Source: Patescibacteria group bacterium
GTDB taxonomy: Bacteria > Patescibacteriota > Patescibacteriia > UBA1558 > GWA2-36-10
NCBI GenBank assembly: GCA_041662585.1
Contig: JBAZSG010000001.1
Location: forward strand, 130,381 to 194,380
Direction of reading: 5' to 3'
DNA length: 64,000 nt
Below are positions 1 through 64,000 of this stretch, in pieces; position 1 is the stretch's first letter; each line of letters opens with the position of its first letter. A model generated the notes under the pieces. It was not told where the DNA came from and searched no databases. It saw nothing but the letters and a program-made list of their open reading frames with translations. Position numbers and translations under genes: made by a program.

Positions 1-989
1 TTACTGGATTTTCTGGTTCTTTTTCAGGTGGAGTTTTCAAAATATCATCTAGAGCCTCACTACTAGCCCTAGCCTCTTGATAATACTCAGCCAGATTACC
101 AAGTTCTGCCAAAGGAGTAAACAAAAAGAAAGAATAAAACAACAAACTAAAAAACTGTCCCAAGGTCATGCCATTATTAAACATCAACCAAAGCATCACC
201 AACATGATAAAAGCTCTGAGTGCATTTATCAAGGTCCCCTGAATAAAGCTAAGTGTCCTAATCAATCTGACTCTTTCCAATTCCAAGTTTAAAATAATAT
301 CATTTACTTTGTTGAGTCTATCTACTTCTTGTTGCTCTAGACCCAGACTCTTTACCAGCTCAATGTTACGCAACGTCTCAGTAGTAAAACCAGCTAGATG
401 AGCCTGTTTTTTGACCACTTGTTCTTGAATGGTTTTGATACGACGAGAAATCAAAAATATAGTAAACCCCAAGGTTGGCACTATCAAAAATATAGTTAAA
501 CCCATTATCCAGTTTACCCAAAAAGCATAAGACAATACAAAAATAACTCCCAATAAATAAACAAAAAATACATTTACTAAACCAGTGATAATCCTCTGGA
601 TATCTTGTCTAGCTTTTTGCATTTTCTGTAATATTTCGCCTGAGCTTTGGTCTTCAAACATTTGATAAGGTAAAAACAAAGAATGATGGACACTCTCGGC
701 ATAAAGTTTGGTACCTAAACGATGAGTAATAACATTGACATAATAATCTTGAAAATTTTTGGCAATTCTAGATACTAGTGCCACCCCCACAAAAGCGAGA
801 AGTAATAATCCTGCTCCAGAAAAAAATTCTGACCTTTCCAATTCATTTACTCTAGAAGCATAATTATCAACTAACAAACGAAAAACTTGGGGATCCAAAA
901 GAGAAAAAATCTGATTGATAGTGGCTAAAATCAAAACCCCTGCTAGGGTTTTTTTATAACCTTTGAGATATTTAAATATAAATTTCATA
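1..989 (-). CDS. ABC transporter transmembrane/ATPase protein (MsbA-like exporter), N-terminal part; gene runs off the window edge
   Basis: Reverse-strand ORF from ATG at 989 translates MKFIFKYLKGYKKTLAGVLILATINQIF...; hydrophobic segments typical of an ABC exporter TMD. Not in the ORF track because its stop lies outside the window. Confidence 0.55.
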
Positions 990-1100
990 TGTTTATAAAA
1001 ATAGTAAAATTAATTCTAACATTTTTAGATAGCCCGAGCAAATCTTAAAAATAATTATTTATCTTTTTTAAATATATCAAAAGTGTGCTAAAATAAAGCT

Positions 1101-1493
1101 ATGATGCCAGACAAAAGAACAAAAGAACTATCATTTTGGAAAGCTCTAGCAAATTTTTGGGCTTCAATTACAGCGATAGCTTTTATGCTCAATTTCTTTA
1201 ATGTTCTGAATATCTCCCATATACTGACTGACCTGATGATTATATATTTATCTATATTAACCATCTTTACTGGACTTAAAGAATATAGTCGTTGGAAAGA
1301 AAAAAAATTCTTTTCTCAATCTAATGGTGAAATATTTATTATCGCTTGGACTATACTGATCGTTGCTTTTATACTGCTCAGTGCTTACGATAAAAGCCAA
1401 TACAAATTATCTACTGAATTTACAGCTACCTATCTGTCAGTCATGGGTATCTATGCTATAAGTCGCAAATCAAAAAATTTAAAATCAAAATAA
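1101..1493 (+). CDS. small integral membrane protein (hypothetical)
   Basis: 130-aa ORF with 3-4 hydrophobic helices; no recognisable motif. Confidence 0.4.
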   Translation: MMPDKRTKELSFWKALANFWASITAIAFMLNFFNVLNISHILTDLMIIYLSILTIFTGLKEYSRWKEKKFFSQSNGEIFIIAWTILIVAFILLSAYDKSQYKLSTEFTATYLSVMGIYAISRKSKNLKSK

Positions 1494-1503
1494 TAATAAT
1501 CAT

Positions 1504-1938
1504 ATGACTATTTACTTAGGAGCAGACCACAATGGCTTTGGAATGAAAGAATATTTACAAGATTATCTAGAATCTCATGACTACCAAGTACGAGATTTGG
1601 GCAATGTCAAATTTCAAGCAAATGATGATTACCCTGATTGGGCCAAAAAAGTCACCAAGCAAGTACAAAAAGACCAAAATTCTCTTGGCATTCTTATATG
1701 TGGAAGTGGCCAAGGCATGTGTATGGTAGCCAATAAGTACAAAAATATAAGAGCTGGTATAGGCTGGTCTGGTGCTGCTGCTCGTCGCATGAAGCATGAT
1801 GATAATGCCAATATACTTTGTTTGCCTGCTTGGAGTCTCAATAATAAACAAAGTATCCACATAGTCAAAGCTTGGCTTAGTACTGATTTTTCCAAGTTGA
1901 CCAGACACAAAAGGCGTATCAAAAAAATCAATCCTTAG
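1504..1938 (+). CDS. rpiB: ribose-5-phosphate isomerase B
   Basis: MTIYLGADHNGF...ILICGSGQGM motif pattern of RpiB/LacAB family; 144 aa. Confidence 0.85.
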   Translation: MTIYLGADHNGFGMKEYLQDYLESHDYQVRDLGNVKFQANDDYPDWAKKVTKQVQKDQNSLGILICGSGQGMCMVANKYKNIRAGIGWSGAAARRMKHDDNANILCLPAWSLNNKQSIHIVKAWLSTDFSKLTRHKRRIKKINP

Positions 1939-2586
1939 ATGAAAAATAAAAAAATAAAAATTATACCTTCTATACTAGTTAAAAATAAAGCTGAGTTTAC
2001 AACCGTATGGAAAAAACTAAGTCCTTATTTTAAATATGTTCAAATTGATATTATGGACGGTGAGTTTGTCAAAACAAAAAATTCTATTAGCCCCGAGACT
2101 ATTAAAAATCTAACCAAAAAACACAACCTAGAAATTCATCTTATGGTAAATGCTGTCTCCAAATATATTACTCGTTGGGCAAAGCTAAAAAATGTCAAAA
2201 AAATTATCTGGCACTATGAAGCCGATAAAAATACGAAACGTATTGAAGCTATAAATAAATATCTAAAAAGCCAAAAAATAAAAACTGGCTTGGCTCTAAA
2301 TCCCAATACATCGCTAGCTAGTATAAAAAATATAATATCTGACTTTGACACTATACAAATCATGAGTATCACTCCCGGTAAACAAGGACAAACATTTCAA
2401 AGCAAAGTACTCATCAAAATCAAAGCCCTGCGCTATAAATTCCCCCATATAAATATAGAAGTAGATGGAGCAGTAAATGATAAAACATTTAAGATCATCA
2501 CCAAAGCTGGAGCAAATATAGTCTGTCCGGGATCATATTTTCAAAAAGCCAAAAATATAAAACAAGCTTTAAAAAAATTAAACTAA
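1939..2586 (+). CDS. rpe: ribulose-phosphate 3-epimerase
   Basis: IIPSIL..., DIMDGEFV, VDGAVN motifs of Rpe; starts immediately after the rpiB stop (operon). Confidence 0.8.
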   Translation: MKNKKIKIIPSILVKNKAEFTTVWKKLSPYFKYVQIDIMDGEFVKTKNSISPETIKNLTKKHNLEIHLMVNAVSKYITRWAKLKNVKKIIWHYEADKNTKRIEAINKYLKSQKIKTGLALNPNTSLASIKNIISDFDTIQIMSITPGKQGQTFQSKVLIKIKALRYKFPHINIEVDGAVNDKTFKIITKAGANIVCPGSYFQKAKNIKQALKKLN

Positions 2587-2627
2587 CTAAAAAACACTCT
2601 TATCAAAAGCGTGTTTTTTGATATCAA

Positions 2628-4019
2628 TTATTTTTTAATTTCTTCTTTTGGTTTTTCTACATGTATTAACTTATTATAAACAGGAAGGCTAAAATAAAAT
2701 TGAGAGCCAACATGCTTGATACTATCTACATATATCTTACCTCCCATGAGTTCTACCAATTGTTTACTAATCCAAAGACCAAGTCCTGTACCAACAATCC
2801 CTCTAGTATCTTCACCTTGTACACGATAAAACTTAGCAAATAAAGCTTCTCGTTCTTTAGCTTCCATACCAATGCCAGTGTCTTTGATGGTTATGGTTAC
2901 AAATTTTGCTTCTGTTTTTTTGGCCATAAACTCTATTTCTCCTTGTTTGGTATATTTTACTGCATTGCCAATGAGGTTTACCAAAACCTGTCTAAATTTA
3001 TCTTCATCGGCCCAAACCTTGGGAAGATCATCTTCTATTATCAATTTCAATTGCAAATTTTTTGCTTTGATACGAAGATCAAACTCTGCTTCCATACTTT
3101 TCAAAATTTCACCAACATCAATTGGTTTTGGAAAAAATTCTAACCTGTGTTGCTCAATACGACTGACATTTAAAAGATCTTCAACTAAAGCTCCGAGACG
3201 ATTGGTTGAAGCTTCCATTATTTTAAAACCATTTTTACCTTTTTCATTGAGCTCTCCATAGTCTCCTTCCATGGCCATAGATATAAAACCTTTGAGCGTA
3301 GTAATAGGTGTACGAAGCTCATGGGAAGCAACAGAAATAAACTCATCTTTCATTTTATCTACTTCTTTGAGTTTTCTAAAAAGTAGTGCATGCTCAAATA
3401 ATCTAGTATTTAATGCCAAAAGAAGTATTACAATAAGTACTGTAATAGCCAATATAAAATAAGATTTGGTCAAAGTATCTTTAACCAAATCATCAATTAA
3501 TTTGAGCGATAAGCGCAAGCTAAGAATAGCTTCTTTTTCTCCAGCAGCATTTTTTAGTGGCATGGCTATTTCCCAAAGACGCTCTTGTTCTGAGCCAGTG
3601 CCAATTGGAGCTGATACTAGCGTAGCTACTGCTTCGTTTTGATACCAGCTTATTATATAATTCAAATCATCATTGGAATTACCAATTTTGGTTTCATCAA
3701 AACTGGCAATAGTTTTAAAAATTTCTCCTTCTCTAAGTAATATATCAAAACTACGAATTTCAACACCAGAATCTTTTATACTTTGTACTTTGTCTTGTAT
3801 AAGATTGTTGTTTTCTACACCTTCATAAACAGTACTATCAAAAAGCTGCCCAATCATCAAAGCTTGTCTTTGTAAAGATATATCAATATTGGTCTGAAAA
3901 GATTTTACAGACCAAATAGTGTTAATAATAATAGCTAAGGGGATCAAAAGAATTAAGACAATAGCATACACAACCTGATGACTTTGTCTAAGTAAAAAAT
4001 TGTTTCTTTTTTTCAACAT
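2628..4019 (-). CDS. sensor histidine kinase (two TM, periplasmic sensor, HisKA + HATPase_c)
   Basis: SHELRTPITTLKGF H-box, GTGLGL G2 box; N-terminal TM, about 150 aa extracytoplasmic segment, second TM. No response regulator in the window. Confidence 0.8.
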   Translation of the reverse strand: MLKKRNNFLLRQSHQVVYAIVLILLIPLAIIINTIWSVKSFQTNIDISLQRQALMIGQLFDSTVYEGVENNNLIQDKVQSIKDSGVEIRSFDILLREGEIFKTIASFDETKIGNSNDDLNYIISWYQNEAVATLVSAPIGTGSEQERLWEIAMPLKNAAGEKEAILSLRLSLKLIDDLVKDTLTKSYFILAITVLIVILLLALNTRLFEHALLFRKLKEVDKMKDEFISVASHELRTPITTLKGFISMAMEGDYGELNEKGKNGFKIMEASTNRLGALVEDLLNVSRIEQHRLEFFPKPIDVGEILKSMEAEFDLRIKAKNLQLKLIIEDDLPKVWADEDKFRQVLVNLIGNAVKYTKQGEIEFMAKKTEAKFVTITIKDTGIGMEAKEREALFAKFYRVQGEDTRGIVGTGLGLWISKQLVELMGGKIYVDSIKHVGSQFYFSLPVYNKLIHVEKPKEEIKK

Positions 4020-4022
4020 ATA

Positions 4023-7000
4023 TTATCCACCAAAGTTTTGTCTCCTACCTTTGTGAAGCACAACTATCACTCCTAGAGCCAAAAATACTAAAAAGATACC
4101 GCCTAATATATAATAAATAAATAAATTATTTGTTTCGGCTGCAGAAGATGCTCCATCAAAATAATTGTCAGCTGTCACAGCTTGTGCCTCTTTGACTAAA
4201 AATGAAATGGGACGAGATTGTTTGACTATCTTACCAGTATCATCATTGATAGTGACAAATACCTGATGATGCCCATCAGTCAAAGAATTTTTTATATCAT
4301 ATGACCAATTACCACTAGCATCAGTTTTGGTGGTCATAAGCAATGGCAAGGCACTATACAAGTATATATTTACCCAGCTATCAGCTTCGGCCTTACCACT
4401 CAATTTAAATGTATCATCAACATCCTCAACACCATCTACACTCATACGTCCATCAATTTTTTTGGATTTTATTTTTGGTTGTTCAATGTTAATATTGTCC
4501 AAAATCATTTTATCAAAACTGGTTCTTTCTTTTAATAATGGTCCTGAGCCAGCTGGATCATAGCCATTTTTAATCTCCAATCCATCAAAATATCCATCTC
4601 CATCGGTGTCAGCATTGTTTATATCAGTACCATAATATGCTTCCAAATCATCGGCCAAAGAATCTCCATCGGTATCCAAAACAAGTACCGCTTGATTTAA
4701 AATAGTCAGCTTATCTTTTTCCTCCAATACGATTTCCTTTTGAGCTCTAGCTAAAAATACTTTGGTAGCCTGATTGGAAACTAGAGGCAATGTATTTTTA
4801 GCCACTATGCCCTCAGCTTTTAAAGTATCGCTAAGATCCTGGGTGCTGATATTTTTACTCAACAAAGAATCAATAGCTTGATTGATGTTTTGACCAAGTT
4901 TTTGACCAGCTACCAAACGGTTGAGATATTCATTTCTCAAAACACTATTACATAAATTGGCATCATCTAGCTGACAATCAACTTGTCCACCATATTTTTC
5001 CAATAAATAATTTTTACATTCTTCTTTATCAATAATATTATTTTCCTGACATTCAAAATCTGTTTTAACACGATAAAGATAATCTTCACAAGCCACAGCT
5101 TCATAAATACCTTGCTCAACACAAGTTTCATCAAAAGAGCCCATAGTAGCTCTAAACCACATACAGGTATTTTGATCACTAATACCCTGATCATAACAAG
5201 TACTATAATAATCAATGCCTAGAGTATTTGTTTTAGAAACCACTTGATTGGCCGGTAAGTTTGCTGGATTATTATTTTCTTCTGTATTGTCTACTGGATT
5301 ATTTTCTACTATTTCGTTGTTGATGAAAATCTGTCCACTAGTCTCACGATGATCTACAACAAATACATCATATACCCCATTGGTCAGTGTATTAGAATCA
5401 ATACTTTGACTAAGATATACAAAAGGTAAGTTTGGATAATTGTCTGGATTAATACCAAAAGACTGCATATCTTCCCAAAAAACTTTGTCAGCCATAAAAT
5501 AAAAAGTCATATCTGAATCGGTTTTTTTCAATTCTATTTGCAGACCAGTTGGCAAATCCAAATCTGAACCCAATAAAAAATTAAAGCCTCCACTAATACC
5601 GTTGGTTGGGTATATTTCAAAAAATACAAATTGACCCTCGCCTTCACTATTTTCAGCAGGAATAATTTCGTTGTTTTCTCTAAAATAAGAAACTACCACT
5701 GGCTCACTATCAAGCTGTAGAACCCCATCGACATAATACTGAATAAAATAACGATAATTTCCATTGCCAATAAACTCTGAATTGTTATTGGAAAGAACTA
5801 AATAAAAACAATAGCTATGTCCAGCTATCGCTATCTGATCTCTAATAGCTTGATTTAAGATATTAGTATTACTGCAATCTACCAATAGAGGAGCTGGCGC
5901 ATAATTTGTGGAAGAATTATTATCAAGCTCCATTAATGCAAAACTAATATCTAAAACATTGGCACTAGCGATCAAAACACTACCTGGTCCTATCTGTCCA
6001 CCAGTTGGCTGATATACCTTTAGAGAAATTTCTTCGACCGAAGGTGCTGTAGTATTTTCTTGAGTTATTTGCCACTCAAAAGTAATTGGTCCAAAATATT
6101 GAGCTACACCGTCGGCATCTTTGGCGTTGGCTGATAAAATATAAATGCCATTGGTCAAATTATTACTAAGAGCTGAAACATTGTATTGCCAAGAAGTACC
6201 ACTAGCGACACTGGGTATAGTGCGTTCCAAGGCTATAGTAGAGTCGCCTTGTTTAACTAAAGAAAAATTAAAATCATTGGCTGTAAAATTGGTAGTAAAA
6301 TTTAAAAATATATCATTTCCTCTGATTATACTACCAGCTGTAAGACTATTTAAAGAAATTTCAGGCTCTATTTCAATAATAGTAGCTCTAGCCAAATTTA
6401 TAGCTATACTACCCAAAATAATATTTGTATTATTGTTAATATTAATTAATTCAAAAGAAAGATTATAGTTTCCATTTGGCCAAAGATCAGCTGGATTGCT
6501 TATATCAATCAAGGCTCCATAAGTAAATGAGTTGTCATTGAGCAAACTAAGATTATAAAGCTTATCTGTCAGACTAACATCCGTACCTCTATAAACAAGC
6601 CGAGCTTGTATAGTTTCCTCAGTGGGCAATAATGACTGATCAGGAACAACTGAAATATTAATTTGATCTCCGGTAATGCTACCGGTCGGAGATATAATAT
6701 TTACACTTGTCGGTGCTATACGTGCTGGAGGTGTTGTGGTTATAAGATGTTTTATACTAAAAAATCTTTCAATACTAAGAAAATTATAAAGCTCTGGGTC
6801 AATAGTTGCATCAATATTTAGTTCTGGAACAATTTTATAATTACCATTGGCAAAATCAGCCAAATCAATTGTGCCAGCATTTTTCCAAATCACATAGCCA
6901 TTTTCTGTACTCAATATATCAGCTGTATATTTAGCATAATCATCACTCAAATTTAAAGTATCCATTGGCCCAACAATATTAAAAGCAAGTCCTTTTACAA

Positions 7001-7565
7001 CACTGGTGCTAATACTTTCTGGAATATGAAATCTGATGTCCAGATTTGGATTTGAGGCTACATCTATTTCAATGTTATCTGTGGGACTAGAAAAATAAGC
7101 AGTGATACCAGAAACCTGTTGAGCCATTTCTATGTCGCCGACTAAATTTATAAGCTTATATTCAGAATCATAGATATTGGCTGATTGCCCATCTTGATAG
7201 CTATAAGCTTTGACTGACAAATAATACTGTCCTGGCAAATAAGTACTAGTATCCCAAATACTTTGGGAAGTCCAAGTACCATCAGTCTGCAAACTAGCCT
7301 GATAACTTTCATTTAACCCTGTGCTAAAATTTTGTAAATTAAAATAAACAAAATCAAATTGTTTGTCTTCTTCGCTTGACAACATAGCCTGAAAATAAAT
7401 ACTTTCTCCAATATTTATATTTTCACTAAGTGGTGTTATAAAAACTGCTGACAACAAAGAATCATCATTTGATGCTTTGACGGCTACAAAAACCAAGGCT
7501 TGAGTAATCACCAAGGTGGTGAAAAAAACAATGCTCAAATAATGTTGAATATGCTTTAAAATCAT
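4023..7565 (-). CDS. very large secreted surface protein with Ca-binding thrombospondin-type-3-like repeats and C-terminal membrane anchor
   Basis: 1180 aa. N-terminal signal peptide; Cys-rich module; DTDGDSLADDLEAYYGTDINNADTDGDGYFDGLEIKNGYDP repeats; C-terminal hydrophobic helix followed by a basic tail (KGRRQNFGG). Confidence 0.7.
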   Translation of the reverse strand: MILKHIQHYLSIVFFTTLVITQALVFVAVKASNDDSLLSAVFITPLSENINIGESIYFQAMLSSEEDKQFDFVYFNLQNFSTGLNESYQASLQTDGTWTSQSIWDTSTYLPGQYYLSVKAYSYQDGQSANIYDSEYKLINLVGDIEMAQQVSGITAYFSSPTDNIEIDVASNPNLDIRFHIPESISTSVVKGLAFNIVGPMDTLNLSDDYAKYTADILSTENGYVIWKNAGTIDLADFANGNYKIVPELNIDATIDPELYNFLSIERFFSIKHLITTTPPARIAPTSVNIISPTGSITGDQINISVVPDQSLLPTEETIQARLVYRGTDVSLTDKLYNLSLLNDNSFTYGALIDISNPADLWPNGNYNLSFELININNNTNIILGSIAINLARATIIEIEPEISLNSLTAGSIIRGNDIFLNFTTNFTANDFNFSLVKQGDSTIALERTIPSVASGTSWQYNVSALSNNLTNGIYILSANAKDADGVAQYFGPITFEWQITQENTTAPSVEEISLKVYQPTGGQIGPGSVLIASANVLDISFALMELDNNSSTNYAPAPLLVDCSNTNILNQAIRDQIAIAGHSYCFYLVLSNNNSEFIGNGNYRYFIQYYVDGVLQLDSEPVVVSYFRENNEIIPAENSEGEGQFVFFEIYPTNGISGGFNFLLGSDLDLPTGLQIELKKTDSDMTFYFMADKVFWEDMQSFGINPDNYPNLPFVYLSQSIDSNTLTNGVYDVFVVDHRETSGQIFINNEIVENNPVDNTEENNNPANLPANQVVSKTNTLGIDYYSTCYDQGISDQNTCMWFRATMGSFDETCVEQGIYEAVACEDYLYRVKTDFECQENNIIDKEECKNYLLEKYGGQVDCQLDDANLCNSVLRNEYLNRLVAGQKLGQNINQAIDSLLSKNISTQDLSDTLKAEGIVAKNTLPLVSNQATKVFLARAQKEIVLEEKDKLTILNQAVLVLDTDGDSLADDLEAYYGTDINNADTDGDGYFDGLEIKNGYDPAGSGPLLKERTSFDKMILDNINIEQPKIKSKKIDGRMSVDGVEDVDDTFKLSGKAEADSWVNIYLYSALPLLMTTKTDASGNWSYDIKNSLTDGHHQVFVTINDDTGKIVKQSRPISFLVKEAQAVTADNYFDGASSAAETNNLFIYYILGGIFLVFLALGVIVVLHKGRRQNFGG

Positions 7566-7657
7566 AATAAATATATTATATTAATAGCTTTATTATACCA
7601 TAAATTAAATAAAACAAAAAAACTCTAGTCTTAACTAGAATTTTTTAAACTTAAATA

Positions 7658-8503
7658 TTATTCACAAGCACAAATTGGAATTTTTCCTGAACCAGAGAGT
7701 TGAGAACAAGTAACCACTGTTTTTTGCATAGCGCATGAATTACCAGCAGCAAGCCATGGTGCTGTGCCAGTCGCATTGGCTGTACATCCACCAGGACAAG
7801 TAATTTCAATTAAAATTTCTTGATTTAATAAACAAAAGGGATCCCCGTTACTATCAACATCTGGTCCATAACTTGCACCTTCAACACATTTTAATTTAGC
7901 ATAATTTTCACAAATATTATCACAAGTAGTATTAGAAGCACTATATACATACCAACAATGCCCTCCACCATAAGCTGGACAGCTTGCTTTGATGGAAGTT
8001 GTCTTGTTGATTATCTCTGAATTATATGAAGTACAGGCTCCCACTACCAAAAGACCATTGCTATCTTTTTTTAAATAATAACCAGTATCAGCTGTTGAAC
8101 TTTTATCAGGATCAACTGGCAAGGTATTTATATATTTATAAAAATCATTATCATCAACTAGCAAACATAATCTACTATCACCATCACAAGTCAGATTGGA
8201 CCCACTCTGTGAAGTACACAACACTCTTTTATAAGTTTGATTTAATTTGCCCAATATTGGCAGTGCTCCACCATGATCATTGGCATAATCACTTAAAGCA
8301 GCCGCTAAAATATTAACATCTTGGACCCTGGTTTGATTTTTTGTTTTCCCAACTTGAGCCAAAGGATCAATCCAAATAAAAGTAGCCGCTGCTAAAACTA
8401 TCAAAATAGTCATTACAACGATCAACTGTAATAAACTAAAAGCTTGCCTACTTTTAAAAATTTTCATAAATTGTTTAAGCAAATTCTTGAGTAAGTTTAT
8501 CAA
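7658..8503 (-). CDS. type IV pilin-like protein (class III signal peptide), Cys-rich C-terminal domain
   Basis: N-terminus KSRQ|AFSLLQLIVVMTILIVLAA resembles a prepilin leader plus hydrophobic helix. True start probably the internal MKIFKSRQ (about 8467), avoiding overlap with the upstream gene. Confidence 0.55.
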   Translation of the reverse strand: MINLLKNLLKQFMKIFKSRQAFSLLQLIVVMTILIVLAAATFIWIDPLAQVGKTKNQTRVQDVNILAAALSDYANDHGGALPILGKLNQTYKRVLCTSQSGSNLTCDGDSRLCLLVDDNDFYKYINTLPVDPDKSSTADTGYYLKKDSNGLLVVGACTSYNSEIINKTTSIKASCPAYGGGHCWYVYSASNTTCDNICENYAKLKCVEGASYGPDVDSNGDPFCLLNQEILIEITCPGGCTANATGTAPWLAAGNSCAMQKTVVTCSQLSGSGKIPICACE

Positions 8504-9332
8504 TGTTTCGCACTTTTACTGGACGCTTGGCCAAAGCTTGTCCCTTAAGTTGATTTAAATATTCCTCATAACTCTGACGTGTGTCTTGATAAAAAATACC
8601 ATAAGGAATTTTGTCTCCCCAGGTCAAAGCTTCTTTATAGGCCATACTAATATCATTACTATTATATTCTTTATTATCGTCTAGATTATAAAGTCTATCA
8701 AAAAAATATTTAAAAGTATTTACTTTGTTAAAAGTAACACAAGGTTGAAAGACATCTACTAATGAAAATCCCTTATGTTCAATAGCTTTCTTAATCAAAT
8801 TTTTCAAGTGTTCAGGATTGCCTGAAAAACCACGAGAAATAAAACCTCCACCAGCAGCCAACGCCAGACTCATTGGATTGGCTCTTGTTTCTATCAGACC
8901 ATCGGGAGTTGATTTGCTCTTAGTGCCCTTTTCAGTTGTAGGAGATGATTGGCCAGTAGTCAAAGCATAAAGCTGATTGTCGTGGGTAATATAGTTGATA
9001 TTGGCATTACCACGGACCGCATGAATAAAATGTGCCATACCTTCTCCGTAGCCATCACCATCTCCAGCCATCACTATCACTGTCAAATCTTGATTGGCTA
9101 ATTTGGCTCCAATGGCTGTGGGCAAAGCTCGACCATGGAGCGAATGCCAACCATAGGCCTTGAGAAAATTGACACCATTGCCAGAACAACCTACTCCAGC
9201 TACCAATAATACATTTTCCGGTTTAAGACCCAGCTCAACTAAAGCATTTTTTAGAGCTATAAATATCCCAAAATTTCCACATCCGGGACACCAACTTGGA
9301 GCATAGCTTGTATTAAAATCTTTTTCTATCAT
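8475..9332 (-). CDS. 2-oxoacid:ferredoxin oxidoreductase, beta (TPP-binding) subunit
   Basis: CPGCGNFGI..., GDGDGYGEG TPP-binding pattern of the OFOR beta subunit. Confidence 0.85.
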   Translation of the reverse strand: MIEKDFNTSYAPSWCPGCGNFGIFIALKNALVELGLKPENVLLVAGVGCSGNGVNFLKAYGWHSLHGRALPTAIGAKLANQDLTVIVMAGDGDGYGEGMAHFIHAVRGNANINYITHDNQLYALTTGQSSPTTEKGTKSKSTPDGLIETRANPMSLALAAGGGFISRGFSGNPEHLKNLIKKAIEHKGFSLVDVFQPCVTFNKVNTFKYFFDRLYNLDDNKEYNSNDISMAYKEALTWGDKIPYGIFYQDTRQSYEEYLNQLKGQALAKRPVKVRNIDKLTQEFA

Positions 9333-9339
9333 ATAAATT

Positions 9340-11079
9340 TTATAATTTTTTTAAAGCGTCGATTATATCTTCCCTAAAAAAAGGACGTCCGTCATATTTG
9401 AGCATTTTATGTTTAATCAGCACTCCAGTTTCCTGAGCTATAAGATTTCCCAATTGACCATTGGGATTATTTTCTATCAGCAATATATCTTTGGAGCTTT
9501 GCAAAATCTTGCTTGTAAAATCAGCAGCAAAAGGCCACAAATACTGATATTGCATTATCTTAATTTTACTTTTTACTTTATCTGGCAAAGATACATAAGC
9601 ATCCAAAATAACTCCCTTGTTTGACCCCCAAAATACCACCGTTTTTTTGGCTTTAGGATTACCATAAATAAGTGGCTGTGGCATGAGCTTGGCAAATGTA
9701 TCAAGTTTTCTTTGTCTTTTATCTACTTGCTCAATACGATTTTGACTATCTTCGTTAGAAAAACCATAAGAATCATGCTCATCGCTATTGGCAATAAAGA
9801 GTCCATTTTTTGTACCTGGCAATGTCCTAGGTGATATTCCATCTGAAGTTACTTTATATCTTTTATATTCACCCGATTTACTGAGCTGAGCCTGAGTCAA
9901 TATCTTACCTCTGTTTATTTTGACATTTTTGGTATTAAATCTTGGCACTGTAGTATTGCCCTCACCAATCAATTTGTCAGAAAGAATAATTACCGGCAAT
10001 TGATACATGTCTGCCCAGTTAAGAGCAATATAACCCATCTCATATGCCTCTCCAGCATCACCTGGTGCCATAATTATTCTAGGAAAATCTCCTTGGGCCC
10101 CGTGGAGCATAAATTGCAAATCTGCTTGCTCTGTCCAAGTGGGTAGTCCTGTGGCTGGACCACTTCGCTGTACATTGACCATGACTAGCGGCGTTTCAGT
10201 CAGAGCTACCAAACCCAAGGTTTCTGTCATCAAAGAAAATCCACCTCCAGAGGTTGCAAGCATAGATCTTACGCCCACATGAGATGCTCCTAGTGCCATA
10301 TTGGCAACCGAAATTTCATCTTCGGCATGCTTGACCACTATACCAGTTTTGGTAGCAATCTTAGCTAGATAATGAAGTATAGAAGAAGATGGTGTCATGG
10401 GATAGGCCGAATAAAAACCCAGTCCTCCGGCCACAGCTCCCAGTGCCAAAGCTTCATTGGCAGTAATCAAAATATTATCTTTACTAGGCAAGGTTGGCAA
10501 CTGACATTTAAATTTATTTTTTACATTGGCTTTTACAAAATCAAAACCTGACTTTAAAGCTTTTATATTATTGGCCACAACCACCTCTCCTTTTCTAGCA
10601 AAGGTTTCTTTAACTACTTTATTGGCAATGGTAAGATCTTGACCCACTAGACACATTGTGGCCCCCAGAGCTACTACATTTCTCATCAAATCTCCACCCG
10701 CTTCTTTGGCTAAAGTAGTCAGTGGAATAGCAATGCCTTCAATATTATTATTTTTTAAAATAGCAGACGATACTTTGACTTTATCACTGTCATAAATCAA
10801 AACACCACCACTGCTAATATCAACTATATTATATTTAATGGTATTTTGATTTAAAGCAACCAAAATATCTACATATTTATAGACGCTGTTAACTGGCTTG
10901 GTATCTATCACTAGTTGATAGGTATTGTGTCCTCCTCTGATAATAGAAGGATACTCGGTAAAATCAAAAAGCTCATAGCCAGCTCTCATAAATATTTTGC
11001 CAAACATCATGCCAGCTGACTTGATACCAAAACCAGCTTCGCCGGCAATTTTCCAAGTTAAGTTGTTTTTATTTTGCAT
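9340..11079 (-). CDS. 2-oxoacid:ferredoxin oxidoreductase, fused gamma-alpha subunit
   Basis: N-terminal gamma-like domain (KIAGEAGFGIKSAG) fused to alpha subunit core; 579 aa; located directly upstream of the beta subunit. Confidence 0.85.
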   Translation of the reverse strand: MQNKNNLTWKIAGEAGFGIKSAGMMFGKIFMRAGYELFDFTEYPSIIRGGHNTYQLVIDTKPVNSVYKYVDILVALNQNTIKYNIVDISSGGVLIYDSDKVKVSSAILKNNNIEGIAIPLTTLAKEAGGDLMRNVVALGATMCLVGQDLTIANKVVKETFARKGEVVVANNIKALKSGFDFVKANVKNKFKCQLPTLPSKDNILITANEALALGAVAGGLGFYSAYPMTPSSSILHYLAKIATKTGIVVKHAEDEISVANMALGASHVGVRSMLATSGGGFSLMTETLGLVALTETPLVMVNVQRSGPATGLPTWTEQADLQFMLHGAQGDFPRIIMAPGDAGEAYEMGYIALNWADMYQLPVIILSDKLIGEGNTTVPRFNTKNVKINRGKILTQAQLSKSGEYKRYKVTSDGISPRTLPGTKNGLFIANSDEHDSYGFSNEDSQNRIEQVDKRQRKLDTFAKLMPQPLIYGNPKAKKTVVFWGSNKGVILDAYVSLPDKVKSKIKIMQYQYLWPFAADFTSKILQSSKDILLIENNPNGQLGNLIAQETGVLIKHKMLKYDGRPFFREDIIDALKKL

Positions 11080-11133
11080 GGGTATTTATTAAATTAAATA
11101 TTATCTTTATTATAACATTTTTTTACTGTAATA

Positions 11134-11162
11134 AAAAACTCTCCTTAAGTGGAGAGTTTTTA
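11134..11162 (-). terminator. intrinsic terminator hairpin (AAAAACTCTCC-TTAAGT-GGAGAGTTTTT), usable in both directions
   Basis: Perfect 11-nt stem flanked by A- and T-runs, between the small minus-strand ORF and the oxidoreductase alpha gene. Confidence 0.6.
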
Positions 11163-11345
11163 TCAAGGTGAATCTTTATTATTTAAATCCTCTTTTTTAT
11201 AATCTGAGGTATTTGATTCTGTTTGTTTTTTATCTTTGATGACCATTAGATCATCAGGAGGCGCCATAGCCAAATCATGTTCTGGCTCCTCTATTATTTG
11301 CGTTTCTTTTTGGGAATTTCCAAATAGATTTTTCCAAAATGACAT
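11163..11345 (-). CDS. small acidic hypothetical protein
   Basis: 60-aa ORF followed immediately by a terminator hairpin; no motif. Confidence 0.3.
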   Translation of the reverse strand: MSFWKNLFGNSQKETQIIEEPEHDLAMAPPDDLMVIKDKKQTESNTSDYKKEDLNNKDSP

Positions 11346-11691
11346 AAATTTAAATTGTTAATGTTCTTTTTATTTTTATTTTTGCTTCTACTATCCCGCG
11401 AACGGGATCCCGCTATGCGGGACTTAGCAGTACAAGGTAAGTGGTGTCCAGCTAAAAATGAGTAAGACATACATTGTTTGTTGCATTTTTTTGTTTTTAT
11501 TTTTGTTTATAGCTCAATCCCCCCAATTGAGCTTTTTTATATTCAATTGTCTAAACGGTCCAAAATAATAGACCAAAGAGAAATAGGGTTAAAACTGCCC
11601 AATTCTCATGACTTTCCACCTGAGAGTTATGTCGATAACCCACCAAATGAAAAGATTTTATTTCTTTCATGGTTGTTATTGTTATTTTAAA

Positions 11692-11835
11692 TTAAATAGC
11701 GTTTCCTACAACAAAAAGGAGAACAAAGGCACCCACCGAGCATAAAGCGACTATTGCCCAATAATCACTGCTCTTTAAATTTCGATCACCTGGTCTCACG
11801 ACCAATCTAAACGATTGTGCATTATTTTCCAACAT
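11692..11835 (-). CDS. 47-aa small membrane protein (not in the ORF track)
   Basis: Minus-strand ORF MLENNAQSFRLVVRPGDRNLKSSDYWAIVALCSVGAFVLLFVVGNAI, preceded by a strong SD GAGGAGG 8 nt upstream; one C-terminal TM helix. Confidence 0.35.
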   Translation of the reverse strand: MLENNAQSFRLVVRPGDRNLKSSDYWAIVALCSVGAFVLLFVVGNAI

Positions 11836-12097
11836 ATTTTATTCCTCCTCAACCTGTTTTTTTGAAAAAACATGGAAAAATTAGTAAGTCGACTTTTTAA
11901 TTATAAATATTGGGGCTATTTTTCTAACTAAATACTTAGAAAAATAAAAAATTGGCATAATTCCCCTTGGAATTTATTACCAATTTTAACTTACAAATTC
12001 AGTATAGCACGAAAAAAGGCTTTTGTCAATCTAAACAAAAAAATCATTTTGGGTTATAATAATAACATTATCTAATAATTAAATAGATTAAAATATT

Positions 12098-12316
12098 ATG
12101 AGAGTTGAAGTTGATCGAGAATTATGTATTAGTGTAGCTACTTGTGTCGCAGTGGCTCCGGGGACTTTTGAGCTAGACGATGAAGGTATTGCTGTCGTCA
12201 AAAATGCCAAAGGAGACGATGAAGCTACTATCCTCCAAGCTGCTCAAAGCTGTCCAGTAAATGCTATTATTGTATATGATGATGATGGCAAACAAATTCA
12301 CCCACCTCTAAAATAA
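12098..12316 (+). CDS. small ferredoxin
   Basis: 72 aa; DRELCISVATCVAVAP...CP cysteine pattern of single-cluster ferredoxins. Confidence 0.7.
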   Translation: MRVEVDRELCISVATCVAVAPGTFELDDEGIAVVKNAKGDDEATILQAAQSCPVNAIIVYDDDGKQIHPPLK

Positions 12317-12319
12317 TCT

Positions 12320-12781
12320 ATGGTTGATTATAAAAATATATTGCCTATCAAAATCGGTGATCAGGCACCTTTATTTTCTCTTCAAAATCAAGCTGGTCAA
12401 AAAATAAATCTTCAAGATTATAAAGATAAAAAAAATGTCTTATTGATTTTTTATCCCGGAGACAATACTCCGGGTTGCACTACTCAGCTCTGTAACATTA
12501 GAGATGATTTCTCGAGATTCACAAAATTTGATACTGTAGTTTTTGGTATAAATCAAGCTGATAATAACTCTCATCAAAAATTTATAGACAACTACAAGTT
12601 TCCTTTTGATTTACTAATAGATACTGATAGCCAAGTGTCCAAAAAATACAAAGCTCTCAAATTTATGTTTGGACACGTTAGTATCAAAAGATCTGTCGTC
12701 TTGATTGATAAAACTGGCAAAATTGTTTTTCTAAAACGGGGTATGCCAAAAGACGATGAAATATTAAAAATCCTAAAATAA
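12320..12781 (+). CDS. bcp: thiol peroxidase, Bcp-type peroxiredoxin
   Basis: AhpC/TSA fold with PGCTTQLC peroxidatic Cys motif; 153 aa. Confidence 0.8.
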   Translation: MVDYKNILPIKIGDQAPLFSLQNQAGQKINLQDYKDKKNVLLIFYPGDNTPGCTTQLCNIRDDFSRFTKFDTVVFGINQADNNSHQKFIDNYKFPFDLLIDTDSQVSKKYKALKFMFGHVSIKRSVVLIDKTGKIVFLKRGMPKDDEILKILK

Positions 12782-12784
12782 TTT

Positions 12785-14026
12785 ATGAAAAGAAATATAT
12801 ATTTAGATTATGCTTCTACTACTCCAACCGATCCTAGAGTAGTAAAAGCCATGGAGCCGTATTGGACAAAATATTATGGCAATCCATCTAGCCTATATCA
12901 ACTGGGCTTGCGCAGTAAAGAAGCTATATCAATGGCTAGATTAAAAATCTCCAAAATATTAAATTGCCAAGCTGACGAATTGATATTTACCGGTGGTGGC
13001 ACAGAAAGTATAAACCTAGCTCTCAAAGGTATAATGAATAAAGCGCAAAATGGTCATATGATCACCTCAGCTATTGAGCATCATGCTGTACTCCATACTG
13101 CTGATACTCTCAAAAAAAATGGCCATGAAATATCTATTTTGGCAGTAGATGATCAAGGACTTATAAAACTAGCTGATTTGGCAGCAGCCATAAAAGACAA
13201 TACTCGCCTGGTATCAATAATGATGGCCAACAATGAAATAGGGACTATCCAAGATATTCAAAAAATAGGAGCGCTGCTAGAAAAAATAAATAAAGCTAGA
13301 ACGGCCAAAGGACTAGCTAAAATATATTTTCACAGTGATGCTTGTCAGGCCTCTGGGACACTAGATCTAAATGTCAAAAAATTACATGTTGATCTTTTGA
13401 CTATCAATGGCTCAAAAATATATGGTCCCAAAGGAGTCGGAGCTCTCTATATCAAAACTGGGACAAATATTGGCGCTATAATAGATGGTGGTGGTCAAGA
13501 AAAAAACCTCCGCTCAGGTACTGAAAATGTACCAGGTATAGTAGGACTAGCAATTGCCTTGGAGCTAGCTCATGACTCCAAAGAAAAAGAAAATGCTAGA
13601 CTAATTAAGCTTCGCGATCAACTAATAGCTGGCATCTTAAAAACCATTCCCAAAACTAGGCTCAATGGTCATCCTACAAAAAGACTGCCCAACAATGTAA
13701 ATATTTCTATCTTAGACGTTGAAGGCGAAGCTATGCTCCTCTATCTAGATGAGATAGGCATCCAAGCTTCCACTGGGTCAGCTTGCACTTCTACCACCCT
13801 TGATCCATCTCATGTAATCAGAGCTCTAGGCTGTCCTTATGAGGTAGCGCATGGCTCTATGCGTTTTACTCTTGGTAAATATACCACAGCTGAAGATGTA
13901 AAATATGTCATCACAAACTTACCAAAAATAATTGAACATTTACGATCAGCTTCTCCGGTCATAGTAAATATGGATGAAGTAGCCAAAGCTATCAAAAATG
14001 CACCTCGTGCTACAATAACTTTATAA
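12785..14026 (+). CDS. cysteine desulfurase (NifS/IscS family, PLP-dependent)
   Basis: LDYASTTP N-terminus, class V aminotransferase pattern, SGSACTS active-site Cys region; 413 aa. Confidence 0.85.
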   Translation: MKRNIYLDYASTTPTDPRVVKAMEPYWTKYYGNPSSLYQLGLRSKEAISMARLKISKILNCQADELIFTGGGTESINLALKGIMNKAQNGHMITSAIEHHAVLHTADTLKKNGHEISILAVDDQGLIKLADLAAAIKDNTRLVSIMMANNEIGTIQDIQKIGALLEKINKARTAKGLAKIYFHSDACQASGTLDLNVKKLHVDLLTINGSKIYGPKGVGALYIKTGTNIGAIIDGGGQEKNLRSGTENVPGIVGLAIALELAHDSKEKENARLIKLRDQLIAGILKTIPKTRLNGHPTKRLPNNVNISILDVEGEAMLLYLDEIGIQASTGSACTSTTLDPSHVIRALGCPYEVAHGSMRFTLGKYTTAEDVKYVITNLPKIIEHLRSASPVIVNMDEVAKAIKNAPRATITL

Positions 14027-14050
14027 ATAATAATTAATTAATTTATATAT

Positions 14051-14746
14051 ATGACAAATAAGACTAAAAGTCCTGCCCGTAGTAAGAAAAATACTACGGT
14101 GGCCAGTTCTATAGACATAGTACCAAATACTGCAGAAGGTACCTGGGTCTATACTGATATAGTCAAAGATCATTTTTTTCATCCCAAAAATCTAGTAACT
14201 GATGTCAGTACTATGAAGGGTTATGATGGTTTGGGTATGGTGGGGTCTCCAGCTTGTGGCGACATGATGAAAATATGGATAAAGGTAAATAAAAAAGCAG
14301 ACAAAATAACCGAGATGAAATGGCAAACCTTTGGCTGTGGTAGTGCCATTGCTGCTACATCCATGCTATCTGTCATGGTCTCTGAAAATGGTGGCATGGA
14401 AATAGACAAGGCGCTAGCTATCAAACCTCAAGATATTACCAATCGTCTAGGTGACCTACCAACTAGAAAAATCCATTGCTCAGTTCTGGGCGACAAAGCC
14501 TTGCGTAGTGCTATAAACAATTACTTTGTAAAATCTAATCAAAAAGATCGCCTAGTCCAAGAACAAATACGTATGGTAGATAAAGCAGCCAAAGTAACTG
14601 ACCATGATATTGAAGAAGCAGTTTTAGAAGGAGCTCATACCTTAGAAGATGTGCAGAAAAAAACCAAAGTAGGTGTTGGTAATCCTGAGGTAATACCAGA
14701 AGTAGAACAGCTTATCAGATTTTATACCGAAAAATATTTCGGCTAA
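14051..14746 (+). CDS. NifU/IscU-like Fe-S scaffold with C-terminal extension
   Basis: Three scaffold cysteines (SPACGD, FGCGSA, HCSVLGD) in an IscU-like N-domain, followed by about 90 extra residues. Confidence 0.8.
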   Translation: MTNKTKSPARSKKNTTVASSIDIVPNTAEGTWVYTDIVKDHFFHPKNLVTDVSTMKGYDGLGMVGSPACGDMMKIWIKVNKKADKITEMKWQTFGCGSAIAATSMLSVMVSENGGMEIDKALAIKPQDITNRLGDLPTRKIHCSVLGDKALRSAINNYFVKSNQKDRLVQEQIRMVDKAAKVTDHDIEEAVLEGAHTLEDVQKKTKVGVGNPEVIPEVEQLIRFYTEKYFG

Positions 14747-14776
14747 TAATATTTATTAAATTAAACAAAAAAATAT

Positions 14777-15391
14777 ATGTCAAAATTTGAAACACCAGCT
14801 CTACCTTATGCTTATAATGCTCTAGAGCCATATATAGATGAAGCTACCATGAAAATTCATCATGATAAACATCATGTTGCTTATACTACCAACTTTAATA
14901 AAGCTCTAGAAGCTTACCCAAAACTAGCTGAAAAAACAGCGGAAGAAATACTAGCTAATCTTGCCAGCCTACCTGAAGAAATACGTATGGCTGTCAAAAA
15001 TCATGGTGGTGGACATGTGCACCATTCTCTTTTTTGGGAAACCATGGCTCCAGCTGGTACAGGTGGCCAAGCAGAAGATGGATTACTTGAGGATATTATC
15101 AAAACTTTTGGCTCTTTAGAAGAATTTAAAGCAGAGCTCACCACAGCAGCTATGAGTGTTTTTGGTTCTGGTTGGGCTTGGCTATCACTAGCTGATGGTA
15201 AATTGATAATAGAAAAAACCAGTAATCAAGATAGCCCTTATTCTTTGGGACATATTCCACTATTGGGTATTGATGTCTGGGAACATTCCTATTATCTAAA
15301 ATATCAAAATAGACGAGCTGAATTTGTTGAAAATTTCTTTAATGTGATAAACTGGTTAAAGGTAAGTGAAAAATATAAAGCTAATAAATAA
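14777..15391 (+). CDS. sodA: Fe/Mn superoxide dismutase
   Basis: LPYAYNALEPYID...HHDKHH N-terminal and DVWEHSYY C-terminal SOD signatures. Confidence 0.9.
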   Translation: MSKFETPALPYAYNALEPYIDEATMKIHHDKHHVAYTTNFNKALEAYPKLAEKTAEEILANLASLPEEIRMAVKNHGGGHVHHSLFWETMAPAGTGGQAEDGLLEDIIKTFGSLEEFKAELTTAAMSVFGSGWAWLSLADGKLIIEKTSNQDSPYSLGHIPLLGIDVWEHSYYLKYQNRRAEFVENFFNVINWLKVSEKYKANK

Positions 15392-15396
15392 AGCTG

Positions 15397-16287
15397 ATGG
15401 AAAAAGAGCGAGATACTATTATTATTGTCAAAGGTGGTACTATTCAAGGAATATTTAGTACTGGCGTGCTGACTGCTTTTGAAAACCACAATATTTATGA
15501 TCGTATCCACTCTATCTATGGAGTATCATCCGGTGCTCACAATGCTGCTTATTTTTTGGCTAGACAAACCAAAATAGCCGCTCAAATATATCATGAGCAT
15601 CTATGTAAAAAACATAGATTTTTAAAAGATTTGTCAGCCAAAGTGATTTGGGATAAATTTTGGCAACTAATGCTCTACAAAAAAACTTGCGATATCATTG
15701 ATCTAGACTATGCCCGAGAGTTGGAAATCATGGGACCAACCAAGCTAGATGTCAAAAGTATCCGTACCTCCCCTATCAATTTTTATGTTCGTGTATTTAA
15801 TCCTGAAACACTCAATCTAGAATATTTGGATGCCAAAGTAGATACTATAAATCGCTTGATTCAATCGGCCAAAATACCTCCTTATGCTTATACCAGAATA
15901 AAAAATGAACTCTATTATGATGGTGGTATTATGCCGACTAGGGATTTTATAAAAAATGTACTAGCCAAGCATCCTGACAAACAAATACTATATATATTCA
16001 ATGATAAAAAAACTTTACCTCGCGTACTAAAATTTTTGCCTTGGGATTTATTGGATCTATTATTTAAAACTCGCTATCTAGGACTAGCCTATGGTATCAA
16101 ACATTTTTTTAGTCTTTTGAGCTATCCTTATATAGAGGGTTTACGAGGCTACAAAAATGTCCATGTGGTTTATGATGAAATCTATATTTCAAAAACAGAA
16201 AAAAATGTAGACCGAGTTCGCGAATCATATAAGCATGGCATTTATAAAGGTGAAAAACTACTTAAAGAAATCGGTTTTATTAATTAA
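15397..16287 (+). CDS. patatin-like phospholipase
   Basis: Gly-rich oxyanion motif (KGGTIQG), GVSSGA lipase serine motif, later YYDGG catalytic Asp. Confidence 0.65.
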   Translation: MEKERDTIIIVKGGTIQGIFSTGVLTAFENHNIYDRIHSIYGVSSGAHNAAYFLARQTKIAAQIYHEHLCKKHRFLKDLSAKVIWDKFWQLMLYKKTCDIIDLDYARELEIMGPTKLDVKSIRTSPINFYVRVFNPETLNLEYLDAKVDTINRLIQSAKIPPYAYTRIKNELYYDGGIMPTRDFIKNVLAKHPDKQILYIFNDKKTLPRVLKFLPWDLLDLLFKTRYLGLAYGIKHFFSLLSYPYIEGLRGYKNVHVVYDEIYISKTEKNVDRVRESYKHGIYKGEKLLKEIGFIN

Positions 16288-16304
16288 TAATAAATAAAAA
16301 ATAT

Positions 16305-16928
16305 ATGGAAAAAGAAAATTGCTGTGGCGGTGGATGTTGTGATGAAGTATATTACAACAACACTGTACCAAAAATAGACCAAGCAGCTCCTAGCTTTACC
16401 ACGGACGCTTATTATAAAGATGAAGAGAAAAAAATCAGTCTATCTGACTATAAAGGCAAGTGGGTAATATTGCTATTTTATCCCAAAGATTTTACTTTTG
16501 TCTGCCCTACTGAGCTAGGTGATGTGGCTGATCGTTACGAAGAAATCAAAAATCTAAATACAGAAGTATTGTCCGTATCTACTGATACTGTGCAAGTCCA
16601 TAAAGCTTGGTATGAAGATAGTGCTACTATCAAAAAAATAAAATTTCCCATGCTAGCTGATCCTAGTCATGATATTTGTAAAAAATACGGCGTATTGATT
16701 GAAGATGCTGGCATAGCTTTAAGAGGAACATTTATAATTTCGCCTGAAGGTGATATAAAAACTATTGAAATCCATGGTGATGGCATTGGCCGCAGTGGTG
16801 ATGAGTTGATGCGCAAATTACAAGCCGCTCAATTTGTAGCCAAATATGGCGATCAAGTTTGTCCAGCCAACTGGCAACCCGGTAAAGACACTTTAAAACC
16901 AGGTCTAGACCTAGTTGGAAAACTTTAA
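16305..16928 (+). CDS. typical 2-Cys peroxiredoxin (AhpC/Prx1) with unusual N-terminal CCGGGCC extension
   Basis: FTFVCPTEL peroxidatic Cys motif and resolving Cys (GDQVCPANW); about 20 extra N-terminal residues MEKENCCGGGCCDEVYYNN. Confidence 0.85.
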   Translation: MEKENCCGGGCCDEVYYNNTVPKIDQAAPSFTTDAYYKDEEKKISLSDYKGKWVILLFYPKDFTFVCPTELGDVADRYEEIKNLNTEVLSVSTDTVQVHKAWYEDSATIKKIKFPMLADPSHDICKKYGVLIEDAGIALRGTFIISPEGDIKTIEIHGDGIGRSGDELMRKLQAAQFVAKYGDQVCPANWQPGKDTLKPGLDLVGKL

Positions 16929-16953
16929 ATAAAATATTTAACCAAAAAGAAAA

Positions 16954-16985
16954 GCCTCGGGGTTCCAAATCCGAGGCTTTTGTGT
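16954..16985 (+). terminator. intrinsic terminator after the peroxiredoxin gene
   Basis: GCCTCGG-GGTTCCAAAT-CCGAGGC hairpin followed by TTTTGTGTTTG. Confidence 0.7.
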
Positions 16986-17024
16986 TTGTTGTCAGGAGAA
17001 CTATGTGTTCAGCTCTCCTGTGAT

Positions 17025-17411
17025 TCACCCTGCCTTTTGGGCGACAACCTTCAAAACGAAGGTCAGGTAGTAGCTCCCCAGAGCTATTACAGCACACTGC
17101 AAAATATCAGCCGAGCCGATAAATTGGAAGTAGGCAGCTACTCCCACTGCAATGACTGTCCAAAACAGCCCAAAGGCAGCACCGAAGCTACTGGTGCCCT
17201 CTTTGGATAAAAGAAAAGCCAGCAATGCGCTAGTGGCCATCATGATTCCGACGACCAGCCGTAGTTGGCCAACGAGGCTCTCGTTCCAGCTCTCTATGAA
17301 AGGCCAGTAATGATAGGCCGCATAGCCTACTCCGGCCACCATGGCAATAAACAGCAACATGAACAAAAAACGAACTATTGCTGTTTTGACTCTTTCTAAC
17401 ATAACAAACAC
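17025..17411 (-). CDS. 4-TM membrane protein (hypothetical) in an atypically GC-rich block
   Basis: 128-aa hydrophobic ORF; local GC about 50% against roughly 30% in flanks. Confidence 0.5.
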   Translation of the reverse strand: MFVMLERVKTAIVRFLFMLLFIAMVAGVGYAAYHYWPFIESWNESLVGQLRLVVGIMMATSALLAFLLSKEGTSSFGAAFGLFWTVIAVGVAAYFQFIGSADILQCAVIALGSYYLTFVLKVVAQKAG

Positions 17412-17596
17412 TCCTTGGCTGGGTTGTAATTAGTCCACTAACTACAACCATTGTACTTTATATTCATCCATTGAATACTTTGACTTGGACTGTAAAACAA
17501 CATTAATTCATAGTATTATATCATAGTTTTCTATTTTTGTCAATACAATAACCCCTTTATTTATGCTATAATTGCCATATAATTATATATTTATAA

Positions 17597-18442
17597 ATGA
17601 AAATAATATTTAGTAATAAAATAAAACTAGCCAAAACTATAGCCACTATCAAAGCACAAGGCACAGAAAAACTACACATCTTATCTGATTTTGATCGTAC
17701 TTTGACTTATGGCTATATAGACGGCAAAAAAACTCCTTCTATTATTTCTATATTACGAAATGGTCATTATCTATCTCCTGATTATGCAGCCAAAGCTCAT
17801 GCTCTATTTGATAAATATCATACTATCGAGATAGACCCAGATATTCCACTAAAAGAAAAAAAGATTATGATGGACACTTGGTGGCGTACACATAAAAAAC
17901 TATTAATAGCCTCTGGTTTAAATAAAAAAGATCTTGAAAAAATAGTTAAAGATCCGCTAATAAAATTTAGAAAAGGAGTAGATAAATTTTTGGATAATCT
18001 TCATAAACAAAATATCCCTCTAGTCATACTGTCTGCCAGTGGTGTTGGTGAAGCAATACCAATATACTTTAAGAATGCTAAAAAAAATTATCCAAATATA
18101 TATTATATTAACAATTCTCTAAACTGGTCAAAGGATGGTCGAGCCTTGTCTATCCGCGAACCAATAATCCATATTCTAAATAAAGATGAAGCTGTAATAA
18201 AAAACTTCCCCCAAATATATAAAGAAGTGGCCAAGCGAAAAAATGTCATCTTACTGGGTGATGATTTGGGCGATGTAGATATGATCACTGGTTTTGATTA
18301 TGATAATTTAATAAAAATTGGTTTTTTAAATTACAATGCTGACAAATTGAGAAAATTATACTCCAAAAACTTTGATGTAATAATAGAAGGTGATGCTGAT
18401 TTTGAATATGTAAATACATTATTAAAAAATTTGTGTACATAA
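17597..18442 (+). CDS. HAD-superfamily 5'-nucleotidase (pyrimidine 5'-nucleotidase / UMPH-1-like)
   Basis: DFDRTLT (DxDxT) motif near the N-terminus, GDDLGD motif IV-like region; 281 aa. Confidence 0.55.
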   Translation: MKIIFSNKIKLAKTIATIKAQGTEKLHILSDFDRTLTYGYIDGKKTPSIISILRNGHYLSPDYAAKAHALFDKYHTIEIDPDIPLKEKKIMMDTWWRTHKKLLIASGLNKKDLEKIVKDPLIKFRKGVDKFLDNLHKQNIPLVILSASGVGEAIPIYFKNAKKNYPNIYYINNSLNWSKDGRALSIREPIIHILNKDEAVIKNFPQIYKEVAKRKNVILLGDDLGDVDMITGFDYDNLIKIGFLNYNADKLRKLYSKNFDVIIEGDADFEYVNTLLKNLCT

Positions 18443-18448
18443 AATATT

Positions 18449-19099
18449 ATGAATAAAAAACAAATTATTCAAAAAATTAATAAATATGTAAAAGATAGAT
18501 TATCTGGAGAAGGTAGCGGTCATGATTGGTGGCACATTGATCGGGTTAGAAAACTGGCTTTAAAAATTGCTCAAAAAGAAAAAGCTGATTTATTTGTTGT
18601 AGAGTTATCTGCATTACTTCATGACATTTATGATTATAAATTTTATAAAGCAAATAATAAAAATGCTATTGATAACTTTCTCCGAAAATACAAAATTAAT
18701 GAAGAAATCATCCAGCAAATCGCTTATATAGTAAATAGTATTTCCTACAAGGGGGGTACAAATAAAATAAAATTAAAAAGTATAGAAGCTAAAATCGTTC
18801 AAGATGCTGATAGACTAGACGCTATAGGTGCCATTGGCATAGCTAGAACATTTACCTATGGTGGTAAAATAGCCCGTGAAATGTATAACCCAAATATAAA
18901 ACCAAAAAAATATAAAAATTTAAATGAATATAAAAAACATTTAAATACTAATCCTACTGTAAATCATTTTTATGAAAAAATATTATTATTAAAAAATACT
19001 ATACATACTAAAACTGGAAAACAAATGGCTAACAACAGACATAAATATGTAGAACAATTTTTAAATAGATTTTTTAAAGAATGGGAAGGGAAAATTTAA
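18449..19099 (+). CDS. HD-domain phosphohydrolase
   Basis: HDWWH...LLHDIYD...DADRLDA HD motif set; 216 aa. Confidence 0.7.
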   Translation: MNKKQIIQKINKYVKDRLSGEGSGHDWWHIDRVRKLALKIAQKEKADLFVVELSALLHDIYDYKFYKANNKNAIDNFLRKYKINEEIIQQIAYIVNSISYKGGTNKIKLKSIEAKIVQDADRLDAIGAIGIARTFTYGGKIAREMYNPNIKPKKYKNLNEYKKHLNTNPTVNHFYEKILLLKNTIHTKTGKQMANNRHKYVEQFLNRFFKEWEGKI

Positions 19100-19144
19100 C
19101 CTAAAAACTCTCTGAACTTGCAGATAGTTTTTTGATTTAAAAAA

Positions 19145-20857
19145 TTACCAAGAACCACCACCGCCTCCGCCGCCACCACCACCGACGCTACCTCCAGAAG
19201 AGCTAACACTAGTGGTACTAGCAGCAGCTGTTTTAAAACTACTCAAACTAGAAGCAAAACTGATAGCACTAAAGCTAGCTCCCTGACCAGAGACATACCA
19301 ATCTGGCTCCTCCAAATAAATACCTTCAAATTGTTTGGCCCATTCTTTTTCTAGACCAAAGGCCATAGCATAAGGCAATAATTTTTCAAAAACTTGCGGA
19401 TCTTTGGCTGGTGCATTATGAAATTTTATTCTATCTTTTTCCGCTACATTTATGTATTCTTTTAAGCCCAAAATATATTCTTTGGCCAATGCTCCTTTAA
19501 TCGTCTTTTTGGGCATCTTGATACCAAAAGATATTACTATAATAATTGAAATTATTACAGAAAAAAACACAAAAAATATATAAGCTACATTACTAGAAAA
19601 AGAAAACGCTGCTTCAGCAAAAGCACGCACACCTATTACAATAATAGCTATAAGTATAATATAAAGTCTTCTGGTTTTTTGAGGATTTTTTTCAAAATAT
19701 CCTTGCTCAGTTACTAAAACATAAATAGCAGCTTCTATTTTCATCATCCATTTATAAGCTTTATTTTTTAAAGATGACATAAGCACCTTATCTACACCTT
19801 CACTAAACAAATTGTCTATTAAATCTTTTTGATACTGCCTAGCTAAATCACTTGAACTCTTTAATTTTTCTAATTCATAATCTTCTTTAGAAAAAAGACC
19901 ATCTTTTTGTATCCGCCTAATCCTCAAATACCCATGTATAGCCAGATAAATAATTTCAGCTGAAATATCTTTGCTGTGCACTCTTTCATCATATATTGTA
20001 CCCAATTCGGCTGGCATCATATCTTTGGGTGCTTCATATTGAGCTATGATAGCTCCTCTACCTTTTGGGTCGCGTCCTTTTTTGTACCAAATAAAAAACA
20101 TCAACAAAAAAGTAAAAATCGGCATAAAGCCAATGCTATATTTTTTTAAAAAAGCTATAATTATATTTGGTGGAGGTGGCTGACTTATAATCCCCTTATC
20201 AAAATAAAGATTGATAGTAACTCCTTGTGAAGATTTTAAAGCCTGAGATTTAAAAATAATTTTTTCTAATGTTTTATCACTAGCTATTTGATGTTTAGTA
20301 TTTGAACATTTGTTGGTACTATTATCGGCTCCCCAATAACAAGCTGTTTTTATTTGCTTTTGTGACAATCCTGGTGGCAAAAAAACATTAATTGAATTGT
20401 TGGCAATAGGTACTAACCAATAAGTACCAATGGCATTCCAAAAAAGATTGTCGCTTTCTTCAGTAAATACAAAAGCTCCTTTGACTTTGTAGTTGATAAT
20501 ATAAATTTTTAGCCCTGTGACATATTCATCAGCTGAGCCAATTTTGATACTCAAATCGTTTCCTTTTCTTGATATCTCTTTTTGATAAACATTTCCTTTA
20601 TCATCATTTACCCCAATATCATAAATTTCAAACTGTGTCTCTGAAAAACTCTTTTTCAAAATAGGGATATCACGATAAATGCCATGCTTTTGATTGTCCC
20701 CAAAATCATAATTAATGATTTCAGTAACCTCTAAAGTAGAGTCTTGTAAAATTTTAATGTCTACCTGATAATTTTGTATCTGCTCATTGCTAGCCAAAGC
20801 TGGAGAAATCCACAAAAAACAAAATAATAAACTCATGCTAAAAATAAAAAATTTCAT
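19145..20857 (-). CDS. DUF2207-like membrane protein with poly-Gly C-terminal tail
   Basis: Signal peptide, about 230-aa extracellular domain, TM segments, C-terminal ...SSGGSVGGGGGGGGGGSW tail as I recall for the DUF2207 family. Confidence 0.55.
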   Translation of the reverse strand: MKFFIFSMSLLFCFLWISPALASNEQIQNYQVDIKILQDSTLEVTEIINYDFGDNQKHGIYRDIPILKKSFSETQFEIYDIGVNDDKGNVYQKEISRKGNDLSIKIGSADEYVTGLKIYIINYKVKGAFVFTEESDNLFWNAIGTYWLVPIANNSINVFLPPGLSQKQIKTACYWGADNSTNKCSNTKHQIASDKTLEKIIFKSQALKSSQGVTINLYFDKGIISQPPPPNIIIAFLKKYSIGFMPIFTFLLMFFIWYKKGRDPKGRGAIIAQYEAPKDMMPAELGTIYDERVHSKDISAEIIYLAIHGYLRIRRIQKDGLFSKEDYELEKLKSSSDLARQYQKDLIDNLFSEGVDKVLMSSLKNKAYKWMMKIEAAIYVLVTEQGYFEKNPQKTRRLYIILIAIIVIGVRAFAEAAFSFSSNVAYIFFVFFSVIISIIIVISFGIKMPKKTIKGALAKEYILGLKEYINVAEKDRIKFHNAPAKDPQVFEKLLPYAMAFGLEKEWAKQFEGIYLEEPDWYVSGQGASFSAISFASSLSSFKTAAASTTSVSSSGGSVGGGGGGGGGGSW

Positions 20858-20939
20858 ATTTTTGATTTAATTTATGCTTTAAGCTTAGCATAAAAAGCGA
20901 AAAAATGTTATACTTTTTCTAGAAAAAGTAAAAATAAAA

Positions 20940-22295
20940 ATGGAAATAAAACTTACATCTTATGGAGCAAGTGAAGAAGTGACTGGTTCTTGTCACCTTT
21001 TAAATATCGATGGTTATCGAATACTGATTGACTGTGGTATGTGGCAAGGTGATTGGGACAACTATGTCCGAAACTGGGACAAGTTTTTATTTGACCCCCA
21101 AAATATAGATGCGGTCATCTTGACTCATGCTCACCTTGATCATTGTGGACGCCTGCCCAAACTCTATGCTGGAGGATACAATGGACCCATCTATGCAACC
21201 GATGCCACCATTGATTTGGCTAAAATAGTTTTGGAAGATAGCTATTTTATCATGGATGAAAAAGCCTTTCGTAAAAAAATGCCAAAAATATATTCTCAAG
21301 CTGATATGAACAAAACCATGAAAAGTTTTGTGCCTATCAAATATTATGAAAAACAAAATCTAAATCCTAATATTAGTTTTACACTACACAACGCTGGTCA
21401 TATATTGGGCTCAGCTATAGTAGAAATAAAAATAGCTGGAAAAACAATAGTCTTTTCTGGTGATATAGGCGGCGCAGAAATGCCACTAGTCAAAAATATT
21501 GATTTGCTAAAAAATGCTGACTATGTGATTTGTGAAGGTACCTATGGTGATCGCCTCCATCATGATAGAGCAACTCGCGACCAAGAACTCATCAAAGCTG
21601 TACAACGTGCTACTCTCAATCATGCTACTTTGCTAATTACTATTTTTGCTATAGAGCGTACTCAAGATATACTCAGAGTATTAAATAATTATTATGAAAA
21701 ACATCTAGATTTTTCTGCTCCGGTATTTTTGGATAGTCCGATGGCTGCCAAAGCTACTTTGATCTATAAAAAATATCTCAGCTACTTAAACCAAGCAGCT
21801 CAAGATGATATACAACAAGATAAAGATATTTTTAGTTTTCCTCATCTAAAAATCACCAACCAGATTCGCAAATCAAAAGAAATAAATACTGTGCCGCCCC
21901 CAAAAATTATTATGGCTGGATCAGGTATGATGGAAGGTGGACGCATGATACATCACTTGTCTCAATACATTGGTGACAAAAACAACAATATATTATTTAT
22001 GGGTTTTCAGGTTCCTGGTACACTGGGTCATACCATATTAAATGGTGCTTTTGATTTTGACTATTATGGTAGGAAAATTGAAATAAAAGCCGTGGCTGAT
22101 CAGATAGATGGCTTTTCTGCTCACGGTGATCAGGCAGCTTTACTGACTTGGCTCAAAAGCTTTAAACATCCCAAACAAATACTCCTTGTGCATGGAAACA
22201 AGCGCGTTTTGGAAAAATTTGCTATAATAATAAAGGAGGGATTAAATCTTGATGCTCAGGTCATGAAATTTAACCAGCCTATAACCTTAAATTAA
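20940..22295 (+). CDS. metallo-beta-lactamase / beta-CASP family RNA-metabolising hydrolase
   Basis: HAHLDHCGRLP zinc-binding motif, further His/Asp motifs, beta-CASP-like C-terminal half; 451 aa. Confidence 0.75.
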   Translation: MEIKLTSYGASEEVTGSCHLLNIDGYRILIDCGMWQGDWDNYVRNWDKFLFDPQNIDAVILTHAHLDHCGRLPKLYAGGYNGPIYATDATIDLAKIVLEDSYFIMDEKAFRKKMPKIYSQADMNKTMKSFVPIKYYEKQNLNPNISFTLHNAGHILGSAIVEIKIAGKTIVFSGDIGGAEMPLVKNIDLLKNADYVICEGTYGDRLHHDRATRDQELIKAVQRATLNHATLLITIFAIERTQDILRVLNNYYEKHLDFSAPVFLDSPMAAKATLIYKKYLSYLNQAAQDDIQQDKDIFSFPHLKITNQIRKSKEINTVPPPKIIMAGSGMMEGGRMIHHLSQYIGDKNNNILFMGFQVPGTLGHTILNGAFDFDYYGRKIEIKAVADQIDGFSAHGDQAALLTWLKSFKHPKQILLVHGNKRVLEKFAIIIKEGLNLDAQVMKFNQPITLN

Positions 22296-22322
22296 TAATT
22301 AATAAGTCTTAACTAAAAAAGT

Positions 22323-22445
22323 ATGGCCAAACAAAACAAACTTACTTTTCCTTGGTTGATGCTATATATCATGGTAGCATTTGTACTAGTTACTTATGTG
22401 GTATTAGCCACCTGGTATATACAAGGAGCAGGTTGTGTAGCTTAA
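22323..22445 (+). CDS. possible 40-aa hydrophobic micropeptide
   Basis: ORF MAKQNKLTFPWLMLYIMVAFVLVTYVVLATWYIQGAGCVA followed by a clean terminator (22455-22477); no SD, weak support. Confidence 0.25.
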   Translation: MAKQNKLTFPWLMLYIMVAFVLVTYVVLATWYIQGAGCVA

Positions 22446-22454
22446 AACAAAATA

Positions 22455-22478
22455 CCTCGCCTTTAGCGAGGTTTTTTG
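22455..22478 (+). terminator. intrinsic terminator
   Basis: CCTCGC-CTTTA-GCGAGG followed by TTTTTTG. Confidence 0.65.
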
Positions 22479-22532
22479 TTTGACAAACAAATAATATAGT
22501 TATAAAGTTTTGTAAAATCAGTTCTTTAATTC

Positions 22533-22868
22533 ATGGAGGAATTAATGAGTAATAAAAATAAACTTTTGTTTATTGTCATTATTGAATTCTTTCTTGGATT
22601 CATCTTCTGGCCAGCTTTTTGCTTGGCTTTATTCTTTTTTGTAGTCTACCTCAGTGTAGATACAAACAAAAAAAATATAGCTGAAGAAAATGATAAAAAG
22701 CTGTCCTGTTGTCCAAACTGTCAATCTAGACACTATCTAGTATTCCCCCAAAGAAGCAAATTAAGACTGCACAAACTAAGCTTTGTGAGTCACAAAGTAA
22801 CTCTTTTTGAGTGTCTAGACTGTGAAGCTAAATGGTATACATACGAAGTAGACCACTATGCTGAATAA
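22533..22868 (+). CDS. membrane-anchored zinc-ribbon protein (hypothetical)
   Basis: N-terminal TM helix; CCPNCQ...CLDCEAKW paired CxxC motifs; 111 aa. Confidence 0.45.
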   Translation: MEELMSNKNKLLFIVIIEFFLGFIFWPAFCLALFFFVVYLSVDTNKKNIAEENDKKLSCCPNCQSRHYLVFPQRSKLRLHKLSFVSHKVTLFECLDCEAKWYTYEVDHYAE

Positions 22869-22870
22869 AA

Positions 22871-22898
22871 ACGCGATACCAACCGGTATCGCGTTTTT
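22871..22898. terminator. bidirectional intrinsic terminator between convergent genes
   Basis: AAAAACGCGATACC-AACC-GGTATCGCGTTTTT, perfect stem flanked by A and T tracts. Confidence 0.7.
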
Positions 22899-22913
22899 CT
22901 AAATATATATAAT

Positions 22914-23099
22914 TTAACTTAAGCTTCGACGTTGATTGAGAGGATTTTCTATTTCTTCCTCTGGCTTATCTCTAGCCTCTAGAGGTAGCTGTGGATATTT
23001 TTCTTTGTCCAATCCTCCATTATAAAGAATCGGATCCATAATATCTTCTTTGACTTTGGTTTTGGTTTTTTTCTTGGCTTTTTTAAATAATTGAGACAT
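22914..23099 (-). CDS. small basic hypothetical protein
   Basis: 61-aa ORF, Lys-rich N-terminus; convergent with the upstream gene. Confidence 0.3.
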   Translation of the reverse strand: MSQLFKKAKKKTKTKVKEDIMDPILYNGGLDKEKYPQLPLEARDKPEEEIENPLNQRRSLS

Positions 23100-23262
23100 A
23101 TATTTGTATATGAGACATCATAGCAGATAGCAATACTAGTGACAATAGCCCCAAAAATGTTCTAATTGGACAATTGGCTTAAAAGGATTTATAATGTAAT
23201 GACCTTGGGATAGCTAAAAATAGCTCCTGACGAAAATAAAAAGACGAAAATTTGGCAAAGCT

Positions 23263-23296
23263 ACATCTTGTGTGATATAATATTTTTGGACACAAG
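23263..23296 (+). promoter_or_regulatory. candidate nrdJ promoter/operator: extended -10 (TGATATAAT) embedded in a 9-bp perfect inverted repeat ATCTTGTGT...ACACAAGAT
   Basis: Palindrome arms separated by 16 nt containing TGnTATAAT; about 105 nt upstream of the nrdJ start; ACAC/GTGT-rich like NrdR-type boxes but not a consensus match. Confidence 0.3.
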
Positions 23297-23400
23297 ATAT
23301 AGTAAAAAGCGCTAATAATTTTTGTCCTTTTTTTATCTCTCTAGAGTAAAATTAACAAAAAGCCCCCGTTTTTTTGAACGGGCAGTAAAAAATAATCCCC

Positions 23401-26340
23401 ATGCAAGTAAAAGAAATAAAAAAAAGAGATGGCCGAATAGAAAAATTTGACCAATCTAAGCTCATTTCTTCCTTATCTCAAGCAATTATTAGTACTGGTC
23501 TAAAAGACAATCCCATTTCTGGCAAAATGGCTCATCAAGTAATCAAATATTTAGAAGAAAATGACTACAATACTCCCACTATTACTAGTGATGATATACG
23601 TAATGCTGTAAATACAATATTATTGGACAATAACTATACTGAAGTGGCCAAAGCCTATTCCAAAACACGTGGCCAAAAACTAATCAAAGAAAAAGAGTTG
23701 GCTTCTGGTATCAAAAAAATCAAAAAAAGAGACGGCACCATTGTAAACTTTGATAAAGACAAGATTTTTTCGGCTCTATTCAAAGCTGGACAAGCTTCTA
23801 GTGAATACAATAGAGAAGAAGCCCAGCGACTAGCTGATGTAGTGACTGCCATACTAGAACACAAATTTAATGATCATCTTACTCCTGGTGTAGAGCAAAT
23901 CCAAGATATCATTGAAATCATCTTGATTCAATCAAATTGGGCCAAGACTGCCAAACACTTTATCCTCTACAGAGAACAGCGAAAAAAAATCCGTTTAGAG
24001 CAAGGCAAGGATGTTACTTCTGCTGAGGTCAAAAGATTACAAGAAGCTGGTGTAAATCTTTCTAAACAAGCCAAACATATTTTGAACAACTCTACCAATT
24101 TTGATGAATTGGGTAGGATTATTTTTTTGGACCGTTATTCTATCAAAGAAAAGCGAGAAGATATTGCTTTGGGAGATATAGTAATAGCCATTACCAAAGA
24201 AGATAGAAAATATCCCAAAAAAGATCTAGGCATTGTCAAAGAAATACTTGGTGCTGATAAAATAAAGCTGCACATGCTGACTGGTATTTATGCTGAAGAG
24301 GCCAACAATTATGAATTTGAGCAGGAAATATACAAATGCGACAAACCAAAAGAAGCTATTTCTGATGCCCATCGTCGTATTGCTAGGGCCGTCGCCAGTG
24401 TAGAAACTACAGATGAAAATAAAACTAAATATTTTGAAGAATTTTTTGAAGCTTTAAATAAAAAATATATCCAACCAGCTGGACGTATCATGACTGGAGC
24501 AAATATTGACACTCATGGCAACTATACTTCCAATCTGACTCTATTTAACTGCTATGTCTTACCCTCTCCACTAGATTCTAGAAAAGCCATAGTCAAAGAA
24601 TCTCTCCACCAAATGGTAGAGGTAATGAGTCGTGGTGGTGGCGTCGGTATGACTCTATCAGCTTTGCGTCCTCGCTATGCCTATGTCAAAGGAGTCCACG
24701 GTAAATCATCTGGCTCTGTATCTTGGGCTGGATTATTTTCCTATGCTACAGGACTAATAGAACAAGGTGGTTCACGTCGTGGTGCTCTGATGCTCATGCA
24801 ACATGACTGGCATCCTGATGTTATAGAATTTATATCTGCCAAAACAGTGGCTGGTCAAATTGAAAATGCCAATATATCAGTACTCATATCCGATAGTTTT
24901 ATGGAGGCCGTCAAAAACAACGGTGATTGGAACTTGGAATTCCCTGATTATGAAAATCCAGCTTATGCTGATACCTATGACAAACAATGGACAGGTGATA
25001 TGGAAGCTTGGAAAGAGGCTGGCTATCCAACCAAAATATACAAAACTATCAAAGCGCGTGATTTTTGGAACAAGCTCATCACCTCAGCTCATGCTAGTGC
25101 CGAACCAGGTATAGTATTTATGGAGCGCTACAACAAAGAATCAAACTCATATTACTTCAACAAAATCATCTGTACCAATCCTTGTGGTGAACAGGGTCTA
25201 CCAGGTTGGGGAGTCTGTAATCTTGGTCATCTTTATTTAGCTTCTTTTCTAGAAGAAGATGGTCATGATGATTTGGGTCCAACCTATAAAATAAATTGGT
25301 TTGAGCTTCGCAAAGCAGCTCGCACTCTAGCTCGTTTCTTGGACAATGTCATTGATCTGACCCCTTATCACTTCCCAGAAAATGAACTAAATCAAAAAAA
25401 TGAAAGAAGAGTCGGTGGTGGTACTCTAGGACTAGGTGAAATGCTGATAAAATTACGCTTGCGCTACGGTTCAGATGAATCACTAGCTTTTATAGACGAG
25501 CTCTACAAAGCTATATCTTCTGAAATGTATAAAGAATCATCTCGCATTGCCAAAGAAAAAGGCTCTTTTCCAAAGTTTAATGCTGACAAATTCTTGAACT
25601 CTGGCTTTATGAAGAAAATGCCAGAAGATGTGCGTCAAATGATCAGAGAAAATGGTATCCGCAATGTAACTTTGACTACTCAAGCACCAACTGGCACTGT
25701 CGGATCCATGCTATCTACTTCTACTGGTATTGAACCATACTATGCTTTCAAATTTTATCGTCAGTCTAGACTAGGCTTCCATGAAGTGCTCATTCCTCTA
25801 GCTCAAGAATACAAGAGTAATGGTGCTTTACCAGAGTTTTTTGTCTCAGCAATGGAACTAGATCCTCTAGAACACGTCAAAGTGCAAGCGGCTGTCCAAA
25901 AATGGACTGACTCCTCTATTTCCAAAACAGCCAATGCTCCAGCTGACTATACAGTTGAACAAACTGCTCAGCTCTATGAAAAAGCCTACGAACTAGGCTG
26001 TAAAGGTGTAACTATCTATAGAGATTCTTCTCGTGATGAACAAGTACTATCTACTGACTCAAATACCGAAGAAAAAAATCTAGCTTACAATGGCGAACGC
26101 AAGCCAAGTAAACAAGAACAAATCCCTACTTTTAAGGAAGCGGTCAAAGAAGAGATCCCAGAGATGCAAAACCCTCGTCAGCATGCTGGTATAGAGCTCC
26201 CAGAGGACGATGACAAAGAATATGGCACTAGCGTGGGTCAAACCTGCCCTCAGTGCAAAAAGGGCATTATGGTCAAGTTTGGAGGCTGTACAGAGTGTTC
26301 CAAACAATGCGGTATGAAGGGCTCATGTGATATAAGATAA
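23401..26340 (+). CDS. nrdJ: class II (adenosylcobalamin-dependent) ribonucleotide reductase with two N-terminal ATP-cone domains and C-terminal Zn ribbon
   Basis: Two ATP-cone repeats (VKEIKKRDGRIEKFD, IKKIKKRDGTIVNFD), RNR class II catalytic core (PCGEQ, thiyl Cys region), C-terminal CPQCKKG...C...C; 979 aa. Confidence 0.9.
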   Translation: MQVKEIKKRDGRIEKFDQSKLISSLSQAIISTGLKDNPISGKMAHQVIKYLEENDYNTPTITSDDIRNAVNTILLDNNYTEVAKAYSKTRGQKLIKEKELASGIKKIKKRDGTIVNFDKDKIFSALFKAGQASSEYNREEAQRLADVVTAILEHKFNDHLTPGVEQIQDIIEIILIQSNWAKTAKHFILYREQRKKIRLEQGKDVTSAEVKRLQEAGVNLSKQAKHILNNSTNFDELGRIIFLDRYSIKEKREDIALGDIVIAITKEDRKYPKKDLGIVKEILGADKIKLHMLTGIYAEEANNYEFEQEIYKCDKPKEAISDAHRRIARAVASVETTDENKTKYFEEFFEALNKKYIQPAGRIMTGANIDTHGNYTSNLTLFNCYVLPSPLDSRKAIVKESLHQMVEVMSRGGGVGMTLSALRPRYAYVKGVHGKSSGSVSWAGLFSYATGLIEQGGSRRGALMLMQHDWHPDVIEFISAKTVAGQIENANISVLISDSFMEAVKNNGDWNLEFPDYENPAYADTYDKQWTGDMEAWKEAGYPTKIYKTIKARDFWNKLITSAHASAEPGIVFMERYNKESNSYYFNKIICTNPCGEQGLPGWGVCNLGHLYLASFLEEDGHDDLGPTYKINWFELRKAARTLARFLDNVIDLTPYHFPENELNQKNERRVGGGTLGLGEMLIKLRLRYGSDESLAFIDELYKAISSEMYKESSRIAKEKGSFPKFNADKFLNSGFMKKMPEDVRQMIRENGIRNVTLTTQAPTGTVGSMLSTSTGIEPYYAFKFYRQSRLGFHEVLIPLAQEYKSNGALPEFFVSAMELDPLEHVKVQAAVQKWTDSSISKTANAPADYTVEQTAQLYEKAYELGCKGVTIYRDSSRDEQVLSTDSNTEEKNLAYNGERKPSKQEQIPTFKEAVKEEIPEMQNPRQHAGIELPEDDDKEYGTSVGQTCPQCKKGIMVKFGGCTECSKQCGMKGSCDIR

Positions 26341-26349
26341 ATTAAGTAA

Positions 26350-26377
26350 ACGGGAGCTTTTCTAGCTCCCGTTTTTT
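26350..26377 (+). terminator. intrinsic terminator after nrdJ
   Basis: CGGGAGCTTTTCTAGCTCCCG followed by TTTTTT. Confidence 0.7.
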
Positions 26378-26406
26378 AATGTAGTTAATTAGCTTAATAT
26401 AAAAAT

Positions 26407-26928
26407 ATGTACAATTTTTTAAATTTAGATGAAAAAACAAGAGAATTAATGATCTCCGAAATTAACTGGGCAATAAAAAATAATGAACTTTATTACAGTA
26501 CAAGATTTATTGATGGACAAAAAGAAAAATGGCAACAACTATTACTTGAAGCTGCTAAAAATCATAACGAACATTGGCTTGCATTTCAAATAGAGAATAA
26601 CTCTATGCTAAAAGATTTTGAAGAAGCAGAAAAACCAAAAGGTGGTTACACAATTAAACACGTTCCTAATACTGCCTCTGAAACATTAGCAAGCGGACAA
26701 TTTAATAGATATTATATACTTGGTTTAGCTCAAAGAGCTGTTTTAGAGAATAAAAATGCTTTGGAGGTTTATAGAGCAAAAGATAGTCAAGAACAAAGAG
26801 ACGGTTCTGAAGCATTAATCGGACGAACTTTTAATCCCGCCGAATTAATTGAACAACTCCGTACAACTCAAGCTAGTTTTAAATCTGAGTTGGCAAAACC
26901 TAATTCTGGAATAAGTGTAAAATTATAA
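26407..26928 (+). CDS. hypothetical protein
   Basis: 173-aa soluble ORF, no recognisable motif; coding-like composition. Confidence 0.45.
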   Translation: MYNFLNLDEKTRELMISEINWAIKNNELYYSTRFIDGQKEKWQQLLLEAAKNHNEHWLAFQIENNSMLKDFEEAEKPKGGYTIKHVPNTASETLASGQFNRYYILGLAQRAVLENKNALEVYRAKDSQEQRDGSEALIGRTFNPAELIEQLRTTQASFKSELAKPNSGISVKL

Positions 26929-26932
26929 AAAT

Positions 26933-27613
26933 ATGAAAAATGTACAAACAATATTTAGTGATGGAACATCTAGAGTGGTCAATTTACATCAAACTCCAGA
27001 CACATGTCCTTTTTGCCATCATGCAATTGATCCAAATATCCATATGGCATATTGCGATCAATCTAAATGGAATCAAAATAATTGCTTACAAGTTATATAT
27101 CGCTGTACTAAAAATGACTGTCGTAACTTATTTATAGCTTATTATGAAGCTGGTTCTTCTACATGTGCCACTTTTACATATAAAAATTCACGCCCGATGA
27201 ATAAAAAAGGTCGTACATTTACAGACACTGTTTTAAATATTTCTCCAAGCCTTTGTACTATATATAATCAGTCACTTTCTGCTGAACAAGACGGACTTAC
27301 TGAGATTTGTGGTGTTGGATATAGAAAATCTTTAGAATTTTTAATAAAGGACTATCTAATACAAAAACTTCCAGACCAAGAAGAAGCTATCAAAAATAAA
27401 TTTTTAGGTGATTGTATAAAAGATGGTATCGAAAATGACAATATTAAAAATATGGCAAAAAGAGCAGTCTGGTTAGGAAATGATGAGACTCATTATTTAA
27501 AAAAATGGGTTGATAAAGATTTAGAAGATTTAAAAAAATTAATTGATGCTACTATATATTGGATTGAAATGGAAAAATTAGCAGAAGATACTCAACAAGA
27601 TATGCCAGAATAA
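26933..27613 (+). CDS. hypothetical protein with N-terminal treble-clef/zinc-ribbon-like Cys cluster and C-terminal helical domain
   Basis: CPFCHH...C...CTKNDC cysteine/histidine cluster; C-terminal ICGVGYRKSLEFLIKDY...AVWLGNDETHY region of the kind seen in DUF4145-type proteins (from memory, unverified). Confidence 0.45.
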   Translation: MKNVQTIFSDGTSRVVNLHQTPDTCPFCHHAIDPNIHMAYCDQSKWNQNNCLQVIYRCTKNDCRNLFIAYYEAGSSTCATFTYKNSRPMNKKGRTFTDTVLNISPSLCTIYNQSLSAEQDGLTEICGVGYRKSLEFLIKDYLIQKLPDQEEAIKNKFLGDCIKDGIENDNIKNMAKRAVWLGNDETHYLKKWVDKDLEDLKKLIDATIYWIEMEKLAEDTQQDMPE

Positions 27614-27659
27614 TTTAACTATACAAAATTCTAAATAAAAATAACCTTATAACACCCCA

Positions 27660-27686
27660 AGCTCCGCCGTAGGCGGGGCTTTTTTT
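27660..27686 (+). repeat. copy 1 of repeated GC-rich hairpin AGCYCCGCC-GTA-GGCGGGGCT followed by T7 (terminator)
   Basis: 9-bp stem, 3-nt loop, one wobble difference from the other two copies; followed by TTTTTTT. Confidence 0.7.
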
Positions 27687-27688
27687 AT

Positions 27689-27717
27689 TTGTACTTTCCC
27701 CCTCAATACAGTAAAAT
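27689..27717 (+). promoter_or_regulatory. promoter TTGTAC-17-TAAAAT (copy A of a duplicated promoter module)
   Basis: -35-like TTGTAC 27689-27694, 17-nt spacer TTTCCCCCTCAATACAG, -10 TAAAAT 27712-27717; 28 nt upstream of the 27745 ORF. Confidence 0.5.
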
Positions 27718-27744
27718 AATTATATATTAAATAAATATTTTTGA

Positions 27745-28497
27745 ATGCAAAATACCTTTAATCAAGCCTCGGCTATAAAATTAATAAATAAAAATATCGC
27801 CAGCACCAAAGCCAATGGTCAAACTTTTTTGTATATTCCTCAAATAAAAAATAAATTATTAATTACTGCAGGAGTTTTTAATCCCACTTTAACCAATGTA
27901 ACCCCTTTTTTTGCAAAAAATATAAATATCAGATGGAAGGGAGAAAAATTTCTCGACCTATGTACTGGTTCTGGTTTCTTGGCAATCTTAGAGGCTCAAA
28001 AAGGAGCTATTGTTACTGCAAGTGATATTAATAAAAATGCATTAAATTGTGCTAAAAAAAATATTAACCGACTTAAATTAAATAAAAAAATAAAAATTAT
28101 AAAAAGTGACTTATTTTCAGCATTAAAAAATAAACATTTTGATACAATTACAATAAATCCGCCTCTTATCCCTATAAAAGAAGACACCCTAAAACAAAAC
28201 AAAAGCCTCCTCTCAACCAAAAAAAATGTTATCAAAGGATTAAATCAAGCTATGTATGATCCTAATATGACATTACTAAAAAGATTTTTTAATAAAGTAA
28301 ATGAGCATTTAAACAAAAATGGCAGAATATTAATAGTCTATAGCAATTCATCAGAAAAACTAAAATTAAACTCCAAGCCTATTATTAGTATATTGTGTAA
28401 AAAATATCATTTTAAAGAAAAAAAACTTAATAGCCTAATCAAACATGGGGAGAAATATACTATATTTGAAATTTCACGTATGCCATCTACAAAATAA
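27745..28497 (+). CDS. class I SAM-dependent methyltransferase (HemK/PrmC-like small MTase domain, NPPL motif)
   Basis: LDLCTGSGFLAI SAM-binding motif I, acidic residue after beta2 (ASDIN), ITINPPL motif IV; 250 aa. Confidence 0.65.
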   Translation: MQNTFNQASAIKLINKNIASTKANGQTFLYIPQIKNKLLITAGVFNPTLTNVTPFFAKNINIRWKGEKFLDLCTGSGFLAILEAQKGAIVTASDINKNALNCAKKNINRLKLNKKIKIIKSDLFSALKNKHFDTITINPPLIPIKEDTLKQNKSLLSTKKNVIKGLNQAMYDPNMTLLKRFFNKVNEHLNKNGRILIVYSNSSEKLKLNSKPIISILCKKYHFKEKKLNSLIKHGEKYTIFEISRMPSTK

Positions 28498-28528
28498 ATC
28501 CCTCATATTATACATATTCCTATACTCT

Positions 28529-28549
28529 AGCCCCGCCGTAGGCGGGGCT
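28529..28549 (+). repeat. copy 2 of the repeated hairpin AGCCCCGCC-GTA-GGCGGGGCT
   Basis: Identical 21-mer to the copy at 31125; followed by a weak T/A tract. Confidence 0.65.
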
Positions 28550-28661
28550 TTAAAATTAATACGAGAATTGATAAATTTTGATAATTTACATATTCATAAA
28601 AATTGGTTATCCTAGTAGTATATTAATAAAAAAAATAATTTAATTTTTACCCCTCGCAATT

Positions 28662-29105
28662 ATGAAGATAACAATTTGCGGAAGCATAGCATTTTACGAT
28701 GAAATGCTCGACGTAAAGAAAAAATTAGAACAGCTTGGTCATCTGGTTAAATTGCCGCCTTTCGAGGTCAAAGATGAAAATGGCGATATGATTCCTGTGA
28801 AGGAATATTATGCTAAAAGAAAAGCCGAAACGAATGACACTAGTTGGATTTGGGACAGGAAAGAAGAGGCTATGAAGTTGCATTTTGAAAAAGTAACCTG
28901 GAGTGATGTTGTTTTAATTTTAAATTATAATAAAAATAATATTCCAAATTATATAGGTGCCAATACCTTATTAGAAATGGGCCTAGCCTTTCATCTGAAC
29001 AAAAAAATATTTTTACTAAATGATATTCCTGAAATAAATTATAAAGAGGAGCTCCTCGGAATGAAACCAATGGTTATTCACAATGATCTAACAAAAATAA
29101 AATAG
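28662..29105 (+). CDS. nucleoside 2-deoxyribosyltransferase-like / Rcl-like protein (tentative)
   Basis: MKITICGSIAFYDEM N-terminus and about 150-aa size resemble the flavodoxin-like deoxyribosyltransferase/DNPH1 fold; weak, from memory. Confidence 0.35.
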   Translation: MKITICGSIAFYDEMLDVKKKLEQLGHLVKLPPFEVKDENGDMIPVKEYYAKRKAETNDTSWIWDRKEEAMKLHFEKVTWSDVVLILNYNKNNIPNYIGANTLLEMGLAFHLNKKIFLLNDIPEINYKEELLGMKPMVIHNDLTKIK

Positions 29106-29164
29106 GTAAATTTACAAACACAAAATTATATAATAAAAATAAAATTTAAATAACTATATTTAAT

Positions 29165-29482
29165 ATGGAAATAAAAGAATCACAAAAAAAGGTTTATAAA
29201 ATACTCCTAAAAAATGCCAAAAGAGATAATATTAAAATAGATGATGATTACTTATTACTAAAACTCACTGAAGAACTGGGCGAATTCATACAATCATATC
29301 TAATACACAAAAAAAGATGTCGACCAGTAAAATATACAGCGCCCCAAGTATCTAAAAAAGAATTATTCAAAGAATTATCAGATGTTTTGGGATTGGTTTT
29401 GTCAATTGCCGAAAATCTCAATATTAATATTGAAGAAGCTTTAATAAAAAAATGGATTACTAGAGAGTGGATTAAAAATTAA
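29165..29482 (+). CDS. MazG-like nucleotide pyrophosphohydrolase domain protein
   Basis: LKLTEELGEF (E-E-x-G-E motif) characteristic of all-alpha MazG/HisE NTP pyrophosphatases; 105 aa. Confidence 0.5.
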   Translation: MEIKESQKKVYKILLKNAKRDNIKIDDDYLLLKLTEELGEFIQSYLIHKKRCRPVKYTAPQVSKKELFKELSDVLGLVLSIAENLNINIEEALIKKWITREWIKN

Positions 29483-29489
29483 AAATTGG

Positions 29490-29798
29490 CTATAAAGAAG
29501 AACCACCAGATCTTGCAATCCGGTGGTTTTTTATCATGTCCTCTTTTTTTTCTTGAGGCTCTTCTTGTTGAGTTGGTGGTGGCGGTGGATAGTCCTCGTA
29601 TTCATATTCATATGTTGTGGTGGTGAGAAACAAAATCACAATACAATTTATCAAAAAACCACACAAGATACAACGAATCCCAATGGATCTCAAATAGGCT
29701 TTCCTCTCTACCCAGCCGATGATCAAAAGAACAAAGCCACCAATCAACAAGATACTTGCCACAAAAGAAGCGAAAGAAAACAGTATATCTGACAACAT
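29490..29798 (-). CDS. small membrane protein with Tyr/Glu and poly-Pro tail
   Basis: Two TM helices then YEYEYEDYPPPPPTQQEEPQEKK; 102 aa. Confidence 0.4.
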   Translation of the reverse strand: MLSDILFSFASFVASILLIGGFVLLIIGWVERKAYLRSIGIRCILCGFLINCIVILFLTTTTYEYEYEDYPPPPPTQQEEPQEKKEDMIKNHRIARSGGSSL

Positions 29799-29936
29799 TT
29801 GGACTCCTTGTCCTTGGCGGTTAAAAGATCTTTTAATAGTAGATATTATTATATAAAGCTAAGATTGTCAATAAAAAGATGACAAAAATCCAAATAATGC
29901 TAAAATTAAAATAAAGCTATAAATTAAAATAAAATA

Positions 29937-30449
29937 ATGCCCGAACTAAGCCTCTACTTTATCCTCTCCCAAATTGCAGTGACTATTGCCATGGTTTTTG
30001 ATTTTCTGAGCTTTCAATTTAAAAAAAGACAAGCTACTATTTTGTGTTTTATAATTTCCGCTAGTCTGATTAGTACTCATTATTTTTTATTGGGGAAAAC
30101 TGCCGCTGGAGTAATCACATTTTTGTCTGTCGTGAGATTTATCACTTCCTATTTTAGTATTAAGAAAAAATATTTATTTTTATTTATTACTCTAAATACT
30201 TTATCATTATTTTTTACTTACAATAATACTAGTGATTTCATAGTCTATATCGGATCAGTGATATTTATGACTGGCAATTTTCATGCTGACAACAAATCAA
30301 TGCGCAAGCTAATGATGCTAGGAACATCTATATTTATCTTATATAATTTTATTATATTTTCTCCAATGGCCGTAATCATGGAAAGCTCATTTTTGATGAG
30401 TAATTTTATTGGCTATTATAGGCATTATATAAAAACCAAAAAAATATGA
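29937..30449 (+). CDS. multi-TM inner-membrane protein, possible Pnu-type nucleoside transporter (tentative)
   Basis: 170 aa, 5-6 hydrophobic helices; 4-nt overlap (ATGA) with the downstream NUDIX gene suggests an operon. Confidence 0.4.
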   Translation: MPELSLYFILSQIAVTIAMVFDFLSFQFKKRQATILCFIISASLISTHYFLLGKTAAGVITFLSVVRFITSYFSIKKKYLFLFITLNTLSLFFTYNNTSDFIVYIGSVIFMTGNFHADNKSMRKLMMLGTSIFILYNFIIFSPMAVIMESSFLMSNFIGYYRHYIKTKKI

Positions 30450-30850
30450 AAAAACGTAACGTATCAGTAATATTATTATACAACGATAAAAAAGAGGTCC
30501 TCTTACAACACCGTAGCGAAGATTCTCCAACTTTAGCTGGCTATTGGGCTTTTTTTGGTGGTGGCATAGAGGCAGGAGAAAACCCTGAAGAAGCTGTAAA
30601 AAGAGAAACGATAGAAGAACTTAATTATCAATTAAAAGGTCCCCAAAAAGTAATGACTCAAAATTTTATTGGTGAAGTTTATGAAGGAGTAAAATATGTA
30701 TTTATAGAAAAATATGACTCTTCTCAAAAACTTGAGCTACATGAAGGACAGGGTATGAAATGGGTTAAAATTTCTAATACAAAAGAAATGAAAATAATTG
30801 ACCATGATAGAGAAGTCTTAGAATTTGTTGAAAATAATATATTAAAATAA
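30446..30850 (+). CDS. NUDIX hydrolase
   Basis: Nudix box GGGIEAGENPEEAVKRETIEELN. Confidence 0.8.
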   Translation: MKKRNVSVILLYNDKKEVLLQHRSEDSPTLAGYWAFFGGGIEAGENPEEAVKRETIEELNYQLKGPQKVMTQNFIGEVYEGVKYVFIEKYDSSQKLELHEGQGMKWVKISNTKEMKIIDHDREVLEFVENNILK

Positions 30851-30858
30851 ACAAAACT

Positions 30859-31113
30859 ATGAAAAAAAATTTATTACTTCTGGTCTTTCCCTTATTAATA
30901 GGCGCCGGTTGCAATTCTTCTGTAAATTTATCAAATTTAAAATATTGTCAAACAGACAATGACTGTACAATAAAATATAATATTAAATATGAGGGAAATT
31001 GTTCAGCAGGTTGCTTTAACAAAGACGCTAAATCTGACAATAGTTGCAATTTGGTATGGGAAAGCTTTGCACCAAATAAAACCTGTACTTGCAATGACAA
31101 CTTGTGTTCTTAA
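30859..31113 (+). CDS. small Cys-rich lipoprotein
   Basis: Lipobox LLIGAGC, 8 cysteines in 60 mature residues. Confidence 0.5.
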   Translation: MKKNLLLLVFPLLIGAGCNSSVNLSNLKYCQTDNDCTIKYNIKYEGNCSAGCFNKDAKSDNSCNLVWESFAPNKTCTCNDNLCS

Positions 31114-31124
31114 TTGTATCCCCT

Positions 31125-31145
31125 AGCCCCGCCGTAGGCGGGGCT
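31125..31145 (+). repeat. copy 3 of the repeated hairpin AGCCCCGCC-GTA-GGCGGGGCT
   Basis: Identical to copy 2; followed by ATTTTATTT and then a TTGTAC promoter. Confidence 0.65.
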
Positions 31146-31152
31146 ATTTTAT

Positions 31153-31181
31153 TTGTACTTTTTTATTGAATAAAGTAATAT
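31153..31181 (+). promoter_or_regulatory. promoter TTGTAC-17-TAATAT, possibly leaderless transcript
   Basis: -35-like TTGTAC 31153-31158, 17-nt spacer, TAATAT 31176-31181; ORF ATG at 31188 lies only 6 nt after the -10. Confidence 0.4.
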
Positions 31182-31187
31182 GAGTAT

Positions 31188-31586
31188 ATGAAATATCATA
31201 AAAGAGCTGCCGTAATAATAATCAAGGATAACAAAATACTCCTAATGCATAGACTAAAAAATGATAGAGAGTATTATACTATCCCCGGTGGTACACTAGA
31301 AGATGAAGAGACTATCGAGCAAACTGCTATTAGAGAAATAAAAGAAGAGACCGGTCTAGATATCTCTTTGAGTGAATTGCTCTGGGAATACAAAGATGAG
31401 TATCATCATGGTTATTATTTTTTGGCTCAAAATATCAATGGCCAAGTAGAGCTAGGTGGTGAAGAACTAGACAAAAATAATCCACAAAATCATTATGCCC
31501 TAGAGTGGATTGAATTAAAAAATATAAAAAATATATTACTCTATCCTCGCCAAATAGCTGAAAATATCTATAAAAAATTTAAATAA
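31188..31586 (+). CDS. NUDIX hydrolase
   Basis: Nudix box GGTLEDEETIEQTAIREIKEETG. Confidence 0.8.
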   Translation: MKYHKRAAVIIIKDNKILLMHRLKNDREYYTIPGGTLEDEETIEQTAIREIKEETGLDISLSELLWEYKDEYHHGYYFLAQNINGQVELGGEELDKNNPQNHYALEWIELKNIKNILLYPRQIAENIYKKFK

Positions 31587-31593
31587 ATAAAAT

Positions 31594-32250
31594 ATGAACC
31601 ATTTTGAAAATCAACACACTGAGTCTCCAAATACAAAAATAGATGAGCTACTAAAAAAATTGGCTGATTTAGACATTCATCTAGAGCAAGAAACTGCCGA
31701 CACAGAGCAGCTCAGCCCTCAAGAGAGAATAAAATCAATTAAAAATGTTTGGGATGCTATCAAAGCGAAACTAGACAATCCTGAAACAGCTTTGGATGTG
31801 GGCTCTGGTTTTGGCTACGGAACAGTAGTTTTGGATATGGAGGGTATTAAAACCGTTGGGATTGAGAGTGTGCCTATTAAAAATCAACAAGCTGTAGCAT
31901 TGTTTCAAAAAGTTGATATTATTTTACATGAAATAGATGAGATTGATTTTGAAAAATCTCCAGCTATATTGGAAGCTGACTTCAATAAATTGGACGAAAA
32001 AGAAATTGTTGATTTAATCACCATGTTTTATCTAAGTGAAGAATTGGTAAGCAAAGAAAAAACGTTTCAGATGTGTGAACAACTACTCAAAAAAAATGGT
32101 CAGATAGTACTAGCCACTGAAGCTGATAGAGCAACCGTAGAAACTATTATTTCTTCTGGTAATATAAAATTGCCAGCTAATTTTTCTGTTGAAATAATTG
32201 ATCTACCCAATAATTTTGAAAAAACAGTTATAATATTGACCAAAATTTAA
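31594..32250 (+). CDS. putative SAM-dependent methyltransferase-like protein
   Basis: LDVGSGFGYG glycine-rich motif I-like; acidic N-terminal region; 218 aa. Confidence 0.45.
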   Translation: MNHFENQHTESPNTKIDELLKKLADLDIHLEQETADTEQLSPQERIKSIKNVWDAIKAKLDNPETALDVGSGFGYGTVVLDMEGIKTVGIESVPIKNQQAVALFQKVDIILHEIDEIDFEKSPAILEADFNKLDEKEIVDLITMFYLSEELVSKEKTFQMCEQLLKKNGQIVLATEADRATVETIISSGNIKLPANFSVEIIDLPNNFEKTVIILTKI

Positions 32251-32300
32251 ATAGCCAAAAATAAAAAAACGCACTAACTTCCTATGTTTTAAGTGCGTTA

Positions 32301-32540
32301 TTATAATTCCTCTATCAATAGAATCAATTGTCCGTATTCTACGGGCATATCATCTAATAATAGAAATCCGATTATCTTACCATCTATGGGGGACAAGACA
32401 TCGGTATACAAACCCAGGGCTTTAATACGCCCTAAGACTTGGTTTTTTTGTACCTTTCGGCCAATACGAGCCACGACTTCGTCGCTCTGTTCCATTTTGG
32501 CCCAATAAAAAGTACCAACCATTGTTGATCTTATCTCCAC
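32301..32540 (-). CDS. biotin carboxyl carrier protein (AccB) C-terminal-domain homolog lacking the canonical biotinyl-lysine
   Basis: MVGTFY...VGRKV...PVEYGQLILLIEE is collinear with the E. coli AccB biotinyl domain from memory, but the EAMKM position reads KALGL (Lys shifted by -2). Confidence 0.55.
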   Translation of the reverse strand: MEIRSTMVGTFYWAKMEQSDEVVARIGRKVQKNQVLGRIKALGLYTDVLSPIDGKIIGFLLLDDMPVEYGQLILLIEEL

Positions 32541-32670
32541 AATAAACCTCCGAATCTATGATAAATAAATACTAAAATATTATAAAAGTCTTGATTTCTA
32601 TTGCTATTAAAGATCTGGCAAATGACAATACACCATACAATATATTATATATTTAGTCAATTTTAAAAAT

Positions 32671-32699
32671 TTGTACTTTCCAACCCTATACAGTAAAAT
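32671..32699 (+). promoter_or_regulatory. promoter TTGTAC-17-TAAAAT (copy B of the duplicated promoter module)
   Basis: TTGTAC 32671-32676, spacer TTTCCAACCCTATACAG (13/17 identical to copy A), TAAAAT 32694-32699; 25 nt upstream of the 32724 ORF. Confidence 0.5.
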
Positions 32700-32723
32700 A
32701 ACTATATAAATTAAAATTAAGCT

Positions 32724-33539
32724 ATGAAAAAAGAAATCGCCATTATCTATGATGTTGATGGTACTCTAGCCAAAGGCAATCTACCAGAGCAAAAACTCTT
32801 ACCTGATTTAGGAATCAATACTCAAGCCTTTTGGCAAGAAACTGAAAATTTAAAAAAACAAAATGACTCGGATGGCATCCTGGCTTATATGCATCTATTG
32901 GCCAAAAAAGCTGCTGCCAAAAATTTTAAGCTCTCACCAGAAATATTTGCTAAATATGGTTCTGAAATAAAGTTTTTTAAAGGTGTAGATACTTGGTTTA
33001 ATAGAATAAATAAATTTTCAACTGACCAGTATGTTATTAGACATTATATTATCTCCTCTGGCTTACATGAAATGCTAGCCTCTACTTCGATAGCCAAACA
33101 TTTTAAACAAATCTTTGCTTGTAAATATCTTTATGATGAAAATGATTCTATCTTGTCACCAGCTGTCGCTATAAACTACACTACCAAAACTCAATATCTA
33201 TTTCGGATAAACAAAGGTATATTAAATCATTATGATGATAAAGCTTTAAATAAATGGATGGCCACCAAAGATAGACCAGTGCCTTTTTCTAGAATGATTT
33301 ATCTAGGTGATGGAGATACTGATATCCCAGCCATGAAAATGGTCAAAACCAATGGTGGTGCTTCTATTGGTGTTTTTGATCCCGACAAATGGAGTGACAG
33401 CGCTCATCAAGACAAAATATACAAACTAATTTCAGAAGATAGAGTAACTTATGTAGCCCCAGCTGATTATTCCAATAGTTCTCAGCTAGATATTTTGATA
33501 AAAGGTATACTCGGCCGGATAATAAACGAAAATAAATAA
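32724..33539 (+). CDS. HAD-like hydrolase (tentative)
   Basis: IAIIYDVDGTLAKGN DxDGT motif near the N-terminus; GDGDTD motif-IV-like region; 271 aa. Confidence 0.55.
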   Translation: MKKEIAIIYDVDGTLAKGNLPEQKLLPDLGINTQAFWQETENLKKQNDSDGILAYMHLLAKKAAAKNFKLSPEIFAKYGSEIKFFKGVDTWFNRINKFSTDQYVIRHYIISSGLHEMLASTSIAKHFKQIFACKYLYDENDSILSPAVAINYTTKTQYLFRINKGILNHYDDKALNKWMATKDRPVPFSRMIYLGDGDTDIPAMKMVKTNGGASIGVFDPDKWSDSAHQDKIYKLISEDRVTYVAPADYSNSSQLDILIKGILGRIINENK

Positions 33540-33582
33540 TCCATAGATCTTACTTTGGATTATTTAAAATTATTATAATAAA

Positions 33583-34143
33583 TTATTTGAGTAAAGTTGG
33601 TTTTCTAATCGTCCGACCTTGATTGGCTCCAGCAGCTATACCTCCGCCTGAGCCTCCTGCCTGTGTATCAGGACTTGACCAAGGATTTTTCTTTATTGAT
33701 ACAGAGCCTCTGTTTGTCAAAAAATCTGGCAACTCTCGCACCGGACTTGGCTTAATTTCTTCTTTGATGGCGGCTGATCTCTGTTCGGCTTTGCTGGGTT
33801 TTTTTATTGCTACAGCCTTGCTAGCACCCACCTTGCTAAAATGTCTAAAAAGTCTTTCAATAACCTGAATATCTGATGAAGTAAGATTTTGGTCATTTTT
33901 TTTGACTTCTCTGAGCATTTTTTCAGCCATACCACTAGTAACCTCATTACTTCTAATATATTCTTCGTATTTTTTGGCCACAGCACTAAGGGCTTGTTTG
34001 TTGTCCTTTAGACTCTTAAGTGATGGATTTTTTACCACCGAATCAGACAAAGCCCTATTAAAACTACCAGCTTTGTTGCCAGTGCCATAAAATTTATTAC
34101 CCCGAGAAAATCGGCCTTTTATTACATCATCTATCAGACTCAT
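33583..34143 (-). CDS. hypothetical basic protein
   Basis: 186-aa ORF with coding-like composition; Gly-rich C-terminal region; no motif. Confidence 0.4.
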   Translation of the reverse strand: MSLIDDVIKGRFSRGNKFYGTGNKAGSFNRALSDSVVKNPSLKSLKDNKQALSAVAKKYEEYIRSNEVTSGMAEKMLREVKKNDQNLTSSDIQVIERLFRHFSKVGASKAVAIKKPSKAEQRSAAIKEEIKPSPVRELPDFLTNRGSVSIKKNPWSSPDTQAGGSGGGIAAGANQGRTIRKPTLLK

Positions 34144-34287
34144 AATAATTATAATTAATGAATATTATCTATATAATATCATATTTATTTTATTTTTACG
34201 AACCAATAAAAATGCTTAATTAAATGATTTTTGACCAAAAAAGTGAATCAAGGTAAAATTACTTTATAAATTTTAAAATAAAATTTT

Positions 34288-34581
34288 ATGGATAATATTG
34301 AGAAAAAAAAGATAAAAGATTACCTCAATAGCCCTGATACTGAGCTATTGGAAATAGTCTATGATCAATACGATACTCCCAATGCTGATTTGGCCAAATG
34401 GACCCTCAACTATCGTCTTTATGATAATATGGTCCAACTAAATCAGACTATTTTTCAAAATAGCAAAAACACGGCCAAATACAATCGCTATATGCTGTGG
34501 TTAGCAATACTCATGGCGACTATCACATTTTTAAATCTTATGTTGATTATCCGAAGTGCTTTCATTGATTTAAATTTTTAA
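34288..34581 (+). CDS. hypothetical protein with C-terminal TM helix
   Basis: 97 aa; 4 nt separate its stop from the adenosyltransferase start. Confidence 0.4.
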   Translation: MDNIEKKKIKDYLNSPDTELLEIVYDQYDTPNADLAKWTLNYRLYDNMVQLNQTIFQNSKNTAKYNRYMLWLAILMATITFLNLMLIIRSAFIDLNF

Positions 34582-34585
34582 AACA

Positions 34586-35128
34586 ATGACTGTAAATAGT
34601 GGGAAAATACATATCTATACTGGCGATGGCAAGGGCAAAACCACCGCTGCTCTAGGTCTAGCTATTCGGGCTATAGGCAATGGCTTAAAAGTAGGTATTA
34701 TTTATTTTGATAAAGGTGGAAACTATTATGGCGAGCGTAAAATCCTAGACAAACTCAAAGCTGAAGGATTGGAATATATGGCTTTTGGTGAAGCACGCAT
34801 GACTGTGGGCAAAGGTTTTCGCTTTAAAAACAACACTGAAGATTTACAACAAGCTCAACTAGCTGTTGATCAAGCTATCAAATGGATGAAATCAGATTTT
34901 GACTTGCTCATTCTTGATGAAATCAACACTACAGTCAAAACTGGTTTACTAAAACTAGCTACTATCTTACATCTTATTGGCCAAAAACCTGAAAAATTGG
35001 AGCTAGTCTTGACTGGTCGCTATTGCCCTGATAAAGTAATGGAACTCGGCGATCTTATAACAGAAATGAAGCCTATAAAACATTATATAAAAACTGGCTT
35101 GTCCGCTAGAAAAGGTATTGAATTTTAA
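34586..35128 (+). CDS. cobA: ATP:cob(I)alamin adenosyltransferase (CobA/BtuR/CobO family)
   Basis: IHIYTGDGKGKTTAALGLAIRAIGNG P-loop region matches the BtuR family; 180 aa. Confidence 0.85.
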   Translation: MTVNSGKIHIYTGDGKGKTTAALGLAIRAIGNGLKVGIIYFDKGGNYYGERKILDKLKAEGLEYMAFGEARMTVGKGFRFKNNTEDLQQAQLAVDQAIKWMKSDFDLLILDEINTTVKTGLLKLATILHLIGQKPEKLELVLTGRYCPDKVMELGDLITEMKPIKHYIKTGLSARKGIEF

Positions 35129-35174
35129 ATCATTGGGTCATTCCAAATTTGTTTGAAAGATAAAAATAAATATT

Positions 35175-35669
35175 ATGAAAAAACTAGCTATTTTTATTAT
35201 TTTAATACTTATCATTGGAGCTATTTTTTATTTTTGGGAAAAAAATAGTTTTAAAAATGATTGGGAACATAACCCAAAAATACCTCAAGAAGAGAAAAAA
35301 AATAATCTTGGCCAACCTCCTTATGAGACTTACACATACTGGACATTATCATTCCAATTTTCAGAATCTGAAATAGTAGATAATATAAAATTTGAGATGA
35401 AAAAAAGTATTTATGATGATATCAGTGTAAAATCGCCTTTGTCTCTTATCACAGAAGCCGTGGCCAAACAACAAAATTGGGATTTTGAATACGAGGATTA
35501 TGGAAGTATGGGCATACTAGTTACTAAAATTAGAGACAAAAAAAATGGTCAAGATCAAAAATATTGGCAATTTTTTGTAGATGGGGAACAACCACAAATA
35601 TCAGTTGATAAATATTTTCCTCAAAGTGATACTAAAATTCAATGGAAATTTATAGAATCTGAATTATAA
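35175..35669 (+). CDS. membrane-anchored DUF4430-like (transcobalamin-like) putative B12-binding protein (tentative)
   Basis: N-terminal TM helix, then soluble domain ending ...YWQFFVDGEQP...DTKIQWKFIE, resembling the DUF4430 C-terminal pattern as I recall it. Confidence 0.4.
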   Translation: MKKLAIFIILILIIGAIFYFWEKNSFKNDWEHNPKIPQEEKKNNLGQPPYETYTYWTLSFQFSESEIVDNIKFEMKKSIYDDISVKSPLSLITEAVAKQQNWDFEYEDYGSMGILVTKIRDKKNGQDQKYWQFFVDGEQPQISVDKYFPQSDTKIQWKFIESEL

Positions 35670-35674
35670 AAACT

Positions 35675-36196
35675 ATGAAAAAAAATATATTACTAATAAT
35701 TATCGTATCTTTGGTAGCCTTGGCAGCTCGCTTTATACCACATATACCAAATTTTTCTCCCCTAGCTAGCGTGTTTCTTTTTGCTGGTGTCTATGGAAAA
35801 TCCAAACAATATATACTGTTACCACTAATAGCTTTATTTATATCTGATTTATTTTTGGGTTTTTATAAACTAGAAATTGTTTTGGCTGTTTATGGCTCCT
35901 TGAGTTTAATAGGTGTTATAGGTTTCTGGCTCAAAAAAAATAAAAATATACTCAATATAGCTAGCTCTGTACTAGCTTCGGCTCTATTATTCTTTTTGCT
36001 AACCAATTTTGCCGTTTGGTACTTCGGCACTTGGTATAGCCATGATTTGTCCGGATTACTTCTCTGCTATAATCTAGCCATTCCTTTTTTCAAAAGCACT
36101 CTACTATCTAACATAATATATTCCACACTACTATTTGGTGTTTATGAATTTGTACTCTATACCATAAAAGAAAAAAAGCTAATTACCAATGAATAG
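35675..36196 (+). CDS. 5-6 TM small membrane protein, candidate substrate-capture (S) component for a vitamin (tentative)
   Basis: 173 aa, hydrophobic throughout; immediately follows the DUF4430-like gene. Confidence 0.4.
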   Translation: MKKNILLIIIVSLVALAARFIPHIPNFSPLASVFLFAGVYGKSKQYILLPLIALFISDLFLGFYKLEIVLAVYGSLSLIGVIGFWLKKNKNILNIASSVLASALLFFLLTNFAVWYFGTWYSHDLSGLLLCYNLAIPFFKSTLLSNIIYSTLLFGVYEFVLYTIKEKKLITNE

Positions 36197-36212
36197 ACTT
36201 ACTGGTTTAATA

Positions 36213-36239
36213 CGTCGAGCTTGGCTCGGCGTTTTTTTT
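36213..36239 (+). terminator. intrinsic terminator
   Basis: CGTCGAG-CTTGG-CTCGGCG followed by TTTTTTTT. Confidence 0.6.
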
Positions 36240-36283
36240 ATTTTATGCTATAATAAACTTAATTAAAAATAACAAATAAAAAG

Positions 36284-37315
36284 ATGAATCTTAATTCTTT
36301 ATTTAAAACAGCGACCGAAAAAAAGGCTTCTGACCTTCATATTATAGTTGGTAGGCCGCCCATACTAAGGATAGATGGTGAACTAAAAATAATGAAAGAT
36401 TTGGAAGAAATAACTAGAGAAAAAGCCAAAGAGATGATTTTTAGTATTTTGACCGAACGTCAAAAAGCAAAATTTATTGACGAAAGAGAACTAGATTTAT
36501 CTTATGAAATTCCAAAATTTTCTCGTTATCGTGTAAATATACACTGGGAAAAAGATAATATTGGTTTGGTGGCTCGTGTTATCTCCAACAAAGTCCCAGC
36601 AATGGAAGATTTGGGATTGCCTCCTATTGCCAATGAAATGATAGAGCGCACCTCTGGCTTACTGCTAGTGACTGGTCCAACTGGTTGTGGTAAGTCCACT
36701 ACTCTAGCAGCCATGGTCGAAAAAATAAATAGCCTACGTTTTGCCAATATCATCACTCTAGAAGATCCGATAGAATATATTCACACTCCAAACAAAAGTA
36801 TTATCAAACAGCGTCAACTAGGCAACGATATGCTATCTTTTGATGCTGCTCTTCGTCATGTCCTTCGTCAAGATCCAAATGTAATCATGGTAGGTGAAGT
36901 CAGAGACCTAGAGACTATGTCAGCGACTATTACGCTAGCTGAAACCGGTCACTTGGTACTAGCTACTCTCCATACTCACAACGCTTCACAAACTATTGAT
37001 CGTATCATAGATGTATTTCCACCTCATCAACAAGCTCAAGTCAGATTGCAATTATCTATTTCTCTAAATGGTATTATCTCCCAACAACTATTGCCAAAAA
37101 TTGGTGGTGGTCGTATCGCTGCTAGAGAAATACTTATCAATACTCCAGCGGTAGCCAATATCATCAGAGAAAACAAAATTCCTCAAATCAAAAGTGTTAT
37201 TCAAACTAGTGCTGAGGAAGGTATGTTTTCTATGGAACAACACATCAAAGATCTCTTAGAGAGAAATCAAATAGAAGAAACAACTGCCTTAGCTTATATC
37301 AATAACTTACAATAA
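36284..37315 (+). CDS. pilT: type IV pilus retraction ATPase PilT
   Basis: GPTGCGKSTT Walker A, Asp box, PilT-type AIRNLIRE-like region; 343 aa. Confidence 0.9.
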   Translation: MNLNSLFKTATEKKASDLHIIVGRPPILRIDGELKIMKDLEEITREKAKEMIFSILTERQKAKFIDERELDLSYEIPKFSRYRVNIHWEKDNIGLVARVISNKVPAMEDLGLPPIANEMIERTSGLLLVTGPTGCGKSTTLAAMVEKINSLRFANIITLEDPIEYIHTPNKSIIKQRQLGNDMLSFDAALRHVLRQDPNVIMVGEVRDLETMSATITLAETGHLVLATLHTHNASQTIDRIIDVFPPHQQAQVRLQLSISLNGIISQQLLPKIGGGRIAAREILINTPAVANIIRENKIPQIKSVIQTSAEEGMFSMEQHIKDLLERNQIEETTALAYINNLQ

Positions 37316-38271
37316 TGGCCCAATTGGATTTAAACACCATAGCTTTATTCAAAGATTTAAACAATGACGAAATAGAACTCATCAAAAGTTTTTTGATTGA
37401 AGTATATTATAATCAAGATGATTTTATTTTTACGAAAAATAAAATACGAGATAGGATTATTATTGTTAATGAAGGTTTTGTGGTTTTGGAAACAGAATTA
37501 CAAGGCCCAAAAACTATTGCCTTATTTAAACAAGGTGATAGCTTGGGAGAGATGGCTCTGATAGAAAAATCTAGCCCCCATACATACAATGTCAAAGTAG
37601 TTAGCCAAAAATTTAGCGGCTTCGAATTATCTAGCTACAATTGGTATAGTATTATAAAAAAATCTCCACCCATTGCCGAAAAAATCTATAAAAACATAGC
37701 CCATAATCTAAAAAATAGATTGACTCATGCCAACAATAAACTAGTAGCCCTATTTACTACTGGTAAAATGATTGGTAGCTATGATAGTTTTTCTGAATTA
37801 AGTAAAGCGATTATAGAAATAATTTTAAGTATTATTCCCTCTGATAAGGCTTTGTTTTTGACCTATGCTCCTGAGACCAAAAAGGCATTGGTACACCAAA
37901 GTATTGGCTACCCAAAAATAAAAGAAGGTCAAAATATTGATGCTCACAAAGACAATGTATTAAATCTATTGGTCAAAGAGCCTGGTACTAGTATTTTCAA
38001 TATTGACTCTTGGCCAAGAGGATCTTCTGACCTCCCTTACAAATGCAATAATCTTATAATATCCCCAATTCATATCAAAAATAGAGTACTTGGTTTTATA
38101 ATCTTGGGAGATAGGACAGATAAAAACAATTTTTCTATAAACAACAAAATACTACTTCAAGCAATAGCTAGTCAGTTGGCCCCAGCTATAGAAGATATGA
38201 TTTGGGAAAAATTTTCTTCTGCGCAAGCTGAAATAAAGCAAATATATATTGACCCTTTTAGTAAACGCTAG
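37315..38271 (+). CDS. cyclic-nucleotide-binding domain + GAF-like domain regulatory protein
   Basis: CAP-family cNMP-binding region (GDSLGEMALI) N-terminal; C-terminal GAF-like segment; start overlaps the pilT stop by 1 nt. Confidence 0.55.
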   Translation: MAQLDLNTIALFKDLNNDEIELIKSFLIEVYYNQDDFIFTKNKIRDRIIIVNEGFVVLETELQGPKTIALFKQGDSLGEMALIEKSSPHTYNVKVVSQKFSGFELSSYNWYSIIKKSPPIAEKIYKNIAHNLKNRLTHANNKLVALFTTGKMIGSYDSFSELSKAIIEIILSIIPSDKALFLTYAPETKKALVHQSIGYPKIKEGQNIDAHKDNVLNLLVKEPGTSIFNIDSWPRGSSDLPYKCNNLIISPIHIKNRVLGFIILGDRTDKNNFSINNKILLQAIASQLAPAIEDMIWEKFSSAQAEIKQIYIDPFSKR

Positions 38272-38366
38272 TTTTTTAGACAAATACAACGGGATTGATT
38301 TATTTGAGCTATTGTGTTATAGTGCTGTGGCTCTATAGCTTTTTATAAGCTATTTTTAATTTCCAA

Positions 38367-38443
38367 GCACCTGTAGCTCAACTGGATAGAGCGGCTGGCT
38401 TCGGACCAGTAGGTTGTGGGTTCAAATCCTGCCAGGTGCACCA
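38367..38443 (+). tRNA. tRNA-Arg (anticodon TCG)
   Basis: Cloverleaf: acceptor GCACCTG/CAGGTGC, D-arm GCTC...GAGC, anticodon loop CTTCGGA, T-loop TTCAAAT, 3' CCA encoded. Confidence 0.6.
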
Positions 38444-38511
38444 TTCGACTCCGTCGCGTCAGACGCGACTTCGCTCATGGTCTTCAACCACAAAAATATA
38501 TTTAATTATTT

Positions 38512-38587
38512 TGCCCTTATAGCTCAGTTGGTAGAGCAGTTGCCTCTTAAGCAAACGGTCCCAGGTTCGAGTCCTGGTGGGGGCACC
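38512..38587 (+). tRNA. tRNA-Lys (anticodon CTT)
   Basis: Acceptor GCCCTTA/TGGGGGC, anticodon loop CTCTTAA, T-loop GGTTCGAGTCC, CCA encoded. Confidence 0.7.
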
Positions 38588-38689
38588 ACTTAAATAATCC
38601 TAATCGGATTGTTTTTTATTTTATCACAAACCTTTTATTATTGACTAAAACATTATATTATGCTAAAGTAAGGTGTTTATTAGTCCTCT

Positions 38690-38896
38690 TCACTTATTCA
38701 ATCCCCACGAAAGGTGGTGTTTATGTCCGGTTTTGGCAACCAAGGTCCCTTTGAATCAGTTGTCGCTATAGACAACATTGATTTCAATAGGAATCTGGAA
38801 GAAGAGCCAGACTCTTCGTTTCCCTTCGGTGCTGTCTTATCTCACGACTGAGAATCTCAGTTGACGGCGACGCGCTTGACGCGTCGCCGCTTTTTT
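38690..38896 (+). ncRNA. unclassified structured RNA candidate ending in a strong intrinsic terminator
   Basis: Several nested perfect hairpins (CCAC-GAAAG-GTGG; TCAGTTGTC-GCTATA-GACAACATTGA; GAAGAG-CCAGAC-TCTTC; terminator GGCGACGCG-CTTGA-CGCGTCGCC + T6). No ORF; GC far above surrounding intergenic DNA. Confidence 0.4.
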
Positions 38897-38942
38897 ACTA
38901 ATTTTACTTTCTTTTTACTTAAATATCTGTTAAATTATAGCT

Positions 38943-39845
38943 ATGGAAATAATATATAAAGACGAAGCCAAAGAACGTCTAGATAAATTTTTAATAAATC
39001 ATCTAGCTATTTCTCGCAGTCAAATAAAAAAAATTATTCTAGATAGTCAAGTAACGGTCAATGACAAAGTAGCTAGTGTCCATCATTGGCTTCGTAGTGG
39101 CGACAAAATATTATATAATCCTCAAGAAGAAAAAATAAATACTACTTTTTCTGCTGTCCCCAAAATCATAGACAAAAATGATGAATTTTTGATACTTGAA
39201 AAACCTCATGGGCTACTAGTACACGCTACTGATAAAGGAGAGGTAAATACTCTAGCTGATTGGGTAATGCAAGAATTTCCTGAATCTATCAAAATTGGTG
39301 ATGATCCAAATCGTCCCGCTATAGTACATAGATTGGATAAAGAGGTGTCAGGACTCATGGTTATCCCGTTGACTCAAGATAGTTTTGATAATCTAAAAAA
39401 ACAATTTCAAGATAGGACTATTACCAAAGAATATACTGCCCTAGTGCATGGACAACTGTTAAATACCAAAGGTGAAATCAATACTCCTATTGAACGTGAC
39501 AAAAAAACTGGTCTAATGAAAGTACAATCTGGTCACTTTAGTGGTAAGTCAGCTTTGACTACTTATGAAATCATTAAAAAATTTATAAATTATACTTTGG
39601 TCAAAGTAAAGATAAAAACCGGTCGTATGCACCAAATCAGAGTTCATTTTTATAGTATTGGGCACTCTATTGTTGGCGACAAGCTATATCAAACCAAAGA
39701 TTTGCGCAAAAAGAAAAAAGTATTGGAACAAAGAATTTTTCTACACGCTCATTATCTAAAATTCCAAGATTTGGCAGGTAATTCACATGAGTATCATTCC
39801 AAGTTACCGGCTATTCTTCAAGATTTTTTAAATAAATTAAAATAA
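38943..39845 (+). CDS. rluD: RluA-family 23S rRNA pseudouridine synthase (RluD-like)
   Basis: S4-like N-terminus, HRLDKEVSGLMV catalytic Asp motif; 300 aa. Confidence 0.8.
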   Translation: MEIIYKDEAKERLDKFLINHLAISRSQIKKIILDSQVTVNDKVASVHHWLRSGDKILYNPQEEKINTTFSAVPKIIDKNDEFLILEKPHGLLVHATDKGEVNTLADWVMQEFPESIKIGDDPNRPAIVHRLDKEVSGLMVIPLTQDSFDNLKKQFQDRTITKEYTALVHGQLLNTKGEINTPIERDKKTGLMKVQSGHFSGKSALTTYEIIKKFINYTLVKVKIKTGRMHQIRVHFYSIGHSIVGDKLYQTKDLRKKKKVLEQRIFLHAHYLKFQDLAGNSHEYHSKLPAILQDFLNKLK

Positions 39846-40402
39846 TGAAAAGTGAAAAAATAATTGCCATCATTACTGGACCATCTGCAGTTGGTAAAAC
39901 TACTATTGCCAAAGAAGTTTTGCGTCGTTTAAAAAGCTTTAAAGCTTCTACCACTTATACTACTCGTCCTAAAAGAGACAAAGATACGGAAGATAAAATA
40001 ATGTATTATGTGTCTGAAACAGAATTTCGTAGTATGATAGATGATGACCAGTTTATTGAATGGGCTCAGGTACATGACAATTTTTATGGAACAAGTAAAA
40101 AAGCTTTAGAAGAAACTCTAAAAACCCACAATGTATTGATGAATATTGATGTTCAGGGCGCCAAAATTATCAAAAAAAAATTTGCCAAACATATATCTAT
40201 TTTTATACTTCCTGAACATATAGAAGATATAGCCAGCCGAATCCAACAAAGAGACATGACCAAGATTATGAAAAATCTACGAATAGAAAATGCCAAATTA
40301 GAAATGTCTCAGGCTGATCATTTTGATTATAAAATCGTAAACTACAATAACAAAATAGAGCTGGCTATAGAAAAAATAGTAAAAATATTAGCCAAATACT
40401 AA
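39845..40402 (+). CDS. gmk: guanylate kinase
   Basis: GPSAVGKTT P-loop, TTRPKRDKDTE...Y.VSETEF GMP-binding region; 185 aa. Confidence 0.7.
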   Translation: MKSEKIIAIITGPSAVGKTTIAKEVLRRLKSFKASTTYTTRPKRDKDTEDKIMYYVSETEFRSMIDDDQFIEWAQVHDNFYGTSKKALEETLKTHNVLMNIDVQGAKIIKKKFAKHISIFILPEHIEDIASRIQQRDMTKIMKNLRIENAKLEMSQADHFDYKIVNYNNKIELAIEKIVKILAKY

Positions 40403-40534
40403 ATATTTATAATATTTGTAAGTAAATAAGCCTTTATAGCCAAAACAAGCCTACACCTATTATATTGACAAAATAGCCAAAATCGGCTAGAATAGATACG
40501 TCATTATTTTACTGATGGCTTTTTTTATCCTCCT

Positions 40535-40996
40535 TTGGGTGATTTAGCCACATTAATAATAAGAGATTCAATAAACAATAATCATACAATTATGTCTGAA
40601 GACAAAACAACCAGCAAAAAAGAAGAACCTCTAGCTACTGAAAAAACAGTAAAACCTACTGAAAATAAGAAAAATACTACAAGTAATACTGAGCTCAAAC
40701 CTGGTATGACTGTTCGTGTTCACGAAACAATCAGAGAAAAAAATGCCAAGGGTGAAGAAAAAGAAAGAGTTCAAATTTTTGAAGGCATCATCTTGGCCAA
40801 AAAGCATAGATCAGAAATAGGCGCTACTATTACTGTCCGAAAACTATCTGATGGAATTGGTGTTGAAAAAATATTCCCAATCCATTCACCACTTATTGTA
40901 AAAATAGTTCCTGTAAAACAAGCCGTTGTAAAACGTGCCAAACTTGCCTATCTTAGAGATTACAAGAAAAAACTTAAAGAAACCAAAATTTCCTAA
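40535..40996 (+). CDS. rplS: ribosomal protein L19 with N-terminal low-complexity extension (true start possibly ATG at 40591)
   Basis: GMTVRVHETIREKNAKGEEKERVQIFEGIIL...LIVKI typical of bL19. Confidence 0.85.
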   Translation: MGDLATLIIRDSINNNHTIMSEDKTTSKKEEPLATEKTVKPTENKKNTTSNTELKPGMTVRVHETIREKNAKGEEKERVQIFEGIILAKKHRSEIGATITVRKLSDGIGVEKIFPIHSPLIVKIVPVKQAVVKRAKLAYLRDYKKKLKETKIS

Positions 40997-41005
40997 AACT
41001 CCTTG

Positions 41006-41095
41006 GCGGGCGTGGTGAAATTGGTAGACACGCAAGGTTGAGGGCCTTGTCCTAAACACTTTGGGGTGGAGGTTCAAATCCTCTCGCCCGCACCA
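41006..41095 (+). tRNA. tRNA-Leu (anticodon GAG), long variable arm
   Basis: Acceptor GCGGGCG/CGCCCGC, anticodon loop TTGAGGG, long extra arm, CCA encoded. Confidence 0.7.
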
Positions 41096-41139
41096 AAAAT
41101 GGTTTCCCGCGAAGCGGGACCACGCCAATTATTAAATAA

Positions 41140-41216
41140 GGGCTGTTAGCTCAGTTGGCTAGAGCGCCTCGCTTGCACCGAGGAGGTCGCAGGTTCGACT
41201 CCTGTACAGTCCACCA
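41140..41216 (+). tRNA. tRNA-Ala (anticodon TGC)
   Basis: Acceptor GGGCTGT with G3:U70-type pair, anticodon loop CTTGCAC, T-loop GGTTCGACTCC, CCA encoded. Confidence 0.7.
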
Positions 41217-41322
41217 CGTAAACTCACTTCGTTCGTCACGTGGCACAGCCACATTTGAAAATTAAAATACATTTAGAGCTACAAAACTAGGCGCGTCGCG
41301 TGGTTGTGTAGCAACTTTACGC

Positions 41323-41399
41323 GGGCGCTTAGCTCAGCTGGCTAGAGCATCTCGTTTACACCGAGAGGGTCAGGGGTTCGAATCCCTTAGCGCCCACCA
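41323..41399 (+). tRNA. tRNA-Val (anticodon TAC)
   Basis: Acceptor GGGCGCT/AGCGCCC, anticodon loop TTTACAC, T-loop GGTTCGAATCC, CCA encoded. Confidence 0.7.
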
Positions 41400-41483
41400 A
41401 AAAAACCGTCTTGCCTAGTAAGGCTGTTTTTTATTTGACAAATATAGATAATTTGTTAATATAAATAGCACGTTGACAATCAA

Positions 41484-41662
41484 ATATTTATCAAGAGTAC
41501 TATCTGCCAAGGGACTGGCCCGATGATAGTCAGCAACCGACTAATAAATAGCCTCGGTGCTAAATCCAGCCCAAGCGGGGAAGATAACACACTGAAATAG
41601 TTCTTGTCCAAGGACTTTTTTTAATTTAAATCGACTAATCTTCCCGAACAGATTAGTTTTTT
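41484..41662 (+). promoter_or_regulatory. S-box (SAM-I) riboswitch-like aptamer plus terminator/attenuator hairpin
   Basis: ATCAAGAG...CCAAGGGACTGGCCCGATGA...GCAACC...GGTGCTAAATCCAGC...GATAA matches the conserved S-box core and P1 closure; hairpin ACTAATCT-TCCCGAAC-AGATTAGT + T6 at 41634-41662. Confidence 0.6.
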
Positions 41663-41729
41663 AATTGTTCATTACAATCTTGCAAAAGATAGGCCCAAAC
41701 CCTAAGCAACAAAACACAAGAGGTGAAAA

Positions 41730-41837
41730 ATGAATTACCGAACAAAAACTTGCCCACACTGTCATTTCAAAATTTACCTTTGGTTTATCAAGCTGTGGGG
41801 CACATGTGCTTTGTGCAATAAAAGAATAAAAGCTTGA
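41730..41837 (+). CDS. 35-aa Cys-rich micro-ORF (zinc-ribbon-like) downstream of the S-box element
   Basis: MNYRTKTCPHCHFKIYLWFIKLWGTCALCNKRIKA; SD AGAGGTG 5 nt upstream; strong terminator follows. Replaces the antisense track ORF 41661..41843. Confidence 0.4.
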   Translation: MNYRTKTCPHCHFKIYLWFIKLWGTCALCNKRIKA

Positions 41838-41855
41838 TGACAATTTTATTCTTGG

Positions 41856-41895
41856 TCGGCTGACAATTTTTTGTCAGCCGATTTTTTATTTTTTA
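41856..41895 (+). terminator. strong intrinsic terminator
   Basis: TCGGCTGACAA-TTTTTT-GTCAGCCGA followed by TTTTTTATTTTTT. Confidence 0.75.
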
Positions 41896-42035
41896 AAAAA
41901 TTATCCACAAAAATAAAAAATTTAACAAAAACTATTCTCTTGTTTTAAAAAATGTGGTATAATAAAGATTGTTAGAAATATATATTTTTTATTTAAAATA
42001 AATTTCTAAATAAAATAAACTTTAATTTATTTCTT

Positions 42036-42296
42036 ATGAGCTTTGGAAATTTTTTTGCCGGAATATTAATAGCTGCTGTTGGTTATCTACTAATTTGGAA
42101 ATCAGAATGGTTATTAAATAATTTTGGTCGCATTGGTTGGGCAGAAAAACATTTGGGTAGCGAAGGTGGTAGTAGATTAATGTATAAATTAATTGGAACA
42201 ATCATAATAATAGCCGGCTTTTTGAAAGCTACAAATCTAAGTGAAACTTTCATAAAATGGGTTGCTAGTGCTATTTTTGGGGCTAAAATACAATAA
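42036..42296 (+). CDS. 2-TM small membrane protein
   Basis: 86 aa, two hydrophobic helices. Confidence 0.4.
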   Translation: MSFGNFFAGILIAAVGYLLIWKSEWLLNNFGRIGWAEKHLGSEGGSRLMYKLIGTIIIIAGFLKATNLSETFIKWVASAIFGAKIQ

Positions 42297-42352
42297 AAAT
42301 AAAAGTCAAAATATTTGACCTAAAATCTAAAACAAGGAAGGAGGTGGAAAAA

Positions 42353-42472
42353 GTGAAAAAGAAAACTACAAAGAAAAAAGCTACTAAGAAAACTGCTAAA
42401 AAGAAAGTAGCTAAGAAAACTGCTAAAAAGAAACCTGCTAAAAGAAAAGCAGTTCGCAGAAAGAAAAAATAA
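42353..42472 (+). CDS. 39-aa lysine/alanine-rich histone-H1-like basic peptide (GTG start)
   Basis: VKKKTTKKKATKKTAKKKVAKKTAKKKPAKRKAVRRKKK with perfect SD AGGAGGTG 6 nt upstream; followed by a GC hairpin + T tract. Replaces the antisense track ORF 42283..42483. Confidence 0.45.
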   Translation: MKKKTTKKKATKKTAKKKVAKKTAKKKPAKRKAVRRKKK

Positions 42473-42535
42473 AAATTTCTCAAAAAAATAAAGACCTATT
42501 TACATCCAGTGGAGTAAGTGGGTTTTTATTTTTAA

Positions 42536-42594
42536 TCCCCCTTTGACAAGGGGGACTTTGTTTTTATCAGGCTCCTCCCCTGTTAAGGGGAGCT
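42536..42594. terminator. pair of GC-rich hairpins between convergent genes
   Basis: CCCCCT-TTGACA-AGGGGG followed by T-rich run, then CTCCCC-TGTTAA-GGGGAG. Confidence 0.5.
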
Positions 42595-42603
42595 TGGGAG
42601 GGG

Positions 42604-43881
42604 TTAAAACAATTCTCCTTGTTTATTATTTTTGGCTTCTTCTTTTTCTGCTTTAGAAAATATTTCTACTTTACCATATTGCCCATCAAAACCAGGAATT
42701 ATTTTTATTTTATTTTGTCGCATTTTTAAAATGCCTTCAGCCAAAACATCTGGCATTATTTTTTTTAATTCTGTCTCTGACAAATCAAGCAATACTTTGA
42801 ATTCATTACCACCATCAACTGACGGATTGCTTATAATATCTAAAAATAATTTTTGTACACGCTGAGAGCCTCTACCCATGCCATAATAATCCGCAATTAT
42901 ATTTGGTAGTGGTATTATGCTCTTATATGGAATATGTTTTGTTTTATCTACTTTAGATTCACTAATATTAGACAATTTATTTACCTGTGATAATACACCG
43001 ATAGTTAATGGCTTTTTGCATTTAGGGCACACTCCTTTAAGCTTTTCTGTCTCTTTGGGTAAACAGAAAAATTCACAATCTCTATGACCGTCTACATGAT
43101 ACATGCCTTCGGCTGGATAAAATTCTATCGTATACAAAAATCTTTGCTTATCTTTTTTGGCTATTATATCTACAATTTCATCATAAGTTTTATTTTTGAG
43201 ATCCATGACATTGGCCTCTCGACCAATCTGTGGTCCACTGTGTGCATCTGAATTTGATACCAAAGTAATATTATCAAGCTCTTTCAAACGCCAATTCATT
43301 ATCGGATCAGATGATAAGCCAGTTTCAATGGCTTTAATATGGGGGGTCAATTCTTCAAAACATTCTGTTAAACTAGCAAAACCAGATTTTGAACCAAAAA
43401 CGGCAAACCAAGGCGTCCAAGCGTGAGCTGGAATCATCATGGTTCTTTCATCAATATCTAGCATAATTTGCAAAACCTCTTTGGCACTCATACCCAGTAT
43501 TGGTCGACCATCAGAAGCGAGTTTTGCTCCTCTATCTTCTAAGGCTTGATTAAATTTTCCAGCTGCTTCTAAATCTGGCATTAAAATACAAAGATGTAAT
43601 CTTCTGGTTTTATCAGCTTGTCTATATATACAAGAAATTTCTGTTGAAATAATAAATCTGACTTTAGAATCTGAGTTTTTCAGCTTATATAAGCCACTTT
43701 GGCCAACTTGTTCTAAATTTGTGTTCAGATTTTTATACCAAGCTGGATGAGTAAAATCAGCACAAGATATAATATCTACACCCTTGATTTCAGACCATTT
43801 GACCATTTCTGCCAAATCAAAAAACTTGGACGTCGCCCGAGCATATTTACTATGAATATGTAAGTCTATTATCTGTCTCAT
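42604..43881 (-). CDS. PHP-domain metal-dependent phosphoesterase
   Basis: N-terminal IIDLHIHSKYA PHP motif I, downstream His/Asp motifs; 425 aa. Confidence 0.65.
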   Translation of the reverse strand: MRQIIDLHIHSKYARATSKFFDLAEMVKWSEIKGVDIISCADFTHPAWYKNLNTNLEQVGQSGLYKLKNSDSKVRFIISTEISCIYRQADKTRRLHLCILMPDLEAAGKFNQALEDRGAKLASDGRPILGMSAKEVLQIMLDIDERTMMIPAHAWTPWFAVFGSKSGFASLTECFEELTPHIKAIETGLSSDPIMNWRLKELDNITLVSNSDAHSGPQIGREANVMDLKNKTYDEIVDIIAKKDKQRFLYTIEFYPAEGMYHVDGHRDCEFFCLPKETEKLKGVCPKCKKPLTIGVLSQVNKLSNISESKVDKTKHIPYKSIIPLPNIIADYYGMGRGSQRVQKLFLDIISNPSVDGGNEFKVLLDLSETELKKIMPDVLAEGILKMRQNKIKIIPGFDGQYGKVEIFSKAEKEEAKNNKQGELF

Positions 43882-43919
43882 AAAATCATCTTAACAAAAC
43901 TAAGACAAAAAGAAAAGCA

Positions 43920-43942
43920 CCTCCTCAGCGTGGCTGAGGAGG
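43920..43942 (-). terminator. intrinsic terminator for the GC-rich membrane-protein gene
   Basis: CCTCCTCAG-CGTGG-CTGAGGAGG with an A-tract on the plus strand below it (U-tract on the minus transcript). Confidence 0.6.
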
Positions 43943-43961
43943 GCTTAGCTATTTTTTCCTC

Positions 43962-44795
43962 CTAAAATAGAATGCACCCGAAAGTAACTAGCATCAAAAA
44001 ACTGCCCAACAAAATGTAGGCTGATTCTTTTTTCTCCTTACCGGGCTGACTGAAAGCCAGCGAGTAGCTAGTCATCAGAAATAAGCCAAGGCTTAAAACA
44101 TACGGTATCATAGTATACCAGTTATAGCTGATCAGCTTAGTGCCGAAAACTACCGACACAACAGTCGTTGCAAACATTAGCCCAGAGGCTATGCGTCTAG
44201 CCGGCATTACTCCTAGCCACAATGGCAAGGTAAGACGATGTCCATGATTGACCACTCGGTCTTGGATGTCTTTGACCACCTCTCTGGTGAGATAAGTCAA
44301 AAATGTCACACCGATTCCATATGGTACGGCCGGATGCAGGCGGTGACCAGCTAACCAACCGAGCAAAACCGGAGAGGCACAAACAAAGGCCATCAGAATA
44401 TTTTTGGTTAACCAATGACGGGACAACAGGCCAGCATAGGCCACTATAATTAGCGCATCTAGTGCCACTACTATCTGACAAGCGGCGTTTAGATAATTAA
44501 CGGCTAGATATACTGCCAAGGCCAGACCTAAGACGCCTAGGCCAATCAATGCTCTGCGAACAAACGGCTCGACAGATAAAACCTCGTTTTTTCTGGCATA
44601 CATAGAGTTGGCCGCACCGAAATGGTATAGGCTAGCTGATAGAACTGACAATCCCATCACAGCTGGTGAAACAACCTTGGCGGTTGTAAACCAATATGGG
44701 CCATTGGACAACATGGCAATTACCCAAGTAGCCATGGCCGCAAAAACACTAAGCCAAAAACGAGATACCTTGAGACACAAGACTATGGAGCTCAC
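43962..44795 (-). CDS. polytopic membrane protein (hypothetical) in a GC-rich block
   Basis: 277 aa, about 8 hydrophobic helices, local GC about 50%. Confidence 0.5.
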   Translation of the reverse strand: MSSIVLCLKVSRFWLSVFAAMATWVIAMLSNGPYWFTTAKVVSPAVMGLSVLSASLYHFGAANSMYARKNEVLSVEPFVRRALIGLGVLGLALAVYLAVNYLNAACQIVVALDALIIVAYAGLLSRHWLTKNILMAFVCASPVLLGWLAGHRLHPAVPYGIGVTFLTYLTREVVKDIQDRVVNHGHRLTLPLWLGVMPARRIASGLMFATTVVSVVFGTKLISYNWYTMIPYVLSLGLFLMTSYSLAFSQPGKEKKESAYILLGSFLMLVTFGCILF

Positions 44796-44950
44796 TGGAC
44801 TCTCCTTTCTATTTTCTATTTAAAGCAACAATTAACACCTTATATTGTCATAAATACATGTCCTTGTCAATTACCACCAGTTGACTCAATCTAATATATA
44901 TATTAATGTATAAAAAAACAATGTTCAATCCATAAAACCGGAGCTAAATA

Positions 44951-45139
44951 ATGTTTCAAAAAAATGCTTTGCCAGCTATTATAGCTGAGCACAGGGACTG
45001 CCAATATCCAGAGTGTGGTCGAATTGCTGTTGAGATTGTATCATTCACAGTCAATGGCAAAAAAACAGAAGGTGCTTTCTGCAAGCACCACGCCAAAGAA
45101 TTTGACGGAGCACCATTAATGCGCGCTCCCTGGCAATAA
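44951..45139 (+). CDS. small Cys/His-containing hypothetical protein in a GC-rich block
   Basis: 62 aa, CQYPECGR...CKHH pattern; GC about 50%. Confidence 0.3.
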   Translation: MFQKNALPAIIAEHRDCQYPECGRIAVEIVSFTVNGKKTEGAFCKHHAKEFDGAPLMRAPWQ

Positions 45140-45228
45140 TCCAAACAAATAAAGAGGGCCCAAGCCCTCTTTTAATTTTGAGCAAAAACAAAAAACGATA
45201 GGTGTGTGTAAATTAGAGAAAAAGGCTT

Positions 45229-45350
45229 AATTCTCGCGACGACCTACTCTCGCAGCCCTAATGGGCTACTACCATCGGCGCTGAGCTTCTTAACTGCTGA
45301 GTTCGGAATGGGATCAGGTGTTACAAACTCGCTGGTGCCACGAGAATAAA
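45229..45350 (-). rRNA. rrf: 5S ribosomal RNA
   Basis: Reverse complement reads ...GGCACCAGCGAGTTTGTAACACCTGATCCCATTCCGAACTCAGCAGTTAAGAAGCTCAGCGCCGATGGTAGTAGCCCATTAGGGCTGCGAGAGTAGG... with 5S helix I closure. Confidence 0.85.
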
Positions 45351-45597
45351 ACCTTCTTCTTTATCTAATTTATTACACAAGTATCGTTTTATGCTACTTG
45401 TTGTTTGAATGAAGTAAGAAAAAATATTACTCCTAAAAATACAATCAGTATTAGAAAGATCAAAATTACTTTGATCATTCCAGTGTGTTTATCAATGTTC
45501 ATGAGCTTATAAAAATATCACTTATAAGACTCCATTCTCGCCAAAGCGAGATCCACTTATTACTTTTTTGTAATCAGTGGAAAAACTTCCAAAATTT

Positions 45598-48708
<3,111 letters not shown>

Positions 48709-48948
48709 ATCAAAAATTCTGAAAACTTTTAATGGATTTAATTTTGGATATAATTTTTTTTATATCTATACGAGATATTTTTATATAAAGATGCTCATAA
48801 ACATTGTTGATATTTATGATTTGTATTTTATTCAATTATCAAGGTTCATATTGCTTAACAAGCAATAAGTAGCTTTTTAAAAAAGTCGCGTAAGCCTACT
48901 TATTTAAAAAACTACTTGCTACTCATTAATTTTTAGAGGTCTCAAAAA

Positions 48949-48963
48949 TCCGCTCGAGGCGGA
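48949..48963 (-). terminator. terminator of the 3D-domain gene
   Basis: TCCGC-TCGAG-GCGGA with A-tract on the plus strand (U-tract on minus transcript). Confidence 0.5.
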
Positions 48964-49137
48964 CTTTACGTAAAATAAATTCTACCCAAAATCCTTTTAA
49001 GTTTTATTTATTTTTAGATCAACTATCATTGAAATATTATATTTATTTAATAGCACTTTTTACAGTGTTCGTATTATATACTATTTTTTATAACTTGTCA
49101 AACCCCATAAACAACAATTTATCCCCAAATACAAAGC

Positions 49138-49647
49138 TTAAAGTATCTCCATTTTAAGAAATTGGGAACCAAATTTTATAGCCTCAGAGCGTTCAGCCAT
49201 CCAAATATCCATTTGGTAATAATAACGCTTATTCATACGGTCTTCAACCACAAACTGCTTGTCCCCATATACCTCAGGAAAACGTACCAAAGTGCCTTTT
49301 GGTAAAAAATTGGTAGCCACAATACCATCTCTAACCTGCGTATTAAAGGCGGTGATAAAAGGAGTATCGTCAGTTTGACCAACTTCACTATTATAAGCAG
49401 AAACCATGATATACATAGTTCTATCAGCCTCTCTAGCTGGTATTTCTGGTAGTCCAGCTCCACTGTGATAAGCGCTAATTGACTGCTCGGGTATAGGACC
49501 AATAGCGGTATTTCTATAAAAACCTTGAGAAACAGTAATCTGCGGAAAACCAAAGGTAGCTACAAAAACCAATAAAAACAAGGGTTTTAATATATATTCT
49601 AATTCTTTTTTCAGCTGTTTTACTAAATTTTTAATATAATTTTTCAT
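49138..49647 (-). CDS. 3D-domain (MltA/RlpA-like) cell-wall protein with N-terminal TM/signal
   Basis: SAYNSEVGQTDDTPFITA...GIVA...DIWM pattern of 3D domains (three conserved Asp); 169 aa. Confidence 0.6.
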   Translation of the reverse strand: MKNYIKNLVKQLKKELEYILKPLFLLVFVATFGFPQITVSQGFYRNTAIGPIPEQSISAYHSGAGLPEIPAREADRTMYIMVSAYNSEVGQTDDTPFITAFNTQVRDGIVATNFLPKGTLVRFPEVYGDKQFVVEDRMNKRYYYQMDIWMAERSEAIKFGSQFLKMEIL

Positions 49648-49844
49648 AAATTCAGGTAAATTAAAAATCCCTGTTTTTTGGGATATTGCGCCATTTTAGC
49701 ACAAATCATTATTTTTGTCAATAGTAGAAGATAAAAAAATATTTTACGTACTAAACTAATAGTTACTAAAAAGTTGTACTTGTATAAAAAAATTGATATA
49801 CTATAAAAACTATTTTAATTAAATAATTAAATTATAAAAAATAT

Positions 49845-50609
49845 ATGGAAGAAAATAGAAATCAAAGAGGCATTATTGATAACCTCAAACCAAAAACAGC
49901 CTTTAAGGCCGGTCTATTTAGTGGTCTATTGATTGTTATTGTTATTGGCTTTTTTGTCTTATTGGGTATGGTGCTTAATGGCAAAGACTTGTCATCAGAC
50001 AAAAACAATAATGATGATAATAATGTGGTAGTCAATAATGGCGACACAGTCACTCCTCCAGCTGCCGATGCTCCAATTGTCATAAATGGTCTTAGTGATG
50101 GCGACTGGGTACGTGGTGACAAAAATGCCAAAATTACTATTGTAGAATTTTCTGACATTGACTGTCCATTTTGTACAAGATTTCATGATACTATGAATCA
50201 AGTAATGAAAGACTACAGTGGTAAAGTAAATTGGGTTTATCGACATTTCCCATTAACCAGTCTTCATCCAGATGCTTTCAAAAAAGCGGTTGCGGCTGAA
50301 TGTGTCGGCGAACAAGGTGGTAATGACAAATTTTGGTCTTTCTTAGACAAGCTATTTGCTGAGGATGAAACCATAGCTGATATGGCTGATATGGCTGTTT
50401 CTGTAGGAGTAGACAAAACAAAATTTGAAGAATGTTTGGCTTCTAACAAATATGATACTAAAATTCAAAATCAAAGTAGTGAAGCTCAAAAAGCTGGTGG
50501 CCGTGGTACACCATATAGTGTGATTTTATCTGGTAGTCAAAAAGTGGCTATCCCTGGGGCTCTACCATACGCCAGTGTACAAGCTTCTCTTGATGCTCTA
50601 TTAAAATAA
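49845..50609 (+). CDS. DsbA-like thiol:disulfide oxidoreductase, membrane-anchored
   Basis: N-terminal TM, thioredoxin fold with CPFC active site (DIDCPFCTRFH); 254 aa. Confidence 0.75.
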   Translation: MEENRNQRGIIDNLKPKTAFKAGLFSGLLIVIVIGFFVLLGMVLNGKDLSSDKNNNDDNNVVVNNGDTVTPPAADAPIVINGLSDGDWVRGDKNAKITIVEFSDIDCPFCTRFHDTMNQVMKDYSGKVNWVYRHFPLTSLHPDAFKKAVAAECVGEQGGNDKFWSFLDKLFAEDETIADMADMAVSVGVDKTKFEECLASNKYDTKIQNQSSEAQKAGGRGTPYSVILSGSQKVAIPGALPYASVQASLDALLK

Positions 50610-50718
50610 TATAAAATTAAAAAACCATCGCCAGTAGCTTTGTGCGAAAAACGGTGGTTTTTATATTAATAAAAATAATGTATAATAAAATCAAATATAA
50701 TAATTAAATTTTATATAT

Positions 50719-51357
50719 ATGAAAAAAGAAAATAGAATCTGGTTTTGGAGTATAGCGATATTGGTCTTTATAGCTTTGACTTGGTTAATGATTAATTTGG
50801 CCAATCCCAATACCGAAGGTTCTACAGTAGTCACTGACCAAGAATGGTCAACTGGTAATCCAGAGGCACTAGTAACTTTGATAGAATATAGTGATTTTCA
50901 ATGTCCAGCCTGTGCTAATTATCAGCCTATGATAAAAAAACTAGCTGAAGAAATGGGTGATAAAATACAAATTATTTATAGACATTTTCCTTTGTCTTCT
51001 ATACATTCTCAAGCTCAGCTAGCTGCTCAGGCAGCTGAAGCAGCTGGTCAACAAAATGCTTTTTGGGCTATGCATGACAAATTGTTTGAAGGACAATCCA
51101 CTTGGTCCAACCAGTCCAATGCTGAAGAAATATTTATAAACTATGCTGAAAAATTAGAATTAAATATTGAACAATTTAAATCTGATTTAGATAATAATGC
51201 TATAGAAGATGCGATTAAGGATGATGTCCGTAGTGGTAATCAAGCTTTGGTTGAAGGAACTCCTACCTTTTTTCTAAATGGTGAGAAAATAAATAATCCA
51301 AGATCTTATGACAAATTTAGACAACTCATCAATGATGAACTCTCCAAGATCCAATAA
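50719..51357 (+). CDS. DsbA-like thiol:disulfide oxidoreductase, membrane-anchored
   Basis: N-terminal TM, CPAC active site (FQCPACANY); 212 aa. Confidence 0.75.
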   Translation: MKKENRIWFWSIAILVFIALTWLMINLANPNTEGSTVVTDQEWSTGNPEALVTLIEYSDFQCPACANYQPMIKKLAEEMGDKIQIIYRHFPLSSIHSQAQLAAQAAEAAGQQNAFWAMHDKLFEGQSTWSNQSNAEEIFINYAEKLELNIEQFKSDLDNNAIEDAIKDDVRSGNQALVEGTPTFFLNGEKINNPRSYDKFRQLINDELSKIQ

Positions 51358-51769
51358 ATTAAGCTATGGCTTTGTGGCTATAGCCTTGATTGGTTTTTTG
51401 GATGCTGTTTATCTTACTGTGTCTCACTATACTGGTGCTATCAATTGCTCCCTAATAACCGGTTGTCAGGAAGTACTGAGTAGTAAATATAGTGAGATTT
51501 TTGGCATACCTCTAGCTCTACTAGGAGCAGCTTTTTATCTATTTATCTTAATAAATGCTTTGCTATATATAGATAATAAAAATAAATATAGTAAATTGGT
51601 CTTATCATATCTACCTATTTTTGGTTTTTTATTTTCTCTAGTGTTAGTTTATCTAATGTTTTTTGTAATAAAAGCCCTATGCCAATATTGTTTGTTATCA
51701 GCTACTACCTCTACCTTGCTACTTATCTTGAGTATTATATTTATTAAAAATAATAAACCAGAAAAATAA
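51308..51769 (+). CDS. vitamin K epoxide reductase (VKOR) homolog (start likely at the internal MMNS, about 51332)
   Basis: Loop Cys pair (CSLITGC) and TM-embedded CQYC active site; 4-5 TM helices. Confidence 0.65.
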
Positions 51770-51773
51770 AAAT

Positions 51774-52157
51774 ATGTTTAAAGAATTTAAAAAATTTGCT
51801 ATCAAGGGCAATGTCTTGGACATGGCTGTCGGTGTAATCATCGGTGCAGCTTTTGGAAAAATAGTCACCTCGTTTGTAAATGACCTTATAATGCCTCCCA
51901 TAAGCGTATTGACTGGCGGTGTTAATTTTTCAAAATTGGCCATAACTTTAAAAAAGGCTAGTGATACTTCTACGGCCATAACTTTAAACTATGGTGCTTT
52001 TATAAATACTACTTTGGATTTTTTAATTATTTCTTTTTCAATTTTTATCATGGTCAAACAAATAAATAAATTTAAAAAGAAAGAAGAGGCTAAGGCAAAA
52101 GAAATTCCAGAAGATATTTTGCTACTAAGAGAAATAAGAGACACTCTAAAAAAATAA
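51774..52157 (+). CDS. mscL: large-conductance mechanosensitive channel
   Basis: [31 protein letters not shown]... near-canonical MscL N-terminus/TM1; 127 aa. Confidence 0.9.
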
Positions 52158-52232
52158 AAATCTTTTAAAATCGTCCGCTGATTGTGCTGAGGGCGGTTTT
52201 TTTAATAGCCAAATTGTGATAAAATAAAGGAT

Positions 52233-53057
52233 ATGGGAAAAGCAAGTTTAGACGAACTAAAAATTATTGCCAATCTTATCCGTCAAGACATCGTCAAGAT
52301 GTTAAATACTGCTGGCTCTGGACATGCCGGTGGCTCTTTGGGTATGGCTGATATTTTTACTGTGCTTTATTTTAATATTTTAAAACACACACCATTGCAA
52401 ACTAAAAATATATATAGGGATAGACTAGTATTGTCCAATGGTCATATTTGTCCGGTCCAATATGCAACTCTGGCTAGAGCTGGATACTTTCCATTGGTAA
52501 AACTAAAAAGTCTACGTAAAATAAATAGCGCTTTACAAGGACATCCACACCAAAATTCTTTACCGGGTATAGAAACTAGCTCTGGCCCACTAGGACAAGG
52601 AATATCTCAGGCAGTAGGTATGGCACTAGCTGCTAAAATAAACAAACAAAGTCATCATATCTTTTGTATCACTTCTGACGGCGAACACAATGAAGGCCAA
52701 GTTTGGGAAGCTGTCATGTCGGCCTATAAATACAAGCTAAACAATCTGATAAATATCATAGATTACAATGGTATCCAAATAGATGGTTTTACCAAAGACA
52801 TTATGCCTTTGGGTTCACTTCGTAAAAAATATGAATCTTTTGGTTGGTATGTATTAGAAATGAATGGACATAATATAAAAGAAATAATCAAAACTTTACA
52901 ACAAGCCAAACAGATAAAAAATCCGGTAGCGGTCATTGCTCACACTACCTTGGGCAAGGGTGTTTCTTTTATGACCAATAAATTTGTTTGGCATGGACTC
53001 GCTCCCAATGAAAAAGAAACTAGAATGGCTCTAAAAGAATTAGAAAATGCCAAATAA
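52233..53057 (+). CDS. transketolase, N-terminal (TPP-binding) subunit
   Basis: GHAGGSLGMADIF, GDGE...NEGQVWEA TPP motif; 274 aa; split-gene arrangement. Confidence 0.9.
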   Translation: MGKASLDELKIIANLIRQDIVKMLNTAGSGHAGGSLGMADIFTVLYFNILKHTPLQTKNIYRDRLVLSNGHICPVQYATLARAGYFPLVKLKSLRKINSALQGHPHQNSLPGIETSSGPLGQGISQAVGMALAAKINKQSHHIFCITSDGEHNEGQVWEAVMSAYKYKLNNLINIIDYNGIQIDGFTKDIMPLGSLRKKYESFGWYVLEMNGHNIKEIIKTLQQAKQIKNPVAVIAHTTLGKGVSFMTNKFVWHGLAPNEKETRMALKELENAK

Positions 53058-53991
53058 AAATATAAAACTAAAATCTACTCGTGACGGCTTTGGGGAAGCT
53101 ATTCTTGAGTTGGCCAAAAAAAATAAAGACATCGTAGTGGTATCAGCTGATTTAGCCGAGTCTACTCGTGTCCACAATTTTGCCAAAAAATATCCTGATC
53201 GTTTTATAGAGGTGGGCGTAGCCGAACAAAATATGATGGGCATAGCCTCTGGACTAGCCATAGAAGGCAAAATACCCTATGCAACTAGCTTTGGTGTTTT
53301 TAGTCCCGGAAGAAACTGGGATCAACTACGAGTCTCTGTCTGCTATTCCAATAACAACGTCAAAATAATAGCTAGTCACACTGGCCTATCAGTAGGTCCT
53401 GATGGAGCAAGTCATCAGGCTCTAGAAGATATCGCTATTACACGCTGTTTGCCAAATTTAGTAGTCTTGGCTCCAGCCGACTTCAATGAAACTAAAGCAG
53501 TCACTATAGCTGCTGCCAAACACATTGGTCCTGTTTATATACGTTTTGCCCGTCAGGCTAGCCCAATTTTTACTCAAAATAAAAACTTTAATATTGGCAA
53601 AGCCACTATACTACTAGCTGGTAAAGATATTACACTAATAGGCATTGGCCCACTTCTTTATGAAGCTATACTAGCTGCCAAAGAATTGGCCAAAAAAAAT
53701 ATAAAAGTAGAAATTATAAACTCAGCTAGTATAAAACCTTTAGACAAAAATACTATATTACGTAGTGTCAAAAAAACTGGCAAAGTCATTACTCTAGAAG
53801 ATCATCAAATAACTGGAGGTTTGGGTGGAGCAATAGCTGAATTATTGGCCAAACATTTACCAACTCCTATAACAATGATGGGGATGCAAGATAAATTTGG
53901 TGAGTCAGGTAATGCTCCTGAGCTTTGGGACAAATATCAACTAAATCATCATTATATTATAAAAAATATATTAGCTTTACTTAAAAAATAA
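53047..53991 (+). CDS. transketolase, C-terminal (pyrimidine-binding) subunit
   Basis: Typical transketolase Pyr and C-terminal domains; overlaps the upstream subunit gene by 11 nt. Confidence 0.9.
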   Translation: MPNKNIKLKSTRDGFGEAILELAKKNKDIVVVSADLAESTRVHNFAKKYPDRFIEVGVAEQNMMGIASGLAIEGKIPYATSFGVFSPGRNWDQLRVSVCYSNNNVKIIASHTGLSVGPDGASHQALEDIAITRCLPNLVVLAPADFNETKAVTIAAAKHIGPVYIRFARQASPIFTQNKNFNIGKATILLAGKDITLIGIGPLLYEAILAAKELAKKNIKVEIINSASIKPLDKNTILRSVKKTGKVITLEDHQITGGLGGAIAELLAKHLPTPITMMGMQDKFGESGNAPELWDKYQLNHHYIIKNILALLKK

Positions 53992-53995
53992 ATAT

Positions 53996-54958
53996 ATGCG
54001 ACAAGCGTTTATAGAATTTCAAAAACAATTTGCTTACAATCCAATAATTAAAAATAAAAAAAAGTATAAACCTGCCAAAAAATATATTATTTTGGGTATG
54101 GGTGGTTCACATTTGGCCGCTGATGTAATCAAAAGTATAAACCCAAGTATTGAAATGTTGATTCATAGTGATTATGGCTTACCAGCTTTAGCTGACAAGG
54201 AATTAAAAAATTATTTGATTATTGCTAGCTCTTATTCTGGTAATACTGAAGAAGTGATTGATGGTCTAAAAATAGCTTATCAAAAAAAATTAAATATCAT
54301 CATCCTAGCTACTGGCGGTAAACTGATAAAATTTGCCACAGCTAATAACTTGCCATATATTCAGCTGCCAGATTTTGGTATTCAGCCCCGTAGCGCTCTA
54401 GGCTTTTCTTGTAGGGCACTACTCAAAGCTATGGTTCAAAACAAATTATACGCAGAGACTAATATTTTAACCAAAATACTAAAAGGTAAAAATTATGAAG
54501 TACCTGGTAAAAAATTGGCCAAAGAATTAAAAAATAAAATACCAATCATATATGCCTCTAGCAACAATTTTTCGCTAGCCTATAATTGGAAAATAAAATT
54601 TAATGAAACTGGAAAAATACCTGCTTTTTATAATGTCTTCCCCGAACTCAATCACAATGAAATGACTGGCTTTGATGTAGCCAAACAGACAAAAGATTTG
54701 TCAAAAAACTTTGTATTTATATTTATCCGTGATGATAAAGATCACAAACAAGTTAAAAAGCGTATGGATGTTGTAAGTAGCTTATACAAAAAAAGAAAAT
54801 TGCCAATAATAAATATAAAGCTAGCTGGTAAAAATAAATGGTTACAAATATTTTCCAACCTCTTACTAGCTGATTGGGCATCATATTATACTTCGCAAGG
54901 CTATGGTCTAGAATCTGAAAAGGTACCAATGGTAGAAGATTTTAAAAAATTATTATAA
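53996..54958 (+). CDS. bifunctional phosphoglucose/phosphomannose isomerase (archaeal-type, SIS domain)
   Basis: ILGMGGSHLAADV SIS motif, about 320 aa size characteristic of the PGI/PMI family. Confidence 0.7.
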   Translation: MRQAFIEFQKQFAYNPIIKNKKKYKPAKKYIILGMGGSHLAADVIKSINPSIEMLIHSDYGLPALADKELKNYLIIASSYSGNTEEVIDGLKIAYQKKLNIIILATGGKLIKFATANNLPYIQLPDFGIQPRSALGFSCRALLKAMVQNKLYAETNILTKILKGKNYEVPGKKLAKELKNKIPIIYASSNNFSLAYNWKIKFNETGKIPAFYNVFPELNHNEMTGFDVAKQTKDLSKNFVFIFIRDDKDHKQVKKRMDVVSSLYKKRKLPIINIKLAGKNKWLQIFSNLLLADWASYYTSQGYGLESEKVPMVEDFKKLL

Positions 54959-54965
54959 ATAAAAA

Positions 54966-54988
54966 ACAGCCCGTCAAGGGCTGTTTTT
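54966..54988. terminator. bidirectional intrinsic terminator
   Basis: AAAAAACAGCCC-GTCA-AGGGCTGTTTTT. Confidence 0.7.
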
Positions 54989-54995
54989 GCTAGTT

Positions 54996-55403
54996 TTATT
55001 TTGCTCTAAAAGTAAGATAACGATTACCAAAAAAATTCCAAAAAGTTACTATAGCGGCTGCCAAAAATTTGGCCCATAAATAATGTAACTCTAATTTTTC
55101 AACCGAAATATACATAATGTTATTGTTGATAATAAGTCCTAGTGTAGCCAAAACAAAAAATATTGGCAATTGCTTCCTATGTTGACCATTGGATTTAAAT
55201 GTCCAGCGTTTATTAAGCCAATAATTGGTAGACCCTCCAATAATAAAAGATATAGTAGCTGATATTAAATAATGTAATCCGGCAAACTCCGTTAAAATAA
55301 ACAAAGTACCAAAGTCCAAAATACCCGAAATAGCCCCCACCGAAGCGTACTTACTCAATAAATATCTACTATTATAAATATATTTCCAAGTAACTTTAAA
55401 CAT
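54996..55403 (-). CDS. GtrA-family polysaccharide-synthesis membrane protein
   Basis: 4 TM, YLLSKYASVGAISGILDFG...NRYLTF GtrA pattern; 135 aa. Confidence 0.7.
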   Translation of the reverse strand: MFKVTWKYIYNSRYLLSKYASVGAISGILDFGTLFILTEFAGLHYLISATISFIIGGSTNYWLNKRWTFKSNGQHRKQLPIFFVLATLGLIINNNIMYISVEKLELHYLWAKFLAAAIVTFWNFFGNRYLTFRAK

Positions 55404-55474
55404 CTATACTTATCTTTACTTTTTATTTGAAGTAATATAATCTTACTATATTAATTGCTTAAAATCAATTTTAA

Positions 55475-56365
55475 ATGCCCAAGAATAAAAAAATTATATT
55501 GGTAACTGGTGGAGCTGGATTTATAGGCTCTAACTTAATTGAAAAATTATTAAAATCAAAAAATAATAAAGTTATTTCTCTGGATAATTATTTTTCTGGC
55601 TCTACAAAAAATCATATACCAGGGGCTATTTATCGTCGTGGACATACCAAGGACATTGCCAAATATATCAAAGAAAGACCAGATATCATATATCATCTAG
55701 GTGAATATTCTAGAGTAGCTGCCAGCTTGGACGAACCAAAACTTGTTTGGGATCTCAATGTAGCTGGTACTTTTGCGGTGTTAGAATTTTGGCGTAAACA
55801 TAAATGCAAATTGGTCTATGCTGGCTCTTCTACCAAATTTAATCCCCAAAATGCCCAAGGCATAGAAGGTAGAGACCTAGCACCTTATACTTGGAGCAAA
55901 GCTATAAATACTGAACTAGTAAAAAATTATGCTACTTGGTATGGACTAAAATATGCGACTGTTTATTTTTATAATGTCTATGGTCCGCGAGAAAGAGCTG
56001 GCCAATTTGATGGAGCCTATGGCACTATTATTGAAACCATAAAACAAAGTTACCTAAAAAATGAAACTTGTTTAATCCGAAAACCTGGTACTCAAACCAG
56101 AGCCTTTACCCATGTAGCCGATACTGTCGATGGCATTATACTGGCTGGTCAATACGGCCAAGGTGATGACTATGGTATCAGTGCCAAAGAAACCTACTCT
56201 TTACTAGAAGTGGCCAAGATGTTTGGTTGTTTGATAAAAATGGCTCCAGCTACCAAAACTAGTCGCTCGGCCAAAGCTTTTGATTCTGCTAAAATAAAAA
56301 AACTGGGTTGGAAACAACAATATACTTTAAAATCTTATATAGCTGAAATTAAAAAGCAAAAATAG
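55475..56365 (+). CDS. NAD-dependent nucleotide-sugar epimerase/dehydratase (SDR family)
   Basis: ILVTGGAGFIGSNL Rossmann motif, YxxxK (YTWSK) catalytic pair; 296 aa. Confidence 0.8.
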   Translation: MPKNKKIILVTGGAGFIGSNLIEKLLKSKNNKVISLDNYFSGSTKNHIPGAIYRRGHTKDIAKYIKERPDIIYHLGEYSRVAASLDEPKLVWDLNVAGTFAVLEFWRKHKCKLVYAGSSTKFNPQNAQGIEGRDLAPYTWSKAINTELVKNYATWYGLKYATVYFYNVYGPRERAGQFDGAYGTIIETIKQSYLKNETCLIRKPGTQTRAFTHVADTVDGIILAGQYGQGDDYGISAKETYSLLEVAKMFGCLIKMAPATKTSRSAKAFDSAKIKKLGWKQQYTLKSYIAEIKKQK

Positions 56366-56366
56366 T

Positions 56367-57548
56367 ATGAAAAAGATTTTGATTTTTTCACTAGCTTATT
56401 TTCCAAACAATGTCAGCGGTGCCGAAATGGCTATACGAGAAATCACTGATCGTATAACTGATATTGAATTTCATATGGTCACTCTACGATATAATAATCA
56501 ACTGCCCAAAGTTGAAAAAATTGGCAATGTACTAATCCATAGGATTGGTATCAGTACCAAAAATCCAGCTATAAAAGATCTGGGCAAATTACCACTGGAT
56601 CTAAACAAAGCACTGTATCAGTTTTTGGCTCCACTATATGCCTTGTTTTTGCACCGCCAGTATAAATATGATGGAGTTTGGGCTATGATGGCTCACTCCA
56701 CTGGAGTGCCGGCTAGTATTTTTAATATTTTTCACCCTAAAATTAAATATGCTTTGACTCTTCAAGAAGGAGATCCTCCAGAATATATAGAGCGCACCCT
56801 GCGTCCCTTATGGCCACTGTTTAGTAGAGCCTTCAAAAAAGCTACTGTTGTTCAGGCTATTTCTACTTATTTGGCTGATTGGGCTCGCCGTCGTGGTGTC
56901 AAAGACAGTGTTATAGAATTGATTCACAATGGTGCCAATGCTCATGATATAAAAAATGATCTAAATCCCAAAGACTTAGAAGATTTAAAACAAAAACTGG
57001 GCAAAAAACCAGCTGATATATACTTGGTAAATACTGCTAGACTGGTATATCAAAAAGCCAATAATAATACGATAGAGGCTTTGAGCAAATTGCCAGCTAA
57101 TATAAAATTTTTAGTGGTGGGAGCTGGCCCTGAAGAAGATATGCTAAAAGATTTAACTAAAAAATTAAATCTTAGTGAACGCGTTATTTTTGTGGGACAA
57201 GTTGATAGAAACGAAGCAAGTAAATATAGGAAAATATCTGATATCTTTGTCTGCCCTAGTCGATCAGAGGGCTTGGGCAATGCTTTTTTGTCAGCTATGG
57301 CTACTGGCTTACCAGTGATAGCTACTCAAGAAGGTGGACTTAGTGAATTTGTTTTTGATCAAAAAACTGCCTGGGTAGTAGACAAAGATTCTCCTGATCA
57401 AATAGTAACAGCTGTAAATGATATATTGGCCAATCCTGACAAAGTAAAAACCATCACTGATCAGGCTCGTCAAATGATTATAAAAAAATACGATTGGGAT
57501 CTTGTAGCTCAAGAAATGCGTAGCAAAATATTTGAAAAAATATTTTAA
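56367..57548 (+). CDS. GT4-family glycosyltransferase
   Basis: EGLGNAFLSAMATGLPVIAT (E-x7-E region) of GT-B retaining glycosyltransferases; 393 aa. Confidence 0.8.
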   Translation: MKKILIFSLAYFPNNVSGAEMAIREITDRITDIEFHMVTLRYNNQLPKVEKIGNVLIHRIGISTKNPAIKDLGKLPLDLNKALYQFLAPLYALFLHRQYKYDGVWAMMAHSTGVPASIFNIFHPKIKYALTLQEGDPPEYIERTLRPLWPLFSRAFKKATVVQAISTYLADWARRRGVKDSVIELIHNGANAHDIKNDLNPKDLEDLKQKLGKKPADIYLVNTARLVYQKANNNTIEALSKLPANIKFLVVGAGPEEDMLKDLTKKLNLSERVIFVGQVDRNEASKYRKISDIFVCPSRSEGLGNAFLSAMATGLPVIATQEGGLSEFVFDQKTAWVVDKDSPDQIVTAVNDILANPDKVKTITDQARQMIIKKYDWDLVAQEMRSKIFEKIF

Positions 57549-58633
57549 TGCAGACCTATTTGTCTTTGCTTCTCTTCTTCGCTACGCAAATTGTCACGCT
57601 CTTGTTTATATTCTTCAATAAAATGGTTATCAACTAGCTTATCTTCCAAAACACTAGAAAGCACATTGATCCAAAGATCAATGCGTTTTTTATTTAAAAT
57701 TTTGTGATCTCCAACAGCGTTTTCAAGAGTGTTGGTATAATACCAAATCAATTCTGTCAAACGAAAAAGTCTCATCAAACGAAGGACCAAATATTCTGAT
57801 TTATTTCTATTGTCTTTAATATACTTTAGCAATAGCTCCGCTAATTGGCCATTGTGTAAAGTCATAAAATTTATAAATCTAGCCCAACCTTCGTATTTAT
57901 TACCAAAACGAATTGAAGAATGATCTAATAAATATAGCTCATTGCCTCTAACCCGAAAATTATGAGGTACCAAATCCCAATGAGTAAGGAAGTTGGCATA
58001 CAAATCTATCACTACCAAATTGCTTTGAAAAAAATTTCTAAGGTTTTGTAATAATTTATTTAGCTCTGGCTTATCTACTAAAGCTTGTTCTATATTATAA
58101 GAATTTTCATTTAATTTTTTTAGATAAGTGTCAGCTGTCCAAATACCAAAAGTCTTGGCAATCAGCTTGGCATGTTCATGAGTAGTAGCATGGACTGCCT
58201 CTTGAGATTCAAATATCTTAAGGGCTATAAAAAATTGATCCTGAAGTGGTCGCTCTAAAAAAGAAATTTTCTGTTCAATAAATTCAGTAACAAGTATTGT
58301 ATAATCTTGTTTTTTTGTATACAAAATTTCTGCCGGAGAAGAAAATACATGATAAGCAAAATCTATTTTACTCAAAATTTTACGAGCATTCCATTCACTG
58401 TCTATCTCTCTGATCATGGCCTTATCATTTGATACTTTGATAATTACTTTTTTATTATCACTAGTACGCTGACCAAGCAAAACCAATTTTTTATCTCCTG
58501 ACAAATAACGCTCGCCACCAATATGTACTTGCTTTTCGTCCAAAACAAAACCAAGCTTCTGTAATAATAAAGCAACTGTAATCAATTGTTGATCTCTAAA
58601 TTTTTCCCAATTTCTTTTATAATTATCTGCCAT
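57545..58633 (-). CDS. kinase-like protein (aminoglycoside/choline-kinase-type phosphotransferase fold)
   Basis: HWDLVPHNF (Brenner H-x-D-x4-N) and LLDHSS motifs; 362 aa; sits between two glycosyltransferase genes. Confidence 0.45.
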   Translation of the reverse strand: MADNYKRNWEKFRDQQLITVALLLQKLGFVLDEKQVHIGGERYLSGDKKLVLLGQRTSDNKKVIIKVSNDKAMIREIDSEWNARKILSKIDFAYHVFSSPAEILYTKKQDYTILVTEFIEQKISFLERPLQDQFFIALKIFESQEAVHATTHEHAKLIAKTFGIWTADTYLKKLNENSYNIEQALVDKPELNKLLQNLRNFFQSNLVVIDLYANFLTHWDLVPHNFRVRGNELYLLDHSSIRFGNKYEGWARFINFMTLHNGQLAELLLKYIKDNRNKSEYLVLRLMRLFRLTELIWYYTNTLENAVGDHKILNKKRIDLWINVLSSVLEDKLVDNHFIEEYKQERDNLRSEEEKQRQIGLH

Positions 58634-58635
58634 AT

Positions 58636-59769
58636 TTATTTTTGGCGAAATATTTCTAAAATATCATTTAGTCTGGCTAGGTGAGCTGACCAAGAAAATT
58701 TCAGTTCTAAATCATGACTAGCTTTATCAATCAATTTTTTTCTTAACTCATCATCTTCAAATATAGCCGAAATTTTACTGACTAGCTCATCAGTATTATT
58801 ATAAAGCCCTTCTTCAACCAATAATTCTCTATTATACTCCGTATTCTTGGCGATTACTGCTGTACGAGCCAAAAAGCTATGACTAATATTGCTAGCCAAA
58901 TCAATTCCAAAAAAATTGTGAACATACACATTGGATGTTTTGAGCAAATACCACTCCTGAGCTTTGGAAATTTGTCCCAGTATAACTACTTGATCAACTA
59001 AGTCCAAGTTTTTAACTAGCTCTAATAATTTATGTCTATCTACTCCATTACCACTGATGATTAGTTTGATATTTTTATATTTTGCCTTGAGTTTGCTTAC
59101 TGTTTTTATGATATCTTCCATGCCTGTCCAAGCTGTGAGTGGGCCGCTAGCAAAAATTTGTTGTGGAATCATAGTCATATCAAAATCCAATTTTTGTTGC
59201 CTATCTTCTGGATTATAATTTACTACAATATTTTTTTCTGACACTTTATATACTTGAGTTATTACTTGCGCCATAGCCTGTGATGCTACCAGCACCTTAG
59301 AAGCTCGCCTCAAAACCCAAGTTTGTATTTTAATAATTCGTCCAATTTTTTCATGCCCCTTCATGCTGGGCTTTAAAATAAATTCTTCCCAAGACTTATT
59401 TGTTAAATTTAAATTAATAGCCCGTTTATAAGCCTCGTCTTCTAAAAAATTTATCAGCACTGGCTTGCCACTCAAATATTTCACAATAATAGCTGGCAAT
59501 CCTGAAGCCACAGCATTTTGAGCATAAATAATATCAGCCTGCTTGGCCAATTTCAAAAGAGCCCAAGTATAATAAAACAGCCTCCACAACAAAGGCTGGT
59601 TTTTATTAACTTTTACAATATTGATATTACTATCCTCCTCTGTCTGGTTGGCATAAGCCAAGATAGTAAGCTGATTATCAACTGATAAATACTTGGCCAA
59701 GTCTCTAGTATAGACAGACAATCTTTCAATTTCGGGTGGATATAATGGTGTAGCAACTATAATTTTCAT
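58636..59769 (-). CDS. GT-B glycosyltransferase (GT1/GT4-like)
   Basis: N-terminal MKIIVATPLYPPEIE..., C-terminal GT-B fold; 377 aa. Confidence 0.7.
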   Translation of the reverse strand: MKIIVATPLYPPEIERLSVYTRDLAKYLSVDNQLTILAYANQTEEDSNINIVKVNKNQPLLWRLFYYTWALLKLAKQADIIYAQNAVASGLPAIIVKYLSGKPVLINFLEDEAYKRAINLNLTNKSWEEFILKPSMKGHEKIGRIIKIQTWVLRRASKVLVASQAMAQVITQVYKVSEKNIVVNYNPEDRQQKLDFDMTMIPQQIFASGPLTAWTGMEDIIKTVSKLKAKYKNIKLIISGNGVDRHKLLELVKNLDLVDQVVILGQISKAQEWYLLKTSNVYVHNFFGIDLASNISHSFLARTAVIAKNTEYNRELLVEEGLYNNTDELVSKISAIFEDDELRKKLIDKASHDLELKFSWSAHLARLNDILEIFRQK

Positions 59770-59827
59770 ATAATATATTGTGCCCTAAACTACTCCAATA
59801 GTCAATGAAAAACTGATTTAAAAAGAA

Positions 59828-59854
59828 AGCCCTGCGACTCCGAGAGTCACAGGG
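59828..59854 (-). terminator. intrinsic terminator of the NMO gene
   Basis: GCCCTG-CGACTCCGAGAGTCA-CAGGGC with an A-rich tract on the plus strand below it. Confidence 0.6.
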
Positions 59855-59864
59855 CTTTTGAGGC

Positions 59865-60962
59865 TTATTCAGCCGGAAGTGTAAGTGGAGAATTTCTGAT
59901 ACTCTCGACAATCTCCGTCATGAGTTGTTTAACCGGAATAATCCGATCAACCTTGTGAACGTTTCCGCCGGCGAAGAGAAGGCCTTCGTCAAACTCACCC
60001 CCCAGGGCATTGTATAAAGCATCAGCTATACAAAACTTGGCCGTTTTGATTTTGCAGATTGAGAGACATTGGTAGGGGCATCGAATCTTAATGCTACCGG
60101 CTTCAGCTTTGGCGAGCAAAGGAGTCGGCAGAACCCGACCAAGCATACCAACCGAAGTAGTAACAATAATAGCGTCCCCAGCTTTGGCCGCCAGATACCT
60201 GTCCTTAAACCGCTGGTCTACTGGACATTCATCTGTGGCTACGAAAAGAGTTCCCAACTGCACTGCCGCTGCCCCCAAAGACAACCAACGAGGAACATCC
60301 TCAATACCGATACCTCCAGCAACTATGATCGGAATCCGCCGACCGAATTCTTGTTCATAGGGCCGAACAGTTGCCAAAACACCGACTAGAATGTTCTCTA
60401 AATTGAATATCTCTGGATGATCCAGTTCTGCTTGGTTAAAACCAAGGTGACCACCGGCCAAAGGACCTTCTACAATAAAGGCACTGGGCAGACGCTGATA
60501 ATGCTTTGTCCAGTGTTTAAGGATTATGCCCGCCAAGCGAGCTGAACTAATAATAGGGACCAAATTGACTGATGGATCTGGCACCAGTTTGGGCAAATCT
60601 CTAGGAATGCCCGCGCCATAAACCACAATTTTGATACCCTGATCAACAGCGGTGGTGATCAAGCTATCAGCATTGCTTAAAGCTCCCATGACATTAACGG
60701 CCATGGGTTTTGGAAAATTGCCAGTTAAATTTTGACAGCGTTTAATTTCCGCTATCAATGCTTCCTGTGAAGCAAGTACATAGTCCTTATGACTAACCCT
60801 AGGATCGCCCAAACCAATGGTGGTTATGGTTCCCAAGCCCCCTTCATTGGCTACTGTTGGTGGCAAAGGATAGGCTGACACCTTAACTCCCATAGCACCT
60901 TGAACAACAGGCAATTCAAATTCAAATTGCCCAATGGTTAGTTTTGGAACTCTCATGCTCAT
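59865..60962 (-). CDS. FMN-dependent nitronate monooxygenase / 2-nitropropane dioxygenase family (FabK-like) oxidoreductase, GC-rich
   Basis: PVVQGAMG...GGLG N-terminal NMO pattern; TIM-barrel FMN motifs; 365 aa; GC about 48% against about 30% flanks. Confidence 0.7.
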   Translation of the reverse strand: MSMRVPKLTIGQFEFELPVVQGAMGVKVSAYPLPPTVANEGGLGTITTIGLGDPRVSHKDYVLASQEALIAEIKRCQNLTGNFPKPMAVNVMGALSNADSLITTAVDQGIKIVVYGAGIPRDLPKLVPDPSVNLVPIISSARLAGIILKHWTKHYQRLPSAFIVEGPLAGGHLGFNQAELDHPEIFNLENILVGVLATVRPYEQEFGRRIPIIVAGGIGIEDVPRWLSLGAAAVQLGTLFVATDECPVDQRFKDRYLAAKAGDAIIVTTSVGMLGRVLPTPLLAKAEAGSIKIRCPYQCLSICKIKTAKFCIADALYNALGGEFDEGLLFAGGNVHKVDRIIPVKQLMTEIVESIRNSPLTLPAE

Positions 60963-61133
60963 ACCCCCTTTCTGGAGGTTAAATGATTGTAATGTTCAAA
61001 CTTTCATTGTTAATCTTCTACCAAAAAACCTTCATTGTCAATTAAAAGTTTATCATTGACATTTTATAACAACTGGGGTATATCTTATAGATTATTAGTT
61101 ATTTAACATATAGCTTAAAAGGAGATTATTGCT

Positions 61134-61751
61134 ATGATTTCAATAAATAATCCACTAGGGGAAGAGGTTTTACAAAACTCCAAACAATTACGGTGCTTAA
61201 ATATGGGCACCTATATAGCTGGAGTAGCTATGGTAGTGTGGTTTTTTATGGCCCTGATTATAGCCGACAATCTGGATACCGGTAAAAAACTGCCTATTTC
61301 TTGGTACATTATAGAGGCTATAACATTGATGATCTTTGTGGGGTTTATTATCATGATCACTCCACGGGTCAGAAATAAGTGGCCTTATGAAGTACCAGAA
61401 GGAAATACCAATATTTACTTCCTGAATAGCAACGCCCAAGTGGGACTAGCCAGACCTGGTCTATACTGGGGCAGCCGAAAGTGTCAGCTCTTCAAAATAG
61501 AGCCAATAATGAATCGACGGGCTGAGTTTATCATCTCTGGTGGTTATTTATGTTATGTAAACTACCAGGTAAAGTTCTGCTACCAGCCTCCGCCGGAACA
61601 GGTAGAACTGTTTCTTACTTGGCTCAATGAGCTCGATAGCCTTGCAACTGAAGGACAAAAAGCAGTCATGGAAAGACTGCAAAAAGATTGTCGGGAGGAT
61701 AAATATCCTTTCAAGCTTTTTACCCAAAATGAAATGGGAATAGCGTTCTAA
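61134..61751 (+). CDS. hypothetical protein with two N-terminal TM helices
   Basis: 205 aa; C-terminal soluble domain with several Cys; no motif recognised. Confidence 0.4.
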   Translation: MISINNPLGEEVLQNSKQLRCLNMGTYIAGVAMVVWFFMALIIADNLDTGKKLPISWYIIEAITLMIFVGFIIMITPRVRNKWPYEVPEGNTNIYFLNSNAQVGLARPGLYWGSRKCQLFKIEPIMNRRAEFIISGGYLCYVNYQVKFCYQPPPEQVELFLTWLNELDSLATEGQKAVMERLQKDCREDKYPFKLFTQNEMGIAF

Positions 61752-61817
61752 GGCGTATAGTAATCATCAGATTCATATACACCAAAAAACTGGGGAAACA
61801 TCCCCAGTTTTAAATTT

Positions 61818-62852
61818 TTATAAAACATAATCCCCATACAGCAAAGCCAAATCATCTAAATCATCAAAATATTTGATCTTCAAATACCAATCGCTACCAA
61901 AATTTCTTTGCGCTGACTCTTCAGAAATAATCCACATCAATTCTAAATTGGTTGATACATAATATACACGAGGAGCGTTATTGGCTTTGACTAAATCGCC
62001 TACTTTAACCAAAGAATTATCATCTTCCACTGCCAATATACCTTGTTCATTTATATAAGTACGAGTAATTACGCCAAAAAATCCAGCGGCCGGAGAAATG
62101 CCTTTGGCTCTTTGAAATCTACTCAAAGCATCTTGGGTAGCTGGACCAAAATAAGTACTTTCATTACCTGGTGATCCAACACCACTGGAAGCGACATAAA
62201 ATCCATTGGCATTTAAATAAACTTGCAAGGCTTTGACATCATCTCCTTCACTGCCTAGCTCTAAGTCCCGCATAAAATGATAGCTAGCTATAGTATTGTT
62301 GTCTTCGCTTACTACTGGTTTGCCAATAGCGGCCATAAGACTGGAATAAGCATTGATAGATATTCTCTCTGGTGTCCAGATTTCAAAATGTAGATGATGA
62401 GCAACAGTTTCAGCATTACCACTGTCTCCGGCAAAAGCAATTACTTGTCCGGTTTTAACCTCAGCATCTCTACTAATATTTTTGGGGAAAGCATAAGACC
62501 TTATTTCTTTATTATCATCGGTACCGGGACTGTCGTTGTTAATATGAAGATAACGATAAGAATAGCCAGCACTATCTTCAATATAAATAGCTAGCCCCCA
62601 GCCTTGATCATTCTCTACTATATAGCTCACTCTGCCATCTACTACTGCTACTAGCGGTGTCATTTGATCGACCATGATATCAGTGCCCTCATGACTACGC
62701 CCACCACTACGAGCAGCTCCATAGGTATCTGAAAAATTATAATCCCAACCCTCTTCAATCGGAAAAACAATATCTCTCACTTCTTCGGCGCTAGCAATAA
62801 ATGGAATAAAAATTAATATATATATTAATAAAATAAATTTTATTTTTTGCAT
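61818..62852 (-). CDS. M23-family peptidoglycan endopeptidase with C-terminal peptidoglycan-binding domain
   Basis: HEGTDIMV (HxxxD) and HHLHFEIW (HxH) LytM motifs; C-terminal LQVYLNANGFY...GPATQDALSRFQRAKG PG_binding_1-like repeat; signal peptide. Confidence 0.8.
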   Translation of the reverse strand: MQKIKFILLIYILIFIPFIASAEEVRDIVFPIEEGWDYNFSDTYGAARSGGRSHEGTDIMVDQMTPLVAVVDGRVSYIVENDQGWGLAIYIEDSAGYSYRYLHINNDSPGTDDNKEIRSYAFPKNISRDAEVKTGQVIAFAGDSGNAETVAHHLHFEIWTPERISINAYSSLMAAIGKPVVSEDNNTIASYHFMRDLELGSEGDDVKALQVYLNANGFYVASSGVGSPGNESTYFGPATQDALSRFQRAKGISPAAGFFGVITRTYINEQGILAVEDDNSLVKVGDLVKANNAPRVYYVSTNLELMWIISEESAQRNFGSDWYLKIKYFDDLDDLALLYGDYVL

Positions 62853-62898
62853 AAATTTAATTATAGCAAAAAATCATCTTTAGAGCGATTTATTTTAT

Positions 62899-63768
62899 TT
62901 ATAAATAATTAATAACATTTTTTACTCCCAAACCTATTTCCCATATATCTATAATTGAAATTAAAAAAATGGCCACCAAAACTCCCATTACTAAAATTAG
63001 GGGAATTAATACACTGAGAACTTTTTTAAAATTATTTCCCTGACTCCAAACTTCAAAGACATCTTCTTTATCCTTGAAATAATATTCACCAATATTAATA
63101 ATAATTAAAGACATTATCCCAAATATCCACCACCACCTACCATTGACTATAAAATTTTTGATTTGATCATTGCCAAATAAAAATAGACTGAGTATATTTA
63201 AAATATATATAACGGTAAATCTAAACCGAAGCTTTAACAGCTGATTAAATCTCGCGTCAAAAAAATATGAAAATAAATCAAATAGTAATAATGATATTTC
63301 CCTTAAAATAAGCATCATTATGGCAAATATAATTAAACCACATAATATTAAAATTATCCCAGCTAGTATGCTAGGCACTCCTTTTATGTTTTGTAAATAA
63401 ATAATATATAGCCATCCTAAAATAAAAAGTGGAAATGCACTATATATTATTAATTTTAATTTACCTAACCAAGTTTTTTCAATTGATTCTAATTTGTGTT
63501 TTATATTATCAATTTTTAATTTTCTTTGATAAAAAAATAAAAAAAGTTTAGGAAATTTAAACAAAACTAAAAAATAAATACTAATTGATACTAAGAAAAA
63601 AACTACTACGCCTACTCCAATATAAAAATCCATGATATCCCCTGATTTTTTAACTTTATTAATACCAATGGGTATTACAATAGCAAAAAAAATAGAAAAT
63701 ACTATCACAAAAGCAGCAAACCAATCACTACGAGTAATTTTTACATTTTCATTTTTATCCATATACAA
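62899..63768 (-). CDS. polytopic membrane protein (hypothetical)
   Basis: 289 aa, 7-8 hydrophobic helices, very AT-rich. Confidence 0.5.
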   Translation of the reverse strand: MYMDKNENVKITRSDWFAAFVIVFSIFFAIVIPIGINKVKKSGDIMDFYIGVGVVVFFLVSISIYFLVLFKFPKLFLFFYQRKLKIDNIKHKLESIEKTWLGKLKLIIYSAFPLFILGWLYIIYLQNIKGVPSILAGIILILCGLIIFAIMMLILREISLLLFDLFSYFFDARFNQLLKLRFRFTVIYILNILSLFLFGNDQIKNFIVNGRWWWIFGIMSLIIINIGEYYFKDKEDVFEVWSQGNNFKKVLSVLIPLILVMGVLVAIFLISIIDIWEIGLGVKNVINYL

Positions 63769-63796
63769 ATTATATCAGAATATTACTGCTAAATAA

Positions 63797-64000
63797 TCAC
63801 TCTATACAGCCTATTAATTGTCCGTTAAATGAATGATTTGTATTACCTATTTTATTTTTTACAATAATTTCCCCATCATTTTGCCTCTCAAAAGAATAAT
63901 CATTACAAGTTTTAAAAAGTAAATTATTATTATTTCTAAAAATTTCTTCAAAGCGTTTGTTTTCAGCAACTATCTGGGGATCTGGGCATTCTGGCTCTAC
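63797..64000 (-). CDS. C-terminal fragment of a gene entering from beyond the window (hypothetical)
   Basis: Minus-strand open frame from the window edge to TGA at 63797-63799 (...NHSFNGQLIGCIE*). Confidence 0.3.
   Translation of the reverse strand, partial: VEPECPDPQIVAENKRFEEIFRNNNNLLFKTCNDYSFERQNDGEIIVKNKIGNTNHSFNGQLIGCIE

Follow-up and report, generated by a model that had tools for sequence, protein, structure and literature searches.

A hypervariable nrdJ-cobA interval with nucleotide-biased cassettes in a bacterium of the Candidate Phyla Radiation

The segment comprising positions 26407 to 33539 of the window, i.e., of the whole 64-kb stretch of DNA analyzed here, is best read, with somewhat better than even confidence, as this genome's form of a hypervariable chromosomal hotspot. 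The hotspot would have come to separate two ancestrally paired genes, nrdJ and cobA (ribonucleotide reductase and B12 adenosylation/uptake), and draws on a nucleotide-biased pool of cassettes. The host is a bacterium of the Candidate Phyla Radiation (CPR) with a tiny genome, and the relatives compared are Candidatus Komeilibacteria and their allies. HMM, motif, and fold searches bear out the gene content originally predicted for this segment, i.e., two NUDIX hydrolases, a MazG-type protein, a protein of NDT/DNPH1 fold, two methyltransferases, and a HAD protein. However, calling the segment “devoted to” nucleotide sanitation and salvage is too strong, as the cargo of the window comprises 13 genes, of which only four clearly act on nucleotides. 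These 13 genes form about seven transcription units, several of them bi- or tricistronic, rather than the short single-gene units proposed.

Borders and variability of the interval

The conserved flanks and the borders of the variable interval are the following.

23401..26340, plus strand: nrdJ, encoding a B12-dependent (class II) ribonucleotide reductase that has ATP-cones; left flank, conserved
26348..26374, no strand assigned: terminator hairpin of nrdJ (terminator scan); left border
33583..34143, minus strand: conserved 186-aa protein; right border
34288..34581, plus strand: conserved 97-aa membrane-anchored protein, ending 4 nt upstream of cobA
34586..35128, plus strand: cobA, ATP:corrinoid adenosyltransferase (PF02572, 7.9e-55); conserved right flank

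NrdJ matches Ribonuc_red_lgC of Pfam (1.7e-110), possesses two ATP-cone stretches, and is 85–87% identical in the relatives L004, L084, and L106 and 68% identical in L005; in L084, nrdJ is likewise trailed by a homologous hairpin. Homologs of the 186-aa protein are encoded in L004, L084, L098, L099, L102-L104, L106-L109, L113, and L116, with none in L005, and the 97-aa protein shows 66–85% identity in most relatives bearing an island. In L005, cobA, the first gene of the B12 module, follows immediately after nrdJ, the interval thus measuring about 0 kb; elsewhere its length is 1.6 kb (L111), 1.7 kb (L106), 2.2 kb (L107), 5.3 kb (L115), 8.2 kb (the window), 9.2 kb (L109), or 14.1 kb (L084). Almost nothing lies between nrdJ and cobA in L106 and L107, and differing cargos of 5–14 kb are found elsewhere, so that the segment is accessory, as proposed, and not core synteny. 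GC and GC3 do not differ between island and flanks, which fits an exchange inside the lineage.

Gene content of the cassettes

The cargo of the window consists of 13 genes.

26407..26928, plus strand: ORF1, 173 aa, member of a phage-associated family; opens a bicistronic unit
26933..27613, plus strand: ORF2, 226 aa, DUF4145 plus a zinc-ribbon-like Cys/His motif at the N-terminus; begins 4 nt past ORF1
27745..28497, plus strand: SAM methyltransferase, 250 aa, MTS/HemK-like, NPPL motif (Pfam MTS, 2.1e-19)
28662..29105, plus strand: NDT/DNPH1(Rcl)-fold protein, 147 aa (AlphaFold and Foldseek)
29165..29482, plus strand: MazG-like all-alpha NTP pyrophosphohydrolase, 105 aa (Pfam, PDB, PHROG)
29490..29798, minus strand: 102 aa, putative small membrane protein, oriented divergently to the YgjV gene; an ORF absent from the gene calls of the source annotation
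29937..30449, plus strand: YgjV-family 7-helix membrane protein (PF10688, 2.5e-35)
30446..30850, plus strand: NUDIX hydrolase 1, 134 aa (PF00293, 3e-18, 66.6 bits, cut-off 21.1)
30859..31113, plus strand: 84 aa, small Cys-rich protein, secreted or lipoprotein-like; begins 8 nt past NUDIX1
31188..31586, plus strand: NUDIX hydrolase 2, 132 aa (PF00293, 2.4e-18, 66.8 bits); semi-core island gene
31594..32250, plus strand: SAM methyltransferase-like protein, 218 aa (Methyltransf_23, 7.6e-9); begins 7 nt past NUDIX2
32301..32540, minus strand: biotin/lipoyl-domain-like protein, 79 aa (PF00364, 1.1e-5, above cut-off)
32724..33539, plus strand: HAD-superfamily phosphatase, 271 aa (PADLOC defense-candidate family PDC-S34, 2.1e-106, full length); semi-core island gene

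The phage-type pair (26407–27613), the two minus-strand genes (29490–29798 and 32301–32540), and the Cys-rich gene (30859–31113) had not been listed before. ORF1 matches phrog_30545 over its full length (4e-30) and has a single phage match by tblastn, in an Erwinia jumbo phage (32% identity), with no match in Pfam, NCBIfam, or PADLOC. ORF2 matches phrog_1305 (3e-37) and, below cut-off, DUF4145 (5e-4); its homologs occur in lysogeny modules of Streptococcus prophages and in Aeribacillus phage AP45 beside a NERD nuclease and HicAB, and a gene of this kind is typical of the accessory modules of prophages. For the 250-aa methyltransferase, NCBIfam matches to HemK, PrmC, and PRK14968 are each under their own cut-off.

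From its modeled structure, the 147-aa protein is predicted to be an N-glycosidase or deoxyribosyltransferase. Its Pfam score is far under the cut-off (15.3 vs 28.8); its AlphaFold model (pLDDT 95) matches the CMP N-glycosidase BcmB, NDTs, DNPH1, and YtoQ in Foldseek with a probability of 1.0 and E values from 1e-4 to 1e-2, the PDB matches including 4jen, 6evs, and 2a0k. The glutamate of its NTxxExG motif is invariant among 42 homologs, with N101, T102, E105, and G107 invariant. The family comprises 899 homologs, the best 120 of the 899 being 70–86% identical across CPR and DPANN. NDT-fold and YgjV genes together show 63–86% identity across CPR and DPANN and are situated in other CPR genomes in core contexts, adjoining topA and thrS, and this conservation and these contexts fit housekeeping or salvage better than defense.

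The MazG-like protein reaches 21.8 bits with PF03819 (cut-off 22), possesses EExGE and E..D motifs, and has a MazG-like match in PHROG and weak PDB matches to YpjD (2gta, 8e-4), 5ie9, and DCTPP1/RS21-C6. The REx2EE NUDIX box is intact in the sequences of NUDIX1 and NUDIX2 alike; NUDIX1, whose top NCBIfam similarity is MutT-like but below cut-off, has no orthologue among the other island versions compared. The YgjV gene overlaps NUDIX1 by 4 nt (ATGA), as expected from the original prediction, although the label “Pnu-like” is not supported for its product, which has seven helices in its AlphaFold model (pLDDT 82). Pfam gives no PnuC match and PDB profile and Foldseek searches give no PnuC or SWEET match nor any PDB relative.

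Among the remaining products, the 102-aa protein is 32% identical to a translated stretch of L084 (7361–7642, E 1.3e-7), and the 84-aa protein has a signal-peptide-like N-terminus and no family match in Pfam. The biotin/lipoyl-like gene has its own terminator at about 32268–32300, and its L102 orthologue (42% identity) adjoins a HAD gene. The HAD phosphatase shows the motifs DVDGT and GDGDTD, scores 25.3 with Pfam HAD (cut-off 27), and has more than 7600 homologs across phyla.

Cassettes are shared unevenly among relatives. NUDIX2 (61–65% identity) and the HAD gene are common to the window, L084, L098, and L099, with further HAD orthologues in L102 and L109, and the HAD gene adjoins a NUDIX gene in four of six island versions. 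YgjV is common to the window and L084 (70% identity), the 218-aa methyltransferase to the window, L004 (64%), and L109 (69%), 2-Hacid_dh and one NUDIX gene to L084 and L109, and Fic to L004 and L109. Cassette order varies between genomes, which appear as mosaics from a shared pool. The slot is stocked with small, self-contained expression cassettes, each with one to three genes, that come from a pool common to the lineage; close relatives differ by their gain, loss, and reordering. As the interval contains no recombinase gene, this likely occurs through recombination, homologous or illegitimate, with DNA of related cells, anchored in the conserved flanks, i.e., nrdJ on one side and the 186-aa gene, the 97-aa gene, and cobA on the other.

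Hairpin and promoter-like junction modules

The shared terminator hairpin and shared promoter module proposed earlier are each present three times in the window and nowhere else in it, with 0 copies expected by chance: the hairpin GC(C/T)CCGCCGTAGGCGGGGC at 27661, 28530, and 31126, and the promoter-like module P1, ATTTGTACTTT-N8-ATACAGTAAAATAA, at 27687, 31151, and 32669. Promoters and terminators were called by consensus scans; the hairpins are putative terminators, and P1 and a second module, P2, are putative promoters.

27659..27681, plus strand: terminator hairpin copy 1; 10-bp GC stem, GTA loop, T-run
27687..27719, plus strand: P1 copy 1; TTGTAC-17 nt-TAAAAT, fused to the hairpin T-run (nhmmer composite 2.5e-16)
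28529..28549, plus strand: terminator hairpin copy 2; poor T-run
28575..28627, plus strand: promoter-like module P2, AATAATTTACATATTCATAAAAATTGGTTATCCTAGTAGTATAT (nhmmer window match 1.8e-17)
29501..29528, no strand assigned: hairpin with T-run 3' of the MazG-like gene, overlapping the 3' end of the minus-strand ORF 29490–29798
31124..31146, plus strand: terminator hairpin copy 3
31151..31183, plus strand: P1 copy 2; -10-like hexamer ending 6 nt ahead of the NUDIX2 ATG
32669..32701, plus strand: P1 copy 3, without hairpin

Since the -10-like hexamer stops so close to the ATG, the NUDIX2 mRNA is probably leaderless, and the same arrangement is seen in L098. The hairpin at 29501–29528 has a homolog in L084 (7379–7410). 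Of the composite hairpin-plus-P1 modules, two full copies are present in the window, two copies in L004, and one in L098; near-identical copies of P2 precede other genes, two of them in L084 and one full plus one partial copy in L109. Many cassettes have at their boundary a GC-rich terminator hairpin that is fused to a promoter-like module of conserved sequence, and these junction modules precede different genes in different genomes. In nhmmer searches of 373 kb of related loci, every significant module match lies inside the nrdJ-to-cobA interval; module specificity was examined over 64 kb of the host genome plus about 310 kb from relatives. Some synteny breakpoints are situated at tight gene junctions without modules, which indicates that the modules are not the sole recombination points.

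One might expect such repeated elements to mark a regulon and not mobility, their conservation being due only to operator constraint. A transcription factor or alternative sigma factor dedicated to the modules would then co-regulate genes that are otherwise unrelated. In three genomes, P2 copies ahead of five different genes are near-identical across some 50 nt, far beyond the need of a sigma-70 promoter, and the P1 subtypes have TTTGT-N17-AGTAAnAT in common. However, no regulator is encoded in the interval, and the modules are not found upstream of nrdJ, of the UMPH-1 nucleotidase and HD genes at 17.6–19.1 kb (predicted earlier and confirmed by precomputed Pfam matches), or of other window genes. 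We consider a pure regulon improbable; it would be compatible with a cassette-stocked hotspot and not exclusive of it.

Palindromic elements repeated at cassette ends, small and mostly same-strand cassettes, and the PHROG matches of ORF1 and ORF2 might also suggest an integron-like site-specific cassette array or a remnant of a prophage or mobile element with its own nucleotide-metabolism module, and Vibrio integrons are known to hold MazG and acetyltransferase cassettes. In contrast, about 15 island versions encode no integrase, transposase, or phage structural gene, and the hairpins consist of 7–10-bp GC stems with T-runs and are not attC-like (no R''/L''/L'/R' layout, no GTTRRRY). The cassettes carry the promoter-like modules themselves, composition is native, no tRNA gene flanks the interval, and viral contigs contain no relative of the HAD protein, only distant NDT-fold relatives (27–33%), and no junction modules. 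Such an origin is therefore very hard to credit.

Nucleotide theme and possible functions

Across about 15 island versions, the cargo is mostly nucleotide-acting (NUDIX, MazG, thymidylate-kinase-like, dCMP deaminase, HD, CYTH, and phosphatases), a bias which supports an accessory role in nucleotide house-cleaning and salvage. NUDIX genes are found in the window, L084 (four), L098, L099 (two), L109, and L115, and MazG-like genes in the window, L111 (two), and L113. Thymidylate-kinase-like genes occur in L098 and L004, a dCMP deaminase in L113, an HD gene in L004, CYTH, His_Phos_1, and AIRS in L098, an AAA_33 kinase in L107, an IMP-cyclohydrolase-like gene in L099, AdoHcy-hydrolase-like genes in L084 and L099, and Inositol_P in L084. 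ORFs with a NUDIX box amount to 8 of 114 inside the interval versus 0 of 265 outside (Fisher p = 6e-5, orthologues being counted, so that events are not independent). In deeper lineages (68–71% NrdJ identity), MazG or NUDIX is present at the same spot, which argues for selection for placement beside nrdJ. The toolkit reading of the original prediction is thereby sustained as a recurring theme, though not for all of the cargo.

A different explanation would be a phage-defense island in the main, acting by nucleotide depletion or modification upon infection together with single-gene defense candidates and abortive-infection-type genes. The HAD protein belongs to PDC-S34 (2e-106) and the NUDIX proteins match PDC-S07 (8e-19 and 8e-15), families delimited by their embedding in BREX, DISARM, and type I RM loci (bioRxiv 10.1101/2024.01.29.577857). 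SoFic is the first cassette of L004 (8e-117), L109 has a Fic gene, L098 encodes a thymidylate-kinase-like protein (VakA-like, 5e-14) paired with a radical SAM protein (pVip-like, 1e-13), the relatives of ORF2 occur in the prophage contexts described above, and turnover among close relatives is fast, as is typical for defense islands. However, PDC families are candidates, the PDC-S07 and pVip matches may reflect generic NUDIX and radical-SAM similarity, and PADLOC detects no validated defense system in the window. The NDT-fold and YgjV genes, highly conserved across phyla and in core contexts elsewhere, are unlike fast-evolving defense genes, plainly metabolic cargo (2-Hacid_dh, flavin reductase, Na/H antiporter, GT2, PhzF) is abundant in relatives, and the nucleotide theme beside nrdJ extends to deeper lineages. 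A predominantly defensive island therefore seems rather unlikely to us. The phage or defense alternative raised earlier retains a minority of conflict-type cassettes, i.e., the DUF4145 phage-type pair in the window and Fic/SoFic and the viperin-like radical SAM and kinase pair in relatives, with no sign of a prophage.

If the cassettes act mainly in nucleotide metabolism, monophosphates might be produced by the NUDIX and MazG-type enzymes from (d)NTPs or NDP-X compounds that are non-canonical or in surplus. Dephosphorylation would then fall to the HAD phosphatase, and cleavage or exchange of the base to the NDT/DNPH1-fold enzyme, while the YgjV protein might move product or precursor over the membrane. 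A route of this kind, combining clean-up with salvage, would be of use to a cell that feeds on scavenged nucleic acids and has to keep the substrate pool of its reductase clean. Salvage involves no proofreading, so that pool integrity rests on NUDIX and all-alpha NTP pyrophosphatases (PMC12887539). The nrdJ-cobA interval is thus a hotspot island of flexible content, unusual in its nucleotide theme and equipped with portable junction modules.

The interval between nrdJ and cobA

The genes considered here are arranged in the window, which has a G+C content of ~35% and is part of a metagenomic contig of 702 kb (ENA ERZ27249449, k141_305749), as follows.

23401-26340, nrdJ, class II ribonucleotide reductase with two ATP-cones
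26407-27613, bicistronic pair of phage-type genes, ORF1 and ORF2
28662-29105, 147-aa protein with a predicted NDT-type fold
29165-29482, 105-aa MazG-like protein
29490-29798, minus strand, 102-aa two-helix membrane ORF
29937-30449, membrane protein of the YgjV family
30446-30850, NUDIX1
30859-31113, Cys-rich secreted protein
31188-31586, NUDIX2
32301-32540, minus strand, small biotin/lipoyl-domain-like protein
32724-33539, HAD
34586-35128, cobA, which with the DUF4430 and DUF6580 genes forms the B12 module

The genome records closest by NrdJ are Ca. Komeilibacteria MAGs (85-87% identity), which places the bacterium among the CPR/Patescibacteria, and the loci compared (designated L004 to L116) are nrdJ regions of relatives on metagenomic contigs. 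In L005, whose NrdJ is 68% identical, cobA begins one base past nrdJ and is followed by the same DUF4430-DUF6580-pilT genes, and this adjacency probably represents the ancestral state. Overall, the nrdJ-to-cobA interval extends over ~0-14.1 kb, the smaller versions being those of L111 (1.6 kb), L106 (1.7 kb), L107 (2.2 kb), and L115 (5.3 kb), and the larger ones those of the window (8.2 kb), L109 (9.2 kb), and L084 (14.1 kb). Partial versions are present in L004, L098, L099, L102-L105, L108, L112, L113, and L116. The right border is semi-conserved, consisting of a minus-strand gene for a 186-aa protein and a gene for a 97-aa protein, and in L106 these two border genes are the only content of the interval. 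The segment 26407-33539, originally predicted to be accessory, is clearly far from perfectly conserved synteny, as both the length of the interval and its cargo differ among relatives. It is therefore accessory, and the site is a hotspot with conserved flanks, variable content, and empty sites among close relatives.

All-against-all BLASTP of the island versions reveals a mosaic sharing of cargo. NUDIX2 and HAD are common to the window, L084, L098, and L099, HAD being additionally found in L102 and L109. YgjV is shared by the window and L084, a 218-aa methyltransferase by the window, L004, and L109, a 2-Hacid_dh and another NUDIX protein by L084 and L109, and a Fic protein by L004 and L109. 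Gene order varies as well, with HAD-NUDIX2 in L099, NUDIX2-HAD in L098, HAD-YgjV-NUDIX2 in L084, and YgjV-NUDIX1-secreted protein-NUDIX2-methyltransferase-(biotin/lipoyl-like, minus strand)-HAD in the window. Orthologues of NUDIX1, ORF1, ORF2, the 250-aa methyltransferase, the NDT-fold protein, and the MazG-like protein were not encountered in the other island versions compared. The interval contains no tRNA gene, integrase, or transposase, and a foreign base composition can be dismissed, as G+C and GC3 of the island are not different from those of its flanks (p = 0.12 and 0.76, respectively).

Some observations concern the surroundings of the island. L005 (CAZWYP010000004.1) is titled 'uncultured Gammaproteobacteria' despite its CPR-type nrdJ-cobA-DUF4430-DUF6580-pilT synteny, and the bin is probably mislabelled. 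For the HD-domain gene at 18449-19099, beside the UMPH-1 nucleotidase, a counterpart is missing in L004, where the orthologues of UMPH-1 and DUF2207 adjoin; the HD gene is another small insertion of accessory character and, again, of nucleotide type. An Rfam E-value scan of 22.3-35.2 kb, including the long intergenic gaps, gave a single chance-level match outside the island, and neither a cobalamin riboswitch nor any other Rfam element was detected near nrdJ or the cobA B12 module (22300-35200), even at permissive thresholds. Farther downstream, a SAM riboswitch (RF00162, 55 bits) lies at 41485-41590, downstream of a tRNA cluster. The 23S rRNA match on the minus strand (45600-48709) covers 3110 nt vs the 2925-nt model and may hold an insertion or intron; a 5S gene adjoins it, and no 16S gene was found in the 64-kb window.

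Cargo genes of the window

Domain searches agree with most of the enzyme families proposed for this segment, at different levels of support. Both NUDIX proteins, with 66.6 bits for NUDIX1 and 66.8 bits for NUDIX2, are well above the Pfam PF00293 cut-off of 21.1, and the catalytic REx2EE of the box pattern GX5EX7REUXEEXGU is kept in both. The box of NUDIX2 is canonical (GGTLEDEETIEQTAIREIKEETGL), and in that of NUDIX1 REx2EE is intact and the final G is replaced by N. No NCBIfam equivalog scores above its cut-off for either protein, the best being MutT with 52.9 vs 97.9 bits. The two SAM methyltransferases and the HAD phosphatase are confirmed as well; HAD possesses motifs I (DxDxT, here DVDGT) and IV (GDxxxD, here GDGDTD), scores 25.3 against the Pfam HAD model, slightly under the cut-off of 27, and is matched over its full length by the PADLOC PDC-S34 HMMs (2.1e-106, 3.5e-95, and 2e-87).

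The MazG-like assignment falls short of the PF03819 cut-off by 0.2 bit (21.8 vs 22), but is backed by phmmer matches in the PDB to B. subtilis YpjD (8e-4), the nucleotide pyrophosphohydrolase 5ie9 (2e-3), and DCTPP1/RS21-C6 (~0.02) and by the metal-binding motifs EExxE...ExxD, its TEELGEF and KELSDVL aligning with the EExGE and ExxD of YpjD. For the proposed deoxyribosyltransferase/Rcl-like protein, PF05014 gives 15.3 bits, below the cut-off of 28.8, and phmmer finds no match in the PDB; the likeness resides instead in the fold and in an invariant glutamate motif. An AlphaFold model built from 42 homologues (pLDDT 95) is matched by Foldseek to the NDT-type flavodoxin-like fold (4jen, 6evs, 2a0k, 7m5h, DNPH1, YtoQ, and 1s2l; probability ~1.0, TM ~0.5-0.6), the best PDB matches being the CMP N-glycosidase BcmB, several nucleoside 2-deoxyribosyltransferases, human DNPH1, and YtoQ. 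Residues N101, T102, E105, and G107 of the NTxxExG (xTxxxExG) motif are invariant across the 42 homologues, and the glutamate of this motif is the nucleophile expected for the predicted NDT/DNPH1-fold enzyme. The profile stretch tllElGlA aligns with the catalytic stretch VMVELGMA of NDT 8pqp, a match that is non-significant (E 1.8). The family is without a Pfam or NCBIfam model, and the best 120 of its 899 homologues are 70-86% identical in several CPR phyla and in DPANN archaea (Nanoarchaeota), a cross-domain conservation that, judged from these sequences, is unusually strong for an uncharacterised protein.

The membrane protein coupled to NUDIX1, regarded originally as Pnu-like, does overlap the NUDIX1 gene by ATGA, but belongs to the YgjV family PF10688 (122.1 bits vs 23.5, 2.5e-35, profile positions 1-156 of 159). 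Similarity to PnuC was not detected with PF04973, neither a profile search nor Foldseek gave any relative in the PDB, and an internal repeat was not detected either. It resembles PnuC/NadR-type nucleoside uptake in being a small protein of several membrane helices whose gene is translationally coupled to that of a nucleotide-acting enzyme, and the seven helices in the AlphaFold model of the YgjV-family protein are compatible with a 3+1+3 architecture; it differs in its family and in that the coupling to NUDIX is not kept in other CPR. A conserved YgjV-NUDIX pair can accordingly be rejected: in L084, YgjV is coupled to the NUDIX2 orthologue and not to NUDIX1, and one Falkowbacteria genome has YgjV after thrS without any NUDIX gene. 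Identity of the YgjV-family protein amounts to 63-79% across CPR phyla and Woesearchaeota, and no characterised function of the family was found in the literature searched.

Genes for the bicistronic pair, the 102-aa membrane ORF, the Cys-rich secreted protein, and the biotin/lipoyl-like protein had been missing from the original gene list. Short single-gene units, as proposed, are only roughly right, since the 13 cargo genes form ~7 transcription units, some of them with more than one gene. The 102-aa ORF, uncalled in the source annotation, has a counterpart in L084 (7361-7642, 32% identity), and its 3' end overlaps the hairpin downstream of the MazG-like gene. The biotin/lipoyl-like protein is kept divergently upstream of HAD in two genomes (L102 819-1064 being the second) and presents its lysine in the context IKALG, unlike the canonical biotinylation motif.

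Modules at the cassette junctions

The repeated hairpin and promoter-like module described originally hold up. The hairpin GCCCCGCCGTAGGCGGGGC and the promoter-like module ATTTGTACTTT-N8-ATACAGTAAAATAA each occur in three copies, all within the segment and none elsewhere in the 64 kb, with 0 expected by chance. At two junctions of the window both elements are fused, the T-run leading straight into ATTTGTAC, followed by 17 nt and a TAAAAT or TAATAT hexamer. L004 contains two homologous composites, L098 has one as well, and L102 has part of one. Conservation of these composites extends over their flanks (TAGCC...GGCTATTTT-ATTTGT), and the inner stems diverge yet stay complementary. Another promoter-like module, P2 (AATAATTTACATATTCATAAAAATTGGTTATCCTAGTAGTATAT), precedes the NDT-fold gene of the window. 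Nearly unchanged copies are located in L084 ahead of 2-Hacid_dh and ahead of Inositol_P, and in L109 ahead of GrpB, with a partial L109 copy before 2-Hacid_dh.

When 373 kb of related loci were searched with nhmmer, every significant module match fell inside the nrdJ-cobA interval. Genome-wide types of promoter or terminator are an unlikely explanation, as the remainder of the 64-kb window has no copies and ~310 kb from relatives has none beyond the interval (E < 0.02), and exact matches to the modules were not found in viral contigs. It is an unusual feature that the modules are confined to the island in the sequence scanned and are reused before unrelated genes within and between genomes. 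By their consensus they seem to be promoters and terminators, and as such they would allow each cassette to be expressed on its own and would shield it from adjacent genes. The ATG of NUDIX2 lies 6 nt past the -10-like hexamer both in the window (31176-31190) and in L098 (about 495-511), which suggests that its mRNA might be leaderless. Synteny breakpoints also fall at tight gene junctions devoid of modules, and therefore the modules are not the sole substrate of recombination.

Nucleotide metabolism, defence, and comparison with known systems

Annotated cargo across the island versions is dominated by nucleotide-acting families. NUDIX genes occur in the window, L084, L098, L099, L109, and L115, and MazG-like genes in the window, in L111 (two genes immediately after nrdJ), and in L113. 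Other members encode thymidylate-kinase-like proteins (L098 and L004), a dCMP/cytidine deaminase (L113), an HD protein (L004), CYTH, His_Phos_1, and AIRS proteins (L098), an AAA_33 kinase (L107), an IMP-cyclohydrolase-like protein (L099), AdoHcy-hydrolase-like proteins (L084 and L099), and Inositol_P (L084). The strict NUDIX-box pattern is present in 8 of 114 ORFs inside the interval vs 0 of 265 outside (p = 6e-5), a count inflated by orthologues. MazG or NUDIX genes occupy the same spot also in lineages down to 68-71% NrdJ identity, which argues for selection for their co-location with the reductase and not for a neutral hotspot alone. This theme of nucleotide house-cleaning, tied to nrdJ across many versions, is an unusual feature of the island.

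The alternative reading is that of a phage-derived segment or mainly of a defence island. Integrase, structural genes, packaging genes, and att repeats of a prophage were not found, and a viral origin can be rejected, HAD having no relatives in viral contigs and the NDT-fold family only distant ones (27-33%). ORF1 and ORF2 are matched over their full length by PHROG families. ORF2, consisting of a zinc-ribbon and DUF4145, has homologues in Streptococcus prophages, where repressor and integrase flank them, and in Aeribacillus phage AP45, where a NERD nuclease and HicAB are the neighbours; its relatives in viral contigs are only three, two of them full-length at 40%. In favour of defence, HAD is a full-length member of PDC-S34 (2e-106) and both NUDIX proteins match PDC-S07, the island of L004 starts with SoFic (8e-117), and L098 contains a thymidylate-kinase-like and radical-SAM pair with weak similarity to VakA and pVip. 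Together with high turnover, the PDC matches and SoFic are what the island has in common with defence islands, and because of the matches listed, a mainly defensive role is conceivable, but we consider it unlikely. The window is without a validated defence system, and many cassettes are metabolic or highly conserved genes of housekeeping type; moreover, the PDC families are only candidates, defined by their location within loci for BREX, DISARM, and type I RM (bioRxiv 10.1101/2024.01.29.577857). Neighbours of distant PDC-S34 homologues are unrelated and uninformative, and a literature search by the name PDC-S34 gave no match. In our view the island is a mixture in which genes of nucleotide metabolism make up the majority.

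Two relatives deserve mention in their own right. In L098 (5019-7117), genes for the thymidylate-kinase-like (VakA-like, PDC-M51B), radical SAM (pVip-like, 1e-13), and CYTH proteins are situated side by side and may constitute a viperin-type nucleotide-modifying module. In L004, which represents the closest named Komeilibacteria MAG, the full-length SoFic-type Fic gene (13034-14272; PADLOC) is the first cassette after nrdJ, and the Fic protein of L109 at the same hotspot is 44% identical to it.

The NDT-fold and YgjV proteins are 63-86% identical across CPR phyla and DPANN archaea (best 120 of 899 for the NDT-fold family), and in other CPR their genes reside in core contexts, beside topA and PRPP synthetase or after thrS; for these reasons they look like housekeeping or salvage proteins rather than defence proteins. 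HAD adjoins a NUDIX gene in four of six island versions, which suggests a relay from pyrophosphatase to phosphatase. We favour a strain-variable clean-up and salvage route that would feed or protect the substrate pool of the reductase and each biochemical step of which we infer: NUDIX and MazG enzymes would convert NTP or NDP-X to NMP, HAD would convert NMP to the nucleoside, the NDT/DNPH1-fold enzyme would remove or exchange the base, and YgjV would provide transport. The general rationale is an established one: salvage proceeds without proofreading, and it is therefore up to NUDIX and all-alpha NTP pyrophosphatases to maintain the integrity of the pool (PMC12887539). The island enzymes belong to the same superfamilies as known house-cleaning enzymes (NUDIX/MutT, MazG/DCTPP1, and DNPH1(Rcl)/NDT), have intact catalytic motifs, and are encoded beside a dNTP-producing reductase. 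In contrast to those enzymes, they are strain-variable cassettes and not fixed housekeeping genes, and none reaches an NCBIfam equivalog cut-off.

CPR bacteria presumably subsist on components of nucleic acids taken from other cells, and it is not known to us by what means a nucleotide pool fed by salvage alone stays clean in them. In this context, house-cleaning enzymes as strain-variable accessory cargo directly beside the dNTP-making reductase offer testable candidates, i.e., the two NUDIX proteins, the MazG-type enzyme, the Pfam-less NDT/DNPH1-fold family, the PDC-S34 HAD, and the YgjV family, the best targets being the NDT-fold family, YgjV, and HAD with its NUDIX partner. The island is also a warning that families listed as 'defence candidates', PDC-S34 for instance, may act in nucleotide metabolism, or vice versa. 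A bolder proposal, to which we give little credence, is that the nrdJ-cobA slot, as a peculiarity of these ultra-small symbionts, would serve for the exchange of cassettes without a recombinase, with the conserved modules providing both ready-to-use expression signals and stretches of homology at which cassettes are swapped after DNA uptake, and with strain-specific cargo tuned to detoxify modified or damaged nucleotides scavenged from host or phage DNA. If true, ribonucleotide reduction would be linked here to a system of nucleotide sanitation that varies between strains. A CPR hotspot with portable terminator-promoter modules and without a recombinase bears in any case on gene exchange in reduced genomes.

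Among known systems, integron cassette arrays, such as the sedentary chromosomal integrons of Vibrio, resemble the island in their small, mostly co-oriented cassettes, in the repeated palindromic elements between them, and in house-cleaning-type enzymes among the cargo. However, an IntI-type tyrosine recombinase and attI are absent from the window interval and from every island version, and in place of attC sites (long imperfect palindromes with R''/L''/L'/R' and GTTRRRY) there are short, intrinsic-terminator-like hairpins with GC stems of 7-10 bp, loops of 3-7 nt, T-runs, and no GTTRRRY; also, the cassettes come with their own promoter-like modules. The island is therefore not an integron. 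It is built like a flexible genomic island or hotspot situated between conserved core genes, and its closest analogue would be an exchange site that lacks a recombinase, like the 'minimal mobile elements' of Neisseria, which are exchanged by transformation and homologous recombination. Shared with these are a fixed slot between two conserved genes with empty, small, or large occupancy and a mosaic cargo drawn from a common pool without mobility genes. In contrast, the slot described here belongs to a CPR genome of ~0.7 Mb and splits the functionally coupled nrdJ-B12 pair, its cargo is strongly biased to nucleotide-acting enzymes, and conserved terminator-promoter modules recur at its cassette boundaries within and between genomes.

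Follow-up and report, generated by a model that had tools for sequence, protein, structure and literature searches.

A SAM-I riboswitch cassette predicted to control a zinc-ribbon-like micro-protein in Patescibacteria

The window analysed here, a 64,000-nucleotide stretch of a Patescibacteria genome, contains a compact array of plus-strand elements directly past the terminator of tRNA-Val(TAC). The array opens with a sigma-70-type, extended -10 promoter (41435-41462; TTGACA, 16-nt spacer, TG-n-TAATAT) that matches the consensus at 10 of 12 positions, includes the TG and lies directly upstream of a SAM-I (S-box) aptamer (41485-41590; Rfam RF00162). Between the -10 element and helix P1 of the aptamer there is a near-palindromic box, GTTGACAAT (41472-41480; RTTGACAAT), which is found in 6 of the 7 leaders compared. 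Downstream of the aptamer are two hairpins with U-runs, denoted T1 (41599-41622) and T2 (41634-41662), and then a Shine-Dalgarno sequence, AAGAGGTG (41718-41725), located 4 nt upstream of the ATG of a 35-codon open reading frame (41730-41837; hereafter micro-ORF) that encodes a four-Cys zinc-ribbon-like protein, MNYRTKTCPHCHFKIYLWFIKLWGTCALCNKRIKA. The micro-ORF is followed by an intrinsic terminator (41854-41893) with a 13-bp stem (41854-41883) and a T-run (-21.4 kcal/mol), beyond which lies an ORF for an 86-aa membrane protein (42036-42296). The first-pass annotation of this DNA had described the CxxC...CxxC micro-ORF with a good Shine-Dalgarno sequence, followed by a strong terminator and the 86-aa ORF, and all of these are indeed found in the given places. 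The promoter, T1 and the antiterminator strand discussed below are elements absent from that annotation.

The same annotation had recognized the conserved S-box blocks, in the right order, at 41484-41590, and this assignment is borne out by covariance model comparison. When the 64-kb window was searched against all 4227 Rfam families using cmscan, RF00162 at 41485-41590 was the sole riboswitch match, with a score of 55.1 bits against the gathering score of 44.4 (E = 5.8e-10 in this search and 6.4e-12 locally), and the aptamer covers the model end to end (positions 1-108 of 108). Helix P1 consists of TTATC (41488-41492) and GATAA (41583-41587). In the cmscan alignment, all upper-case consensus blocks are matched (AUCAAGAG, AGGGAcuGGCCC-AUGA, GCAACC, GGUGC-AA-UCC and AGAUAA), and the core nucleotides of the SAM pocket are present as well (AUCAAGAG, AGGGA..GGCCC..AUGA, GCAACC, GGUGC.AA.UCC and AGAUAA).

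The only gene located between this leader and the strong terminator is the micro-ORF. The 86-aa gene was considered as the real cargo and rejected, given that a strong terminator intervenes and that the gene has a conserved extended -10 promoter of its own (AAAACTATTCT...TGTGGTATAAT, 41953-41963 in the window). The same promoter precedes this gene whether the upstream slot holds the cassette, is empty (L005, by sequence, and L097, as judged from a ~350-nt gap between called genes) or is occupied by other genes, namely, an amine-oxidase-like gene in L003 and a TauE/TSUP permease in L087-L089; thus, the 86-aa gene is a separate unit, and the cassette is monocistronic. Furthermore, few of the loci with the 86-aa gene have the cassette, among the best 80 of 293 Patescibacteria stretches. 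The TauE/TSUP permease that shares the slot in close relatives carries no SAM-I leader. A riboswitch acting in antisense was discarded too, there being no opposite-strand gene between 41400 and 42600. No MetK motif was detected anywhere in the window, and the downstream unit contains no metK, methionine transporter or methionine biosynthesis gene, as noted at first pass; in place of the Met, Cys or SAM gene typical of S-box regulons, the sole cargo is the micro-ORF.

The 86-aa protein has homologues in Patescibacteria only, the closest ones labelled Candidatus Komeilibacteria, in agreement with the first-pass assignment of the DNA to Patescibacteria. An alignment of this family was used to scan one genome per GTDB species, and the best 80 of 293 stretches were kept; among these 80 loci, regular expression and tblastn searches identified a SAM-I core followed by a micro-ORF homologue in L004 (Komeilibacteria RIFOXYD1_FULL_37_29) and L006 (SO_2016_GW1_35). 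When HMMER was run with the 35-aa query against 1.84 billion representative proteins, it yielded one true homologue, P0041 (54 aa; MNSDDRFETIACPHCRQSIYVWFVKTNGRCPACQK...), whereas two other matches were repeat-protein false positives. The sole contig encoding P0041, L086, was reached via the protein alone, and only afterwards was a SAM-I element (RF00162, 55.9 bits) seen directly upstream; the layout is the same (promoter, T1, T2, Shine-Dalgarno, terminator) but the flanking genes are unrelated. The remaining cassettes (L093, L095, L096 and L106) come from contigs coding for other 86-aa homologues. Altogether, the same cassette is present in at least seven Patescibacteria (Komeilibacteria-like) contigs besides the window, eight in total, always in the order promoter, SAM-I aptamer, two hairpins with U-tracts, Shine-Dalgarno, zinc-ribbon ORF of 35-58 aa and strong terminator. 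The TTGACA..TGnTAA(T/C)AT promoter precedes all seven cassette aptamers compared and, judged by eye, that of L106. The terminator after the ORF was found in all seven cassettes analysed, with lineage-specific sequences and energies of -16 to -36 kcal/mol, and by eye in L106. The aptamers of 7 of the 8 cassettes (window, L004, L006, L086, L093, L095 and L106) pass the Rfam gathering score; the L096 aptamer was found only with our own model, R1 (73.4 bits), because of a ~110-nt insertion in P3. The only new locus produced by a metagenome pattern scan, L083, has a related aptamer, also above the gathering score, with a different small ORF, and a scan of viral contigs found no copies of the cassette.

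To assess the conservation of the aptamer fold, nine related aptamers were aligned to model R1, with the pseudoknot added by hand. Standard pairs occupy 94.7% of the pair cells, and 11 of the 34 pairs show double-sided changes (two in P2, seven in P3 and two in the pseudoknot), whereas P1, P2b and P4 are invariant. Thus, the four-helix P1-P4 junction characteristic of SAM-I is present, with covariation, across these aptamers. The pseudoknot between the P2 loop and J3/4 comprises four pairs, all of them formed in each of the nine aptamers, with compensatory changes from C-G to U-A in L093 and L095 and from G-C to A-U in L106. In 500 shuffles, the observed covariation score, percentage of pairing and number of double-sided changes were never reached; the number of further pair types is unremarkable, being matched in 160 of the 500. 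When the 3' partner was slid by 1-3 columns as a control, pairing dropped to 24-48%. The alignment was fitted to R1, which favours structure, yet the pseudoknot lies outside the model and covaries nevertheless; the covariation statistics, here and for the hairpins below, rest on 7-9 sequences and are to be taken as indicative. Judging from its sequence, the aptamer is a bona fide member of SAM-I and, accordingly with its class, a predicted SAM binder.

The order aptamer-T1-T2 is the same in all eight leaders (L106 judged by eye), and both hairpins were predicted independently by RNAalifold from a seven-sequence alignment. T2, an 8-bp hairpin (ACTAATCT/AGATTAGT) with a U-run, read from the sequence, is paired in 98.2% of the cells in the seven sequences; across the leaders, its 5' arm CUAAUCUU is invariant, the U-run is present, and the energy ranges from -8 to -16 kcal/mol. 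The counterpart of T2 is the switching strand GGGGAAGAT (41577-41585), the 5' half of a putative antiterminator. In the RNA, this strand reads GGGGAAGAU and runs from the 3' side of P4 through J4/1 into the P1 3' strand, of which it takes up the first three bases; its complement, AUCUUYCC, is located in the T2 5' arm and loop. In the window, the 3' strand of the antiterminator is ATCTTCCC (41638-41645), and the duplex consists of 8 bp (-13.5 kcal/mol); across the seven cassettes analysed, it is 8-9 bp long, with energies of -6.7 to -13.5 kcal/mol, and is paired in 96.4% of the cells in seven sequences. The variation in the antiterminator is all one-sided and wobble-compatible, without compensatory changes, given that the aptamer leaves the 5' strand no room to vary. 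When the window transcript is cut off at the T2 loop, its minimum free energy fold includes the antiterminator, which in silico is mutually exclusive with T2, as in an S-box attenuator. Given that the antiterminator excludes both P1/P4 and T2, the classical S-box logic, SAM should cause termination; we infer OFF polarity by transcription termination, with T2 as the predicted SAM-dependent terminator. The first-pass annotation had taken the hairpin at 41634-41662 for a single attenuator: the hairpin is there and is conserved, but it is the second of two successive hairpin and U-tract elements.

The first of these, T1, located between the aptamer and T2, is in the window a weak 7-bp hairpin read from the sequence (AGTTCTT-GTCC-AAGGACT; -4.3 kcal/mol) with a U-run. 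Across the leaders, it is a hairpin of 6-7 bp (-3 to -6 kcal/mol) with a run of 6-7 U, present in all seven cassettes analysed with compensatory arm changes, and in L106 by eye; in seven sequences, 91.5% of the cells are paired and there are three double-sided changes. T1 is transcribed before the T2 antiterminator can form and so might be a pause site or a leaky terminator, or else be regulated separately; possibly, it is controlled by SAM too. The 5' arm of T1 has two alternative partners, namely, the GGGGAAGA strand, with a pairing stronger than T1 itself (-7.4 to -9.2 kcal/mol), and the J1/2 sequence CAAGAG, an option that is weakened by the L093 leader; with shuffle p values of 0.03-0.5, these rescue pairings are suggestive only. 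A T1 antiterminator formed by the 3' strand of P1 alone, in the classical register, was checked manually and rejected as not conserved. If termination at T1 were efficient and constitutive, few transcripts would extend as far as T2 or the ORF.

The presence of a hairpin with a U-tract right after the aptamer in every cassette, which would give an RNA of ~150 nt regardless of T2, raises the possibility that the RNA itself is the main product, be it a stand-alone or trans-acting RNA or a SAM sponge ending at T1 or T2, with the ORF being secondary or the RNA having a dual function. The L083 locus, where two terminators follow the aptamer before any ORF and the ORF is unrelated, fits this interpretation as well. 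However, the conserved logic of T2 and the antiterminator would be pointless if the downstream sequence did not matter, and the ORF is constrained at the protein level and preceded by a conserved Shine-Dalgarno sequence; besides, a role in trans is compatible with one in cis. We consider it unlikely that the RNA is the principal output and favour a cis-acting switch for the micro-ORF.

The evidence that the micro-ORF is a real gene comes from its homologues. The eight cassette ORFs encode proteins of 35-58 aa and are each preceded, in the homologues, by AAGGAG, AGGAGG or GAGGTG 5-9 nt before the start codon, which is GTG in L106. Invariant in the eight homologues are T-x2-C-x2-C-x3-I-Y-x2-F and two further Cys, the second Cys pair being CxxC or, in L006 and L106, CPxxDC; the core IY-x-(W/L/R)-F is kept across the cassette ORFs. 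The Cys codons switch synonymously between TGC and TGT, and for a 22-codon core of seven ORFs, pS is near saturation at 0.4-1.2 compared to a pN of 0.06-0.5. The pN/pS ratio is 0.11 for the closest pair, L093/L096; values of 0.8-0.9 in a few pairs are saturated and uninformative. The annotated frame is the only open one at the micro-ORF. These patterns indicate that the micro-ORF is under purifying selection at the protein level, and the homology and synteny comparison that the first-pass annotation had proposed for it shows that seven more genomes have conserved it along with the riboswitch.

These observations bear on the alternative already voiced at first pass, that the riboswitch is a relic whose cargo was lost, which would make the micro-ORF a chance reading frame behind a decaying element. 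The cargo has no link to known Met or SAM genes, and the closest relatives were found to lack the cassette, as might be expected of a relic. Decay is, however, hard to reconcile with aptamer scores above the Rfam gathering threshold in all cassettes except L096, as well as in L083, with the conservation of the aptamer, pseudoknot, T1, T2 and antiterminator and the compensatory changes in the pseudoknot and helices, or with the in-frame conservation of the ORF, its invariant Cys and synonymous codon turnover. Nor are the related contigs copies of one assembly sequence, with the ORFs sharing 47-88% nucleotide identity. We regard decay as very improbable and a functional leader-ORF pair as by far the better description.

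A different question is whether the ORF depends on the leader at all, or is expressed independently or from a promoter of its own, the two being merely co-travelling neighbours. The spacer between T2 and the Shine-Dalgarno sequence, 42-85 nt long, is poorly conserved: in 6 of the 7 pairs compared, no other segment is conserved as poorly (identity 0.40-0.74), and in 6 of the 7 the ORF is better conserved than the spacer; such AT-rich sequence could hide a weak promoter. Against this, no plus-strand promoter-like site was found in the window between T2 and the micro-ORF (41662-41730), the leader and the ORF occur together in all eight cases, including one in a different genomic context, and the ORF without the leader was never seen in the 80-plus loci examined. 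Independent expression is, in our assessment, quite unlikely, and we proceed with the ORF as the cargo of the riboswitch.

The micro-protein itself falls within the four-Cys zinc-ribbon fold class by both sequence and model, with all four Cys invariant in the eight homologues and a mean pLDDT of 83 for the AlphaFold2 model. Comparison with curated zinc-ribbon families (DUF983/PRK05978, YacG, HVO_2753, DZR, Zn_ribbon_*, Trm112) gave no match over the cut-off. The best Pfam matches have E = 1e-4 to 1e-3, and all scores of the window protein are below the gathering scores. The best profile match is to the N-terminal zinc ribbon of the PRK05978/DUF983 membrane proteins (E = 1e-4 at best); for the window protein, the one in which the matched stretch was seen to be the zinc-ribbon segment, PRK05978 scores 13.3 bits against a cut-off of 187 bits. 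This sub-threshold match explains the JGI label 'DUF983' of P0041, an assignment that we rejected, the match being below threshold and the micro-protein lacking the rest of the DUF983 family. HVO_2753 (E = 0.002) and YacG (E = 0.008-0.04) are likewise sub-threshold. A PDB sequence search with the micro-protein returned nothing better than E >= 0.006, and a Foldseek search of the AlphaFold2 model against the PDB nothing below E >= 0.68; the sub-threshold similarity in Pfam, NCBIfam, PDB sequence and Foldseek comparisons is generic, to zinc-ribbon, RING or treble-clef proteins. PADLOC showed no match for the micro-protein. As far as the sequences tell, the micro-protein is a new small four-Cys family with putative zinc binding, and its conserved aromatic patch, IY-x-(W/L/R)-F-(I/V), points to an interface for binding. 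For 4 of the 5 cassette ORFs looked up (window, L004, L006 and L093), the protein is missing from a collection of 15 billion proteins; the L093 ORF had not been called as a gene, and no word-sharing homologue was found for the 57-aa protein of L006. The cassette ORFs are thus an example of genes missed by annotation.

The cassette has a patchy distribution. It is missing from the relatives that are closest as judged by the 86-aa protein (P0002, 85%; L003 and L005, 78-79%), whereas more distant ones (65-77%) possess it, and in L086 it is located at another place in the genome. The GC content of the ORF is 0.58 in L086 and 0.54 in L006, compared to leaders and L006 flanks that are, by eye, much more AT-rich, a contrast suggestive of horizontal movement; together, these features suggest that the cassette was horizontally transferred into a variable slot beside a tRNA cluster. 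Since 6 of the 8 cassettes occupy the same chromosomal slot, the instances, all from metagenome assemblies of one clade, are not fully independent.

Combining these lines of evidence, we propose, with a probability of about 0.75, that the locus is a self-contained, monocistronic SAM-OFF cassette with a dedicated zinc-ribbon micro-protein as its cargo. The transcript would start from the promoter at 41435-41462, and its first ~110 nt would fold as the SAM-I aptamer. With SAM bound, P1 and P4 would hold the purine strand GGGGAAGAU (41577-41585), such that T1 and T2 form and transcription ends before the ORF. Without SAM, the freed GGGGAAGAU would capture AUCUUCCC, part of the T2 5' arm and loop, and preclude T2 formation; before that, it may pair with UCUUGUCC, a similar sequence in T1. 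RNA polymerase would then continue for ~70 nt to the Shine-Dalgarno sequence and the 35-codon gene and on to the strong terminator. With SAM deciding whether the antiterminator strand is held or free, the micro-protein would be made only when SAM is scarce. As a member of Patescibacteria, the organism is expected to depend on external methionine or SAM precursors. The micro-protein probably takes part, so far unrecognised, in the response to a shortage of SAM. With no significant match beyond the generic zinc ribbon, the function of the protein is a guess; our best guess is that, in SAM or methionine starvation, it binds a protein or nucleic acid partner via the conserved IY-x-WF-(I/V)-K face.

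More tentatively, and with clearly lower confidence, one may envisage a Patescibacteria-specific branch of the SAM regulon in which a single aptamer serves two successive terminators, the purine strand being handed from T1 to T2, and the sole output is a starvation effector micro-protein acting on a cellular machine (MetK, a methyltransferase, the ribosome, or DNA replication or restriction), with the entire unit moving horizontally as a sensor-effector module.

The suggestion of the first-pass annotation that a SAM aptamer gating a zinc-ribbon micropeptide would be an undescribed regulon member gains support from the RF00162 match, the conserved ORF and the lack of a canonical SAM gene. A full-text literature search, of incomplete coverage, found no account of riboswitch regulons in Patescibacteria/CPR, no zinc-ribbon or small protein described as being under the control of a SAM riboswitch, and nothing relevant on tandem terminators. 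The riboswitch class is known; the cargo is new, and so is the arrangement of two consecutive terminators after a single aptamer, a double-terminator platform that is of mechanistic interest. Few clues to the function of an unknown gene are as reliable as its being the cargo of a riboswitch, and a dedicated SAM-I switch implies that the micro-protein matters at low SAM. The hosts are ultrasmall, host-dependent bacteria, the regulation of which is almost unstudied, and a new family of small proteins, for which the condition of expression is clear, offers a testable entry into their SAM/methionine homeostasis. In addition, being compact (~430 nt) and native to Patescibacteria, the promoter-riboswitch-terminator cassette could be used as a tool for ligand-responsive expression in these bacteria, for which the need for expression tools has been stated (PMC11665869).

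Among the known systems, the closest to this cassette are the S-box attenuators of Firmicutes (RF00162), such as the yitJ, metI and metK leaders of Bacillus subtilis, which belong to the same aptamer family, with the P1-P4 four-way junction and the pseudoknot between the P2 loop and J3/4, and employ the same competition of the P1 3' strand, antiterminator and intrinsic terminator, so that the OFF response is expected here as well. The differences are in the cargo, which is a Met, Cys or SAM gene in Firmicutes and a monocistronic 35-58-aa zinc-ribbon micro-protein here, in the two hairpins with U-tracts behind one aptamer, and in the host, Patescibacteria. In Listeria monocytogenes, the SAM riboswitches SreA and SreB have a second role as trans-acting small RNAs; the likeness is that the terminated SAM-I leader could persist as a short RNA, and the difference is the conserved coding cargo downstream in the window cassette. 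On the protein side, the prokaryotic one-domain zinc-finger micro-proteins (Haloferax HVO_2753, YacG and the N-terminus of DUF983/PRK05978) likewise have two Cys knuckles ~14 residues apart in fewer than 60 aa. The micro-protein, however, has neither the transmembrane helices found in DUF983 nor the GyrB-binding C-terminal part of YacG, and it differs from all of these in its own core, T-x2-C-x2-C-x3-IY-x-(W/L/R)-F-(I/V), and in its predicted control by a riboswitch.

The region from the tRNA-Val(TAC) gene to the gene for the 86-aa protein (window 41400-42035) is a variable slot. In the window and at the equivalent positions of six contigs from related genomes that carry the 86-aa gene without the SAM cassette (L003, L005, L087-L089 and L097), this slot contains the SAM cassette, is empty, or is occupied by an FAD amine-oxidase-like gene or by a TauE/TSUP permease of the sulfite/organosulfonate type that comes without a riboswitch. 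The 86-aa gene itself (window 42036-42296, plus strand) encodes a two-TM protein of a family that lacks a Pfam domain and is widespread in Patescibacteria, with 293 loci in one-per-species genomes; its invariant positions include G16, K22, W25, N29, G31, E37, G44-G45, R47, Y50-K51 and G54. It is followed on the same strand by a 42-aa ORF (window 42344-42472) in which nearly every residue is Lys, Ala or Thr (MEKVKKKTTKKKATKK...), and which has a very strong Shine-Dalgarno sequence (GGAAGGAGGTGG) and is annotated as a gene in public assemblies. Genes of 47-85 aa occupy the equivalent place in relatives, and the product of the 42-aa ORF is probably a small basic nucleic-acid-binding protein.

Base composition and synonymous divergence suggest that the cassette, or its coding part, was moved by horizontal transfer. 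The micro-ORFs of two cassette-bearing contigs, L086 (968-1132) and L006 (3532-3705), have GC contents of 0.58 and 0.54, respectively, and by eye, both leaders and the L006 flanks are far more AT-rich; the same two micro-ORFs show the lowest pS across lineages, 0.38. In the cassette leader, a near-palindromic RTTGACAAT box (GTTGACAAT; window 41472-41480) sits downstream of the extended -10 and ahead of P1, the first aptamer helix, at about the point where the transcript is expected to begin. The box is kept at the equivalent position in L004, L086, L093, L095 and L096; it might serve as an operator or an additional -35 element, or act as an RNA element.

Contig L001 comes from the same species as the window and is 99.98% identical to it from window 41140 onward. 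Upstream of the tRNA-Ala gene, L001 1-1113 is wholly divergent from window 40028-41139 and carries an MgtC-family gene in place of the window sequence. Either the tRNA cluster has been rearranged between strains or the assembly is chimeric here. Elsewhere in the window, at 43962-45139, GC reaches 0.46 in a gene for a UbiA-family prenyltransferase and 0.44 in a 62-aa ORF rich in Cys and His; both values clearly exceed the window mean of 0.35, and the two may thus have been acquired horizontally. The 5S and 23S rRNA genes are at window 45231-48709 on the minus strand, the latter being 3110 nt long vs 2925 nt for the model and containing several 57-58-nt insertions; because no 16S rRNA was reported within the whole window, the rRNA genes appear to be unlinked.

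A close relative of the cassette SAM-I aptamers is present on the minus strand of contig L083 (Ga0210057_1003987, 11499-11608; RF00162, 45.2 bits). In the approximately 500 nt read downstream, a terminator/antiterminator comes first, then another, strong terminator (CCUCCC...GGGAGG and U6) and then a 54-aa ORF without Cys (MATWSDREFRARQ...), which is an annotated protein in public data; the gene beyond this ORF is RNase-Y-like and has a separate promoter. L083 is a further case of a SAM-I aptamer combined with a tiny ORF, with a cargo that differs from that of the cassette.
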